IMG/VR virus record: IMGVR_UViG_3300037692_000109
Coordinates: 1-45,685 of that record
Reading direction: 5' to 3' (one strand)
DNA length: 45,685 nucleotides
Source of the DNA: a virus
Shown one piece after another: positions 1 through 45,685 of this stretch. Made by a program: the position numbers and the translations under genes. How positions within the stretch are numbered: the first letter of the stretch is position 1; the number at the start of each line of letters is the position of its first letter. Under the pieces are notes generated by a model. The model had not been told where the DNA came from. It saw nothing but the letters and a program-made list of their open reading frames with translations, and made no database searches.

Positions 1-127
1 ATCAGAGTGAATGGCGGTGTCCATCGCGTCTTCGAGGCCGCTTTCCGCCGCCTTCATGTACGATTTCAGGACCGGCTTGAGCTGGTTGGCACCCTGATTG
101 TTCAGGATTTCTTCCATGGTCAAGCTG
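1..127. repeat. Terminal direct repeat, copy 1 (identical to 45559..45685)
   Basis: Base-by-base comparison of the two window ends shows a 127/127 match. Confidence 0.95.
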
Positions 128-408
128 ATCGGAATCGCCACCATCTTCGGCGTGAAGTAGGCATCGTTGAACAGTTCGATGGGCGGGTTGTCCAGAAAAT
201 CATAGCCGGAATACCACTGGGCATCCTGCTTGGCGATCTGGAGGGTTTCGCGAATGCGGGGGCCTGAATATGACTCCCACAAACCTTTGCGCTTGAGCAC
301 GGCAAGAAGCGCGTTTCCGTTGGAAACGAGGTCTTGCCAAGCCGGGGAGCGTTCCTCAAGTGCCATAGACAGCACTTGCTGATAGTTCGCAACCGGATTA
401 ATCGGCAT
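1..408 (-). CDS. Major capsid protein, N-terminal 136 codons (continues in frame into 45558..44947 across the circular junction)
   Basis: ATG at 408 is preceded by AGGAGA. The translation MPINPVANYQQVLS...PISLTMEEIL joins the ORF at 44947..45681 in frame. The ORF track misses it because it runs off the window edge. Confidence 0.8.
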   Translation of the reverse strand, partial: MPINPVANYQQVLSMALEERSPAWQDLVSNGNALLAVLKRKGLWESYSGPRIRETLQIAKQDAQWYSGYDFLDNPPIELFNDAYFTPKMVAIPISLTMEEILNNQGANQLKPVLKSYMKAAESGLEDAMDTAIHSD

Positions 409-418
409 TGTTTATCTC

Positions 419-1570
419 CTAGCCCGCCTGCCCGAAGGCATGGTCAAGGGCTTCATCGAGGGATCGGGCAACGCGCTTTTTGCCTGCCGGGCTTGCGCCT
501 GAAGACGGAGCGCCGTTGATGGATTTTTGACCCTTGTCGGGTTGAATCGACAGGTCGGCCACCGGAGTTGTTGAAGCTACCGGTAGATTGGAAGTTTCAG
601 CTGGGGCGGGGTTGAGTCGCTCTGCCAGCGTATAGGCTTCCGAAAGGTCGTTCGTTCGGTTCTTGAGAAAGAACGCGATGTCGTCGGCTAATTCATCGAA
701 GCGCGGGTGTTGAGCCGCGAACGCCTCGACTTCCTTGGCCGTTGCCGTCTGTTGCTGCTTCTGGAACGTTTGCGTAACGCCGCCTACCTGTTCCTTGAGT
801 GCAGCTAATTCCTGTTTTAGTTCGCGAATGGTCGCGTCGGACCTTGACGCCTGTTCGTCCGGCGTCTGCCCCATGACATGCGCCGCAACGTCCTTGAACG
901 ACACGCCCATGCGTTGGCAGATGTTATCTAGACCGCCAACTAAATCTTTCTGGAGCAACTGCTCCATATTGTAATATTCGCGAAACACGGCATGGCCTTC
1001 TTTGCCGGAATGTTTCGCGATGTCGTCTAACTCTCGGTACGGTTCGTACCGCTCGGCGGCAGGACGATACTTTTCGACACCCTCGATAGCCTCCTTGTCC
1101 CGCCGTTCGGCAATGGCCTTCTGTTCTGGAGCCATTGTGGACCAAGCCGCCTTTTCGTGCGGCCTGATCCACTTTGGCGCTTCCTCGGCTGCCGGGCTCA
1201 GACCCCCCGCAGGCTTCGGAGCTACGGCAGTAACCTTAACGTCCGTAGACTCTGACGCGATTGCGTCCTTGGCTACAAACTTTCCGTTATCGCGCGGCTG
1301 CTCAGCCTTGGCCTCTTTCAGTTCCGGCTTGCTTTCGACCTTCGCCGGCTCTTTCGCTTTGGCCTCTGATTTCGCAATGGCGCGATCAATGCTGTCGTCC
1401 AGCGTCGGCGGCTTCTTCGGTTCGTTAACCTGGGCCTGCGCTTCGGGCGGGATTTGCGAGCCAAGCGGCTGTGTGAAATTAGCGCCCTCTCCAATGGGAG
1501 CGCCACCGACATCGGCAGGCATGGAAGGGCTATCGGCTGCCGCTGGTGCGGCTCCGTTCACATCTGACAT
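419..1570 (-). CDS. Putative scaffolding protein
   Basis: 383 aa, Ala/Lys/Glu-rich and predicted helical, lying between the portal and the capsid gene. AGGAAA RBS. Confidence 0.6.
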   Translation of the reverse strand: MSDVNGAAPAAADSPSMPADVGGAPIGEGANFTQPLGSQIPPEAQAQVNEPKKPPTLDDSIDRAIAKSEAKAKEPAKVESKPELKEAKAEQPRDNGKFVAKDAIASESTDVKVTAVAPKPAGGLSPAAEEAPKWIRPHEKAAWSTMAPEQKAIAERRDKEAIEGVEKYRPAAERYEPYRELDDIAKHSGKEGHAVFREYYNMEQLLQKDLVGGLDNICQRMGVSFKDVAAHVMGQTPDEQASRSDATIRELKQELAALKEQVGGVTQTFQKQQQTATAKEVEAFAAQHPRFDELADDIAFFLKNRTNDLSEAYTLAERLNPAPAETSNLPVASTTPVADLSIQPDKGQKSINGAPSSGASPAGKKRVARSLDEALDHAFGQAG

Positions 1571-1597
1571 TTAGATTTTCCTGTCTGAGAGGGTGCG

Positions 1598-1906
1598 TTA
1601 GGAAGCCCGCGCTATGGCCTTTTCAATCGCGTTATCGATCCCCGCGTCGTCCAACTTGCGCTTTACAGGCCGCTTGCGGGCCGGGTCGTTTCCAACCTCA
1701 ATGCAGCCATTAGCCTTAGTGACACGCCGGAACGTCGATTTGCTGCTGTAGTACTGCCCGTCGCATGGGTGCTCAACCGGCTCCATAATATCGCTAACGA
1801 TCATAGGGCATGGTAGCCCAGACCGCTGTACAGGCGTAACAACGTCCTTAGGCCCGCCCTTTTCGACAAGCTGACCGTTTCGCCAAACCCAAGCGCCTCT
1901 AATCAT
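1598..1906 (-). CDS. Hypothetical head-module protein
   Basis: 102 aa; the ATG overlaps the upstream stop (ATGA); located between portal and scaffold. Confidence 0.55.
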   Translation of the reverse strand: MIRGAWVWRNGQLVEKGGPKDVVTPVQRSGLPCPMIVSDIMEPVEHPCDGQYYSSKSTFRRVTKANGCIEVGNDPARKRPVKRKLDDAGIDNAIEKAIARAS

Positions 1907-2094
1907 GGAACGTATGCCGTGCCGTCTTGATTGAGCAGGACAACCGGAAGCCCGAACGCCGAAACAATCGTGACCGCCGTTCCTATATCGTTGTCGCCTA
2001 CCGTCATCGGCGTACCGATAGTACCGTTGACCACAGGAATGCCCCCGCTTGCGACGACTACAACGGGCACGCCCTGAAGGTCTGGAGTAGCCAT
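1903..2094 (-). CDS. Hypothetical small protein with three G-x-PVV repeats
   Basis: 63 aa; the start overlaps the portal stop (TAATG); Gly/Val/Pro-rich. Confidence 0.5.
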   Translation of the reverse strand: MATPDLQGVPVVVVASGGIPVVNGTIGTPMTVGDNDIGTAVTIVSAFGLPVVLLNQDGTAYVP

Positions 2095-4442
2095 TACGCC
2101 GGCTCCTTCTGTTTCATCGCGTCGGCTTTCATCGCCGTGGTTTTTTCCGTGGCCTGCACGCTAGCGTCCGTCGAGCGAATGGCGTTGTCGGTCTGCGTAT
2201 TGGTCTGCTCGATCTTGGCCTTGGTGGTTTCAACAGCGGCGGCCGTCTTGACATGTACGCCCTCGATCTCAAGCCTGAGCTTTTCAAGCTGGAGCACACC
2301 GATATCCATGTCCTGAGCGTGCTTCTGTTGCGCCTGATCGAGTTGCAGCGCGCCTAGTGACTGTTTGGCTTCCAGATCGGCGGCACGGGCATTTGCCGCG
2401 TCAACCGCTTCCTGCTCACGAATGCGCCGGTCAAGATCATCCTGAGCAGCCTTGCTCTGCGCTTCCTGAGCCAGCTTTTGTGCGTTCGCCTGCTTTTCCA
2501 TAGCATCCGCTTGCGCCAGTTGAGCGTCGGACTGCGCCTTAGCCTTAGTTGCCTCAGCGTCCACTGCGGCCTGCGCCTGTGCCGGATCGGGCGGCTTGGG
2601 CTGGCTGGCCAGCATTTTCATCTGGTCGGCAAATTCTTCGATAGCGCCTTCAAGGGTCCGGCCGGCGCGGAACTGGCTGGCAACGTATTTCAGGCCCTCG
2701 GCGGCAAGCGGTGCGAGTTGCGGCATAAGCTGAAGCTGCGGGCCAACCTGATTGATATAGCCGCCCATCGCCGTCATGAACTCGGTCGCGCGCTGCTTGG
2801 TGGCGTTCTCGTCAGGCGCAATGGTCGAGTCCGTCTCGATATCCAGCACGAACGGACGTACCCGCTGATCCCTGAGCAGCCTCATGACCTTTTCGACGGT
2901 CGGGCGTTCGTTTAATTCCTCGATTTGTTTCTTCAGTGCATCGGCCTGTTGCTTGGCCTGCGCCAGCATTTGTTGCGCCTGCTCAGGATTGGCCTGGGCC
3001 TGCTGCATCATCTCCGGGTTGGCCTTGGCCTGCTCTACCTGCTGCACAATGCCCATGATCTGCGCTTCTAGCGGCTTGACATGGGCGGCTATGTCGGCAT
3101 CCGTCTCAATCTCAAGCTGGGACATTTCCAGCATGGTCTTGGGCGTGAAGTTTTCCGCCATGACCTCGGCGCTGATCCGCACCAGATCGCGGGCGAACCG
3201 CGCCAATTCGTTCTGCCGGTCACGAATACGGACAGAACCGTATTGGCTCTTAAGCTCCTGTGCACCCAGCGTTTCGTTGGCGTCGGTCGAACCGCGCATG
3301 ATATCGGACAGCCCGGTGATTTCGTACACATCGGCTATCAGTTGCTTGCGAAGCTCGACAAGCTGGACAATCGTGGTCGCGATCTGATCAATCGGTAGCC
3401 AAACGATCATGTCCTTGACGCCGCCCTGGCCAACCATCGCCCAATTGGAAATCGGGACGAGAACCTGATTGTTGGTCGTGGACTTGATCGCGGCTTCTAT
3501 CGCATCGGCAATCTCGCCAGCGCCGGCTGGATAGAAACCCCTTACCTGCAAGGCGTCTGACAGCGCCCCAATGCGGGCCGTCAGTTCGTTAATTTCCTCC
3601 AGTTGGTCCTTGTAGAACAGCATATCCGGCACAGGGACGAGCGAGCGCCGCTGTACCGTCGCATAGGCCGGGCGCGGGCACGGGAAAAATCCTTCAAGCT
3701 TTAAATGCGGCTCACCCTCGTCAAGAACAACGTCAACGCCTTCGCTAACCCAGATAACCTTATCTTTGGTCTTGGACCAGATTTCCCAAGCCTTCGCCTT
3801 TAGTTCGCTTTCCTCTAGGCCGTCATCGTCTTTCCGCTTTTCGTAAGCGGCATCCAAATATGCCTTGCCGGAGGTTTTAGCGAACCGCTTACGCATCGCT
3901 TTTTTTGTCAGATAGGACGCCTTGGCGACCCAAGGAACCTCTTTCCATGTCCGCGCTACGCCGTGCAGGAAGTCCTTGCGGTCGGCGTGGTCAATGCAAA
4001 CCTTCTGACCATATTCGGTGTCGTATCGAACCCAACCTGCCCCACGGGCAACAACAGTGAGATCATCGCGGACCTGACGCATAACGGCGTCGATGTCCTC
4101 AAGCTCGAACCCAACAACAGTGCATCGCTCCAGAAGTTCTGACGCCATGCGCGGAACAGGCCGGCGATCCTTGAACCTGGGAACGACAACCGGAATCGGC
4201 GGGCGGGAATAAATAGACGGCCCTAGAACCTGGATATTGGCCCAGAACATCTGGAACTGACGGTCGCGATTGTCGTTCGCCAATGTGCTGAGGTTTGCAT
4301 AGAGCTTATCGAGGCTATCGGCTTTCTTCTGCCAGTCCTCGTAGGCTTTTTCAGCCTCATCGATTTGAGCCAGCCAATAGCGGGAGGCGTTAGGCTTGTC
4401 GCCTTGATATTCCTCCTCCTCTGTGGCCGGATCGTCGCTCAT
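2094..4442 (-). CDS. Portal protein with a long C-terminal Gln/Ala-rich helical extension
   Basis: 782 aa directly downstream of TerL (ATGA overlap). Position and size fit a portal, and the last roughly 170 aa are low-complexity and helical. Confidence 0.85.
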   Translation of the reverse strand: MSDDPATEEEEYQGDKPNASRYWLAQIDEAEKAYEDWQKKADSLDKLYANLSTLANDNRDRQFQMFWANIQVLGPSIYSRPPIPVVVPRFKDRRPVPRMASELLERCTVVGFELEDIDAVMRQVRDDLTVVARGAGWVRYDTEYGQKVCIDHADRKDFLHGVARTWKEVPWVAKASYLTKKAMRKRFAKTSGKAYLDAAYEKRKDDDGLEESELKAKAWEIWSKTKDKVIWVSEGVDVVLDEGEPHLKLEGFFPCPRPAYATVQRRSLVPVPDMLFYKDQLEEINELTARIGALSDALQVRGFYPAGAGEIADAIEAAIKSTTNNQVLVPISNWAMVGQGGVKDMIVWLPIDQIATTIVQLVELRKQLIADVYEITGLSDIMRGSTDANETLGAQELKSQYGSVRIRDRQNELARFARDLVRISAEVMAENFTPKTMLEMSQLEIETDADIAAHVKPLEAQIMGIVQQVEQAKANPEMMQQAQANPEQAQQMLAQAKQQADALKKQIEELNERPTVEKVMRLLRDQRVRPFVLDIETDSTIAPDENATKQRATEFMTAMGGYINQVGPQLQLMPQLAPLAAEGLKYVASQFRAGRTLEGAIEEFADQMKMLASQPKPPDPAQAQAAVDAEATKAKAQSDAQLAQADAMEKQANAQKLAQEAQSKAAQDDLDRRIREQEAVDAANARAADLEAKQSLGALQLDQAQQKHAQDMDIGVLQLEKLRLEIEGVHVKTAAAVETTKAKIEQTNTQTDNAIRSTDASVQATEKTTAMKADAMKQKEPA

Positions 4443-5782
4443 ACCTTGATCCTTCGGCCATTCGGTTCATGTACCGGCGGCGGGATGAACTGGCCGGGCT
4501 TGGGCACCTTGACCGGCTCGGGAATAACAACAGGCACCGTTCGCCACGCCATCGCCAGATATCGAAATGCGTCAGCCAAGTGCGATGTCCAGTCGTGAAC
4601 TTCGCTCGCTCTAAACGTCTTTTTCTCGTCGTCCCATTCGCGCCGGTACTGCTCAAGAGCCGCTATGCCCTTTTCCTCGGTGCGAGGATGAAACACGCAT
4701 CGCTTCAGTGTTGACCGCGCCGCCTGTATGCCGTCAAGCTTGCCAGCCATCGGCACTAGCTGCGGCCTCAGATGGAATTGCTCCATCGTCTCAACGCGCG
4801 TTCGCCCGGTGCCCCATTCCTTGACCTTCGCGTCGTGAGGGACAAAATCTTTGCCGGGCAAATACGGCTTGGCGTGAACGATATCGGCGTAATGCTCAAC
4901 GCCAACACCTGATGCCGTGTAGCAGTCGAGAATGTGGACCTTTGTCCCAACAACCTGAAACCACCAGATGCTAGTATCGTCACGAACGCCGATATCCCAT
5001 GCCCTGTGAACAGGCTGACCAGCCACAGGCTTGATCGCGTCTATGCGGCCCTCATTGCGAACCGCCAGCATCTCACGGGCGTAGAACGCGCCCAGGATCG
5101 CGGCATTAAAGCTGCACAGGTATTCCTGCTCGAACTGAGCGCGGCCCATGTCCTCGCCGTACAGCGCCGTGTATTCCTCGATTGTTTCGGCTAGTTGCTC
5201 TGGCGATAGAGCCCCGGTGTCATGCACCGTCGAGATTTCAGCAAACCAGCGCGGATTGTCCCGCGCCATGTCATACATCGCCTTGGCGTGATTACGGCCT
5301 CTTGGCGTGGTGATGAACGCCGCCCAACCGTTGTTTTCCTCCAGCATCGGCCGGTGATAGGCCCATGCGCTCGGATTGGCCAAAGCCCATTCCGAATAGA
5401 CAATCCCGGCCACACCAGCGCCGACCGTAGCGTCGTATCGGTCAGACCCGATGATTTGCCACGTAGAGCCGCATTTGAGCTTGATGAACATTTTTTGTTC
5501 ATCCTTGCTCTCGCGTATCTCAGGCGGGAAAGCTTCGTCTATCCTGCGCTTTCCGGTGTGCGCGTTGATCGAATCCCATAGAGCCTTTCGGCCTTGTTCG
5601 TACTCAGGCAGGCAATGCCAGTATGACGCAACCCGTTGATGTGCCAGCTCGCAACTGGCCATCAATGTGATTTCGTCCTTGCCCCAACGACGATGGGCGA
5701 TCTCAATTGCTCGCTTGCCGCCACCTACTAGGTATTCATGAAATGGCCGCTGATACCAGCGTACCCGCCGCTCAACTTCCAC
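4439..5782 (-). CDS. terL: Terminase large subunit
   Basis: 447 aa with a GTG start. Terminase-like ATPase and nuclease architecture (HRRWGKDE Walker-like region, FEQEYLCSF) and the expected position after TerS. Confidence 0.9.
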   Translation of the reverse strand: MEVERRVRWYQRPFHEYLVGGGKRAIEIAHRRWGKDEITLMASCELAHQRVASYWHCLPEYEQGRKALWDSINAHTGKRRIDEAFPPEIRESKDEQKMFIKLKCGSTWQIIGSDRYDATVGAGVAGIVYSEWALANPSAWAYHRPMLEENNGWAAFITTPRGRNHAKAMYDMARDNPRWFAEISTVHDTGALSPEQLAETIEEYTALYGEDMGRAQFEQEYLCSFNAAILGAFYAREMLAVRNEGRIDAIKPVAGQPVHRAWDIGVRDDTSIWWFQVVGTKVHILDCYTASGVGVEHYADIVHAKPYLPGKDFVPHDAKVKEWGTGRTRVETMEQFHLRPQLVPMAGKLDGIQAARSTLKRCVFHPRTEEKGIAALEQYRREWDDEKKTFRASEVHDWTSHLADAFRYLAMAWRTVPVVIPEPVKVPKPGQFIPPPVHEPNGRRIKV

Positions 5783-6326
5783 TGCGCTTTTCGTAAAGAG
5801 TGTTGAACGTCACCGGAACATTGCCAGAAACTTCCAGCTTGTCCTTAAACATTCCAAGGTGCTTACCGAGATCAACGAGCGCGGCGCGCTTATCGTGAAG
5901 CTTTAGACTTAACCCGCCAGTTGGGCTCTGCTTTACCTCAGCAATAGCTCCAGCCGTATCATCGTCAAGATCAGCAGCACTAATCAGCCGAACGTGGCTA
6001 GAATGGATATGCTTGATCACCAGCACGTCGCCGCCGTCCGGGTTGTCCTCCTCGGTGACCAATACGCCAGACCAATCGACGGCCTTCCGTATGTCAGCAA
6101 AGCCAATCTTGGCTAATTCGGTAACCACACGCTCGATTGTGACCCCACATTTAGCGGCTGCTAAACTTGTGATTTCCTGTACACGGTCCTGTACTTTCGT
6201 CGAAAGTTTACTGGCGTTCCCATCATCCGGCTTATAGCCAACACGGACATAGGCTTCTGAAGCCGATACCCCTTTGGCTAACTCTTGGGCGAATAGCTCA
6301 TGCTTGGCGTTCTTGAGAACTGCCAT
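5772..6326 (-). CDS. terS: Terminase small subunit (Terminase_2/P27-like)
   Basis: N-terminus NAKHELFAQELAKGVSASEAYVRVGY is typical of this family; lies directly upstream of terL. Confidence 0.8.
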   Translation of the reverse strand: MAVLKNAKHELFAQELAKGVSASEAYVRVGYKPDDGNASKLSTKVQDRVQEITSLAAAKCGVTIERVVTELAKIGFADIRKAVDWSGVLVTEEDNPDGGDVLVIKHIHSSHVRLISAADLDDDTAGAIAEVKQSPTGGLSLKLHDKRAALVDLGKHLGMFKDKLEVSGNVPVTFNTLYEKRSGS

Positions 6327-6335
6327 ATTGTCGGC

Positions 6336-6560
6336 TCAGAGCGTTTGAGGCTCTGTCCCTGGTGTGTTTTGTGATGCAACCAGCCCAAGCTCTCTGACAA
6401 TTGCCGGGTGCATATCCTCGCCTGCGAGGGGCGTTGACCCGTCCGCCAACCGGAAGAAACTGACCCATAGGACATCGCCTGGGTTCAAATCGCGCGTTAG
6501 CGTGGCAATGAGCGTTCCGTCATGGTCGCGGAACTCGTGACCGGCCTTTACTGTGCTCAT
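6336..6560 (-). CDS. Hypothetical protein
   Basis: 74-aa ORF, first in the late operon. No clear RBS. Confidence 0.35.
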   Translation of the reverse strand: MSTVKAGHEFRDHDGTLIATLTRDLNPGDVLWVSFFRLADGSTPLAGEDMHPAIVRELGLVASQNTPGTEPQTL

Positions 6561-6572
6561 GGTATTGAGCTG

Positions 6573-6648
6573 AAAAACCGCCGCCCATTTGCGAGCGGCT
6601 AGTTGGGAGGGTACAACGAAAAACCCGCTCCGATCTCTCGGGCGGGTT
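6573..6648 (-). terminator. Tandem intrinsic terminators ending the leftward early operon
   Basis: Minus strand: AACCCGC-13 nt-GCGGGTT followed by TTTTT (6619..6648), then GCCGC-10 nt-GCGGC followed by GGTTTTT (6573..6599). The first starts 13 nt after the stop at 6661. Confidence 0.6.
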
Positions 6649-6660
6649 CTCGCAAATCAG

Positions 6661-7257
6661 TCAGCGTATATTTCGGTAATTCAGTCTGATTTTGTCCCGC
6701 ATGTCAAGAGCTAGTGCCTTTGTGCACATTCCACGCACAAGCATTAGCCAGATCAGTGAATATCTCATGGGTCCAATCATGCCGTCCGGGCAAAGCTGGT
6801 CATAGACCGCTACCCGCTTTAAAGCCATTGCGCCTCGCTGTCCGCCGCCTTCCTCGACTGCTTCGTAGGCTTCATTATAAGCTGACTTTCGACGGTCAGC
6901 CTCGTCTGCGCTGAATTCAAACGGTTGCCCCTTTGACTTTGGCTCGCCCGTGCAGCTCGGCATGTTGGCTTTTGGAGCATTGATGATGGCCAAATATCGC
7001 CCGACAACTCCGCGATAGTATACGCCGGCGTCCCATTCCAGATCGGTGATTAGGCCGTTTAAGTTATAGCGCCCTAGGACGCTTTCGGCCTTAGGATCGT
7101 GTGCAAATTGCCTTGGAACACCCAGCCTGTGAGGCATCCTTAGCGCGATAATCTTAGGATCATCCGTCTTTTGACGCACTAGCTGGCCTCCGGGCCGCCT
7201 CGAACCTGCTTTACGCTTACGCCCTCGACGCTCGATCTTTAGGGCCGTTAGATTCAT
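6661..7257 (-). CDS. Hypothetical early protein with a basic N-terminus
   Basis: Start trimmed to the ATG at 7257 (AAGGAA RBS), which removes the overlap with 7268..7663. 198 aa. Confidence 0.55.
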   Translation of the reverse strand: MNLTALKIERRGRKRKAGSRRPGGQLVRQKTDDPKIIALRMPHRLGVPRQFAHDPKAESVLGRYNLNGLITDLEWDAGVYYRGVVGRYLAIINAPKANMPSCTGEPKSKGQPFEFSADEADRRKSAYNEAYEAVEEGGGQRGAMALKRVAVYDQLCPDGMIGPMRYSLIWLMLVRGMCTKALALDMRDKIRLNYRNIR

Positions 7258-7267
7258 GGGGTTTCCT

Positions 7268-7663
7268 TCAATTGCCAAACCAATCGTCAAACCCGGCTTC
7301 GGCCCGCTCAGATGCAGTTCCAAGCGGGCCGTAGTCAGCCGCAGCGATAGTTCCACAGCCGAGGTGTGGCGGCTCGCCAGTAAGGTTGCCAGCCCTGCCG
7401 CCATCCGACGCCGTTAATGGTTCGACATCGGAATTACGTTCGCGCTCCCAAATCTCCATAAGCGCGTCTTCAATCCTGTCCCGGTTCACCTGACAGACAA
7501 GGTCGCAGATGACCCGCTTCGATAGCGAATTGACCAGCGTCGTTGCCTTGTCATTGCGCGGCTTGTACCAATCGACAGCGTCGACAATCGACGGATGCTC
7601 TTTGCAAAACCCACGAATTTGCCCTTCAACGATAGGCCTAATCACCTTTTCTAACGGGTCCAT
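7268..7663 (-). CDS. Hypothetical early protein
   Basis: 131 aa, tightly packed in the early-left operon. Confidence 0.55.
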   Translation of the reverse strand: MDPLEKVIRPIVEGQIRGFCKEHPSIVDAVDWYKPRNDKATTLVNSLSKRVICDLVCQVNRDRIEDALMEIWERERNSDVEPLTASDGGRAGNLTGEPPHLGCGTIAAADYGPLGTASERAEAGFDDWFGN

Positions 7664-7666
7664 GCG

Positions 7667-8128
7667 CTACGCCTTAATTCCAAGCTTCTCGGCACATCGC
7701 TTCCTATATTTTACGTTCGGATTAGGTGCCGTGATTTTGATTTGCTCCCGGTAGACCTTGACCCATTCCGAAATTGAACTACCCGCAATGACACGGGCCG
7801 CGACCTGATCCATAACCGGTTGCCATTTTCTACAGGCATATAAAACTGTCGTATGCTCCCGCCCACCAATAGCGCGGCCGATTACCGGCAAGCTCTTGAG
7901 CGTCAAGTGCTTGGCCAATGACATTGCTATTTGCCTTGGCAGAACAATGTTATTAGTTTTCCGATCGGATTCGAGATCGTTCTTGCGAATATCGAATTGC
8001 CGGCAAACCTCTTTCACGATGTCGCTAATCGCACATGTCGGAGCGATGATAAGCCAGTCTCGCTCATTAAAAACCGGTACTTTTTCCACGCTTTCAACAG
8101 GGTTGCTTGTAAAACTATTCAGGCTCAT
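7667..8128 (-). CDS. DnaA domain IV (DNA-binding domain)-only protein
   Basis: LPRQIAMSLAKHLTLKSLPVIGRAIGGREHTTVLYACRK closely resembles the DnaA C-terminal HTH (RQ.AM.LAKELT..SLPEIG..FGGRDHTTVLHA.RK). The AAA+ domain is absent. Confidence 0.75.
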   Translation of the reverse strand: MSLNSFTSNPVESVEKVPVFNERDWLIIAPTCAISDIVKEVCRQFDIRKNDLESDRKTNNIVLPRQIAMSLAKHLTLKSLPVIGRAIGGREHTTVLYACRKWQPVMDQVAARVIAGSSISEWVKVYREQIKITAPNPNVKYRKRCAEKLGIKA

Positions 8129-8604
8129 GCCGCCCTCCCGATATAAACGGCGCGATCAGGCTTCCAATAACAAATCCTTCTATGAGCTTCGCAATAGCTC
8201 GATCCATCCCGGCGCGGCTGGCCGCAGAACAGCATGTTTCTGCCGTCGCCTTCCGGGTACATGCAAGTTTTTTGGGTGGTTTCAGAAAACGGAATGCCGA
8301 GAAAGTCGGCAGGCGGTAGCGCTTCCTCGAATAAATAAGAAACCTTTGCATGTCTGAGGCGTCTGTTCCTTGGTTTTCTTGGCCTGGAAGTTTTTTTCCC
8401 AGAGTGGGGCTGTCGTTCAACGACTGGCTTTGAAAGTTCCATGCGGCTCATTTTGCTGATTACCGCGTTGCGCGAGAACCGTGAAGCGGTGGCCAAGTTA
8501 ATTTCCGTGGCAATCTCGCTGGCGGAAATCACCCCCTCACAAAGCTGTTTTAGGAGTTCGACCCGCTCGCTAGTCCATGCAGATTTTTCAGCGGCTACCG
8601 GCAT
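8125..8604 (-). CDS. gcrA: GcrA-like cell-cycle regulator homologue
   Basis: N-terminal WTSERVELLKQL...SASEIA...RNAVISK plus a C-terminal Cys/His module (CMYPEGDG..FCGQP...YCEAHRRICY), as in GcrA. Confidence 0.8.
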   Translation of the reverse strand: MPVAAEKSAWTSERVELLKQLCEGVISASEIATEINLATASRFSRNAVISKMSRMELSKPVVERQPHSGKKTSRPRKPRNRRLRHAKVSYLFEEALPPADFLGIPFSETTQKTCMYPEGDGRNMLFCGQPRRDGSSYCEAHRRICYWKPDRAVYIGRAA

Positions 8605-8791
8605 TCTTGGACCCCAATGTTTTCAACAGTGACGGTGAAACTCCACGGGCCGGGTCGATCCCCTCCCGTAGACATTCGCGGACGAAAAACTCCCGCCCAG
8701 ATATAATCCGGCGCTCGGCAGCGGCTTTCATTCGCTTTTCGATCTCAGCTTCGGATTCCGATAGGTTAATTTTGTTGGCGTATTTGCTCAT
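8588..8791 (-). CDS. Hypothetical small protein
   Basis: 67 aa, with an ATGA overlap to the upstream gene. Confidence 0.45.
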   Translation of the reverse strand: MSKYANKINLSESEAEIEKRMKAAAERRIISGREFFVRECLREGIDPARGVSPSLLKTLGSKNAGSR

Positions 8792-9342
8792 CGGATGTCC
8801 CCTATTTTTCGAAGTCCCTTTTCTCGAAACAACGCTTGCAGCTCGCTACGGCCAACGTCGCTTGGACGCTTTTCGGTTTCCAAACGCCTTTCCCCAACTT
8901 CTGAAGTAGTAAGGGAAATGGATGTGTTATGTAGTGTAGCATCGGGGAGCATTGCATCAGCATTGCTCCCGTTATGCTCAGAGCATCCATCTCTTTGATT
9001 ATTCTTGCCTTTGGCCCAACGTACCGTTGCAGCCTCCTTTGCTTGCCGACTACGCTTTGCTGCCAGCATGCTCTGAGCATGAAGCTCCCGGTCGCACCTT
9101 TTGTGGAACAATTTGCCGTCGCGGCTCTTGAAGAACGCGCGCACGACCTCCCGATGCTCGCCCCACTCTTGCGCCGTCACACGAGCTATTCCGGCGAGAG
9201 CCAAATCATGATCAGGCAGGGGCTTCCTGGTGATCATGTATTCGTCAATCAGCCGGCGATAAATCCCGTCTGCCGCAGCGCCTAAATGATAGGTGTCGCG
9301 TCGAAACTCGTTCGGATAAAAGGAGTACCAGTCGAAACTCAC
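8788..9342 (-). CDS. DUF1376 (YdaU-like) replication-associated protein
   Basis: N-terminus W..FYPNEFRRDTYHL...GIYRRLIDEYM..RKPLP matches the DUF1376 pattern. The GTG start overlaps the upstream stop. Confidence 0.75.
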   Translation of the reverse strand: MSFDWYSFYPNEFRRDTYHLGAAADGIYRRLIDEYMITRKPLPDHDLALAGIARVTAQEWGEHREVVRAFFKSRDGKLFHKRCDRELHAQSMLAAKRSRQAKEAATVRWAKGKNNQRDGCSEHNGSNADAMLPDATLHNTSISLTTSEVGERRLETEKRPSDVGRSELQALFREKGLRKIGDIR

Positions 9343-9629
9343 GCGCTCGCCCGCTCAATAGCCGCCCGGCCCAAAGGAAGGTCAGCCAGCATTCCGAGTG
9401 CGTGCATGTAGGATTCAATCACCGCCTGTTGTTCGGTCCGTTCGTCCGCGTCCTGCTTGCGCATTTGAACGATCTTGCGCAGCGCCTTCACGTCGTAGCC
9501 GTTGCCCTTGGCCTCGGCGTAGATATCCGAAATGTCGGATTGAAGCTCAGCCTTCTGCTCTGCCAACCTTTCGATCCGCTCGATAATGGATTGAAGTTGT
9601 GCAGAGGCATTGTTGCCAATCTGGCTCAT
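9339..9629 (-). CDS. gapR: GapR-like (DUF2312) nucleoid-associated protein
   Basis: QLQSIIERIERLAEQKAELQSDISDIYAEAKGNGYDVKALRKIVQMRKQD is near-colinear with Caulobacter GapR. Confidence 0.85.
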   Translation of the reverse strand: MSQIGNNASAQLQSIIERIERLAEQKAELQSDISDIYAEAKGNGYDVKALRKIVQMRKQDADERTEQQAVIESYMHALGMLADLPLGRAAIERASA

Positions 9630-9704
9630 TGCGTACCTCTTTCATTAGATTTTCTCTCTGATACGCAAACGCTACAAAACGCTAGTAAAATCAGGCTTTT
9701 TAGG

Positions 9705-9890
9705 TCACACTCGGTACTGAAAAAACACATCGCCACCATTGGTAAGATGCAGATGAACAACACATGGCCGCCATTCAACGAAGCGAAGCCACGTCCATCC
9801 GGCGTTTGACGTTCTAACTGGCCGCCATGCGAACCAACGCCGCCAGTCATCGACAGGATCAGCAAACAACGGTGAGCATTCGAACGTCAT
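9705..9890 (-). CDS. Hypothetical Trp-rich small protein
   Basis: 61-aa ORF in the operon; weak RBS. Confidence 0.4.
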   Translation of the reverse strand: MTFECSPLFADPVDDWRRWFAWRPVRTSNAGWTWLRFVEWRPCVVHLHLTNGGDVFFQYRV

Positions 9891-9899
9891 GCCGCCATC

Positions 9900-10292
9900 T
9901 CAAATCCCGAGGGTGAACTGTTCCCGCTCTTGCTCGTAAGCCGCAGCGCATAGCTTGGCGCGCAAGACTTCCTGCCACCACGGCGCTTTGCAGCCGCGCA
10001 TGAGATATTCGAGGACGATCCAGCCCGCGTCGGTGTGAAGTAGTTTGATGATCGCGCGTGAAGGTGGATCAACCGCGCCTTTGCACCAGTCGTAACAGGT
10101 GCGTTCGGCTTCGCTTGTGAGATGGTGAACTGCGGCGGCCGGTTTGTCTTTCGACAGCCGTTTCGCGAGTCCCGGAAACCACTTACCGCCTTTGCGACTA
10201 GTCGCGAAAGATTCGATGATCGAAAATTCTCTGCGAACCGTCGCGACGACTTCGCTGGCGCTGTTCCGCGCCACTGATACGCTTTGAGCCAT
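9900..10292 (-). CDS. Hypothetical early protein
   Basis: 130 aa, with a GGAG RBS 8 nt upstream of the ATG at 10292. Confidence 0.55.
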   Translation of the reverse strand: MAQSVSVARNSASEVVATVRREFSIIESFATSRKGGKWFPGLAKRLSKDKPAAAVHHLTSEAERTCYDWCKGAVDPPSRAIIKLLHTDAGWIVLEYLMRGCKAPWWQEVLRAKLCAAAYEQEREQFTLGI

Positions 10293-10431
10293 GACGCAAC
10301 TCCTACAAACGCAATACTGGAACCGGATATGCGCAACACAATCGATGACGACATTCGACAGCTCGCGCCGTTACTCGCGCTGGCTATCTCTACCGCTGTC
10401 TTTGCTGTGGTCGTTTGGTGGGTGTTTTGAG

Positions 10432-10500
10432 TTCCGCGTTCCCCCGACGCGGAAAAGGGCACCCCGGCTGTGCGGCGTATGTTATGCGCAGCCGGGGTGC
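10432..10500 (-). terminator. Two hairpins immediately downstream of the cro-like gene; the first is terminator-like
   Basis: A perfect 12-bp stem (GCACCCCGGCTG at 10459..10470 pairing with CAGCCGGGGTGC at 10489..10500) is followed on the minus strand by CCTTTTCC. A second 7-bp stem pairs 10432..10438 with 10448..10454. Confidence 0.55.
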
Positions 10501-10545
10501 AGTAGCGGCGTCCGGGAGGTGGACAGCCGTGGGGAAGCTGGCAGT

Positions 10546-10785
10546 TCATGACGCGGCTGCCGATGTTTGCTTATCCGGTCGTATTTGCGTCATGCCCCAA
10601 AGCGCGGCCGGCGCGGATTTGCCGATCTCGGCAAGCGCCTCGGTCATGACTACGTAGGTGTTCGATGGAAATCCGTTGGTCCACATATAGACCGCCGAAA
10701 CTTGCCGGCCTGTCAGCTTTGCGACTTTCGCGTAGCCGCCAAGCGCTTCGAACACCGCTGATGATGTTTCGAGAAAATCAGACAT
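10546..10785 (-). CDS. Cro/YdaS-like HTH regulator, first gene of the leftward early operon
   Basis: 79 aa. The GGYAKVAKLTGRQVSAVYMW segment is HTH-like. Divergent from the XRE repressor gene. Confidence 0.65.
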   Translation of the reverse strand: MSDFLETSSAVFEALGGYAKVAKLTGRQVSAVYMWTNGFPSNTYVVMTEALAEIGKSAPAALWGMTQIRPDKQTSAAAS

Positions 10786-10794
10786 TCCTCAAAT

Positions 10795-10821
10795 CTAATC
10801 CAAATAATTTTTAGCCGCAAG
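10795..10821 (-). promoter_or_regulatory. Early promoter/operator element, copy 1 (leftward)
   Basis: The reverse complement reads CTTGCGGCTAAAAATTATTTGGATTAG, 26/27 identical to 11482..11508. It can be read as TTGCGG-17 nt-TAGATT and ends 9 nt before the cro-like ATG. Confidence 0.5.
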
Positions 10822-10874
10822 GTCAAAAATTGCTTCATAGCCAACCAAATTATTTTTTTGCACCTTCCGGCGCT

Positions 10875-11183
10875 ATGGATAAGCTTGGGACAGGAAAAGA
10901 CGACCCGGTAGCGCGGCGCGTGCGGCGCTTGCGAACGGTTATGGAATACGAATCCCCCGGTGCTTTTGCAGCCTTTTTGGGATATTCCGCCCAGCGCTGG
11001 GGCAACGTCGAAAACGGCCACCCCCTAAGCCGGGACATAGCCTTCAAGCTCGTCCAGATGTGCCCTGGACTGACCTTAGATTGGCTCTATTTCGGCAAGC
11101 CGGACGGGTTACCGTTGGAATTAGCGCGCCGGTTGGGGGAAATACCCACTGGCCGGGCAAAACGCACCAGCGAGCCCCGCTGA
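10875..11183 (+). CDS. XRE-family HTH repressor (CI-like candidate)
   Basis: RRVRRLRTVMEYESPGAFAAFLGYSAQRWGNVENG...LDWLYFG is a typical XRE HTH. The start is uncertain (ATG at 10875 or TTG at 10830) and there is no strong SD. Confidence 0.7.
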   Translation: MDKLGTGKDDPVARRVRRLRTVMEYESPGAFAAFLGYSAQRWGNVENGHPLSRDIAFKLVQMCPGLTLDWLYFGKPDGLPLELARRLGEIPTGRAKRTSEPR

Positions 11184-11338
11184 GGGTTTGGGAGGGTTGT
11201 GGATAAGTCCCGTCCTGTCCCCCACTCTACAAGCTCCGTAAGGTAGCCAAGCACCAATATAGCCTCGTCGTGGTCTGCCGGTAATTGGGCGGCAAGTTGC
11301 AAAGCGTTGGCTTTGAGCTTTTCACGCGTATCTGTCAT
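11087..11338 (-). CDS. Hypothetical ORF convergent with, and overlapping, the repressor 3' end
   Basis: 84 aa from the ATG at 11338. There is no SD, and a TATAGA hexamer lies 4 nt upstream, so the mRNA could be leaderless. The C-terminal third overlaps the XRE gene antisense. Confidence 0.3.
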   Translation of the reverse strand: MTDTREKLKANALQLAAQLPADHDEAILVLGYLTELVEWGTGRDLSTTLPNPQRGSLVRFARPVGISPNRRANSNGNPSGLPK

Positions 11339-11481
11339 GTTTCTATACCCTATTGATTTGACTATCAATTATTGAGTTTTCTCGCATTCCTCCACCGTAG
11401 ATTGACATTGTGTCATGTGGCGGACGTTCGGCGCTATACAAATTTTCGTGCCCAGAAAATCCAAATATATTTTAAATAGGG

Positions 11482-11508
11482 CTTGCGCCTAAAAATTATT
11501 TGGATTAG
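11482..11508 (+). promoter_or_regulatory. Early promoter/operator element, copy 2 (rightward)
   Basis: CTTGCGCCTAAAAATTATTTGGATTAG, which can be read as TTGCGC-17 nt-TAGGTT. It lies 28 nt upstream of the ATG at 11537. Confidence 0.5.
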
Positions 11509-11536
11509 GTTCTCTCCTACAGCAACGGAGAGCGAC

Positions 11537-11683
11537 ATGGCCAAGCTGATCGAAATCAAGAGGGACGGTCAGAAGCTTCCCTTCCACGCCTACGTCAACG
11601 GCAAGTTGCTTCGCAAGAAAGACGGCACAGGCCGCAGGTTCAAGACAGAAGCCGCCGCCCGCAAAGCGGCGGAGGCCGCTTGA
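11537..11683 (+). CDS. Hypothetical small basic protein, first rightward early gene
   Basis: 48 aa with a GGAGAG RBS. Confidence 0.5.
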   Translation: MAKLIEIKRDGQKLPFHAYVNGKLLRKKDGTGRRFKTEAAARKAAEAA

Positions 11684-11753
11684 GCCGCTGTGTCAAACGC
11701 GCACGGCACTGAGATGTGCACACGCACGAAGTAGAAGCCAAAGGATTGAGACA

Positions 11754-12179
11754 ATGAACGACAGTAATTCTAGCGATCTCACCACTGGTGATCCGAAGCC
11801 CTCAGTTGCCGCGCACACTCCGGGGCCTTGGGCTCACAGCATGGACGGAACGCTCCCGATCTACATCGCCACAAAGGATGGTCGGTGGAAGCACGTTCCC
11901 GGCACGCTGATCGCTGAAGTCGGCGCGAAGCTTACAGTTGGAACTGGCGACTTTCAGGAAGACCTCGCCAACGCGAGGTTGATCATAGCCGCGCCGGATA
12001 TGCTGGCATTCTGCCGCGAAGTCGCGAACACCTTTGCCGATGCAAAGTATCCCGGCTCGCAGGAAAGCCGTCTCCGCAATGCGGCACTCGCGCTAATCGC
12101 GAAAGCAACACGCTCAGCGCCTGGATCACCAGTGGCTCGCGATCAGAGCAACGGGCAGTCGTTGTCCAAAGAGGCCTGA
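11754..12179 (+). CDS. Hypothetical protein
   Basis: 141 aa with an AAGGA RBS. Confidence 0.65.
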   Translation: MNDSNSSDLTTGDPKPSVAAHTPGPWAHSMDGTLPIYIATKDGRWKHVPGTLIAEVGAKLTVGTGDFQEDLANARLIIAAPDMLAFCREVANTFADAKYPGSQESRLRNAALALIAKATRSAPGSPVARDQSNGQSLSKEA

Positions 12180-12180
12180 C

Positions 12181-12384
12181 ATGCTCGACAAGACCAAACA
12201 GCCTTTCAGCGGCGCGGTCATCTTCGACAAGATCGAGGACATGCTGACATTCATGGGCTGGCAGTCGGATATGTCGCCCAAGGCACAGGCCGAACGGGCT
12301 GCTTGGCAGGACGAAGCCGCGATGAGCCCGAACGAACGCCGGGAAGCCGCCGAAGCACGCCGCGCTAAATCGGGTGCCGCATGA
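12181..12384 (+). CDS. Hypothetical protein
   Basis: 67 aa with an AGAGG RBS. Confidence 0.55.
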   Translation: MLDKTKQPFSGAVIFDKIEDMLTFMGWQSDMSPKAQAERAAWQDEAAMSPNERREAAEARRAKSGAA

Positions 12385-12533
12385 TCTCACAGCATCAAGC
12401 CAACGAAGCGAGCAGGATTTGCGCCCGTGCTCTTGAGCAGATCGCAGCTATCGCGCGCGATATTGCGGAAATGAAGAAGGCCGCCGACGAGTTTAACACG
12501 CGCATGGCTGAGCAAAATAGCCGACATGGCTGA
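12381..12533 (+). CDS. Hypothetical small helical protein
   Basis: 50 aa (MISQHQANEASR...). Below the ORF-track size cutoff. ATGA overlap with the upstream stop. Confidence 0.45.
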   Translation: MISQHQANEASRICARALEQIAAIARDIAEMKKAADEFNTRMAEQNSRHG

Positions 12534-12766
12534 TGACCAATCATTCAGAGGGTGAAATGACCAAAGACGAATTGAACAACCGCCGTCAACGCAGCGCGAT
12601 TATGGATGCTGCCGCGAATTGCTGGGACCCGATTGATGGAAAGCGACTAGCCGACCAATTGCGGGAAGCGTGCAACGGGCATCCGAACGCGGAAATCCCT
12701 TGGCCGCACCGGCTTTTGCACGAAGCCGCCGACGCTCTTGAAGCCAGAGCGGCAAGCCATGAATGA
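12533..12766 (+). CDS. Hypothetical protein
   Basis: 77 aa. An alternative start at 12557 has a GAGGGTG RBS. Confidence 0.55.
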   Translation: MTNHSEGEMTKDELNNRRQRSAIMDAAANCWDPIDGKRLADQLREACNGHPNAEIPWPHRLLHEAADALEARAASHE

Positions 12767-12944
12767 GCAATGGAAGCCCATCAGCACCGCACCCGAAACT
12801 GGTGAGCAAATCCTTGTCTGGTTCATGGGGCAGTTCAAGTGGTTTTCCTATGTGGCCGACGCATGGGGATCAAAAACCGGCGGCGGTCAACGGGCAGCGC
12901 CGACGCATTGGACCCCGATCATTCCGCCAACTCGGATCGCATAA
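12759..12944 (+). CDS. DUF551-like small protein
   Basis: 61 aa; the W.PISTAPETGEQILVW motif is typical of DUF551-type phage proteins. Confidence 0.55.
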   Translation: MNEQWKPISTAPETGEQILVWFMGQFKWFSYVADAWGSKTGGGQRAAPTHWTPIIPPTRIA

Positions 12945-12964
12945 CACGCATTAAGGAGCCGACG

Positions 12965-13219
12965 ATGGCAAAGCCGCAAACGAAAATTCCGCGCAAGATG
13001 CTCGATGAACTGAAGGCCGCCCGCAAAGCGGCGCAGTTCGACGAAATGTCGCAATTTGATTGGGCAGACAGCAAATGCACGGTCACTTGCCGCAGCGGCG
13101 ACTTCGAAGGTCGCCCCGATACCTTCATCAAAGAGCGCACGCGCATCTACCGGCAAAGCTGGATCATTCCGCAACTTGATGCCGTGATCGCATGGGCCGA
13201 AGGGCGCGACGTTCGTTAA
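12965..13219 (+). CDS. Hypothetical protein
   Basis: 84 aa with an AAGGAG RBS that lies inside the repeated junction sequence. Confidence 0.65.
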   Translation: MAKPQTKIPRKMLDELKAARKAAQFDEMSQFDWADSKCTVTCRSGDFEGRPDTFIKERTRIYRQSWIIPQLDAVIAWAEGRDVR

Positions 13220-13235
13220 CAGGGGTAGAACAATC

Positions 13236-13418
13236 ATGGCAGTAAGAAAACGATGTGACAAAGGTGAATGCCGCCTCTTTGATCTGGAGGCGAAAAACCG
13301 AAGTCTTCTGGCGACGTTGCAGGAAATCGTCAAGGACATGGAGGCCAACGGCATGCAGTCTTGGACCGTAGCCAATAAAGCCAGAGCCGCCATCGCCAAA
13401 GCCACAGGTGCCGCATGA
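13236..13418 (+). CDS. Hypothetical protein
   Basis: 60 aa with an AGGGG RBS. Confidence 0.55.
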   Translation: MAVRKRCDKGECRLFDLEAKNRSLLATLQEIVKDMEANGMQSWTVANKARAAIAKATGAA

Positions 13419-13547
13419 CCGCAGACACCCTCGCCTATCGCTTCTCACTTGGCCTCATGGTCTGCGGTTCGCTGGCGCTGATGGTCCTGGTGAACTTGAA
13501 GCGGTCATGAGGCATTTAACGCTTATTAGAACTCAGGGAGAAATTTC

Positions 13548-13709
13548 ATGTTGATCGTAGTTGGAAATGCACTGCTCGGAGCCGCCGTTGGGTCGCTTTT
13601 GGTCGCCGCCGTTCTTGACGCCAATTTCACGTTGGGCGGTCGCGCCTACTACTGCACGCTGGCCGCGATGGTTTTTTCCGGGGCCGTTTGCCAGATGCTT
13701 TCGCGTTAA
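13548..13709 (+). CDS. Small membrane protein with two hydrophobic segments
   Basis: 53 aa (MLIVVGNALLGAAVGSLLVAAVL...) with a GGGAGA RBS. Below the ORF-track cutoff. Confidence 0.45.
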   Translation: MLIVVGNALLGAAVGSLLVAAVLDANFTLGGRAYYCTLAAMVFSGAVCQMLSR

Positions 13710-13766
13710 CTGCGGATTAATGAACATCAAATCGAACGTAACCAAACACAACCAAAGGGGAATGCA

Positions 13767-14165
13767 ATGAACTACTCGACAGCGGTTTTTGTGATCAACA
13801 GCAAGATCATGGCGATCCTTGCGACCTACGAGGACGGCCAGAAGAAGACGATGTTTAAGACGCTGGACCAGTCTATCGCCCCTGGCGATTTGGTCGTGGT
13901 CCCTACCGATACTCGGCACAAGATGACGGTCGTCAAAGTCACCGATGTGCGCGTGAATATCGACCTTGATGACCCTACTCCGGTCGCGTGGGTCGTAAAC
14001 AAGGTTGATAAGGAAGGCTTCGACGCCCTGCTCAAGCAGGAAGTTCACGCAATCGAAGTCATCAAGTCTGCCGAGTTCAAGAAGCGTCGTGACGAAATGC
14101 GCGATGCCATCACGGCAAATGCCGAAGAACTTAAGGCGCTGCCGATCTACGCGAACGGCAAGTAA
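13767..14165 (+). CDS. Hypothetical protein
   Basis: 132 aa with an AAGGGG RBS. A TTAA-N7-TTAA motif lies about 50 nt upstream. Confidence 0.65.
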   Translation: MNYSTAVFVINSKIMAILATYEDGQKKTMFKTLDQSIAPGDLVVVPTDTRHKMTVVKVTDVRVNIDLDDPTPVAWVVNKVDKEGFDALLKQEVHAIEVIKSAEFKKRRDEMRDAITANAEELKALPIYANGK

Positions 14166-14321
14166 CGGAATTGGTGGCTGTGACCTAGTGCCCTCTGCCT
14201 CATAGGAGTGGCCACCGGCTTAGAGACGCATGCGCGTCTCTAATAAAGAAAGAAGTTCTGGTGAGGGGTGGGCGTGAGGTCAGGGCGAAGTCCACCCCTC
14301 CGAGGAACTTGGAGATACGAA
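14166..14321. other. Structured intergenic region with three stem-loops, including a 24-bp perfect palindrome
   Basis: Stem GGTGGC (14173..14178) pairs with GCCACC (14211..14216). TTAGAGACGCATGCGCGTCTCTAA (14220..14243) is a perfect palindrome. GAGGGGTGG (14263..14271) pairs with CCACCCCTC (14292..14300). Confidence 0.6.
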
Positions 14322-14447
14322 ATGGCTAGCTGTCCAAAGTGCGGGAAAATGAAGGTTTCGAAAAATACTGAGGGCGTTCGCCGTTGCTCGCATTGTGGGC
14401 CAACTGCAAAGCCTCAGCATTGTTCTGAAACGGAAACGAACAAATGA
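14322..14447 (+). CDS. Small zinc-ribbon protein
   Basis: 41 aa (MASCPKCGK...RRCSHCGP) with two CxxC pairs and a GGAGA RBS. Confidence 0.5.
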   Translation: MASCPKCGKMKVSKNTEGVRRCSHCGPTAKPQHCSETETNK

Positions 14448-14614
14448 CCCTCACCGAGCGCCTTGAACGTCTCAACACCGACCGAGCGAAACTAATCGCC
14501 CGGTTTGGCAAGCGCCGAGAACAAAAGCGCGCGGCCAAAGACGTAGAGCGCGAGCTGGTGCGGGTGACGGCCAAGGTTCTGAAATTCGAACGGAAAGCGG
14601 AGAAAGTAAAATGA
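14444..14614 (+). CDS. Hypothetical small basic helical protein
   Basis: 56 aa, with ATGA overlaps at both ends. Confidence 0.5.
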   Translation: MTLTERLERLNTDRAKLIARFGKRREQKRAAKDVERELVRVTAKVLKFERKAEKVK

Positions 14615-14856
14615 GCGTCCCGACTGACGAAACCATGGATTGCCTGCGCAAGATCGAAGCCGTCTCGGTTTCGTTTGAAATGCGGGCGCGTTGGATCACC
14701 GATGACGTGAACGCGCTGGTCAACCTGCCATCATGGGAAACCAGGGCAGAGGACCGGCTGGCCAAGGCCGAGCATCAAGTGCGCCGTGCCTTGCAGACCA
14801 TTGAACAGGCGCGGGCCTTGCTGCTCAAGAAGCGCCCGCTTCAGGCAGCGGAGTAA
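14611..14856 (+). CDS. Hypothetical protein
   Basis: 81 aa, translationally coupled. Confidence 0.55.
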   Translation: MSVPTDETMDCLRKIEAVSVSFEMRARWITDDVNALVNLPSWETRAEDRLAKAEHQVRRALQTIEQARALLLKKRPLQAAE

Positions 14857-14861
14857 CCAGT

Positions 14862-15620
14862 ATGCTTGCCCCGATAGGTCACAATCAGCCGCCAGGCGTC
14901 ATTGACGCAGCGCGTGACACTATGGCCGCGTTGTCGGATTGGATGAAAGACCGCCCTGTCATTGAAACCGACGAGGACGCCAAGGGCGCCAAGCTATTGC
15001 TGGACCGCGCCAAGGGCTGTGCCGGCGATCTGGAAGCCGAGCGGATCAAGCTGGTTACGCCGCTGAATGAACAGCTTGCGGAAATCAACGGCACCTACAA
15101 GCCGGTCCACAATACCGACGCCAAGAAGCCCGGAATGCTGGATCGCGTTGTTATCGAATTAAAGGCCCGACTGTCGGTGTTCATGAAGGCCGAGGAAGCC
15201 CGGCGCGAAGCAGAGGCCGAGCGCCTGAGATTGGCAGCTATCGAAGCCGAGCGGCTGGCGCGAGAAGCAGAGGCCAAGGAACGCGAAGCTATCGAAAACG
15301 CTAAGGCAGGCGAGCTTGGGGTGGACGTAACCCAAGTGGTGGTTGAGGCCAACAGTAGGTTTGCCGATTTCAAGAAGGCTGATCGCACCGCCGCCCGTGC
15401 CGAGAAGGCAACGAACGTGAAGGTTGGCGGCGGCTGGGGCAACGCGGCGTCTCTGCGCACCAAAGAAACACTCATTTTGGAGAGCTACGGCAAGGCGATC
15501 AAAGCCATCGGCCCACATGAAGGAATTCGCGACGCAATCCTTTCCGCCGCGCGTGAGTATCGAAAAGAGAAGGGATGCCTACCCGAAGGCGTAGTTTCTG
15601 AAACCGAGCGCAAGCTTTAA
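14862..15620 (+). CDS. Conserved phage coiled-coil protein with an N-terminal HNQPP motif
   Basis: 252 aa with a GGAG RBS. The central section is a Glu/Ala/Arg-rich coiled coil. Function unknown. Confidence 0.7.
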   Translation: MLAPIGHNQPPGVIDAARDTMAALSDWMKDRPVIETDEDAKGAKLLLDRAKGCAGDLEAERIKLVTPLNEQLAEINGTYKPVHNTDAKKPGMLDRVVIELKARLSVFMKAEEARREAEAERLRLAAIEAERLAREAEAKEREAIENAKAGELGVDVTQVVVEANSRFADFKKADRTAARAEKATNVKVGGGWGNAASLRTKETLILESYGKAIKAIGPHEGIRDAILSAAREYRKEKGCLPEGVVSETERKL

Positions 15621-15632
15621 CAGGAGATATGA

Positions 15633-16232
15633 ATGCCTCTCAACCTTTCAGTCAGTGACGGCGATTTCACGCCATACATCAAATACAATGCCAAGGCCGG
15701 GCGCTGGTACGTTAAGCCGGAGGGTGCAAGCGAGGAAGTCGAAGTCATCAATCCGGCTCTCGCCTTCGATATGGCGAACATCCGCACCGGATGGCTTTTC
15801 TACAATGAAGGCTCTGGACCTGAGAAGGTTTGGGACCCATCGCCTCAGCAGGTCGCGCCGAAGCCCCCTGGCCCACGCAAGTTCAAGCGCGGATTCGAGG
15901 TCATGGTGTACGGCAACGGCATGGTTGGCGGCAAAAAGCTTGGCCTTCGCGAGTTCTCCAGCACCGCCTCAAACGTAATCGGCGCGCTGCTTCGCATGTA
16001 TGCCGAGTATGAGGCGGGGGCGCCGGCCAACGTTGGCAAGGTGCCGGTCTATATCTGCAACGGCGTGAAGGCCATCAATGGCTCCTATGGAGTGAACTAC
16101 GAGCCGCAATTCACGCTTCAAAGCTGGGTTGACCGCACTCGCGTTCCCGAATTCGACAAGCACGCCGAAGCCGCGCCGAAGCCGAAAGAGTTGGCCGGCG
16201 CTGACGCCATGGACGATGAAATCCCGTTCTGA
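15633..16232 (+). CDS. Protein ending in an SSB-type acidic tail (DDEIPF); candidate ssDNA-binding or SSB-mimic protein
   Basis: 199 aa with an AGGAGA RBS. The C-terminus ...GADAMDDEIPF resembles the bacterial SSB C-terminal tip D-D-D-I-P-F. Confidence 0.7.
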   Translation: MPLNLSVSDGDFTPYIKYNAKAGRWYVKPEGASEEVEVINPALAFDMANIRTGWLFYNEGSGPEKVWDPSPQQVAPKPPGPRKFKRGFEVMVYGNGMVGGKKLGLREFSSTASNVIGALLRMYAEYEAGAPANVGKVPVYICNGVKAINGSYGVNYEPQFTLQSWVDRTRVPEFDKHAEAAPKPKELAGADAMDDEIPF

Positions 16233-16242
16233 GGACTGACAC

Positions 16243-16428
16243 ATGAGCGAGCCCGCCGCCTTTACGGCCACCTACAGCGATCTGAAAGTAGTGCGTACCC
16301 GTCAGGTCGTACAATTCATATTCGAGGTGCCGATAGAGGCGGCGGATCATGCCTGCAATGTTTTGGGAGGGATGCCCTCCCCGATGGACGAACGTTGGTT
16401 TGCAATAGCCCGCATGGAAAAGAAATGA
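16243..16428 (+). CDS. Hypothetical protein
   Basis: 61 aa with a GAGGA RBS. Confidence 0.55.
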   Translation: MSEPAAFTATYSDLKVVRTRQVVQFIFEVPIEAADHACNVLGGMPSPMDERWFAIARMEKK

Positions 16429-16763
16429 AATTCAGGGACCCGCGCAAACATGATGAAAAGCATTTGGAATACCTGCGCCAGCTTCCTTGCCTCGTTTGCG
16501 GCAACAATATCGAGACGCAAGCGGCTCACCTCAGGTTTTCGGACCAGCGCGCGGCGAAGGTCAATCCTGGTGTCGGGCAAAAGCCGCATTATTTTTGGTG
16601 CGTACCCCTATGTGGACGATGCCACGGCGAGCAACACGAGATGGGGGACGAGGCGAAGTTCTGGAGCCAAGCGATGATCGACCCGTTGTTTGTGGCGATG
16701 GCGCTTTATCTGAACACGGGCGACCACGACGCAGACGAGACGATCATTCGAGCGCAGCATTAG
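16425..16763 (+). CDS. DUF968-like zinc/HNH-type protein (putative nuclease)
   Basis: LPCLVCG...AHLR...VPLCGRCHGEQHE pattern. ATGA overlap with the upstream stop. Confidence 0.7.
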   Translation: MKFRDPRKHDEKHLEYLRQLPCLVCGNNIETQAAHLRFSDQRAAKVNPGVGQKPHYFWCVPLCGRCHGEQHEMGDEAKFWSQAMIDPLFVAMALYLNTGDHDADETIIRAQH

Positions 16764-16782
16764 AGCATTCGGGACAAGAACG

Positions 16783-16986
16783 ATGACAGTTTCCGACGAC
16801 ACCAAGAAGGCAACAGATCAATACTGGCGAACGGCTCGTGAGATTCACAAGCTTATCGGGTGTTGGGGTTTTACGTCTGTACGCCGAGCATTAAACGAGA
16901 TGGCTGAAAGTGGAATAGCTGAGGCAAGGCGCATTCCACATCGCAACGGTGAAGTGATCGAATACCGCGAAGCGCGGCGTTCATGA
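16783..16986 (+). CDS. Hypothetical small protein, possibly winged-helix
   Basis: 67 aa; weak RBS. Confidence 0.5.
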   Translation: MTVSDDTKKATDQYWRTAREIHKLIGCWGFTSVRRALNEMAESGIAEARRIPHRNGEVIEYREARRS

Positions 16987-17005
16987 CAGATAAGGGAGAT
17001 TGAGA

Positions 17006-17269
17006 ATGGCTAAGACACACGAATTGAAAATATGGCCGCAGTGGTTTGATGCGGTCAGGCTCGGAACAAAGACTTTCGAGATCAGGAAAGATGACCGTAA
17101 TTATGCGGTCGGTGACACGCTCGTTTTAAACGAGTTTCGTCCTGGCGTCGGAGAATACACCGGCCGCAAGATAGAGCGCCGCATCAATTACATTCTGCCG
17201 GCCGGAGAAAAAGCAGAGCAATTCGGCTTGCAGGCCGGTTATGCCGCGCTTGGCATAGTGCCGGTTTGA
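17006..17269 (+). CDS. DUF3850 (ASCH/PUA-like) protein
   Basis: HELKIWPQWFDAVRLGTKTFEIRKDDRNYAVGDTLVLNE matches the DUF3850 signature. GGGAGA RBS. Confidence 0.75.
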   Translation: MAKTHELKIWPQWFDAVRLGTKTFEIRKDDRNYAVGDTLVLNEFRPGVGEYTGRKIERRINYILPAGEKAEQFGLQAGYAALGIVPV

Positions 17270-17314
17270 ACAGCGCATACGACTGATGACCAATCACTGT
17301 AAGAGACCGAACAG

Positions 17315-17518
17315 ATGACTAGCATTGAAATCTTACTGGCGTTCATCGCGTGGCAGCTTTTCATGATCTGGGTGTATGTCCGCTGGATTTACCTCAAGGT
17401 CCAGTACGGCAAGCTGTTCGATCCGCAGGCTCCGGTGAATGCTTATGGCGAAGGACTTGCCGACGCTATTCAAAATTCAATCGAGCGCGGCCAGCGCGGA
17501 ATCTCGACTTACCAATAA
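17315..17518 (+). CDS. Small membrane protein
   Basis: 67 aa with an N-terminal TM segment (ILLAFIAWQLFMIWVYV). Confidence 0.5.
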   Translation: MTSIEILLAFIAWQLFMIWVYVRWIYLKVQYGKLFDPQAPVNAYGEGLADAIQNSIERGQRGISTYQ

Positions 17519-17556
17519 TCGCATACGCCCGATATCCGCTGAAACAGGAGATTGAA

Positions 17557-17748
17557 ATGTGGACCACCACGGCACTTTGGCTCACTGGGATTTGTTCTTT
17601 TACGGGTGGCGCTGCGTTCTTCGGATTGATGGCCGGGCGTTTCTTTGTTTTTGAAGACGACGAGACAGAGAAGCGCGGGGTTTGGGCAAATCGTGACCGC
17701 GCTTACCAACTCACACCGATCCGCAAGCCGCCGGTCGATCCGCGTTAA
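17557..17748 (+). CDS. Small membrane protein
   Basis: 63 aa with an AGGAGA RBS and a TM segment (LWLTGICSFTGGAAFFGLMAG). Confidence 0.5.
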   Translation: MWTTTALWLTGICSFTGGAAFFGLMAGRFFVFEDDETEKRGVWANRDRAYQLTPIRKPPVDPR

Positions 17749-17764
17749 CAGCCAGAGAACGAAC

Positions 17765-18094
17765 ATGACGACGTGGGACCAAGTACTCGCCGTTCACTCA
17801 AAGCACCCGGAATGGTGCTCGACAGAGATTGCGCGCGAGCTTGGCTGTCACCCGGCTTACGTTCGGGCGACGATGCAGCGCCGTGGCATGACGCTAAAAA
17901 CGTCGCGGAAGGCTGGCCGGCGTCTCCAAGATTGGGAGCGTCAAGCAATTCTGGACGCCTACATTGATGGCGAGAAACTAGAGGCCGTCGCCTGTGAGTT
18001 TGGCGTGACTATGTGGGCTGTCAACAAAATCGGCAGGCGTGCTGGCGAGCCGCCGCGCCCAATCGGCAGGCCACCAAAAGCTGCGCGGACATAA
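17765..18094 (+). CDS. HTH DNA-binding protein with two HTH-like segments; candidate late-gene regulator
   Basis: 109 aa. STEIARELGCHPAYVRATMQR and LEAVACEFGVTMWAVNKIGRR are both HTH-like. Confidence 0.6.
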   Translation: MTTWDQVLAVHSKHPEWCSTEIARELGCHPAYVRATMQRRGMTLKTSRKAGRRLQDWERQAILDAYIDGEKLEAVACEFGVTMWAVNKIGRRAGEPPRPIGRPPKAART

Positions 18095-18141
18095 GCCACA
18101 ACCGCGAATTTTTGTAAGTGCGTACCAACCCAACGGAGAAG

Positions 18142-18441
18142 ATGATGAATTACAGTGCCCCCACAGCCGGAGCCTCTATGCCGAAGTCGGCACCGGTCAC
18201 GCTCCAATCAAGCATCGAGGATTTTGACCCAGCCATCGATCGTGTCGAAGTTCTCATCAATCGAGCGACCAACTGCGCCGACCGCATCACCGGCACCCGA
18301 CCGAGCGAAGTGGGCGTCACGGACAAGAACCCAGTGGCGAGTGGTCTGATCACCGCCGTCCAAGAACGCCGCAGTCGCCTAGCTCGCGCCGTTGATCGGC
18401 TCGAATCAGAAGTAAGCCGCATCGAGAGCGGCCTGTCCTGA
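18142..18441 (+). CDS. Hypothetical protein
   Basis: 99 aa from the ATG at 18142, with a GGAGAAG RBS. Confidence 0.55.
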   Translation: MMNYSAPTAGASMPKSAPVTLQSSIEDFDPAIDRVEVLINRATNCADRITGTRPSEVGVTDKNPVASGLITAVQERRSRLARAVDRLESEVSRIESGLS

Positions 18442-18452
18442 CGCTTTGATCC

Positions 18453-18472
18453 CTCCGGCCTCCGGGCCGGAG
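18453..18472 (+). terminator. GC-rich hairpin, a weak terminator candidate
   Basis: CTCCGGCC-TCCG-GGCCGGAG, followed only by a weak U-tract (TATTG). Confidence 0.3.
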
Positions 18473-18493
18473 TATTGAAAGCGGATATCTCTC

Positions 18494-18871
18494 ATGACCA
18501 AACGTAGGAAAAACTCGATGACCGAAGAAGCAGAAATCAGATCGCAGATGGGAAAGTTGCAGCGGCAACTCGATAAAATTGAGGACGCCAAGAGTGACGC
18601 CAAAAACGCTGCCCTAGTCGGAAGGTACTTTCGTTACCGGAACAGCTATGGTTCTGGCTCCGTGTGGTGGATGTATTTCAAAGTTACTGGATACAAGGGC
18701 GGCAGTATCAGGGGGCAGCAATTTCAGACTACCTCTGACGACGAAGTGCAGATCGAGCCCGCCCGATCCTTCTATCGCCACATGCATGGCGGTTTCGAGG
18801 AAATAAAAAAGTCAGAATACGAGCGCGAACTTAAAAAGGTTCAGCGCAGGATCGCGGCCCTGAAAGCGTAA
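18494..18871 (+). CDS. Hypothetical protein
   Basis: 125 aa. The stop lies inside the repeated junction GCGTAATTCGCGGACAT. Confidence 0.55.
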   Translation: MTKRRKNSMTEEAEIRSQMGKLQRQLDKIEDAKSDAKNAALVGRYFRYRNSYGSGSVWWMYFKVTGYKGGSIRGQQFQTTSDDEVQIEPARSFYRHMHGGFEEIKKSEYERELKKVQRRIAALKA

Positions 18872-18896
18872 TTCGCGGACATATGGTGTTAGGACG

Positions 18897-19328
18897 ATGA
18901 AAAATTACGAGAACCCCAATTTCATCCAGCCTTGGCAAGACACGCCAACGCTATGCAATCACCTCTGCATCAACGAATCGACGCTCGACACTTGGGTTAG
19001 TCAGGGCCGCTTAAGCGCATCGAGAATTATCGATGGCGAAAAGTTTTGGAGAATGGAAGATGTCAATTCGTTCCGCCGTGGACGCGTGTACTTTATTGAA
19101 AGCGGCGGCCTCATAAAAATTGGTTTCACCGAGAACCTAAAATCTAGACTTGCAACTCTCACGAGCGACTCCAGCCACCCAATAGATACGCTGTTGGTAG
19201 TTTGGGGGCCAAAGTCCTTAGAGGCAAAATTCCACGAAAAGTTCAGTTCCACACGAGAACATGGCGAGTGGTTTCATAAGTCGCCAGAGCTTTTGTCCTT
19301 TATCGAAGAGCTGAGGCTTTGGGAATAA
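18897..19328 (+). CDS. Excisionase-type HTH (HTH_17) fused to a T5orf172 (GIY-YIG-related) domain
   Basis: N-terminus LCNHLCINESTLDTWVSQGRLSASRIIDGEKFWRMEDV. C-terminus VYFIESGGLIKIGFTENLKSRLATL...EHGEWF. Visibly more AT-rich than its flanks. Confidence 0.75.
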   Translation: MKNYENPNFIQPWQDTPTLCNHLCINESTLDTWVSQGRLSASRIIDGEKFWRMEDVNSFRRGRVYFIESGGLIKIGFTENLKSRLATLTSDSSHPIDTLLVVWGPKSLEAKFHEKFSSTREHGEWFHKSPELLSFIEELRLWE

Positions 19329-19510
19329 TGAGCCGGCGCCCCGCCACCTTCACCCAAGCAGACGTTGCTCGAGCTATTCGAGCCGCGAAGCAGGAAGGTG
19401 CTGCCGAGGTAGAGGTTCGCCCTGACGGCGGAATCGTGGTCCGCATGGTCCCGTCATCCACTGAAATCGGCGGGCCAGCCCTTGAGCGGTCGAAGGAGAT
19501 CATCCTTTGA
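19328..19510 (+). CDS. Small integrase-associated protein, possibly an RDF or accessory factor
   Basis: 60 aa (MSRRPATFTQADVARAIRAAK...). TAATG overlap upstream, and its end abuts the integrase. Confidence 0.6.
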   Translation: MSRRPATFTQADVARAIRAAKQEGAAEVEVRPDGGIVVRMVPSSTEIGGPALERSKEIIL

Positions 19511-19518
19511 TTGCCCCC

Positions 19519-20598
19519 ATGCCGCGCCCCAGGCCCCCGCATTTGCAGTCCGAGACGACGCGCCACGGTCGGAAGGTCTGGTATGTCCGCGTCGGCTCCG
19601 GCCAGCGCATCCGGCTCCGAGCTCAGTTCGGCACCCCCGAGTTTCAGGACGAATACGAGGCGGCCCTGCGCGGCGAGCGCCCCGTCAAGGGCAGCAAGGC
19701 CAAGGCCGGCACGCTCGAGTGGCTGATCGCCCGATACCGGGAAACGTCCGCGTGGGGCGACCTCTCGAGCGCCACCCGCCGCCAGCGGGAGAACATCATA
19801 AAGCAGGTCATCAAGACCGGTGGTCAGCAGCCCTATACCTCAGTCTCGAGCTCTGGCCTGGCCGCTGCTCGAGACAAGCGCAAGGACACCCCGGCCCAGG
19901 CGCGGCACTTTCTCGACACCATGCAGGGCCTTTTTAAGTGGGCTAAGGGTGCCGGTTTTGTGAAGATAAATCCGGTGTTAGACGTTGATTATCCTACACA
20001 AAAGAAGTCTCAGGGCTTCCCGGTTTGGACCGAAAATGATATCCTAAAGTACGAGCAAAAATGGCCTCTCGGGACCAAGGAAAGGGTCTGGCTGGCCGTC
20101 CTGCTCTACACCGGGCTTCGGCGCGGTGACGCGGTTCGGCTGGGCCGGCAGCACGTCCGAAATGGCGTGGCGACGATCCGCACCGAAAAGAGCCAAGGCG
20201 AAATCGAAGTCATTATCCCGATCCTGCCGGTTCTGGACGAAGCGCTCAAGGCAGGCCCTACCGGCGAGCTCGCATTCATCTGCGGAGCTCGAGGTGGCCC
20301 GCTGGTCAAGGAAGCGTTCGGAACCATGTTCTCGGAAGCCTGCCGGTTGGCGGGCGTGAAGAAATCAGCCCACGGCGTCCGCAAAGCCGGCGCCACCAGG
20401 GCCGCGAATAACGGGGCGACCGTGGCGCAACTCGAGGCGATCTTCGGATGGGTCGGCGGTCGTATGGCTTCGCACTACACCAGATCGGCAGACCGAGCTC
20501 GGTTGGCTCGAGACGGAATGGCCCTGCTGGCGAACGATGGCGGAACATCTATTCCCGCACCTGACGAAAAGGTGCGGGGCTCATTCAAAAAACAGTAG
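19519..20598 (+). CDS. int: Tyrosine integrase 1
   Basis: 359 aa with box I (TGLRRGD) and box II (HGVRKAGAT...GW...HYTR), giving the canonical R..HxxR..W..Y residues. Confidence 0.9.
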   Translation: MPRPRPPHLQSETTRHGRKVWYVRVGSGQRIRLRAQFGTPEFQDEYEAALRGERPVKGSKAKAGTLEWLIARYRETSAWGDLSSATRRQRENIIKQVIKTGGQQPYTSVSSSGLAAARDKRKDTPAQARHFLDTMQGLFKWAKGAGFVKINPVLDVDYPTQKKSQGFPVWTENDILKYEQKWPLGTKERVWLAVLLYTGLRRGDAVRLGRQHVRNGVATIRTEKSQGEIEVIIPILPVLDEALKAGPTGELAFICGARGGPLVKEAFGTMFSEACRLAGVKKSAHGVRKAGATRAANNGATVAQLEAIFGWVGGRMASHYTRSADRARLARDGMALLANDGGTSIPAPDEKVRGSFKKQ

Positions 20599-20607
20599 GT
20601 AAATCAA

Positions 20608-21729
20608 ATGGATAAAAATGCGATGGTGGGAGAGGTAGTTGTCGGACAATCCAATCCCGACAATGGCTTAGACCAAGGGTGCGGGAAATCAACCCCCTTT
20701 GAAGCACAAATGGAAATTCCGGCGGCTCCCGCACCTAAAGGCACGGTCCAATGGCTCATTGACGAATACCGGACCGACCGGGACAGCCCCTATCACAGCA
20801 AGCGCTGGCCGACCCGCCAGCACTATGACGTGCTGTGCAAGCGCATCGCCGCCGACTTCGGCACGCTGCCTCTAGCCGACATCCGCGCCCGGCAATTGAA
20901 GCGCTGGCATGAGGACATTGTGGCGCGCGGGCATGTCGCGATGGGTCACGGCCTCGTCGGGATGATCCGCACCCTCGTCGGCTTCGGCGCCACCATCCTT
21001 GAGGACAAGGAGTGCGAGCGGCTGGCCGGGATGCTGCACCTGATGAAGTTCGCGATGGCCAAGAGCCGCACCGAACGCCTGACCGCCGAACAGGCCAACC
21101 TGATCCGGCGCGAGGCTCACAAGGCCGGCCGCCCGTCGATTGCCTTGGCCCAGGCCATCCAATTCGAGGGGATGCTGCGCCAGAAGGACATCATCGGGGA
21201 ATGGGTGCCGGAAACCGAACCCGGCCAGTCGGAGGTCCGCGCCTATGGCCAAAAGTGGTTGCGCGGCATTCGATGGGAGGAAATCGACGCCGACTTCGTG
21301 TTGGTCCACATCACGTCCAAGCGCCAGAAGGAAATCACTATCGACCTGAAACTGGCCCCCATGGTGGTCGAGGAACTGCACTACGCGATGGGCCAGAACG
21401 CCATCGGCGGCTTGCAGCGCGATAAATTCCCGGCGACTGGCCCTGTAATCTGGAGCGAGGCCAGTGAACTGCCGTGGATCGCGGGCGAGTACCGCCGCTG
21501 GTGGCGGAAGCTGGCGCGGGCCGCCGGCATCCCCGACAGCGTAAGGTCGATGGATTCGAGAGCCGGCGCGATCAGCGAGGCGACCGACGCTGGTGCCGAT
21601 CTAGAGCATGTGCGCCACGCGGCCACGCATTCCGACATTGCCATGACGATGCGTTACAGTAGAGGCGCAGAAGACAAGATCGCTGGCGTGCAGCGGAAGC
21701 GCGCTGAACACAGGAACAAGGCGTCGTGA
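20608..21729 (+). CDS. Tyrosine recombinase 2, with non-canonical Met at the His-II position
   Basis: Box II MDSRAGAIS...THSD...RYSR aligns without gaps to integrase 1 (R to Y spacing of 32 in both). Box I is MLRQKD. The start may be internal (M35, at 20710). Confidence 0.8.
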   Translation: MDKNAMVGEVVVGQSNPDNGLDQGCGKSTPFEAQMEIPAAPAPKGTVQWLIDEYRTDRDSPYHSKRWPTRQHYDVLCKRIAADFGTLPLADIRARQLKRWHEDIVARGHVAMGHGLVGMIRTLVGFGATILEDKECERLAGMLHLMKFAMAKSRTERLTAEQANLIRREAHKAGRPSIALAQAIQFEGMLRQKDIIGEWVPETEPGQSEVRAYGQKWLRGIRWEEIDADFVLVHITSKRQKEITIDLKLAPMVVEELHYAMGQNAIGGLQRDKFPATGPVIWSEASELPWIAGEYRRWWRKLARAAGIPDSVRSMDSRAGAISEATDAGADLEHVRHAATHSDIAMTMRYSRGAEDKIAGVQRKRAEHRNKAS

Positions 21730-22232
21730 CCAAAGCTACTAAAATCTATGACCTAGATGTGGACCGCCTCCATGAAGTTTTGGACTACGATCCGGAAACC
21801 GGCGTGTTCACTTGGCGCGTTCGAACTGGCCCTATGTGCAAGCTGGGTAGCCCGGCAGGGAGGATTGGAGCAGACGGCTACCGATCTATTGGCCTCGACC
21901 GCAAGACCTATAAAGCCCACCAGTTGGCATGGCTTCATGTCCACGGAGAGCCGCCCGACGACGAGCTTGATTTTATCAACGGCGACAAGTCCGACATTCG
22001 CTTGGTTAATCTTAGGCCCGCTACCCGCGCAGACAATGCGAGGAATGCTAACCGGCCATCGAACAGCACCGGCTACCGAGGCGTGAAGAAGTTTCACAAC
22101 CGCTTCCATGCCGTGATTCGGCATGGTGGGAAACGTCACTTTATCGGAACCTTTGCGACGGCAGAGGAAGCCTACGAGGCTTACTGCGCCAAGGCTAAGG
22201 AGCTTCACGGCGAGTTTGCGCGTTTCAAGTGA
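21726..22232 (+). CDS. HNH endonuclease with an AP2 DNA-binding domain (homing-endonuclease-like)
   Basis: HQLAWLHVHGE...INGDKSDIRLVNLR...ADNARN (HNH_3) followed by YRGV...F.A.I...GK...GTFATAEEA..AY (AP2). The GTG start overlaps the recombinase stop. Confidence 0.8.
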   Translation: MTKATKIYDLDVDRLHEVLDYDPETGVFTWRVRTGPMCKLGSPAGRIGADGYRSIGLDRKTYKAHQLAWLHVHGEPPDDELDFINGDKSDIRLVNLRPATRADNARNANRPSNSTGYRGVKKFHNRFHAVIRHGGKRHFIGTFATAEEAYEAYCAKAKELHGEFARFK

Positions 22233-22266
22233 GCATTCTGCCAATGACCAAACATAGGGAACAGAC

Positions 22267-22617
22267 ATGAACGCCGATTGGAATGATCCATCCTCGATCC
22301 CGACCATGAAGCCCGGCAACATGAAGGAATTTATTGTCGCGGTTTACCGAGCACACTCGGGCAAGGTCTACACCTTTGCGGCCACGTATCTGAATGGATA
22401 CGGCCTCAACTATGAGAGTTGCCCGAAAGGCAACGCCAGTCCGTACGAGGTCTGCGAAGGTTGCGAGGACGGATGCCCGACGACCGGCTGGTTCTCACAA
22501 ACCGGCGACGAGGATGAGGGCTCCACATTTCACGCGATGAACATGAAAGACGGGGATCAGTTGATGGGCTGGCAGGAACTACCAAAGTGGAACGGTGCTG
22601 TTCCCGTCGCTGCGTAA
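22267..22617 (+). CDS. Hypothetical Cys-containing protein
   Basis: 116 aa with an AGGGA RBS. The stop lies inside the repeated junction. Confidence 0.6.
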   Translation: MNADWNDPSSIPTMKPGNMKEFIVAVYRAHSGKVYTFAATYLNGYGLNYESCPKGNASPYEVCEGCEDGCPTTGWFSQTGDEDEGSTFHAMNMKDGDQLMGWQELPKWNGAVPVAA

Positions 22618-22648
22618 TTCGCGGACATCATGCATTAAGGAGCCGACG

Positions 22649-23008
22649 ATGGAACACCTAGCCTGCAAAATACCGACCGAGAACTGTGGCGCGGCCCGGA
22701 CGAAGGCAATGGCAGCTACTGATGCCGATAGCGTCCACGTCACCGAAGGCGGGGCCATAGGTATGAACGTGGGTGGCTATGTCATCGCCATGCGCCCGAG
22801 CGAGTGGCACGCCGCCTGCAAAGAAGCCGCCGATCTGCGTACCCAGCTAGAGGCGATTGAGGCCGAACGTGACAGCCTGCTTGAAGGCATCCGCGCGCTG
22901 CACAAAGTGTGGTGGACAGTCGGCGCTGACCTGGACAAGGAAGCTGTAGCGCAGCAGTGCCTCAAACTTTTCAAGTTGCTGCCAGCACGTTCGGACAAGA
23001 ACGGTTAA
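22649..23008 (+). CDS. Hypothetical protein
   Basis: 119 aa. The AAGGAG RBS and ATG lie inside the 21-nt repeated junction. Confidence 0.6.
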   Translation: MEHLACKIPTENCGAARTKAMAATDADSVHVTEGGAIGMNVGGYVIAMRPSEWHAACKEAADLRTQLEAIEAERDSLLEGIRALHKVWWTVGADLDKEAVAQQCLKLFKLLPARSDKNG

Positions 23009-23019
23009 GGAGAATTTCG

Positions 23020-23301
23020 ATGGACAGGATTGCCGAGCGATTGCGCACCGCTGCCGAGGGCGTAGAGCGCGCCACGCAGATGATGGCAGATGCCAAGTCG
23101 GCCAGAAACAATGCTGCCGGCGATGTCGATGCAAAGTACGCGGGGCTTTCGAAAGAGCGGACAGCCGAGTGGCACGCCGCCGACATTCTTGAAGCGGCCT
23201 ACCGCTGGCGTCGGGCATTTCACCACGGGACGCGCGAGGAAATCGAAATCCAGGAGCAGTGCCTACTGGCGATCCTTGCCGAGCACCCGGAAGTCGAATG
23301 A
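23020..23301 (+). CDS. Hypothetical protein
   Basis: 93 aa with an AAGGAGA RBS. Confidence 0.6.
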   Translation: MDRIAERLRTAAEGVERATQMMADAKSARNNAAGDVDAKYAGLSKERTAEWHAADILEAAYRWRRAFHHGTREEIEIQEQCLLAILAEHPEVE

Positions 23302-23609
23302 TCGGACATGGGCCGTCACCAATGAAGCCAAAACGAGTGCAACGAAAGCGGACGAAAGGTTGGCGGATGCCGGCCAATACCATTTATGTCGGGCGCGGCT
23401 CGATGTGGGGAAACTACGCCGCATTCCGGCACAGCGTCATCAAGGGACCGGAGGCTGTAAAATTATTCTGCGAGTGGGTCGAGAATGAAGCGAGCGAGGC
23501 ATGGAAAGGCCGTGCCCAAATAGAGTTGCGCGGGAAAAATCTCGCTTGTTGGTGCAAGCCAACCGAGCGGTGCCATGCGGACGTGCTGCTAAGACTCGTG
23601 AACGGATAG
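23298..23609 (+). CDS. DUF4326 protein
   Basis: IYVGRGSMWGN...LRGKNLACWCKPTERCHADVLL matches the DUF4326 signature. ATGA coupling. Confidence 0.75.
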   Translation: MIGHGPSPMKPKRVQRKRTKGWRMPANTIYVGRGSMWGNYAAFRHSVIKGPEAVKLFCEWVENEASEAWKGRAQIELRGKNLACWCKPTERCHADVLLRLVNG

Positions 23610-23618
23610 GAGAGGACA

Positions 23619-23792
23619 ATGAACCGAAGCTCAAAGATCAAAGACACCAAGCCCGTCAAGATGTGGGCCGCCATCAGCGAAGACGTTCCGCCACAGATTT
23701 GGGAGGTCGGGTTCTACAAGGACCAGATGCAATCGAACCTGCGGAAAATCCGCGTCACGGTCGCCCCGGTGCTGCCGAAGCGCAAACGATAG
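23619..23792 (+). CDS. Hypothetical small protein
   Basis: 57 aa with a TAGGAGAGG RBS. Below the ORF-track cutoff. Confidence 0.45.
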   Translation: MNRSSKIKDTKPVKMWAAISEDVPPQIWEVGFYKDQMQSNLRKIRVTVAPVLPKRKR

Positions 23793-23806
23793 CATTGGGG
23801 TGGCAA

Positions 23807-23980
23807 ATGAACATGCCTGACGTGGACGAGACGGAGATTTCAGGTGCCTCTAGAGCCATCAGCATGGAATATGACAAAGTGATCGGCGAGAAACAGGCAC
23901 GCAACATCGCCTATGTAGCTCTGGTCGGGGCACGTCAGGCAAAGATTGAAGCCGCGCGATTGGCGTTGAAGAGGGGTTAA
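23807..23980 (+). CDS. Hypothetical small protein
   Basis: 57 aa with a GGGGTGG RBS. Confidence 0.45.
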   Translation: MNMPDVDETEISGASRAISMEYDKVIGEKQARNIAYVALVGARQAKIEAARLALKRG

Positions 23981-24312
23981 TGAACATGAAGGCATATGAT
24001 CTGAGCGATGCGCAGTGGTGCTTCCTTGACCTGCTCTTGCGCGCGAAGAAGCGAGGCATCCCGGTGCTCAGCCGCATGGAAATCCTGCACTCGCCAACCT
24101 TGCCGCAAGGCGCGGCGATGAAGCTGGTTTGGGGCGCACTCACGATCCCCGCCGAACTGGTCAAGCACACGCCTCCGCACGACTTTGAAATCACCGAGGC
24201 CGGCGCGTCGCTCTACAATCTCCGGTTCGGGACCAAGGATAAAGCGGCACAGCCGTCGCAAATTGCGGACGGCGTGATCTGCCTGCCGGACCTGAGCAAT
24301 AAGCCCATATGA
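23980..24312 (+). CDS. Hypothetical protein
   Basis: 110 aa with a TAATG overlap. Confidence 0.55.
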   Translation: MNMKAYDLSDAQWCFLDLLLRAKKRGIPVLSRMEILHSPTLPQGAAMKLVWGALTIPAELVKHTPPHDFEITEAGASLYNLRFGTKDKAAQPSQIADGVICLPDLSNKPI

Positions 24313-24334
24313 CGCGTCAACAAAGGAGGCAGCC

Positions 24335-24871
24335 GTGACGGACAAAGTTAGGGAAGCGTTGGAGCCGTTCGCGAAGGTCGCGCGCTACATGTTTGTGAGC
24401 GGCCATTGTGGTGGAGCATCGCCAAAGGACTTTCCTTTAAAGTGGAATGTTCATCTGGACATTGGCCCGTCGAATTTTAGCCCGCAGCAAGGTGCCCCCC
24501 TTCTTACCGTTGCTGATTTTCAACGCGCCAGCGAAGCTCTCGCCGCCCTCGCCAGTGAACGGGGGATGAGTGGAGAAATTGACCATGCCGAAAAGTTGGC
24601 AATTGAAAAATTGCGACACAAGAAGAAATTCGGCGGAACGACCACATGCACCATATCGACCCTTGATGATTGTAAGCTGCTTGACGCCCTCTCCCGCCAG
24701 CAACCTGCGGGAGCGCCGGAATGCGTCTTCTCGAAATGCCCAACCCCGAAGGACTGCACCGGCCCAAATTGTGGGAACTTAAGACCACCATATACAGAGC
24801 AACCTGCGGGGGAAGCGGGGGCATCGACACCTCAACCCGCAAACCGCAACGCCATGCGCGACGATCAGTAA
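24335..24871 (+). CDS. Hypothetical Cys-rich protein
   Basis: 178 aa, with a GTG start preceded by AAGGAGG. Confidence 0.6.
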   Translation: MTDKVREALEPFAKVARYMFVSGHCGGASPKDFPLKWNVHLDIGPSNFSPQQGAPLLTVADFQRASEALAALASERGMSGEIDHAEKLAIEKLRHKKKFGGTTTCTISTLDDCKLLDALSRQQPAGAPECVFSKCPTPKDCTGPNCGNLRPPYTEQPAGEAGASTPQPANRNAMRDDQ

Positions 24872-24893
24872 CCGCCGCTAAAGGATGTTGACG

Positions 24894-25079
24894 ATGGCAA
24901 TGAATGACATAAGCGAGGATTTCGAAACTGAAATTTGCTATGCATTCAACGAGGCTATTTGTCAGGCCGTCGATGCTGGTAAAAAAGAATCGCTTGAGGT
25001 AACGGCTTTTATCCTCAGCCGGCCGGCTGTCAGGGCAATCTTGGCTAAGGCTGAGCGCGGCGAGTTCGTTAATGGCTAG
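24894..25079 (+). CDS. Hypothetical small acidic protein
   Basis: Start moved to the ATG at 24894, which has AAGGA 9 nt upstream. Confidence 0.5.
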   Translation: MAMNDISEDFETEICYAFNEAICQAVDAGKKESLEVTAFILSRPAVRAILAKAERGEFVNG

Positions 25080-25257
25080 TTCAATGGCAGACCGCAATTT
25101 AGCATTAGAGGAAGCCGCCGCCGTTGCAGACCTTTGGTCCGATGCGAAGGCCGATGAATTGAGGCTGAGAGGCGGCGAAATGTCGGCTCAGGAGATCAGG
25201 ACTGTAAGGGCGTTCCTGAAAGCTGTAGCTTTCGACATTCGTTCGAGGAAGCGGTGA
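25072..25257 (+). CDS. Hypothetical small protein
   Basis: 61 aa, overlapping the upstream gene by 8 nt. Confidence 0.45.
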   Translation: MASSMADRNLALEEAAAVADLWSDAKADELRLRGGEMSAQEIRTVRAFLKAVAFDIRSRKR

Positions 25258-25553
25258 CGTGTCGTTACCAGCGGAGATTTGAAATGCCGAATGAACTGCT
25301 ACGGCAATAAGAAGTTAGCGAGGGGATAAATGTAATCGTGGACAATCGATTCGTGGCCATTTTCCCGATGGAAAGTAAGGCTCAAGTTGACCACCTTATT
25401 GAAAGCGTCAATCGGGTGTTACGCGAGAAGATCAAGGCTCCATGAGGCGAGCCGCCTGCAACTAGCTCTCTTTGCCTGTTGAGAGAGTGGCCTATGGGTG
25501 ACCACGGCTATCAGGCGGCTCACCTGATGAATGCTAATAGGTAGGGACTGAAC

Positions 25554-25796
25554 ATGGACATAAGCCTTGGCGGGATGGCGCGGAAGCTAGTAGCGGCTCA
25601 AGATGAGATCGAGCGGCTGCGTCATGATAGACTGGATTGTCAGGTGGTTATGGACAGCCAGCAAATAGAGATCGAGAGGCTGCTGGTGGCGCTAAACATG
25701 GCGACCTATTCTCTTTGCACCGACGACTACGAAACGCAGCAGGCGGTTGCGGAAAATATCAAGAGCAGTCATCAGCAGAATGGAGGCCAGAAATGA
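25554..25796 (+). CDS. Hypothetical coiled-coil protein
   Basis: 80 aa with a TAGGGA RBS. Confidence 0.55.
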   Translation: MDISLGGMARKLVAAQDEIERLRHDRLDCQVVMDSQQIEIERLLVALNMATYSLCTDDYETQQAVAENIKSSHQQNGGQK

Positions 25797-25990
25797 CAGG
25801 CCCGGAATATGCCGAGCTTCTCGACTCAATCGAAAAGACCTTCCAGTACAGACCGAACGAGGCTGGTGGCGAAAGATGGGTCGTTTTTCAGGACCACACC
25901 TTAGTCGTCATCCACCCGGAACGCAGACCGCGATTTTACAAACGGAACCATGGTGGCGTTCCTTACGAAGTTGAACCTTACCCAGCGTAA
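25793..25990 (+). CDS. Hypothetical protein
   Basis: 65 aa with an ATGA overlap. Confidence 0.5.
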   Translation: MTGPEYAELLDSIEKTFQYRPNEAGGERWVVFQDHTLVVIHPERRPRFYKRNHGGVPYEVEPYPA

Positions 25991-26004
25991 TCGGACACAT
26001 CACA

Positions 26005-26175
26005 ATGACCGAACACGACGACGATCCCGAGATCATAGTGTGCGCTGGACCACCCATCTGCCTATTGCAGGGTGACGATGCGGTTGCCAATCAGCTTGCG
26101 GGGTGTACGACCTGCAAAAGGATTATCGTTCGGCAGGATGGTTCCGAGCGAGAATACCAACTGAAATCGCATTAA
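26005..26175 (+). CDS. Hypothetical small Cys-containing protein
   Basis: 56 aa (MTEHDDDPEIIVCAGPPIC...). No clear RBS. Confidence 0.3.
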   Translation: MTEHDDDPEIIVCAGPPICLLQGDDAVANQLAGCTTCKRIIVRQDGSEREYQLKSH

Positions 26176-26189
26176 TGAGCGATTAATGC
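26169..26189. terminator. AT-rich hairpin at a convergent gene junction; it also reads as TTAA-N7-TTAA
   Basis: GCATTAAT-GAGCG-ATTAATGC, a perfect 8-bp inverted repeat that spans the stop codons of both convergent genes. Confidence 0.35.
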
Positions 26190-26341
26190 AGCGTTCCGGT
26201 CGGGTGCATCATAAACCACAACAGCACTAGACCGGCAAAGGCCGACACCGCGACGGCCGATGCAAGAACGACAATGACCGTATCCTTGAAGCGCCATGGT
26301 GCCGGTGCTGGGTATCTGAAGTCGGCCGACTGTCGGGTCAT
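26183..26341 (-). CDS. Small single-pass membrane protein coupled to the upstream secreted protein
   Basis: 52 aa (MTRQSADFRYPAPAPWRFKDTVIVVLASAVAVSAFAGLVLLWFMMHPTGTLH). Its ATG overlaps the upstream stop (ATGA). Below the ORF-track cutoff. Confidence 0.45.
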   Translation of the reverse strand: MTRQSADFRYPAPAPWRFKDTVIVVLASAVAVSAFAGLVLLWFMMHPTGTLH

Positions 26342-26862
26342 TGGCTTGCCAATCTACGCTTTGGGCTGCTCAAGTCAGCAATGCGATATCGGCTCAGGTC
26401 CCGTCGATGAATGCGGGTCTTGCCATGACCTGAGTTTGGATCGTAAATCAGGGCGTCCGACTGTGTGCCGCCCAAGATATAGACTACGTGTCCCGGTCGC
26501 CATGCCGCGTTGCCGGGAGCAAATGTTCCTTGGTTGAAATAATAGCCGTAATTCGAGGCCAGAAATAACTCACGGATCGGCTTACCAAACGCCTTGACCG
26601 ATACCCCACAGCCGCAGAACAGACGCCTCGGGCAGCCCGAGGGATGGGCTACAACCCTGGAATCATCGGCATAGCGATCTCTGGCGTGGCGCTGGGTGCG
26701 CTCAATCGAGCCACCTTGGCATATCACCCGCCCGTCATTGTTCATATTGCACTGACTGGCCACGGCATTAACGTGGCGGGCCTGTTTCGGGCGAGCGTCG
26801 GCGGCCGAGATCGAAAGCGCTAACGCGCAAACGACCACGGCGCCGATCTGGCGCAGCGTCAT
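26338..26862 (-). CDS. Secreted Cys-His peptidase-like protein (CHAP/NlpC-P60-like pattern)
   Basis: Signal peptide MTLRQIGAVVVCALALSISAADA, then CPRRLFCGCGVS ... GHVVYILGG ... IYDPNSG. GGAG RBS before the ATG at 26862. Confidence 0.6.
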   Translation of the reverse strand: MTLRQIGAVVVCALALSISAADARPKQARHVNAVASQCNMNNDGRVICQGGSIERTQRHARDRYADDSRVVAHPSGCPRRLFCGCGVSVKAFGKPIRELFLASNYGYYFNQGTFAPGNAAWRPGHVVYILGGTQSDALIYDPNSGHGKTRIHRRDLSRYRIADLSSPKRRLASQ

Positions 26863-27143
26863 GTCTTGGACTCCGGGGTTGTTGAGGGGGTACGCAAAAA
26901 CTGCGGCTATCACAAAATGTTACGTTAGAGCCGCAGGCACTTTCGCAATCGGCGCGCGCGATCGGCGGTCGATTGGTTCAATGTTCATCGTGTCAAGTTT
27001 TCGAGATTTGCGATTTACGTTCAACAGTGGCGCGGGTTTTAGAACGCGCATCCACTCAAAACGGAAAATCACAAAAGTCGATTTGCTATAATGCTGTCAC
27101 GGTCGATTAAGGACCGGGCTGTTTGAAAATGTGGAGATGAACA

Positions 27144-27596
27144 ATGGCAAAGCAGATCATGCTTTTGCTTCGGCCCGACGATGCCGAACCAATCTTGCGC
27201 GAGGCAGCGGAGATGGCTGCAAAGTTCTCGGCGTGGTGCGACTACATGACTGACCGCGTTTGGAGCAATCCGAAAGCCAGCAACGAAACAACCGCAGCGG
27301 CAAAAGTCAGATGGCAAAAGAAATTCTTACGAGCAAAACGGATTGTTGAAGCCTTCGGCGTCGAATACGAACAGACTACCGAGGCAGAGGCTATGACAAT
27401 TGAGTATCGCTACATCGGCGAAAAACGAAAGTCGATTGGCGGGTTGATGACCTACACATCGGGAGGCAAGCCAGACTACAAGAACCCCGAGCCAGCCTAT
27501 CGACGCGAAGTACATGCCGAAGCCTGCCGACAGGCGGCGGATCGTGTCGTGCGCCGATGGCTGGCCACGATTGAAGTAAATGTTAAAGCCGCTTAA
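27144..27596 (+). CDS. Hypothetical protein in a stand-alone transcription unit (moron)
   Basis: 150 aa with a GGAGA RBS. A TATAAT hexamer lies about 45 nt upstream and a terminator directly follows. Confidence 0.6.
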   Translation: MAKQIMLLLRPDDAEPILREAAEMAAKFSAWCDYMTDRVWSNPKASNETTAAAKVRWQKKFLRAKRIVEAFGVEYEQTTEAEAMTIEYRYIGEKRKSIGGLMTYTSGGKPDYKNPEPAYRREVHAEACRQAADRVVRRWLATIEVNVKAA

Positions 27597-27603
27597 CACC
27601 AAC

Positions 27604-27631
27604 GCCGCTCCCGGAAACGGGGGCGGCTTTT
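27604..27631. terminator. Intrinsic terminator between convergent genes
   Basis: GCCGCTCCCG-GAAA-CGGGGGCGGC followed by TTTTCTCTC on the plus strand. The stem can also form on the minus-strand transcript. Confidence 0.65.
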
Positions 27632-27636
27632 CTCTC

Positions 27637-27801
27637 TCAGAGCTTGCCGAGCAAAATCAAGATCAGCAGGATCACCAGCACCAGCCCGAGACCGCCATTG
27701 AGCCCGTGCCCGAATCCGTAGCCAGGCGCACCGCCGATGCCGGAGAACCCGCCGAGCAAGGCGATCACCAGAATGATCAGGATGATGGTGCCGAGTGACA
27801 T
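27637..27801 (-). CDS. DUF3309 small membrane protein
   Basis: 54 aa (MSLGTIILIILVIALLGGFSG...GGLGLVLVILLILILLGKL), the typical DUF3309 pattern. GGAGA RBS. Confidence 0.7.
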   Translation of the reverse strand: MSLGTIILIILVIALLGGFSGIGGAPGYGFGHGLNGGLGLVLVILLILILLGKL

Positions 27802-27815
27802 GGGGTCGTCTCCTA

Positions 27816-28193
27816 TTACGGTTTGAGATATACCGCCAAGGAGATGCCTGCCACGACAATGGCAAGCACCCACCCTGCGGCCTTGTCGATGCCTGCACCG
27901 CGACCGGTCTGACCGGAAACGTAGGCCTTCAACGGCTCGATATCTTTGTTCGTTGCATAAAGCCCGCGCTCGCTGTTGATCTGCTCGCGTAACAGATTGG
28001 CCTTTTCGTCCTTATAGGTCTGAATTTCACGGGCCAATTGGAGTGCGTCGATGTCGGCGGTTTCTTTGATCTTAAGCGCCTTCTCGCGCTCGACGTTTAC
28101 TTCCGCATAACGCCGGTCGCGTTCGGCAAAGAATCGCAAGTCGCATTCGCGGATCACTGCCATATGCTTTTTAAGAGAAATAGTTTCGGCCAT
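27816..28193 (-). CDS. Coiled-coil protein with a C-terminal TM anchor (lysis-cassette member)
   Basis: 125 aa with a C-terminal WVLAIVVAGISLAVYL segment. TAATG overlap upstream. Confidence 0.6.
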   Translation of the reverse strand: MAETISLKKHMAVIRECDLRFFAERDRRYAEVNVEREKALKIKETADIDALQLAREIQTYKDEKANLLREQINSERGLYATNKDIEPLKAYVSGQTGRGAGIDKAAGWVLAIVVAGISLAVYLKP

Positions 28194-28495
28194 TAGTCAG
28201 ACTGGCTTCTTAACGCGGTCGCCGGACCAGTCATTTCTCTCAATCTAGATTCGACGTTTGAAAGTCGCTGGTCGTGGCGGGCCTGTTCAACAAGGATCGA
28301 CGTGATGCCATTGAATTTTTCCTCAACGATTTTGGAGAACGCCCCGAAAGAACTTTCGACTGATCCGACGCGCTGAGACAAAATCTTCATGTCGGCGCGC
28401 ATCATAAAGATGACGAGCAATCCGCCCCCTAAAAGGCCCGCCATTGTGAGAATGTCGCCTAGGCGAATTGTCATATCCACGGCAAACTTATCCAT
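28193..28495 (-). CDS. Membrane protein with an N-terminal TM segment and a coiled coil (i-spanin- or holin-like)
   Basis: 100 aa from the ATG at 28495, with a GGAAGG RBS. TM segment ILTMAGLLGGGLLVIFMM. Confidence 0.6.
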   Translation of the reverse strand: MDKFAVDMTIRLGDILTMAGLLGGGLLVIFMMRADMKILSQRVGSVESSFGAFSKIVEEKFNGITSILVEQARHDQRLSNVESRLREMTGPATALRSQSD

Positions 28496-28645
28496 TTTTT
28501 CCTTCCCCGATTGCGCTGGGCAGCGGCTTGCGCTTACGGGGCATTCCCGCTTCAATTCCGCCAGCCATCATCAAGCCCTTTTGCTTGTGGTGGTTAGGGC
28601 TGGCCAAACGTTCACCGCGCTTGGTCGGCCCGCTTCGTTAACGCT

Positions 28646-28927
28646 TTACTTAAATGCCGGACAGTTCAAATTCACGCCGGTTTGATTCGCCGTCGCCAAC
28701 TGCGGAGCTAGTTTTGGTGCGGCGTAATAGCTGCTTTTTGGGTTCTTCGAATTGTATTCGATAGGCTCGCGCCCGGCGCATTGTGCCTTAGAGGTCGTCG
28801 CGGTCCCATTTGTCAGACACCCGGCCAGAAGCAACGTCGCGCTTAGCATCAGCGCGAGCTTTGTTGCCGCGATCAACCGACTTGCGCTCGGCCTTGTCCC
28901 ATTCAGCTTGTTTTCGCTTTGCAGCAT
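28646..28927 (-). CDS. Lipoprotein, o-spanin candidate, overlapping the upstream gene out of frame
   Basis: Lipobox LLLAGC. The small mature part contains Cys and Pro. AAGGA RBS before the ATG at 28927. It overlaps 28788..29093 by 140 nt. Confidence 0.6.
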   Translation of the reverse strand: MLQSENKLNGTRPSASRLIAATKLALMLSATLLLAGCLTNGTATTSKAQCAGREPIEYNSKNPKSSYYAAPKLAPQLATANQTGVNLNCPAFK

Positions 28928-29093
28928 CTTTTGATCCTTTCGCGTATATTGCCAATCCAGCGACAACGGCACCGGCCACAGCGATGGCGATCTTTCGGAA
29001 CGGCGGGAAATAGATGGCGACCGCTACACACGCGGCGATAATAACGCCGCCCAGCCCGAGCCATCCGTAAAGCGGGTTGATCCAGTCGAACAT
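28788..29093 (-). CDS. Two-TM membrane protein with a charged C-terminus (holin or i-spanin candidate)
   Basis: 101 aa with hydrophobic segments GWLGLGGVIIAACVAVAIYF and IAIAVAGAVVAGLAIYA. The ATG overlaps the endolysin stop. Confidence 0.65.
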   Translation of the reverse strand: MFDWINPLYGWLGLGGVIIAACVAVAIYFPPFRKIAIAVAGAVVAGLAIYAKGSKDAAKRKQAEWDKAERKSVDRGNKARADAKRDVASGRVSDKWDRDDL

Positions 29094-29977
29094 CAGGCGA
29101 CCTCCGTTTTTGGAACAAGCACCGAGTCCTGACCGTTGCGGGCGCGCTGCGCTTTGTAGTTTCTCCAGACGCCGTAGAGAGTGACAGCCGCGATCAACAG
29201 CGTAATCCCGATAACGATGTACTTGACGATCTGGATGCCTTCGGACAGCGGCTCCAGCGTTGCCGATGTCGTTTGCAGCGTGTCGAGGGTGCCAGTTGTC
29301 ACTGTGCCAATGGTGGTGCCAGCCGTACCCACGGAAACCGAAACCGGCGCTTCTGAGATTTCAGCACTGGTCGCCTTGGCGCTTGCATCATTAACCGGAG
29401 GCGCTGCAACAGCCGACACGCCAGCGGAACGAGACAAGCCTGAGGCAAGCGCCTGCCCGGTCGATTTGACGCTAGTCAAGCGCGCCGTCCATCCCTTGCC
29501 AAACGTCTTGAATGTCTTGAGCTGCTGGAGGAACGCCATGCGACGGCCGCAGATATCGGCTACCAGCTTGTCGTGGTTGGAATGGGCATTGATCGCCGCA
29601 AGCGTGGCCTCGCCTATATTGCCATCGGCAGTTACACCTAGCGCGCGTTGCAGCCATTTAGCCGACTGCGACGGACCTGAATTAACCGCGCCGTCGAATA
29701 CCACAAAATCAATCCCATCCGGCATTTCATCGCCCCGGATCATATTCCAATATTGCTCGCGGTATATGTCGTCGCGTTCATTTTTCCATGCCGCTGTCTT
29801 CCGCATGGAGGCCTTGAGGGCTTGCTGGGGTTTCCCCTTGCGCTTGCGGTATCCGTCATAGACGCGCTGAATCACACCCTCTAGGGTGACGCCGCCGGGG
29901 TCTTTCGGATGATTGGAATAGCCGCCCTCATAGACAAGGACGTGCTCCAAAGCCGCTTTGAAATTTGCTGATGCCAT
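29093..29977 (-). CDS. GH108-family endolysin with a C-terminal TM segment
   Basis: ALEHVLVYEGGYSNHPKDPGGVTLEGV is the GH108 signature, followed by a PG_binding_3-like region. The C-terminus carries IVKYIVIGITLLIAAVTLYGVW. Start set at the ATG at 29977 (GGAAGGAAA RBS). Confidence 0.85.
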   Translation of the reverse strand: MASANFKAALEHVLVYEGGYSNHPKDPGGVTLEGVIQRVYDGYRKRKGKPQQALKASMRKTAAWKNERDDIYREQYWNMIRGDEMPDGIDFVVFDGAVNSGPSQSAKWLQRALGVTADGNIGEATLAAINAHSNHDKLVADICGRRMAFLQQLKTFKTFGKGWTARLTSVKSTGQALASGLSRSAGVSAVAAPPVNDASAKATSAEISEAPVSVSVGTAGTTIGTVTTGTLDTLQTTSATLEPLSEGIQIVKYIVIGITLLIAAVTLYGVWRNYKAQRARNGQDSVLVPKTEVA

Positions 29978-30270
29978 GTGTCTATTTTCCTTCCACGCCA
30001 ACAGGCGCGCCGGCAACAAGGGGTGCGATGGTCATGGGGGATTTCCTTGGTTCCGCGATCGTTGAGAGGCAGGCCGTCGCTACTACCCCCATCAAGGCAT
30101 TGACCGGATTCAGGTTTTAAAGATGTTCGGCTCGCGCTTGACGTGCACTTGAGGGTCGTGGTGTTCTGTTGCTATGCAAGCCCTAGTTGATCGTATTGTC
30201 CGCCGTGTCCTGCGAACCGCCGGTTACGCAATGGTGCCCATCGCTGAAAAACCGCAGGGCTATACCGTTT

Positions 30271-30438
30271 ATGACTGAAATTGACCCCAAAAAACTTGCC
30301 GATGATCTGCGATTTATTGCGCAATCATTACCGCCGTGCCGGCACGAGGATCGAGAGCCAGATATAGAACTATGCCCAAGGTGCAAGGCAAGTAGCCTCA
30401 TAACAAGGCTGGAAAAATCGCGTCATGACGGTCAATGA
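30271..30438 (+). CDS. Hypothetical small protein on the opposite strand, within an AT-rich islet
   Basis: 55 aa (MTEIDPKKLADDLRF...CPRCK). Weak RBS. Confidence 0.3.
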   Translation: MTEIDPKKLADDLRFIAQSLPPCRHEDREPDIELCPRCKASSLITRLEKSRHDGQ

Positions 30439-30526
30439 ATTATTGGCCGCGCTGGTATTTGTCGAAATAATACTCGGCCCGATTTTTGTCGTGTACCTTG
30501 CGGTATATTTTATCAGAAAACTATAG
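30425..30526 (+). CDS. 33-aa hydrophobic peptide
   Basis: MTVNELLAALVFVEIILGPIFVVYLAVYFIRKL: one TM helix plus a basic end. It overlaps the upstream ORF. Support is weak. Confidence 0.25.
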   Translation: MTVNELLAALVFVEIILGPIFVVYLAVYFIRKL

Positions 30527-30550
30527 ACGAAAGTCCGGGCGGCGTAAGGT

Positions 30551-31171
30551 TCACACCGCTGAAACGCCGTACCCACTAGGGGCTGTGTGCGCGAACGCGA
30601 CCTCCCCGAAATTCATGTCCAAGATTTGCGTCGAAATGCCGCCGTATGCAAGCGCATAGACACTTGCGGGAACATTCGTAAAGGCCGCTCCAGTGCCGGC
30701 GACCGGATCACCGTTGAACGTCCCGTTTCGGCCAAACCAGATTTTCCCGCCGGGAGGATCAACGGCACACATTCCAACATCGTTCTGCGAGAAAGAACTT
30801 GTGACGCTTGCGGTATAAGTCACATTGTTACAGGCGGACCCGCGATCAGTCAGCATCCATTCATTTGCTCCGCAACCGGAGCTGGTTGGGCTTCCTGAAA
30901 ACTGGCCGGTTGCTAACGCCTGGGACGAGTCTTGAACGCCAGCAGCGAATTGATTGCCAATAAACGTAGCGTCGATTTTCTTAAACTCAAAATAGGTTTT
31001 ACTGGTGATGACAAGCGTTCCGGCAACCCGGCCAAAACTGGACGCCGGACCAGTCGCCCTCAAGTTTCCGTTCGATAGTGCCGGCGGGGTTCCTGACGTT
31101 CTGGCGGCGTCTAATGTCGCGTAGACCAACGCAATACGACGACCACCGGCAAGCTGATTGACCACCAGCAT
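30551..31171 (-). CDS. SPRY/concanavalin-like distal tail protein
   Basis: 206 aa. The YFEFKK ... GKIWFGRNGTFNG ... AF pattern resembles SPRY domains. Last gene of the tail-fibre cluster. Confidence 0.6.
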   Translation of the reverse strand: MLVVNQLAGGRRIALVYATLDAARTSGTPPALSNGNLRATGPASSFGRVAGTLVITSKTYFEFKKIDATFIGNQFAAGVQDSSQALATGQFSGSPTSSGCGANEWMLTDRGSACNNVTYTASVTSSFSQNDVGMCAVDPPGGKIWFGRNGTFNGDPVAGTGAAFTNVPASVYALAYGGISTQILDMNFGEVAFAHTAPSGYGVSAV

Positions 31172-31560
31172 TAAAGTAGCGCCTTTACGCCGGTCTTGAA
31201 CTGCGCCATCGTTATTGGGGCCTTCGCCTCCAGCACACGAATGCGGTTTTCGTGGTTGAGCATGGCCTTGGCCAGTGCCGCGTAGAGCGACCCATTCAAT
31301 GCGCCGACCGCCGCATCCTTCGCGTCGCTTATTTCCTGCGCATCCAGCAATTCGATTGTGTAGGTATCTACGACCTGCGTTTCCTCAATCGTCGTCACCG
31401 GACCTGTTCGTTTGTGCGTCGCCGGGTCGAAAGCGCCGTCACCAGCAACAACGACAGGAAGCCACCGCCATGACTTTCCGGCCGGGTTTGGCGGTTGGAC
31501 CGCAAAGACTTTGGTGTCAATTACTTCATCAGACGCATTGACGAGCTTAAACAGTGGCAT
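31171..31560 (-). CDS. Hypothetical tail-associated protein
   Basis: 129 aa, tightly packed between the fibre genes. Confidence 0.6.
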   Translation of the reverse strand: MPLFKLVNASDEVIDTKVFAVQPPNPAGKSWRWLPVVVAGDGAFDPATHKRTGPVTTIEETQVVDTYTIELLDAQEISDAKDAAVGALNGSLYAALAKAMLNHENRIRVLEAKAPITMAQFKTGVKALL

Positions 31561-31562
31561 GG

Positions 31563-33038
31563 CTACACATCCGTCGCAGCGTTGATTGGAATTTTTGTCA
31601 TTGCCGCCTGTAGCACCATCGTTTGCGTGTACGTGTCAGAGCCGTCTGCGGCCTTCCGGTAGACCTCGACGTACAGCATGCATTCCGCGCCGAACGTGCC
31701 GCCCGGCGTGAAAGTGACCTCGGATGAGATGTGCTGATCACCGTCCGCGAGAAAGGCGTCGGTTGTCTCGGCGGCAGTGCCCCACGCGCCGTCTATTGCG
31801 TCGTCGTCGCGGACGTAACGACCGCGAATGCCCCAAATTACATTGCCTGTGCCGGCCGTGGCCGTGGTAGCGTAAAACTTACACTTGAGAGCGCTCGCGC
31901 CATCCATCCCCTTCGGGGCGGGGTAAGCGATCTGGATTGCCTGTTCTACGCTTGCGGAAAATTCGTAACCAGCAATCATTACGTCATTGGTGGCCTTCTC
32001 GCTAGCATAAGAAGCTGCGCCATTCGTGGTGCGCCTCACCATGCCTGCGGCGAGCAAATTGACTGTGTGGTAGCCCTGCTTGATCCCGGCCGCCGTCAGA
32101 TTAGCTGGCGTGAGCGTGCGCGTCATGTCCGTCCCAGTCAGCGCTTCCGCATCGGTCGCCAGTTCAACAACGCCTGAGGCAATGTCGGTAGCAGCTTGCT
32201 TGATGTTCGCGAAGGCGGTTGCCGCGCTCGCAACACCACCCGCGCCTTCTGCGAGGTTGTCCGCGCCGATCATATCGCCAACGCCTGCGCCGTCCGTGCC
32301 CGGCTGGCCAGCGACGTTAATAAGCCAATCGGTTAGCGTTCCTGAGCCGAGCGACTTGTCAGCCGTGAACGCAAGCGTAGTGCCGCTGTATGAACTGACG
32401 ACACCTTCCATCCAGTTGGTTGCAGGTACAGCGGCGTCGGATGCCCGCGCCCGTGTCCCGACCTGATAGGCAAGCCCGGCCTGTGTCGTGAACGTCTTGG
32501 TCCCGGAACTTCCGATTGTCTGGCTTGAAGCGGACGTTGCCGCGAAGGACGCGCCCTGTATTCCCTGCAAGCCCTTAATGTTCGTGCCCGTATCGGTCCA
32601 AACACCGGCCAGAAGTTGGTACAGATCAAGGTCGGTGCTGTCGGCGTCAACCCAGATCGATTCATTCGGCTCGCTTGTTGAAGGAGCTGAGTCTTGGACG
32701 AATATCAACGAACCAAAGGCCCCGGCTGGGCCGGAAAGCCTGATCGTCCAGTCGGCAAGCGTTCCGGTGCCGCCAATAAGCTGGACATCTACAGTCAGCG
32801 ACGTGCCGGAATAAGCACTGATCTGACCGAACATATAGTTAGTTTCGTCGGCATCAGAGGTCGCGATTACAAAGTCGCCAGCCGCGAAGTCCTTGCCTGC
32901 CTGCGTCGTGAAGACCTTCTCAGCAACCTCAATGGCTAGCGAGGTCGTTGACGTAGCCTTGTAGAGTGCGAAATTAAGCGATTGCAGAACTGTCGCCATC
33001 GGCGTTGTAGTGATCGGGAATGCGTTGACGGTCGCCAT
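31563..33038 (-). CDS. Tail fibre / host-specificity protein 2, with an internal domain duplication
   Basis: 491 aa from the ATG at 33038 (TAATG overlap). Gly/Thr/Ala-rich, with two copies of a module of about 66 aa. Confidence 0.75.
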   Translation of the reverse strand: MATVNAFPITTTPMATVLQSLNFALYKATSTTSLAIEVAEKVFTTQAGKDFAAGDFVIATSDADETNYMFGQISAYSGTSLTVDVQLIGGTGTLADWTIRLSGPAGAFGSLIFVQDSAPSTSEPNESIWVDADSTDLDLYQLLAGVWTDTGTNIKGLQGIQGASFAATSASSQTIGSSGTKTFTTQAGLAYQVGTRARASDAAVPATNWMEGVVSSYSGTTLAFTADKSLGSGTLTDWLINVAGQPGTDGAGVGDMIGADNLAEGAGGVASAATAFANIKQAATDIASGVVELATDAEALTGTDMTRTLTPANLTAAGIKQGYHTVNLLAAGMVRRTTNGAASYASEKATNDVMIAGYEFSASVEQAIQIAYPAPKGMDGASALKCKFYATTATAGTGNVIWGIRGRYVRDDDAIDGAWGTAAETTDAFLADGDQHISSEVTFTPGGTFGAECMLYVEVYRKAADGSDTYTQTMVLQAAMTKIPINAATDV

Positions 33039-34405
33039 TAGATGTTGTCCTCCCATCCCTGACAAAGAAGTCCGGTATCGGTCGCGCTCGATGCGTAATA
33101 AATATTTGTGCTTTCCAGCATCATCTCACCGGAGATTTTCTGATAGAAAACATTGCCGGAGAGATTATGTGACAAACCTAGTGGCGGTGCATTGTTTGCA
33201 GCAGTGTTGTTGCCATAGCTGCTGTTCGGAGCAACCTGCGTCGTTTTGCTAGCCGCACTAGAATTTGAATATAGATGCAGCCTGATCATTGATGCAGTTG
33301 ATGGGACGAAGCTCGACACGCTGACCGCTGTCCATGTCGGCACGGACGGATCACCGGCAGCGCCACCAACAATAAGCGGAATTAACGAGGTCTGTGCGAG
33401 CCCAAGGATATATTGAGCTTGCCGCCCGAGTTGCCATGTGCCGAGAAGCTGCGCGGCGGCGGTCGCTGTTCTGACCCAGCCGATGCGCGCTTTGTAAGTG
33501 TAGTCAGCAGGCATCGTTGGCGATGAACCGGATGTAGAGGCTACGCATTTCGTCGTGCCATAGGCTTTGGCAACGACCCAGATTGCGTACCATGTAGCTG
33601 CGGCAATCCCGCCGGTATCGAGCGCGTCCGCTCCTGTAGTGCCGAGATCGATTGTTGAGTTAACCGCCGTGGTCTGGAAATTCGTCCCGTTGGTCGTTGT
33701 AACGGCATCGGCCGTTACAGTGACGGTTGTGTTCGATGCCACCTTTATGGAAAGGTTTTTGAACGCGGAAGCGATTGGCCCGGCTATACGCAATGGATCG
33801 CCAGTCGCCCTGTGGTAGCTCACCATCCGCCACTTGCCGGCTACATGTTCTTCAAATACGGCCCAATCTCCGGCGGCGGTCGTGATGTTCGCGCCGGTTG
33901 AAAGGATTAGATTTGTTGCGTCATGGGTAAGCGTAAGGATTTCAGCAAATCTGAGCATGACGACCGCGCCAACGCCTTTTGTCGCAATCGACGTAATCGC
34001 AATTGTTCCGGTAATGTTGAAAACATTGCCGTCGCCTAACGTGAGCGCACTGGCAGACGCCGTATCCCCGCCGTCCTTGAACAGTGCGGTTTTGCTCAGG
34101 ACAAAGCCTGAGCTATTGAACTCGGCAACCAGCACACCACTAACGGCAAGACCAAACCCTGTCGTTGTCTTGTAAATTCCGATATTCGTTGCGCCGTTAA
34201 AAGTGAGCGCGGGAGAGCCGACCGTACCTTCCGCCAATTTAAGGGCACCCGTCATTGGTGCCGCGCCGCTACGGGGCAGCCTTGCTGTCATGGACGTAGA
34301 CAAGTCTTCCAGCGGTGGGTTGTGCTGGCTCGCCTGGATTGTCTCGCCGGTCTGGGCGAGATATCCGGGCGGTAGACTGTGGACGCCGCTTGAATCTGTG
34401 GGCAA
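33038..34405 (-). CDS. Tail fibre protein 1
   Basis: 455 aa with a TTG start and a GAGGTG RBS. The N-terminal LPRSGAAPMTGALKL motif is typical of phage fibre N-termini. Confidence 0.8.
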   Translation of the reverse strand: MPTDSSGVHSLPPGYLAQTGETIQASQHNPPLEDLSTSMTARLPRSGAAPMTGALKLAEGTVGSPALTFNGATNIGIYKTTTGFGLAVSGVLVAEFNSSGFVLSKTALFKDGGDTASASALTLGDGNVFNITGTIAITSIATKGVGAVVMLRFAEILTLTHDATNLILSTGANITTAAGDWAVFEEHVAGKWRMVSYHRATGDPLRIAGPIASAFKNLSIKVASNTTVTVTADAVTTTNGTNFQTTAVNSTIDLGTTGADALDTGGIAAATWYAIWVVAKAYGTTKCVASTSGSSPTMPADYTYKARIGWVRTATAAAQLLGTWQLGRQAQYILGLAQTSLIPLIVGGAAGDPSVPTWTAVSVSSFVPSTASMIRLHLYSNSSAASKTTQVAPNSSYGNNTAANNAPPLGLSHNLSGNVFYQKISGEMMLESTNIYYASSATDTGLLCQGWEDNI

Positions 34406-34423
34406 TTTTGCACCTCAATAGAA

Positions 34424-34446
34424 AAAGGCCCCGATTGGGGGCCTTT
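34424..34446 (-). terminator. Intrinsic terminator or attenuator just upstream of the tail-fibre RBS
   Basis: Minus strand: AAAGGCCCC-CAATC-GGGGCCTTT followed by TTC. Confidence 0.55.
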
Positions 34447-34478
34447 AAGGTCGTTGGCTGTCGTGGTAGGATCAGCGA

Positions 34479-34706
34479 ATGTGGAAGATATCCCAGCTAA
34501 CCGTGTTTCTAGCGGTGGTCTTTTCGCATCTGTATTACGATTGGGGGCACGGCGGCAGCCTGCTCGCCGTCAGCGTTGTTGCGCTCGCCGCTGCGTGGCT
34601 TTCAACAGCGGCTATCATTGCGATACGCGATTTACTGCGGCGCGCCAAGGCGCTGCTGTTGCGCTGCCAGCAACGCATCAATGACCGCAGACCGTCCCGG
34701 CGTTAG
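34479..34706 (+). CDS. Opposite-strand two-TM small protein (moron candidate)
   Basis: 75 aa with two hydrophobic helices. It fills a 226-bp gap in the late operon, and its last 75 nt overlap the 3' end of 34632..36290 antisense. Confidence 0.3.
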   Translation: MWKISQLTVFLAVVFSHLYYDWGHGGSLLAVSVVALAAAWLSTAAIIAIRDLLRRAKALLLRCQQRINDRRPSRR

Positions 34707-36290
34707 TCGATTCAACATCGGCGCGGCGACCTGATTTCCGAGATAGGCCCTTCCTAAACCAGACGTAGCGGCGCGGCCGACTAGTCTAGGGACAGCAGCA
34801 CCGGCTACCATGCCAGCCATGGCACCAGCGGGACCGCCAACACTTGCGCCGGCACCGCCACCAAGCAACGACATGAAACTAGCGCCAAGATTTTGCGCTG
34901 AAAGCCGCCCCGGCGTACCTGAGTTAGGCAACGGGCTCATTAGCTGAACACCATCGCGCGCTAGGTCGGTGAAATCACCCCGCCCGCGCGCGTAGTTTCG
35001 ACGCCCTTGCGTGTTGACCGTGGCCTCTCGCAATTTTGCTGGAGAGATAAGACCTGCCGCCGCGCCTTCGCCAGCGCCGGTAGCCGCTTTCTCGATCACT
35101 AGCATATTCCGGTATTGATTGCGGGCTTCGCGCCATGCCGCCATGTCGGCAGTATTGCCGGTCGCTGCGATGCTGCGCTCCATGGCGTCGTCAACGGCTT
35201 CGCGCATTTCGCGGATGGCGGTTCTGGCTTCTGGGTTATTGCCCATGCCCCGCGCTGCACGTTCCATACGCGACCGGAGAGATTGATAAACATCGCCGGG
35301 GAGAACACCGCCTGTACGCTGCGCTGTGTTCCTGATTTCCGTTACAAAATTCTCAATGACTGGCGCACGGTTCGGGGCGGAAACCAGATTCTGATAATCA
35401 TCGACGGCATTACGAAGATTTCGCGTAAACTGCTGATCGACGCTCGCCACGTTCCGGGCAGCCAAGTCATCGAACTGTTGGCCGATTCGACGGAAAGCGC
35501 CGTCTATAACTTCCGGCGTAGCTCTATGAGTAGTCTCGCCAACCCGCCGAAGCGCCGCAGCCGTAAATTGCTCTCCCTGGCTTTCGACAAGATTAGCGCC
35601 TCGGCCTCGTTCCGCTTCAAGATACTGCAAAGGCTTCCGTCCGGTCACTTGGCCAGCGGTAAGGTCCGTGACGCCTTCCCGGCGCAAATTCTCAACTGCG
35701 TTCTGGCGCGTGGCATTAATTGGCAACGGTGTTACCATGCGACCGACGACAGATGGCAAGATGCCACCGGCAACCGCCCCACCGAAACGCGCGTAAGGTT
35801 CGGCAGCCGTCCCCTTGGTCAACTGCCCGGCCGTTTCGCTGACTATTGCCGGTGAGAGAACTTGCGTTACGGCACGCCGAGCTATACCACCAGGCCCGCC
35901 GAGCATACCAGGCACAAACTCGCCAACGGTTTGCGCGTATTCCCCGGCCATGGTCTTGGGCTTGTAGAACTCGCCAGTAACGCCCTCTATCCCTTTTCGG
36001 ATATCACCAGAGCCATACGTAGGCGCGCGATCTGACCTGTCAGCAACATCAATACCAAGCTTTCCGCCAATGAACTTTGTAGCGCGGTCAATACCACGCG
36101 CGCCGAACTCAGATAGATCGCCCGGCAAACCAGCTAGGCCAACGCCAGACTTAACAACTCCGATGCCGGCCGATTTAGCCACATCGCTGGCAACGTCACC
36201 AACATTCATCGTTTCTTTCGCGTAGGACTGCCACGGGCCTTTCTCTGTATCGTTGGCTGGTGCGGCGTATTGCTCCCAAGGACCGGCCAT
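34632..36290 (-). CDS. Internal virion / ejection protein
   Basis: 552 aa, Gly/Ala-rich, positioned after the muralytic internal protein as in T7-like core-protein sets. Confidence 0.7.
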   Translation of the reverse strand: MAGPWEQYAAPANDTEKGPWQSYAKETMNVGDVASDVAKSAGIGVVKSGVGLAGLPGDLSEFGARGIDRATKFIGGKLGIDVADRSDRAPTYGSGDIRKGIEGVTGEFYKPKTMAGEYAQTVGEFVPGMLGGPGGIARRAVTQVLSPAIVSETAGQLTKGTAAEPYARFGGAVAGGILPSVVGRMVTPLPINATRQNAVENLRREGVTDLTAGQVTGRKPLQYLEAERGRGANLVESQGEQFTAAALRRVGETTHRATPEVIDGAFRRIGQQFDDLAARNVASVDQQFTRNLRNAVDDYQNLVSAPNRAPVIENFVTEIRNTAQRTGGVLPGDVYQSLRSRMERAARGMGNNPEARTAIREMREAVDDAMERSIAATGNTADMAAWREARNQYRNMLVIEKAATGAGEGAAAGLISPAKLREATVNTQGRRNYARGRGDFTDLARDGVQLMSPLPNSGTPGRLSAQNLGASFMSLLGGGAGASVGGPAGAMAGMVAGAAVPRLVGRAATSGLGRAYLGNQVAAPMLNRLTPGRSAVIDALLAAQQQRLGAPQ

Positions 36291-37927
36291 TAGTTCACCC
36301 GCTCCCAGCTGTTGCGATCCGCCGGGTTGCCGCCCTTGAAGCGATAACCGTCCTTGACCTCGCCAGCCTGCGGCGGCGCGGTGGCGGGCTTCGAAGTACC
36401 GACATTCTCTTGAAACTGAAGCTTCTCGCGCGGCGGCCCTTTGCCTTCGCCGTGAATGATATCCATATAGTTGTTCTTCACGCGGCGAAGATTGTCCTTA
36501 AGTTGATCGTCGGACTGCGACTGCTCAAGATTGCCGATAGTCGCCTGCAAATATGCGATTTCACGCTCTGACACTTGCCCAAGCGCGCCACCCGTCGGTG
36601 AGTTGTTGCGCATCTTTTGCAGTTCAGCAAAGCCTGCATTCGCCTTCACGGTATCAATAAGGGCCCCAACGTCGCGGGCGGCAGTGCCGCCAAAATTCGA
36701 AAGAATCTGACCGACCATGCCAGTGGTCGGCAACGTAGAATTATCGATCTTTGAAATTGCCCTATCGATGTCCTGCGTTACGACATTGCCAACCTGCCGT
36801 TGCTCTTTGTCTCGATCTTCCTTACCGACCATCTTTTCAGCATTGCCTTTAGCGGTCGCCACAGCGGCGGCTTTGGCGGCTTCAAACTTAATAGCAGACT
36901 CACCGGCACCGGGAGCGTTCAAAACACGAAGGTCATTCGGGTTCTTCTTATTGACCGCAATCACGCTACCATCGGGCCGCTGCTGAATGTCGTAATCGCT
37001 TTGCTTCATCTGCTGTTGCAAGATGATGTTAGCGATGGCTTTGGTCTGCGGCGACGAATACGGGCTGGTAGCCGCCTCGATCACTTTCGGATTGACGCCA
37101 GCCATAGGGCCACCCGTGGCGGGCCGCGCGGTCGCCTGTGTCGGGCGGGCGGCGGTAGGCAATGAGCCTTCATCGCCCATTCCACCTGTGAACTTATCAG
37201 CATAGGCCATAACGGTCGTGCCGAGCTGATCCTTGGCGTTCGGATTTTTCATCCCGCCTTCGCCGGCAAACCAAGCCTTCGATGCACCGGGAGCGCCATA
37301 CTTTTCGGCATATTGGCCAAACTTGCCGTTAAACACCGCGTCCTGCGCGTCCGGGCTGCTGATGAACTCCTGCGGAGTCATGGCACGGCCCATAACCTCC
37401 TTGGTCCAAGGAGCAACATTCGCGCCCATCACCTGATATTTACCAAGCGCTTGATCGCCAGAGGCCGTAACAGGCCCTTTGATGTCGTAGCGTCCGCCGC
37501 TTTCGATATTAGAGATCGCCCCCTGAGCGCGCGGCAGCATGGCAGCCGTCTCAGGTTTGAGATCGGCCATCGCGTCAATGCTGTTGAACTGGTCAGCAGG
37601 AACGATCTGAGGTTCTGACGGCGGTGCTAAAACTGGACCAGCGGTATAGCCGCCGGTCGTTGCCGGCGTAGCCCCGCCGCCGCCAATGAGGGATGCGATC
37701 ATCTCCCGATCCGCCGCAGCGTTAGTCCTTGCCGCTTCGTCGGCTTGTCCGCTTTCCAACCCGCCGAGTAAAGCCTGGGACACCCGCGCCGCGCCCTGCC
37801 ATGGCGATTGAATGGGCGAATAGTCCATGCCCTTTTCCATCAGGGCTTGAGCAACCTTGCGCTGAGCGGCAATCTGCTCCGGCGTCATTTGCGCCCCGCC
37901 TTCGCCCCATACGAATGGTGCTGCCAT
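36290..37927 (-). CDS. Internal virion protein with a lytic transglycosylase-like domain
   Basis: NIESGGRYDIKGP...ALGKYQVMGANV carries the catalytic Glu-Ser and G.YQ motifs of SLT-like muramidases. Confidence 0.8.
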   Translation of the reverse strand: MAAPFVWGEGGAQMTPEQIAAQRKVAQALMEKGMDYSPIQSPWQGAARVSQALLGGLESGQADEAARTNAAADREMIASLIGGGGATPATTGGYTAGPVLAPPSEPQIVPADQFNSIDAMADLKPETAAMLPRAQGAISNIESGGRYDIKGPVTASGDQALGKYQVMGANVAPWTKEVMGRAMTPQEFISSPDAQDAVFNGKFGQYAEKYGAPGASKAWFAGEGGMKNPNAKDQLGTTVMAYADKFTGGMGDEGSLPTAARPTQATARPATGGPMAGVNPKVIEAATSPYSSPQTKAIANIILQQQMKQSDYDIQQRPDGSVIAVNKKNPNDLRVLNAPGAGESAIKFEAAKAAAVATAKGNAEKMVGKEDRDKEQRQVGNVVTQDIDRAISKIDNSTLPTTGMVGQILSNFGGTAARDVGALIDTVKANAGFAELQKMRNNSPTGGALGQVSEREIAYLQATIGNLEQSQSDDQLKDNLRRVKNNYMDIIHGEGKGPPREKLQFQENVGTSKPATAPPQAGEVKDGYRFKGGNPADRNSWERVN

Positions 37928-38928
37928 CAGGCCAACCCCAGCATTTCGTAGTTGACCATCAGGTATCCGCTCGGGTGCGTAATGACGGCTTCCGGCATGA
38001 CACCCCGCACTTCATCGGCCATCACGCCGCGCTGGCGCTCACCAAAGATCGTGTATTCGTACAGAGGAAAGTCGTGCGCGGTCGTGCCAACACGTTCTAT
38101 GTCTGTCTTTAACCGGCGATCAGAGAACATGGCCGCACCGCCGCCGTATTTCAAAGCCGCGCTGCCAATCGTCCCGCCAAGGCCGAACATCCCGCCCATA
38201 GCAGCGTTACCTGCCCCCACGTCAGTCTGGTACTGCTTCATGGCGTTATTGTAGTTGTTGTTGACCATGCCCATGTAATCGACGCCGGCCACCTGCGATT
38301 GCGGCGTGCTCTGGAATGTCGGATTAGAAACCTGCGAACCGGACATTAGCGCGGTAATTTCGTTGATCGGCTGGTTGCGCTCGGTCAACAATTCCTGATT
38401 GGCCTGTCCGCGACCGGCCAAGAGCAGCGAAGTGATTGCATCGTTCTTGGTATTGCCGAACCCAGCCATTTCGGCGTCAAAGGCGGCAGAGCCCGCCCGG
38501 ATGCCGCTATTTGCAAGCCTTGTCCGCAATGCTTCTTCATCGCGGGCAAAACGAGGGTCTAAGCGCTTGCTGCCAAGCTCCATCAGGCGAGCTTCCGTCG
38601 CCTCATTGCCCAGCTTCATCGGCGTGCCGAGCAAGTCACCAATGCGGCCCGACTGATCGCGCCCGATATTGGCGATGTTCTGCTTGGTGATCTGGTTAGT
38701 GTCGAAAATGCCCTGCGAGGCTGGGCTGAGCGATGTCGTCGCTGAGAAGCGCGGCGTGCCGTCCGCCCAGGTTCCGCCTTGGGTATATTCAAGCGAGCCG
38801 TCCGGCGTGTATTGATTGATCGCGTTAAGCCCGGTCTGTGCGACCGCCGTTTCCTTATTCATCGCACCCTGAGCCTTGGCAGTGGCTACCGGATCGGGTG
38901 CTGGAGGCGGTGAAGGGGAGCTACCCAT
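37927..38928 (-). CDS. Virion protein with a C-terminal Peptidase_S74 intramolecular-chaperone domain
   Basis: The C-terminus SDRRLKTDIERVG...PLYEY...GVMADEV..VMPEAV...VNYEML is the S74 auto-processing signature. Confidence 0.75.
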   Translation of the reverse strand: MGSSPSPPPAPDPVATAKAQGAMNKETAVAQTGLNAINQYTPDGSLEYTQGGTWADGTPRFSATTSLSPASQGIFDTNQITKQNIANIGRDQSGRIGDLLGTPMKLGNEATEARLMELGSKRLDPRFARDEEALRTRLANSGIRAGSAAFDAEMAGFGNTKNDAITSLLLAGRGQANQELLTERNQPINEITALMSGSQVSNPTFQSTPQSQVAGVDYMGMVNNNYNNAMKQYQTDVGAGNAAMGGMFGLGGTIGSAALKYGGGAAMFSDRRLKTDIERVGTTAHDFPLYEYTIFGERQRGVMADEVRGVMPEAVITHPSGYLMVNYEMLGLA

Positions 38929-39333
38929 TTATTTTATCCACTTCTCGGCTTGTTCGCGTAGAAGATAAAACCGCAAGGCATCTTCATTGCCAAAATACAG
39001 TTTGCTTTCGCCTTCCGGTTCAAAACCGAAGCGCGGCAAAAGCTTTTGCATGTTCTCGTTTGAGCGGCGGGTGTAGGCGGTTAGCCTGATCGCCCCGGCC
39101 TGCCGGAATACGTAGTCATAAACGCCGGCGATAGCAGCACGGCTCAGCGCGCCCGGTCCGTACAGACTGATATCGAAGTTGAACCCGTTCCAGTTATTGA
39201 ACACGACGCCGACGCTGAGCGTCTTTTCATCAACCGTTCCTCCAATCGCCGTGTAAGGCGGCGACATCGTAATCCCAAGATTCTTGCCGACCCACTCCGC
39301 TACTCGATTATCCTCGCCAAAAATCAACCTCAC
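38929..39333 (-). CDS. GNAT-family N-acetyltransferase (RimJ/RimL-like pattern)
   Basis: 134 aa. YDYVFRQAGAIRLTAYTRRSNENMQKLLPRFGFEPEG matches the GNAT motif A/B region. The GTG start overlaps the upstream stop, and the next ATG directly follows its own stop. Confidence 0.7.
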   Translation of the reverse strand: MRLIFGEDNRVAEWVGKNLGITMSPPYTAIGGTVDEKTLSVGVVFNNWNGFNFDISLYGPGALSRAAIAGVYDYVFRQAGAIRLTAYTRRSNENMQKLLPRFGFEPEGESKLYFGNEDALRFYLLREQAEKWIK

Positions 39334-40994
39334 GAACCGATATCGCCTATCTCATACGTCAAATCGGTTTGCACCAACTCAACGTCCGGGGCCGAAATCG
39401 AGCCGCTCGTGATCTGTGTCGCTACCGACAGCGAATATCCGCTTCCGGCAATCGAGCGCCAATCCTGGAACGTGATCTTGTCAGCCGCGCCGCCCCATTT
39501 TGTTTCTCCCCAAATACCCGTGCCCCAGACACCTTCTGAGACAACGCTGATATCGTCGGGAGCGGCCGGCAGGCTGACCGTGTAATCCTTCTGTAGCGAA
39601 AGCTGCGCCTCGACAGCGGATGGCGCGCGAAGGACAGCACGCGCCAGCATTCCGGTCTTTAGCGAAGCTGGGGTTTTCAAAGGATCGAACAATGGGACGC
39701 AGGTTGCGACGTATGTTGCGCCCTGGTCCGAACCAGTAACCTCGGCTTCAATAATCCGGCCGTCGTTCGTCCCGAAGAACATTCGATCACCGAACACTTC
39801 AAGACAAAGAACATCCCATTCCGTGTACTGCGCCCATGCCCCGGTACGCGCATTGGCGACCAATACCGCCAAGTCTGTCGCGCCACCAGTCGGGTGCGCC
39901 ACAACAACCATTTGCTTGGTAGGCCATACAATACATTGCCAGTCTGCGTCAGGATGTTCCGCAACGATTTCGTTCCATGCCACTTCAATCGGATACGAAA
40001 CGGCGGAAGGCGACAGCGCGGCAAGATCGCGCTGGATGGCCTGCGAGAGAGGCACAAACCCTATATCGGTCGCAATGACGAGATCACCGCCAGCTCGGAT
40101 GAAAGCCTTTGGCCCCCTCGGCTTGCCGATGCGATAGACGCCGACTCTGCTCCATGTGTCGGCCGAGGCCGGATCGCTGCCCTGATAAACCGCTACCTCG
40201 CCTTCCGAGGTTACAAATACGCATTGTTCGTTAAGCCCGGACCCGGTATCGAGCGACCATGCCGCGCCGAACATCAGCGAGCCGCCCTTAGTAAACACGC
40301 CACCGAGGGGGAATTTCACAGCGAGGCCGCCAATCGAATCAACCGGCAGATACCATACGTCAAGCGTATCATTCTGAATGAAAAACAGACGGTTCTTAAA
40401 CGCCCAAACATGGGATAGCGTTGTCGGCGTTGCGCCAGTTATCGCTGGCGATGTGCCCCACGCTGATCCGTCATAGACCTGTGGCGTATCAACGCCATTC
40501 ACCGCCCGCAGAAACACCCCGCCGCTTGTCGCAAATTGGACAACCGACCAATCACCTCCGGTCAGAGATGAGATTGCCTCATCAGGCGTCGCCGGAAACA
40601 CCGGGAATATATCGCCCGTGTCGTCAACGAGAAAAGCTCCATCGTCATCGACAAGGAATTGATCTTCAGCATAAGTTACGGTCGTAATGTCGTAGACCGC
40701 CGCTACCGTCGAGGCGAACAGTGCCCTGGTATTACCATTGGCGTATGAAAACAGCGACGTGACCGGGAGAGAGCCGTCCCCGAGGAAAGCGTATCGCTGC
40801 GACCCTCCGCGCATCCGAACGCCGGTCGCGGTCGGAAACCAGTTTTCCAGCACTGCCGCGCCGTTGACTTTTGTACCGTCCGGTCTGCGAGCCTGTGGCG
40901 TTGCAAGATTTTCGTTTGCGATCCATCCCCCGACCGGAGCCGGAAAGCTTTTCAACTTCGACGCGCTAGGTTTACGAAGCGCCGGGGTTCGCAT
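39330..40994 (-). CDS. Putative tail tubular protein B / nozzle-like protein
   Basis: 554 aa following an adaptor-sized gene. The N-terminus (PAPVGGW...N...GVRMRGG) loosely resembles podoviral nozzle N-termini. Assigned mainly by position. Confidence 0.5.
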   Translation of the reverse strand: MRTPALRKPSASKLKSFPAPVGGWIANENLATPQARRPDGTKVNGAAVLENWFPTATGVRMRGGSQRYAFLGDGSLPVTSLFSYANGNTRALFASTVAAVYDITTVTYAEDQFLVDDDGAFLVDDTGDIFPVFPATPDEAISSLTGGDWSVVQFATSGGVFLRAVNGVDTPQVYDGSAWGTSPAITGATPTTLSHVWAFKNRLFFIQNDTLDVWYLPVDSIGGLAVKFPLGGVFTKGGSLMFGAAWSLDTGSGLNEQCVFVTSEGEVAVYQGSDPASADTWSRVGVYRIGKPRGPKAFIRAGGDLVIATDIGFVPLSQAIQRDLAALSPSAVSYPIEVAWNEIVAEHPDADWQCIVWPTKQMVVVAHPTGGATDLAVLVANARTGAWAQYTEWDVLCLEVFGDRMFFGTNDGRIIEAEVTGSDQGATYVATCVPLFDPLKTPASLKTGMLARAVLRAPSAVEAQLSLQKDYTVSLPAAPDDISVVSEGVWGTGIWGETKWGGAADKITFQDWRSIAGSGYSLSVATQITSGSISAPDVELVQTDLTYEIGDIGS

Positions 40995-41680
40995 CAGGCA
41001 CCGAGCGCGCGGGGATAGGCCAAGGACACGTCAAACGGCACACGCTGACGGCCGACTGTCAGAATATTAGAGCCTCTGTCCTTTCCGATTTCTTCGGACA
41101 TGGCGATATTGAAGTTCGCCAATTCCTCCGCATAGTCCATTCGTTTCGCCGCCCTCCAGCGCCAGACAACGCCAAGATTCAGCAACCGCTCGGGGAGCAA
41201 GAACGTATCGGCGTCGGCTGTGAAGGCCGTCTGGTTGCCCGAAACAATCTGGTTGGTGATGTAGTAAAACCGCGCCGTTTCACCGACCGGCATGGCCGGG
41301 AAAATGTTCATTTGGCCTGCAATAATAATCCAGCTTCCCGGCGTTGCGCTAAAATCCGTGTCTTGCAGATAAAGCCATTCATCCAGATCACGTGCCTTGC
41401 GAAAGTCCGAGGCTTGGAAGCTTGCCGAATGGACCAATCCCTTCTTCGGCATACGGTCATAATCGGACGGAAGGTCAAAGGCGGTCGCACTGGCATCGCC
41501 CGTCAGCGTTCCAAGCTTTAACAACCCCTGCCAGTCGTATTCCTGCGCAATGGCGACAGCCGCCTTGCCGGCCTGTAACCTAAGCTCCTTGGTAAACTGG
41601 CTGGGCGCGGAAAACAGCGATGTCGGCTCTGTCTGGTTCAGCTCTACAGCCGCTTCAGCGCAAGCCGACAGAACCGTCAT
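40994..41680 (-). CDS. Putative head-tail adaptor / tail tubular protein A-like
   Basis: 228 aa. Assigned by position and size only. Confidence 0.45.
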   Translation of the reverse strand: MTVLSACAEAAVELNQTEPTSLFSAPSQFTKELRLQAGKAAVAIAQEYDWQGLLKLGTLTGDASATAFDLPSDYDRMPKKGLVHSASFQASDFRKARDLDEWLYLQDTDFSATPGSWIIIAGQMNIFPAMPVGETARFYYITNQIVSGNQTAFTADADTFLLPERLLNLGVVWRWRAAKRMDYAEELANFNIAMSEEIGKDRGSNILTVGRQRVPFDVSLAYPRALGA

Positions 41681-42369
41681 TGTTCAGCCCCTTGCTTGGC
41701 GAGGATGGCATCCGCATCCTTAACGAGCGTGGCATGTGTCGCCCTGCCCTTCGGCACGGTGCCCTTGTTCGTCTTGATCCATTCCTTGATCGCTTCGTCT
41801 TCCCAATCCTCGAACGAGGATTGCCAGCCCGGTTCAATCAATGCCGCGCCCTGCATTTCGGAAATGGTGCGCTTCAGTTCGTCAATCTCGGTCTGCATCT
41901 TGACCACGTTTGCCGAGCCGCTGGCGTTGTCGAGATAGGCTTGCGCCTGATTTTTCAGTTCGCGCCCGCCCTGCCCCAGATTTTTCAACTCCTGACCGTC
42001 GAGCGCGGCCAGGGATTCAGCGGTGTAGATGCTGAGTGCCTTTAATTCGGAACGCTTGGCCTGTGTCAGAAACGGCAATTCCTCAACGGGAGTGCCGGCG
42101 GCGACTTGCTGAGCCTGCATTTTGAAACGGCGATACTGGTCCGGCCACCGCTGGGCGTAGGTCTGCGGTTCGTAATCGCCGGTCTGCGGGTTCAGTACCG
42201 TTGACCATACAGCATGGGCCGGGAAGGCGCTGACGGTCTGCCGATTACCGGCAAACCGGACCTCAACAATCTCCATGTCGTCAAAAATAGGGCGGGCCGC
42301 CTCTTTGGTCTTTGCCGGGTTCTTCTTCGTATGAATCTTAAACTGAGGCACCACCAATTGATCGTTCAT
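41677..42369 (-). CDS. Hypothetical virion-module protein
   Basis: 230 aa from the ATG at 42369, which overlaps the stop of the fusion gene (ATGA). Confidence 0.6.
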   Translation of the reverse strand: MNDQLVVPQFKIHTKKNPAKTKEAARPIFDDMEIVEVRFAGNRQTVSAFPAHAVWSTVLNPQTGDYEPQTYAQRWPDQYRRFKMQAQQVAAGTPVEELPFLTQAKRSELKALSIYTAESLAALDGQELKNLGQGGRELKNQAQAYLDNASGSANVVKMQTEIDELKRTISEMQGAALIEPGWQSSFEDWEDEAIKEWIKTNKGTVPKGRATHATLVKDADAILAKQGAEQ

Positions 42370-44363
42370 TTTAGTTCCTTTCCGTCTGAGGGAGCGCTGG
42401 GGATTTTTATAAACCAACAGTAGTTTTCGCCAATCTCCAGCGGGAGGCCGGATGCCTTGGCAAATTCGTTCACGGCTTCGGTTACGCCGAATTTAGGAAA
42501 GCCCGCGTTTTCGTAGTCATGACCGCCGAGCCAGCCACCCGGCTTAACCTTCGTAGCCCATGCTTCGATGTCAGCCTTGCATCCCGCGTAGGAGTGATCG
42601 GCGTCGAGAAAAACTAAATCGTATTCGTGCGGCGTCTGTTTTGCCGCTCGCACGGAACGACCGCGTAGGATTGTCCTGCGCTCGGCCGCAAAGGCGGTCT
42701 TGCTATTAGCCCGCTCGAAATAACCGTCTTGCTCAGCTTGCGACAATCCAGCATGGAAGTCGCCGCTATCGCCGTTATAGGCCTTGCCGTCGCCTTCCCA
42801 GCTATCGACCATATCGAGATGAAGGATCGGGTTGCCGTGTAAGAGAGCCGCCGACATGTCGCCGCCGAATACGCCGACCTCGGCAATTCTTGGGTTCGCT
42901 GCTCCGTTAAGCCGATTGAGAACTTCCGTTGCCCTGATCTGGGCGGAAGTCATAGGCATGTTATCGGCCAAGTCTCTGGCGACAGTTGGCAACAAACCAT
43001 CACCCGCTACGGTGATAATGCACCCATCGGCCACAAGACCCGGAACAAAATCCTGAAACTCATTGACCTGTTGCGCCATCCAAGGCGCTGCGCGGTAATG
43101 TTTGCCACGGTAAAGCGCGTCAACGATCCTGTCATTGTCGTTTAGCGTTTGGGCGTAAGCGTGGTGGTGATCTTCTCTGTAAGAGCTATCAAATCCGTGC
43201 AGGTGCATCTTGCGATACCCGGCCGCGAACGCCAGAACCATCGTGTTAAGCCCGACAGTCGAACCGCCGCCGATTAGATGAACCGGCCGGGCTTTCTCAT
43301 CCGAAAGAGCCTCACGCATTCCCGGCGCGTTAACGTGCCACAAGACCGTGCGGCCATCGGCAGCATCGAATAGCGACGGGTCGCATTGCGAGGCGAGATA
43401 AACCGCGCCATCATCCAGGATAAAACTGACGTTCTCCGGCCTTGCATCGACAATCACAACGGCGTCGGGCTCAATCCCATTGAGCTTCAGGAAATGCCCA
43501 GCGCCGTTAAGCGCCCAGACCTTTTGACCGATGCTCTGTCGCCATTTCAATTCCGGCAGAGTATCGGCAAGCGACGGCCCGCCACCAACGATGCAAACAT
43601 GCCCATCATGGGGTTGAGCCGTATCGAACCATGGTAGATCACGCGCGATGGAGGACCGCACATTACCGAGTGTCATTTCCAAAGCGGTGTTGCAGACCAC
43701 ATCAAGTTCGGCGCGGGTCATCCCGCCGACCTGCCAGACCTCAGGCACCCACCCATCGAGAACATCAAGCGGCTTGGGAAAGCCGTGAAAGCAAACCACG
43801 CTGGCTTTCGCTGGCGGACCATTGATTGTCTTGTAGGAGACGAACGCATCTGGGAATTCGGCCTGAAGCCTCACGGCGTCGGGTATCACGCTCTCAATCC
43901 ATGCCTGATCGCCCCAGGTATGGTTAATCTCGAAATCGTCGGGGCATCCCGCCGCTTCGTACTTCTCCCAAACCTGTGTCGTGGTCCCGGCTTCCCATGC
44001 CATGACCGCAGATTGCAGACCGTCAGGACGATAGAAGTCCTGCAACATCGCAAACGGGCCGCGATAGGCCGCTATTTCATCAAGTCTGCCGGTGATGACG
44101 CAGCCAAGATCAAAATACAGAACCCGATCACCGTCAGGAAATACCCCAGCCTTGTGCAGACCTAGCTTTGCCCACCATCCCGGTAAATCGACGGGCAATG
44201 GACGGACCTCAATGCCCTTGTCGAGCGCGTCGCCTTGGTCAGTGAAGCAGATGAACCGCCCCTCGAACCCATCCGCCAGATTGCGACGGACGGAATCGAA
44301 AAGGATATTGACGTAGGCCGGGGAAAAACGATCCCCGGCCCTTATGCAACAGATGTTGAGCAT
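42366..44363 (-). CDS. Three-domain fusion: glycosyltransferase-like, DUF115/Maf (MptE-like), and class I SAM methyltransferase (Methyltransf_24-like)
   Basis: aa 1-215: CCIRAGDRFSPAYVNILFDSVRRNL, PGWWAKLGL, VLYFDLGCVI. aa 250-460: VCIVGGGPSL, PDAVVIVD, LIGGGSTVGLNTMVLAFAAGYRKMHLHGFDSSY. aa 485-652: IAEVGVFGGDMS, YDLVFLDADHSYAGCKADIEAW..KPGGWLGGHDY. Confidence 0.8.
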   Translation of the reverse strand: MLNICCIRAGDRFSPAYVNILFDSVRRNLADGFEGRFICFTDQGDALDKGIEVRPLPVDLPGWWAKLGLHKAGVFPDGDRVLYFDLGCVITGRLDEIAAYRGPFAMLQDFYRPDGLQSAVMAWEAGTTTQVWEKYEAAGCPDDFEINHTWGDQAWIESVIPDAVRLQAEFPDAFVSYKTINGPPAKASVVCFHGFPKPLDVLDGWVPEVWQVGGMTRAELDVVCNTALEMTLGNVRSSIARDLPWFDTAQPHDGHVCIVGGGPSLADTLPELKWRQSIGQKVWALNGAGHFLKLNGIEPDAVVIVDARPENVSFILDDGAVYLASQCDPSLFDAADGRTVLWHVNAPGMREALSDEKARPVHLIGGGSTVGLNTMVLAFAAGYRKMHLHGFDSSYREDHHHAYAQTLNDNDRIVDALYRGKHYRAAPWMAQQVNEFQDFVPGLVADGCIITVAGDGLLPTVARDLADNMPMTSAQIRATEVLNRLNGAANPRIAEVGVFGGDMSAALLHGNPILHLDMVDSWEGDGKAYNGDSGDFHAGLSQAEQDGYFERANSKTAFAAERRTILRGRSVRAAKQTPHEYDLVFLDADHSYAGCKADIEAWATKVKPGGWLGGHDYENAGFPKFGVTEAVNEFAKASGLPLEIGENYCWFIKIPSAPSDGKELK

Positions 44364-44364
44364 A

Positions 44365-44886
44365 CTAGACCAGCGTGCCAGTCTTCTGGGTCGGTCGGTT
44401 GAGTGTCACCACACAAGTTGAAGTGGTGGTGGTGACGGTCGCGGTCGCCGGGAAGCGGGCACCTAGAACCTGACGACCGGCAACCGAAGTCGGCATGACG
44501 CGGCCGGCCGTGCCGGACAGATAGACCTTGAACGTCGAAGCAGGGTCGATCTTGGTGGCGGTTTTCAGAACCACGGCATTGCCGCTGATCTGGAACCATC
44601 CATAGAGGGCCGCCGTAATAGCCGCCATGGCAACAGCCACGGACGAACCACCATCGACAACGCCGGAGGTCGTTGTCAACTTGACCGCATCGGCAGCGGC
44701 GTTGTCGTAGTAGTAGACAAGCAGACCAGCGACGACGCCTGCGCTGCCCTTGAGATAGATGAACTCGCCTTCGCCATAGGTCGGATCGGTGGCCCTGACG
44801 ACAGTACCCACGGGGACCAGCTCAGTGCTGCTGGTGCTCGTGATCTTCGGATACCCCAGCGAAGGGGTCGCGATAGCATAAGCCAT
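44365..44886 (-). CDS. Putative capsid decoration/accessory protein (DUF2190-like pattern) with Ser/Thr-rich ends
   Basis: 173 aa directly after the capsid gene, with an AAGGAG RBS. Ser/Thr runs are KITSTSSTE near the N-terminus and ATATVTTTTSTCVVT near the C-terminus. Confidence 0.55.
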   Translation of the reverse strand: MAYAIATPSLGYPKITSTSSTELVPVGTVVRATDPTYGEGEFIYLKGSAGVVAGLLVYYYDNAAADAVKLTTTSGVVDGGSSVAVAMAAITAALYGWFQISGNAVVLKTATKIDPASTFKVYLSGTAGRVMPTSVAGRQVLGARFPATATVTTTTSTCVVTLNRPTQKTGTLV

Positions 44887-44911
44887 GTAAGGCTCCTTAT
44901 GGAATGAGGAA

Positions 44912-44941
44912 AGAAAAAAGGCGGCCCGTTAAGGCCGCCCT
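44912..44941 (-). terminator. Intrinsic terminator or attenuator immediately downstream of the major capsid gene
   Basis: Minus strand: GGCGGCC-TTAACG-GGCCGCC followed by TTTTTTCTTT, starting 6 nt after the capsid stop. Confidence 0.65.
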
Positions 44942-44946
44942 TAAGA

Positions 44947-45685
44947 TCACGAAGCCGTATCGGAGTCGTACATGCGCCAGTGGAACAGCGGGTTGGTCAT
45001 GGTCAACTCACCCATCCACCCGATGAACTGCGCAAGCGCGTCCTGGTTGATTGGCTTCTGGCCGTCGCCCTCGAACAGCTTGTCGAAATTGCGGCTCGGA
45101 TTGTAGCGGAGCCGCAGGCTGTCGGTGTCCAGACCGTAGGTCGTATCCGCCGGCATGTTCGAGCCGATACCGCCATCAAGGACGATTTCGGCACGCTTTC
45201 CGCCGCCAACATATTCCAGAGTCGAGAAGCCGAGCTTCGCAAGCCCGCCCTCCTTCTGAATGCGCTGGACCGCGATGGTCGCGGCGTCATACGCCTCGTA
45301 GTGCTCAGGCGACATCAACAGCAAATCGGCATGGCGGCGGCCACGGGAACGAGCCGTCATGATCCGGTTGAGAAGCGGACGGATCGTGGTTGAACTGACC
45401 TGTGTGCCGATACTCGCGAAGTCGGTATCGACATCATAGGTCGTGGTGCGCCAAATCGCGTTATCGACGCGCGAAATGCCGCCATAAGTTCCGGCGTCCT
45501 CGACAATCGGCACCGCCGCAGCTAGGCCGGTCAATTGCTTGCCGCCGTTCGCCGTGCCATCAGAGTGAATGGCGGTGTCCATCGCGTCTTCGAGGCCGCT
45601 TTCCGCCGCCTTCATGTACGATTTCAGGACCGGCTTGAGCTGGTTGGCACCCTGATTGTTCAGGATTTCTTCCATGGTCAAGCTG
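44947..45685 (-). CDS. Major capsid protein, C-terminal part (N-terminal part is at 408..128 after circular wrap; about 340 aa in total)
   Basis: The ORF runs to the window edge. The apparent TTG start is an edge artefact, and the frame is continuous with 1..408. Confidence 0.85.
   Translation of the reverse strand, partial: SLTMEEILNNQGANQLKPVLKSYMKAAESGLEDAMDTAIHSDGTANGGKQLTGLAAAVPIVEDAGTYGGISRVDNAIWRTTTYDVDTDFASIGTQVSSTTIRPLLNRIMTARSRGRRHADLLLMSPEHYEAYDAATIAVQRIQKEGGLAKLGFSTLEYVGGGKRAEIVLDGGIGSNMPADTTYGLDTDSLRLRYNPSRNFDKLFEGDGQKPINQDALAQFIGWMGELTMTNPLFHWRMYDSDTAS
45559..45685. repeat. Terminal direct repeat, copy 2 (identical to 1..127)
   Basis: 127/127 identity to the window start. Confidence 0.95.

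Follow-up and report, generated by a model that had tools for sequence, protein, structure and literature searches.

The window analysed here, a 45,685-nt stretch of viral DNA (positions 1 to 45,685 of IMG/VR record IMGVR_UViG_3300037692_000109), carries on the minus strand at 42366..44363 a 665-aa gene for a trifunctional enzyme in which a GT8-like glycosyltransferase (GT) domain, a Maf-like domain and a SAM methyltransferase (MT) domain are fused. We propose that this cytoplasmic, late-expressed enzyme modifies a virion protein, most likely a Thr/Ser patch of the 173-aa decoration protein encoded immediately upstream, and we assign this reading a probability of about 0.5. The module is a credible, widespread and undescribed candidate for virion glycosylation; glycosylation itself is inferred, in the absence of any experiment or mass data.

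The gene lies between the capsid/decoration genes and the adaptor/tail genes, as the initial annotation had placed it. The minus-strand order is major capsid, 173-aa protein, fusion, 230-aa protein, SU10-type adaptor (40994..41680), 554-aa neck/nozzle-like protein, GNAT and 333-aa fibre-like protein. The major capsid gene (phrog_9953, E=1.9e-53; its product is called as 339 aa on the Logan contig) is split by the window, with its C-terminal 244 codons at 44947..45685 and its N-terminal part at 1..408; the contig is circular and the window ends overlap by 127 nt. Between the capsid and 173-aa genes there is an intrinsic-terminator-like hairpin (minus strand, 44917..44942; its 11-bp stem has 7 G-C pairs, and a T run comes after it), which probably acts as an attenuator and reduces the expression of genes downstream. 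The fusion starts 1 nt after the stop codon of the 173-aa gene (...GTC TAG T ATG CTC), and its TGA overlaps the ATG of the 230-aa gene (AAA ATGA ACG), a homologue of Mx8 p50 (minus strand, 41677..42369; phrog_20268) that is translationally coupled by this ATGA. Both junctions agree with the earlier description, and so does the assignment of the fusion to the late structural operon: there is no intergenic space and no promoter-like site of its own, with 0 sigma-70-like sites in 8.7 kb versus 3.8 expected by chance. The base composition of the gene resembles that of its neighbours. The protein is predicted to be soluble (highest 19-residue hydropathy 1.48), and the hydropathy scan revealed neither a membrane segment nor a signal-like region that would suit it to work on periplasmic glycans. 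All motifs quoted in the initial annotation are present in the translation, namely SPAYVNILFDSVRRNL, PGWWAKLGL and VLYFDLGCV in the N-terminal part, IVGGGPSL, PDAVVIVD and GGGSTVGLNTMVLAFAAGYRKMHLHGFDSSY in the centre, and EVGVFGGDMS, DLVFLDADHSYAGC and KPGGWLGGHDY in the C-terminal part. Its three domain calls are upheld by Pfam, PHROG and PDB profiles, and for aa 1-470, the part covered by the AF2 model (pLDDT 92.4), also by Foldseek. Homologues of the fusion number 1062, and the best 120 of these 1062 are all full-length fusions.

The N-terminal domain (aa 1-215; minus strand, 43719..44363) is a GT-A, GT8-like glycosyltransferase domain. Residues 7-211 match phrog_1962 'glycosyltransferase' with E=9e-34, and no Pfam family, Glyco_transf_8 included, was matched. 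By tblastn the domain is 26-32% identical over ~200 aa to P1 PmgQ and P7 HdmD, phrog_1962 members annotated with a 'putative morphogenetic function', a role linked to morphogenesis that is untested; these are stand-alone proteins of ~215 aa without a Maf-like or methyltransferase part, and their phages are unrelated to ours (myoviruses, jumbo phages). A profile search against the PDB gave Gat1 (6mw5, E=6.5e-3), and Foldseek retrieved GlyE (7e-8), glycogenin (~5e-7) and Gat1 (4e-6), as well as ABO GT6. The GT-A fold is thus shared with the GT8 enzymes GlyE (acting on Streptococcus pneumoniae PsrP), glycogenin and Gat1 (acting on Skp1), at an identity of only 12-16% and with DLG in the window phage at the DxD position. 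As the initial annotation had noted, this site reads D85-L-G87 (minus strand, 44103..44111); in the HMMER alignment it falls on the DAD of Gat1, and the second Asp is lost. In GT8 enzymes such as LgtC and glycogenin the second Asp of DxD is a metal ligand. The family consensus is DLD, found in 141 of 165 non-redundant fusions; the other 24 carry DL[G/A/S]. It is therefore possible, though doubtful, that the GT8-like domain is catalytically dead in the window phage and its closest relatives and survives for binding or scaffolding, leaving only the Maf-like and methyltransferase activities; this would be compatible with our main proposal, and modules consisting of the Maf-like domain only do exist, which makes the GT dispensable for the core function. 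Against loss of activity, the GT is still the best conserved of the three domains within the DL[G/A/S] group (mean pairwise identities: GT 0.64, Maf 0.58, MT 0.61), and nearly all DxD variants retain the GDQ and FHGxP[K/R]P motifs. We take GDQ and HxG of this family to correspond to the catalytic and metal motifs of GT8, without a residue-level structural alignment. The substitution has also arisen ~8 times by parsimony and is accompanied by a correlated shift of the next residue (DLDT to DL[GAS][C/N]); because of this recurrence and correlated change, it looks, from the alignment, like a functional variant more than decay.

The central domain (aa 245-470; minus strand, 42954..43631) belongs to the Maf-like (PF01973/MptE-like) family and contains the motifs GGGPS, DARPEN and GYRKxHLxGFDSSY..HH. 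Pfam MptE-like PF01973 matches aa 253-397 (E=1e-13, 51.8 bits against a cut-off of 34.6). The closest structure is the Magnetospirillum magneticum Maf (PDB 5mu5), with E=5.3e-7 by profile versus 0.5 for the MptE HPPK 8sd5; Foldseek likewise ranks 5mu5 first (2.2e-9) and gives 8sd5 6e-6. With the canonical flagellin enzymes, which also include Clostridium botulinum CbMaf and Shewanella Maf-1 and Maf-2, the phage domain shares PF01973 with the GxGPS, G-x-TV and GF/YR-x-x-x-L-x-G-x-D motifs. Relatives consisting of the Maf-like domain alone match NCBIfam FlagModPseD weakly (23 bits against a cut-off of 670). The initial annotation knew of no described phage equivalent with a Maf-like domain, and our search agrees: none was found in 50,697 deposited phage genomes, in the PHROG families or in the literature searched.

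The C-terminal domain (aa 475-650; minus strand, 42414..42941) is a class I SAM methyltransferase with the motifs ExGxxxG, MVDSW, DADHSY and GHDY, matched by Pfam Methyltransf_24 (PF13578) at aa 495-617 (E=7e-15, 56.2 bits against a cut-off of 26.3). Its nearest solved relative is MeT1 (6g7d), the mycobacterial methylmannose polysaccharide 1-O-methyltransferase, with which it shares the segment FIDxxH...W...GG...HD; the likeness, with E=3e-3 over 50 residues, is weak, and what the phage domain acts on is unknown. That PHROG labels the family of this domain 'DNA methyltransferase', that PF01973 includes the archaeal pterin pyrophosphokinase MptE (hence the 8sd5 match), and that a CTP-dependent riboflavin-kinase-like domain is encoded by an additional ORF in one relative (L253) could be taken to mean that the central domain is an MptE-type (pyro)phosphotransferase, or that the module acts on a small molecule or on phage DNA and not on protein. 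We give this idea very little weight, considering the far stronger Maf than MptE matches above, the motif-level agreement with Maf in GxGPS and GF/YRxxxLxGxD, the sugar O-methyltransferase as nearest solved relative of the methyltransferase, the resemblance of the partner GT8 domain to enzymes acting on proteins or protein-linked glycans, and the absence of base-hypermodification genes and of pterin/flavin genes among those found in the window.

The 173-aa protein (minus strand, 44365..44886) is a decoration/cement-type virion protein, as first suggested, and a homologue of Mx8 p49. It matches phrog_29386 'virion structural protein' (E=1.5e-32) and is 40% identical to p49, the 'major virion structural protein' of Mx8. 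Its AF2 model (pLDDT 71) matches the base of phi29 gp8.5 and the decoration proteins of Sf11, TW1, HFTV1, T1 and Pam3, and the protein also resembles DUF2190-type proteins. These fold matches are modest (Foldseek E 8e-3 to 0.1, TM 0.42-0.49), and on the model alone the protein resembles trimeric capsid cement/decoration proteins. The Ser/Thr runs reported at both ends, KITSTSSTE and ATATVTTTTSTCVVT, are indeed present. When the 21 late proteins of the window were scanned for 8-residue stretches with 6 or more Ser/Thr, two dense clusters fell in this protein (aa 14-23 and 148-159), and the third was a single site, STSGSSPT, in a fibre-like 455-aa protein (33038..34405); the visible part of the major capsid protein has no such cluster. 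The C-terminal patch TVTTTTST (aa 150-157; minus strand, 44416..44439), our proposed O-glycosylation site, is, in Maf-bearing phages only, conserved more strongly than any other part of the decoration protein, with T150, T155, S156 and T157 invariant across 47 homologues. Its codons vary freely, including TCN/AGY switches (44 nucleotide versions), while the protein sequence is kept, so selection acts on the protein and not on the RNA. The N-terminal run (aa 14-22; minus strand, 44821..44847) is only partly conserved (consensus IAxTxTTQ; Mx8 ISDTSAVQ) and thus marks enzyme-bearing phages less specifically. Over the last 35 residues the Ser/Thr content is 0.29 in Maf-linked versus 0.16 in enzyme-less decoration proteins; the latter carry a Thr-rich loop, STTTGTPS, at the patch position, and Ser/Thr richness alone is therefore not diagnostic.

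A survey of enzyme and patch across related phages had been proposed, and across ~140 related loci the two co-occur, a result in favour of the initial reading, all in-silico-testable parts of which were upheld. Among unique decoration proteins, 65 have both Maf and patch, 11 have Maf without the strict patch, 67 have neither and one, on a truncated contig, has the patch without Maf; the strict patch is thus present in 65/76 Maf-linked proteins versus 0/67 enzyme-less ones, the 11 fusion-bearing exceptions showing degenerate versions only. In patch-selected contigs with enough downstream DNA a Maf-like gene is next door in all cases, and it stands alone in 12. The module occurs as Maf alone, Maf-GT, GT-Maf, GT-Maf-MT and GT-Maf-MT-Maf, and in L072, L093, L075 and L062 the three activities are split into adjacent genes; Methyltransf_24 is swapped in relatives for FkbM (Methyltransf_21) or another class I type, three unrelated families in all. 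Only the Maf-like domain is a constant partner of the patch; the GT and methyltransferase are optional, permuted or replaced. Being fused in varied orders, split but adjacent, and supplied with methyltransferases from three families, the three activities appear to be functionally linked. The Mx8 head module (p48 capsid, p49, p50, p51 adaptor) has the same order as ours, and the window phage has homologues of the Mx8 capsid, decoration, p50, adaptor, neck, GNAT and fibre proteins; no gene separates p49 and p50 in Mx8, whereas the fusion lies there in the window phage, and p49 reads TVTGTPTAGFT at the TVTTTTST site. In Mx8 and 80 Mx8-like contigs, which keep this order from capsid to adaptor, the decoration and p50 genes are direct neighbours, and Mx8 and 67 related viral contigs with this gene order lack both the enzyme and the TVT[S/T]TTST patch. 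Judged by these gene orders, the enzyme gene has been inserted as an accessory at a fixed position.

Phages with the enzyme make up what is essentially a single deep clade, and Maf presence requires only 3 parsimony changes on the decoration-protein tree; the association, being mostly one clade, represents few independent events. L093, an independent case that acquired MT, Maf and GT as separate genes within a decoration clade of the enzyme-less type, has no patch, nor has the (partial) decoration protein of L072, and in the Caulobacter prophage L088 a GT-Maf gene and FkbM lie several genes from a short 97-aa Ser/Thr-rich decoration-like protein. Such loci allow that the virion is glycosylated on another structural protein, for instance the major capsid protein, the 455-aa fibre-like protein with its dense cluster or the downstream 230-aa protein; the mycobacteriophage acceptors, capsid and tail-tube subunits (PMC11600133), would fit as well. 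We consider this unlikely since the enzyme gene directly follows the decoration gene in nearly all loci, the patch is conserved only with Maf, and the visible capsid part lacks a dense cluster.

The initial annotation had also raised modification of the host. The phage is temperate, with two integrase-like genes at 19507-21729, and temperate phages often carry glycan-modifying genes. Its host is likely but not shown to be alphaproteobacterial, given that prophage copies occur in Bauldia, Caulobacter, Shinella and Salinarimonas and that the nearest cultured relatives grow on Rhizobium and Brucella. An enzyme acting on flagellin, LPS or capsule could serve lysogenic conversion, superinfection exclusion or receptor masking on lysing cells; its gene is an accessory absent from Mx8, and flagellins are the only characterised substrates of Maf enzymes (PMC11339370). 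Flagellin specificity of canonical Maf is given by flanking domains, a TPR domain and a GlfM-type specificity factor (PMC11339370; bioRxiv 10.1101/2023.12.03.569772). Unlike canonical Maf, the phage protein has neither flanking domain (degenerate Rossmann N-domain, helical C-domain) nor the Maf-1 TPR domain, is joined in one chain with a GT8-like transferase and a methyltransferase, and is encoded in a head operon instead of a flagellar or nonulosonic-acid island. From these absences, which do not cover a GlfM-type factor, it would not be a flagellin enzyme by design. The late head operon, 1-nt gap, ATGA overlap and lack of a promoter-like site further lead us to expect the fusion to be silent in lysogens; it has no membrane segment or signal-like region, it tracks a virion-protein motif, and it is conserved as well as the structural genes (62% identity with L001 versus 57-58% for capsid and decoration). 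A host target is accordingly improbable in our view.

Virion glycosylation by phage enzymes has a precedent. According to Freeman 2023, as cited in PMC11256854 and PMC11600133, capsid and tail-tube proteins of mycobacteriophages (Che8, Corndog, cluster O phages) are glycosylated by phage glycosyltransferases and an O-methyltransferase. Their enzyme genes are separate and near the genome end (PMC11256854), whereas the window phage has one fusion within the head operon; a Maf-like domain is not reported for them, and their acceptors are capsid and tail-tube subunits where ours is probably the decoration protein. Mycobacteriophage hosts are Actinobacteria, and the window phage is a podovirus with probably alphaproteobacterial hosts; in both, the capsid is proposed to end up coated with glycan. 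Canonical Maf enzymes offer a second parallel: they are cytoplasmic and O-glycosylate surface Ser/Thr of a protein whose later polymerisation yields an external structure. The fusion would act before or during head assembly, its likeliest target being the TVT(S/T)TTST patch on the trimeric decoration/cement protein encoded next to it. The Maf-like domain, the one part that no variant of the module lacks, would attach the first sugar O-linked to Ser/Thr, perhaps from a host-made CMP-activated nonulosonic or ulosonic acid as in flagellin Maf enzymes; the GT8-like retaining transferase would then add a hexose from a UDP-sugar, and the methyltransferase would O-methylate the glycan. Acceptor, donors, chemistry and step order are all inferred. 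No nonulosonic-acid or other sugar-nucleotide pathway was found in the window, and with an unknown host the availability of donors is unverified; the DLG site, the few independent patch/Maf events, L093 and L072 without a patch, the 11 degenerate patches, the Thr-rich loop of enzyme-less relatives, the pyrophosphokinase within PF01973 and the modest decoration fold also count against the proposal.

If the proposal is true, the capsid probably carries a sugar coat of the phage's own making, something not yet described for an enzyme of the Maf-like type. The benefits of such a glycan coat can only be inferred, and may include a surface shield, capsid stability or adhesion.

The 665-aa ORF at 42366..44363 (minus strand) had been described in the initial annotation as a fusion of nucleotide-sugar transferase-like, DUF115/MptE-like and SAM methyltransferase domains next to a Ser/Thr-rich 173-aa protein (44365..44886, minus strand). 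All the motifs quoted there are present in the two translations, and the three domain calls proved correct: Pfam, PHROG and PDB profiles support all of them, and an AlphaFold2 model with Foldseek supports those within aa 1-470. In the Pfam search the central domain (aa 253-397) matches MptE-like PF01973 (E=1e-13, 51.8 bits against a cut-off of 34.6), and no TPR domain was found in the fusion. A profile built from 41 family members and searched against PDB sequences detects the Maf protein of Magnetospirillum magneticum (5mu5) at E=5.3e-7; the phage domain and 5mu5 have the motifs GxGPS, GxTV and GF/YRxxxLxGxD in common. The model of aa 1-470 has a mean pLDDT of 92.4, and its top Foldseek match in the PDB is again 5mu5 (E=2.2e-9), followed by GlyE, glycogenin and Gat1 (all GT8), the ABO transferases (GT6) and then MptE. 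The test for an MptE-type enzyme failed, with E=0.5 for the archaeal MptE kinase 8sd5 versus 5e-7 for Maf by profile, and 6e-6 versus 2e-9 by Foldseek. The fusion has the central Maf_flag10/PF01973 domain of the Maf type; it does not show the canonical three-domain Maf architecture with a Rossmann-like N-domain and a helical C-domain, the flanks being a GT8-like domain and a SAM methyltransferase. The 665-aa protein contains no membrane-like segment, and an NCBIfam search of the fusion, the 173-aa protein, and the 230-aa and GNAT proteins encoded downstream gave no matches.

The C-terminal domain (aa 495-617) matches Methyltransf_24 in Pfam with E=7e-15 (56.2 bits against a cut-off of 26.3) and carries the SAM-binding ExGxxxG and acidic beta-2 motifs; E495, G497, D520, D587, D589, H590, H615 and D616 are invariant in the family. 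The sugar 1-O-methyltransferase MeT1 (6g7d) was detected with the 41-member profile at E=3e-3. The PHROG label for this domain is 'DNA methyltransferase', and modification of DNA is unlikely, because the domain is of the Methyltransf_24 type and nearest to a sugar O-methyltransferase. That the fusion carries out some non-glycosyl or non-protein chemistry is very improbable in our judgment, since Maf beats MptE by both profile and Foldseek and no base-hypermodification genes were found in the window.

The N-terminal 210 residues match phrog_1962 'glycosyltransferase' (E=9e-34), and aa 1-240 gave no Pfam match, Glyco_transf_8 included, at E<=0.1. The fold is GT-A and closest to GT8 (GlyE, glycogenin-1 and -2, Gat1; target-normalised TM 0.39-0.63 in Foldseek), and the 41-member profile finds the GT8 enzyme Gat1 (6mw5) in the PDB weakly, at E=6.5e-3. 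This glycosyltransferase (GT) domain is also homologous to PmgQ of phage P1 and HdmD of phage P7 ('putative morphogenetic function'). Further homologues of the domain are encoded by two jumbo phages, XacN1 and Xoo-sp13, and by Pelagibacter phage Mosig; all of these long-unexplained genes may likewise specify protein or glycan glycosyltransferases. The unusual DLG at the DxD position, pointed out in the initial annotation, is real: HMMER aligns VLYFDLGCVI to IVYIDADAIV of Gat1, with DLG opposite DAD. The triplet is DLD in 141 of 165 non-redundant full-length family members and DLG, DLA or DLS in the other 24; the family meets the DxD metal-binding feature, and the window's protein does not. This distribution requires about 8 changes when placed on a neighbour-joining tree, accompanied by a shift of the following residue from T to C or N. 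The GT remains better conserved than the other two domains within the group lacking the second D, and the GDQ and FHGxP[K/R]P motifs are kept in nearly all variants. The domain conservation figures do not support decay of the GT in the DLG clade; judged by sequence, with activity untested, DLG looks like a functional variant.

The late genes run along the minus strand in the order major capsid protein (phrog_9953, with a weak SU10_MCP match), 173-aa protein (phrog_29386 'virion structural protein'), 665-aa enzyme, 230-aa protein (phrog_20268), SU10-type adaptor, 554-aa neck/nozzle-like protein, a GNAT of the acyl-CoA N-acyltransferase type (38929-39333, in the tail/neck part of the structural operon) and a 333-aa protein with a Peptidase_S74 chaperone end. 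The enzyme gene thus lies in the late structural operon as first proposed, with capsid and decoration genes before it, adaptor and neck genes after it, and tight junctions on both sides. The TAG stop of the 173-aa gene is followed by one T and then by the ATG of the 665-aa gene, and the TGA of the latter overlaps the ATG of the next gene (ATGA), so both the 1-nt gap and the overlap claimed earlier can be read in the sequence. These junctions, together with a base composition that resembles that of the neighbouring genes, indicate read-through late transcription and translational coupling. No sigma-70-like site was found on either strand of 37000-45685, where 3.8 are expected by chance; a moron with its own promoter was rejected on the absence of a promoter-like site and of intergenic space. 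Between the capsid and 173-aa genes there is a strong terminator-like hairpin (44942..44917, minus strand; an 11-bp stem followed by a T run), which probably reduces read-through into the genes for the decoration protein and the enzyme. The layout fits an enzyme made at low level beside its substrate and argues against production of the enzyme from the prophage. A host surface structure could also be the target of the fusion, and we think this unlikely, as the same read-through layout counts against expression from a prophage. The GNAT is held at the same position in Mx8, RHph_I3_18 and most related contigs, with or without the glycosylation enzyme. Because it is also kept in enzyme-less Mx8-like phages it was rejected as a member of the module; it may represent a second, unstudied virion-modifying activity.

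The 173-aa protein is 40% identical to p49 of the Myxococcus phage Mx8, a 'major virion structural protein' whose gene likewise follows the capsid gene. Its model is all-beta (pLDDT 71), and the best structural matches in the PDB are the phi29 gp8.5 base and the Sf11, TW1, HFTV1, T1 and Pam3 decoration/cement proteins, all of them weak (E 8e-3 to 0.1); lambda gpD is found lower in the Foldseek ranking, and the BFVD matches include DUF2190-type proteins. The family profile searched against PDB sequences gave nothing at E<=10. With moderate confidence we regard the 173-aa protein as a capsid decoration protein. Near its C-terminus it carries the patch TVTTTTST (aa 150-157; 44416..44439, minus strand), which in the enzyme-bearing set reads TVT(S/T)TTST, with T150, T155, S156 and T157 invariant in 47 homologues; the enzyme-less set has STTTGTPSxGL, ADGTPSAGF or GASAVGTPSAGLAEFEI at this position. 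Across 44 nucleotide versions every codon of the patch shows synonymous variation, with serine switching between TCN and AGY among the changes. This indicates that the patch is maintained at the protein level, and its conservation as an RNA element or for translational coupling was rejected. Dense Ser/Thr clusters among the 21 late proteins of the window are confined to the 173-aa protein and one site of a 455-aa protein (33038..34405, minus strand). The latter belongs to phrog_17105, of unknown function, has 23% Ser/Thr and carries the cluster STSGSSPT at aa 290, which makes it a candidate for an alternative acceptor; that a virion protein other than the decoration protein is the acceptor seems improbable to us.

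In metagenomes 1062 homologues of the fusion can be detected, and its relatives are encoded on 430 viral-contig stretches. The gene order capsid, 173-aa, enzyme, 230-aa, adaptor is kept in about 60 viral or metagenomic loci picked by similarity to the enzyme, with enzyme identity down to 41%. The same order without a GT, Maf or methyltransferase gene is found in Mx8 and in 80 viral contigs picked by similarity to Mx8 p49, which indicates that the enzyme is an insertion at one fixed site. Viral contigs selected via the decoration family, for which the patch served as one of two search patterns, gave 53 loci; wherever the downstream DNA is long enough, a Maf-like gene directly follows the decoration gene. 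The architecture of the module varies. At 12 unique loci a 255-aa Maf stands by itself; the other arrangements are Maf with another class I methyltransferase, Maf-GT (the two domains exchanged in position), GT-Maf-FkbM (Methyltransf_21), GT-Maf with a separate FkbM gene in a Caulobacter prophage, GT-Maf-Methyltransf_24 as in the window, and GT-Maf-Methyltransf_24-Maf of about 900-924 aa (P0058, P0062, P0113; L037:9980-12694, L045). The last variants have a second PF01973 domain after the methyltransferase, which may point to a second kind of sugar or a second acceptor site. At one further locus (L253:5162-6118, IMGVR_UViG_3300025630_000258) the decoration gene is separated from a GT-Maf-FkbM enzyme by an additional ORF with a class I methyltransferase-like N-terminus and a CTP-dependent riboflavin-kinase-like domain (PF01982); this ORF may contribute one more nucleotide-dependent step to the pathway.

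Co-occurrence of the enzyme with a Ser/Thr-rich decoration protein, for which a survey had been proposed, is borne out: among unique decoration proteins 65 have both Maf and the patch, 11 have Maf without the strict patch, 67 have neither, and a single one, on a truncated contig, has the patch without Maf. When mapped onto a tree of the decoration-protein core, nearly all Maf-bearing proteins fall into a single clade and Maf presence takes 3 parsimony changes, so that the association counts as few independent events; the idea of many such events was rejected on this tree. Only L093 is clearly an independent case: its methyltransferase, Maf and GT genes are split, it lies within an enzyme-less type of clade, and it has no patch. 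A partial decoration protein (L072) also lacks the patch, and a Thr-rich loop is present at the same place in enzyme-less relatives too.

The window ends, 1-127 and 45559-45685, are identical, so the contig, about 45,558 bp long, is circular or terminally redundant; its ends interrupt the major capsid gene, whose N-terminal part is found at 1..408 (minus strand). The same phage was independently assembled as a 45,588-bp Logan contig. The genome encodes a terminase, portal, endolysin and two adjacent tyrosine-integrase-like proteins (19507-20598 and 20608-21729, plus strand; phrog_1), the last of which indicate a temperate phage. The integrase-like pair is followed by an HNH endonuclease with an AP2-like domain (21726-22232). 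A small early-region ORF (18897-19328, plus strand) with a T5orf172/MUG113 domain, and the DUF968 (16395-16763) and HTH proteins near it, have no link to the module. Megablast of 41000-45685 against 50,697 phage genomes gave no match. By the 554-aa protein the closest cultured relatives are Rhizobium phage RHph_I3_18 (45%) and Brucella phage Tb (44%), followed by Sulfitobacter, Ruegeria, Bradyrhizobium and Myxococcus Mx8-type phages, and related modules occur in Bauldia, Caulobacter, Shinella and Salinarimonas, on prophages or contigs. The host is likely, although not shown, to be alphaproteobacterial. In the chromosome of the cultured Caulobacter sp. UC70_42 (NZ_CP171994.1, around 4.06-4.08 Mb; L088:7769-12084) a prophage carries genes for a 97-aa Ser/Thr-rich decoration-like protein, a 250-aa protein, a poly-Pro protein with a weak SprB-repeat match and a GT-Maf of 488 aa, the gene of which is overlapped by a separate FkbM methyltransferase gene; this is a tractable experimental system.

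Our reading of the locus as a whole is that the fusion glycosylates the Thr/Ser patch of the decoration protein, and we give it about even odds (probability roughly 0.5). What has been established is the identity of the domains, the linkage, the placement in the late operon and the association with the motif; the glycosylation, the acceptor, the donors and the chemistry are inferred. The Maf-like domain, as the invariant core, would start O-glycosylation of the patch in the cytoplasm, with a CMP-activated nonulosonic or ulosonic acid as the probable donor; a hexose would then be added by the GT8-like domain and the glycan capped by the methyltransferase, after which the decoration trimer would bind the expanded capsid. 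No sugar-nucleotide pathway genes were detected in the scanned ORFs of the 45.6-kb genome, so the donors would have to come from the unknown host. Caulobacter makes pseudaminic acid for flagellin (PMC7591256), which makes such a donor plausible for at least one host genus. A wider and more doubtful extension is that a large group of as yet uncultured, temperate Mx8-like podoviruses coats its capsids, through the patch, with host-derived sialic-acid-like (nonulosonic) sugars using Maf chemistry, in many lineages hexose-extended and methyl-capped.

The Maf flagellin glycosyltransferases, one of the two nearest known systems, have the catalytic domain in common with the phage enzyme and differ from it in architecture, context and probable acceptor; the Maf-type linkage to flagellin and nonulosonic-acid biosynthesis genes is absent, the phage gene being in a head operon. 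The flagellin specificity of canonical Maf proteins comes from extra domains or from GlfM (PMC11339370; bioRxiv 10.1101/2023.12.03.569772), and the absence of these extra domains from the fusion, which does not cover a GlfM-type partner, is consistent with a different acceptor. A tblastn search with the Maf-like domain alone found nothing at E<=0.05 among 50,697 deposited phage genomes, the domain has no PHROG family, and the literature searched for Maf or DUF115 in phages, glycosylated decoration proteins or nonulosonic acids on virions contained nothing relevant. Virion glycosylation in mycobacteriophages, the other of the two nearest systems, follows a common logic of glycosyltransferases plus an O-methyltransferase, a combination that the predicted domains of the fusion also provide, but it relies on other enzymes encoded elsewhere in the genome and takes place in other hosts (PMC11256854, PMC11600133).

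If correct, the reading would add a second, mechanistically different system of virion glycosylation, documented so far mainly in mycobacteriophages, with a Maf-like initiating enzyme, a site in the head operon, phages of Gram-negative soil and water bacteria, and over 1000 metagenome homologues. The Maf family, known only from flagellin, would gain an acceptor patch whose shortness and strong conservation make it attractive for glyco-engineering. The pair of a 173-aa acceptor and a single 665-aa enzyme is directly testable, and the cultured lysogen Caulobacter sp. UC70_42 has a related module. Should the capsid indeed carry nonulosonic acids, this would be the first case both of a 'sialylated' bacteriophage capsid and of a Maf-family enzyme with an acceptor other than flagellin. 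The finding would suggest that glycan coats of phage capsids are more widespread than thought, and such glycans could have effects on the stability and adhesion of the phage and on its recognition, whether by the immune system or by capsid-sensing defence systems.
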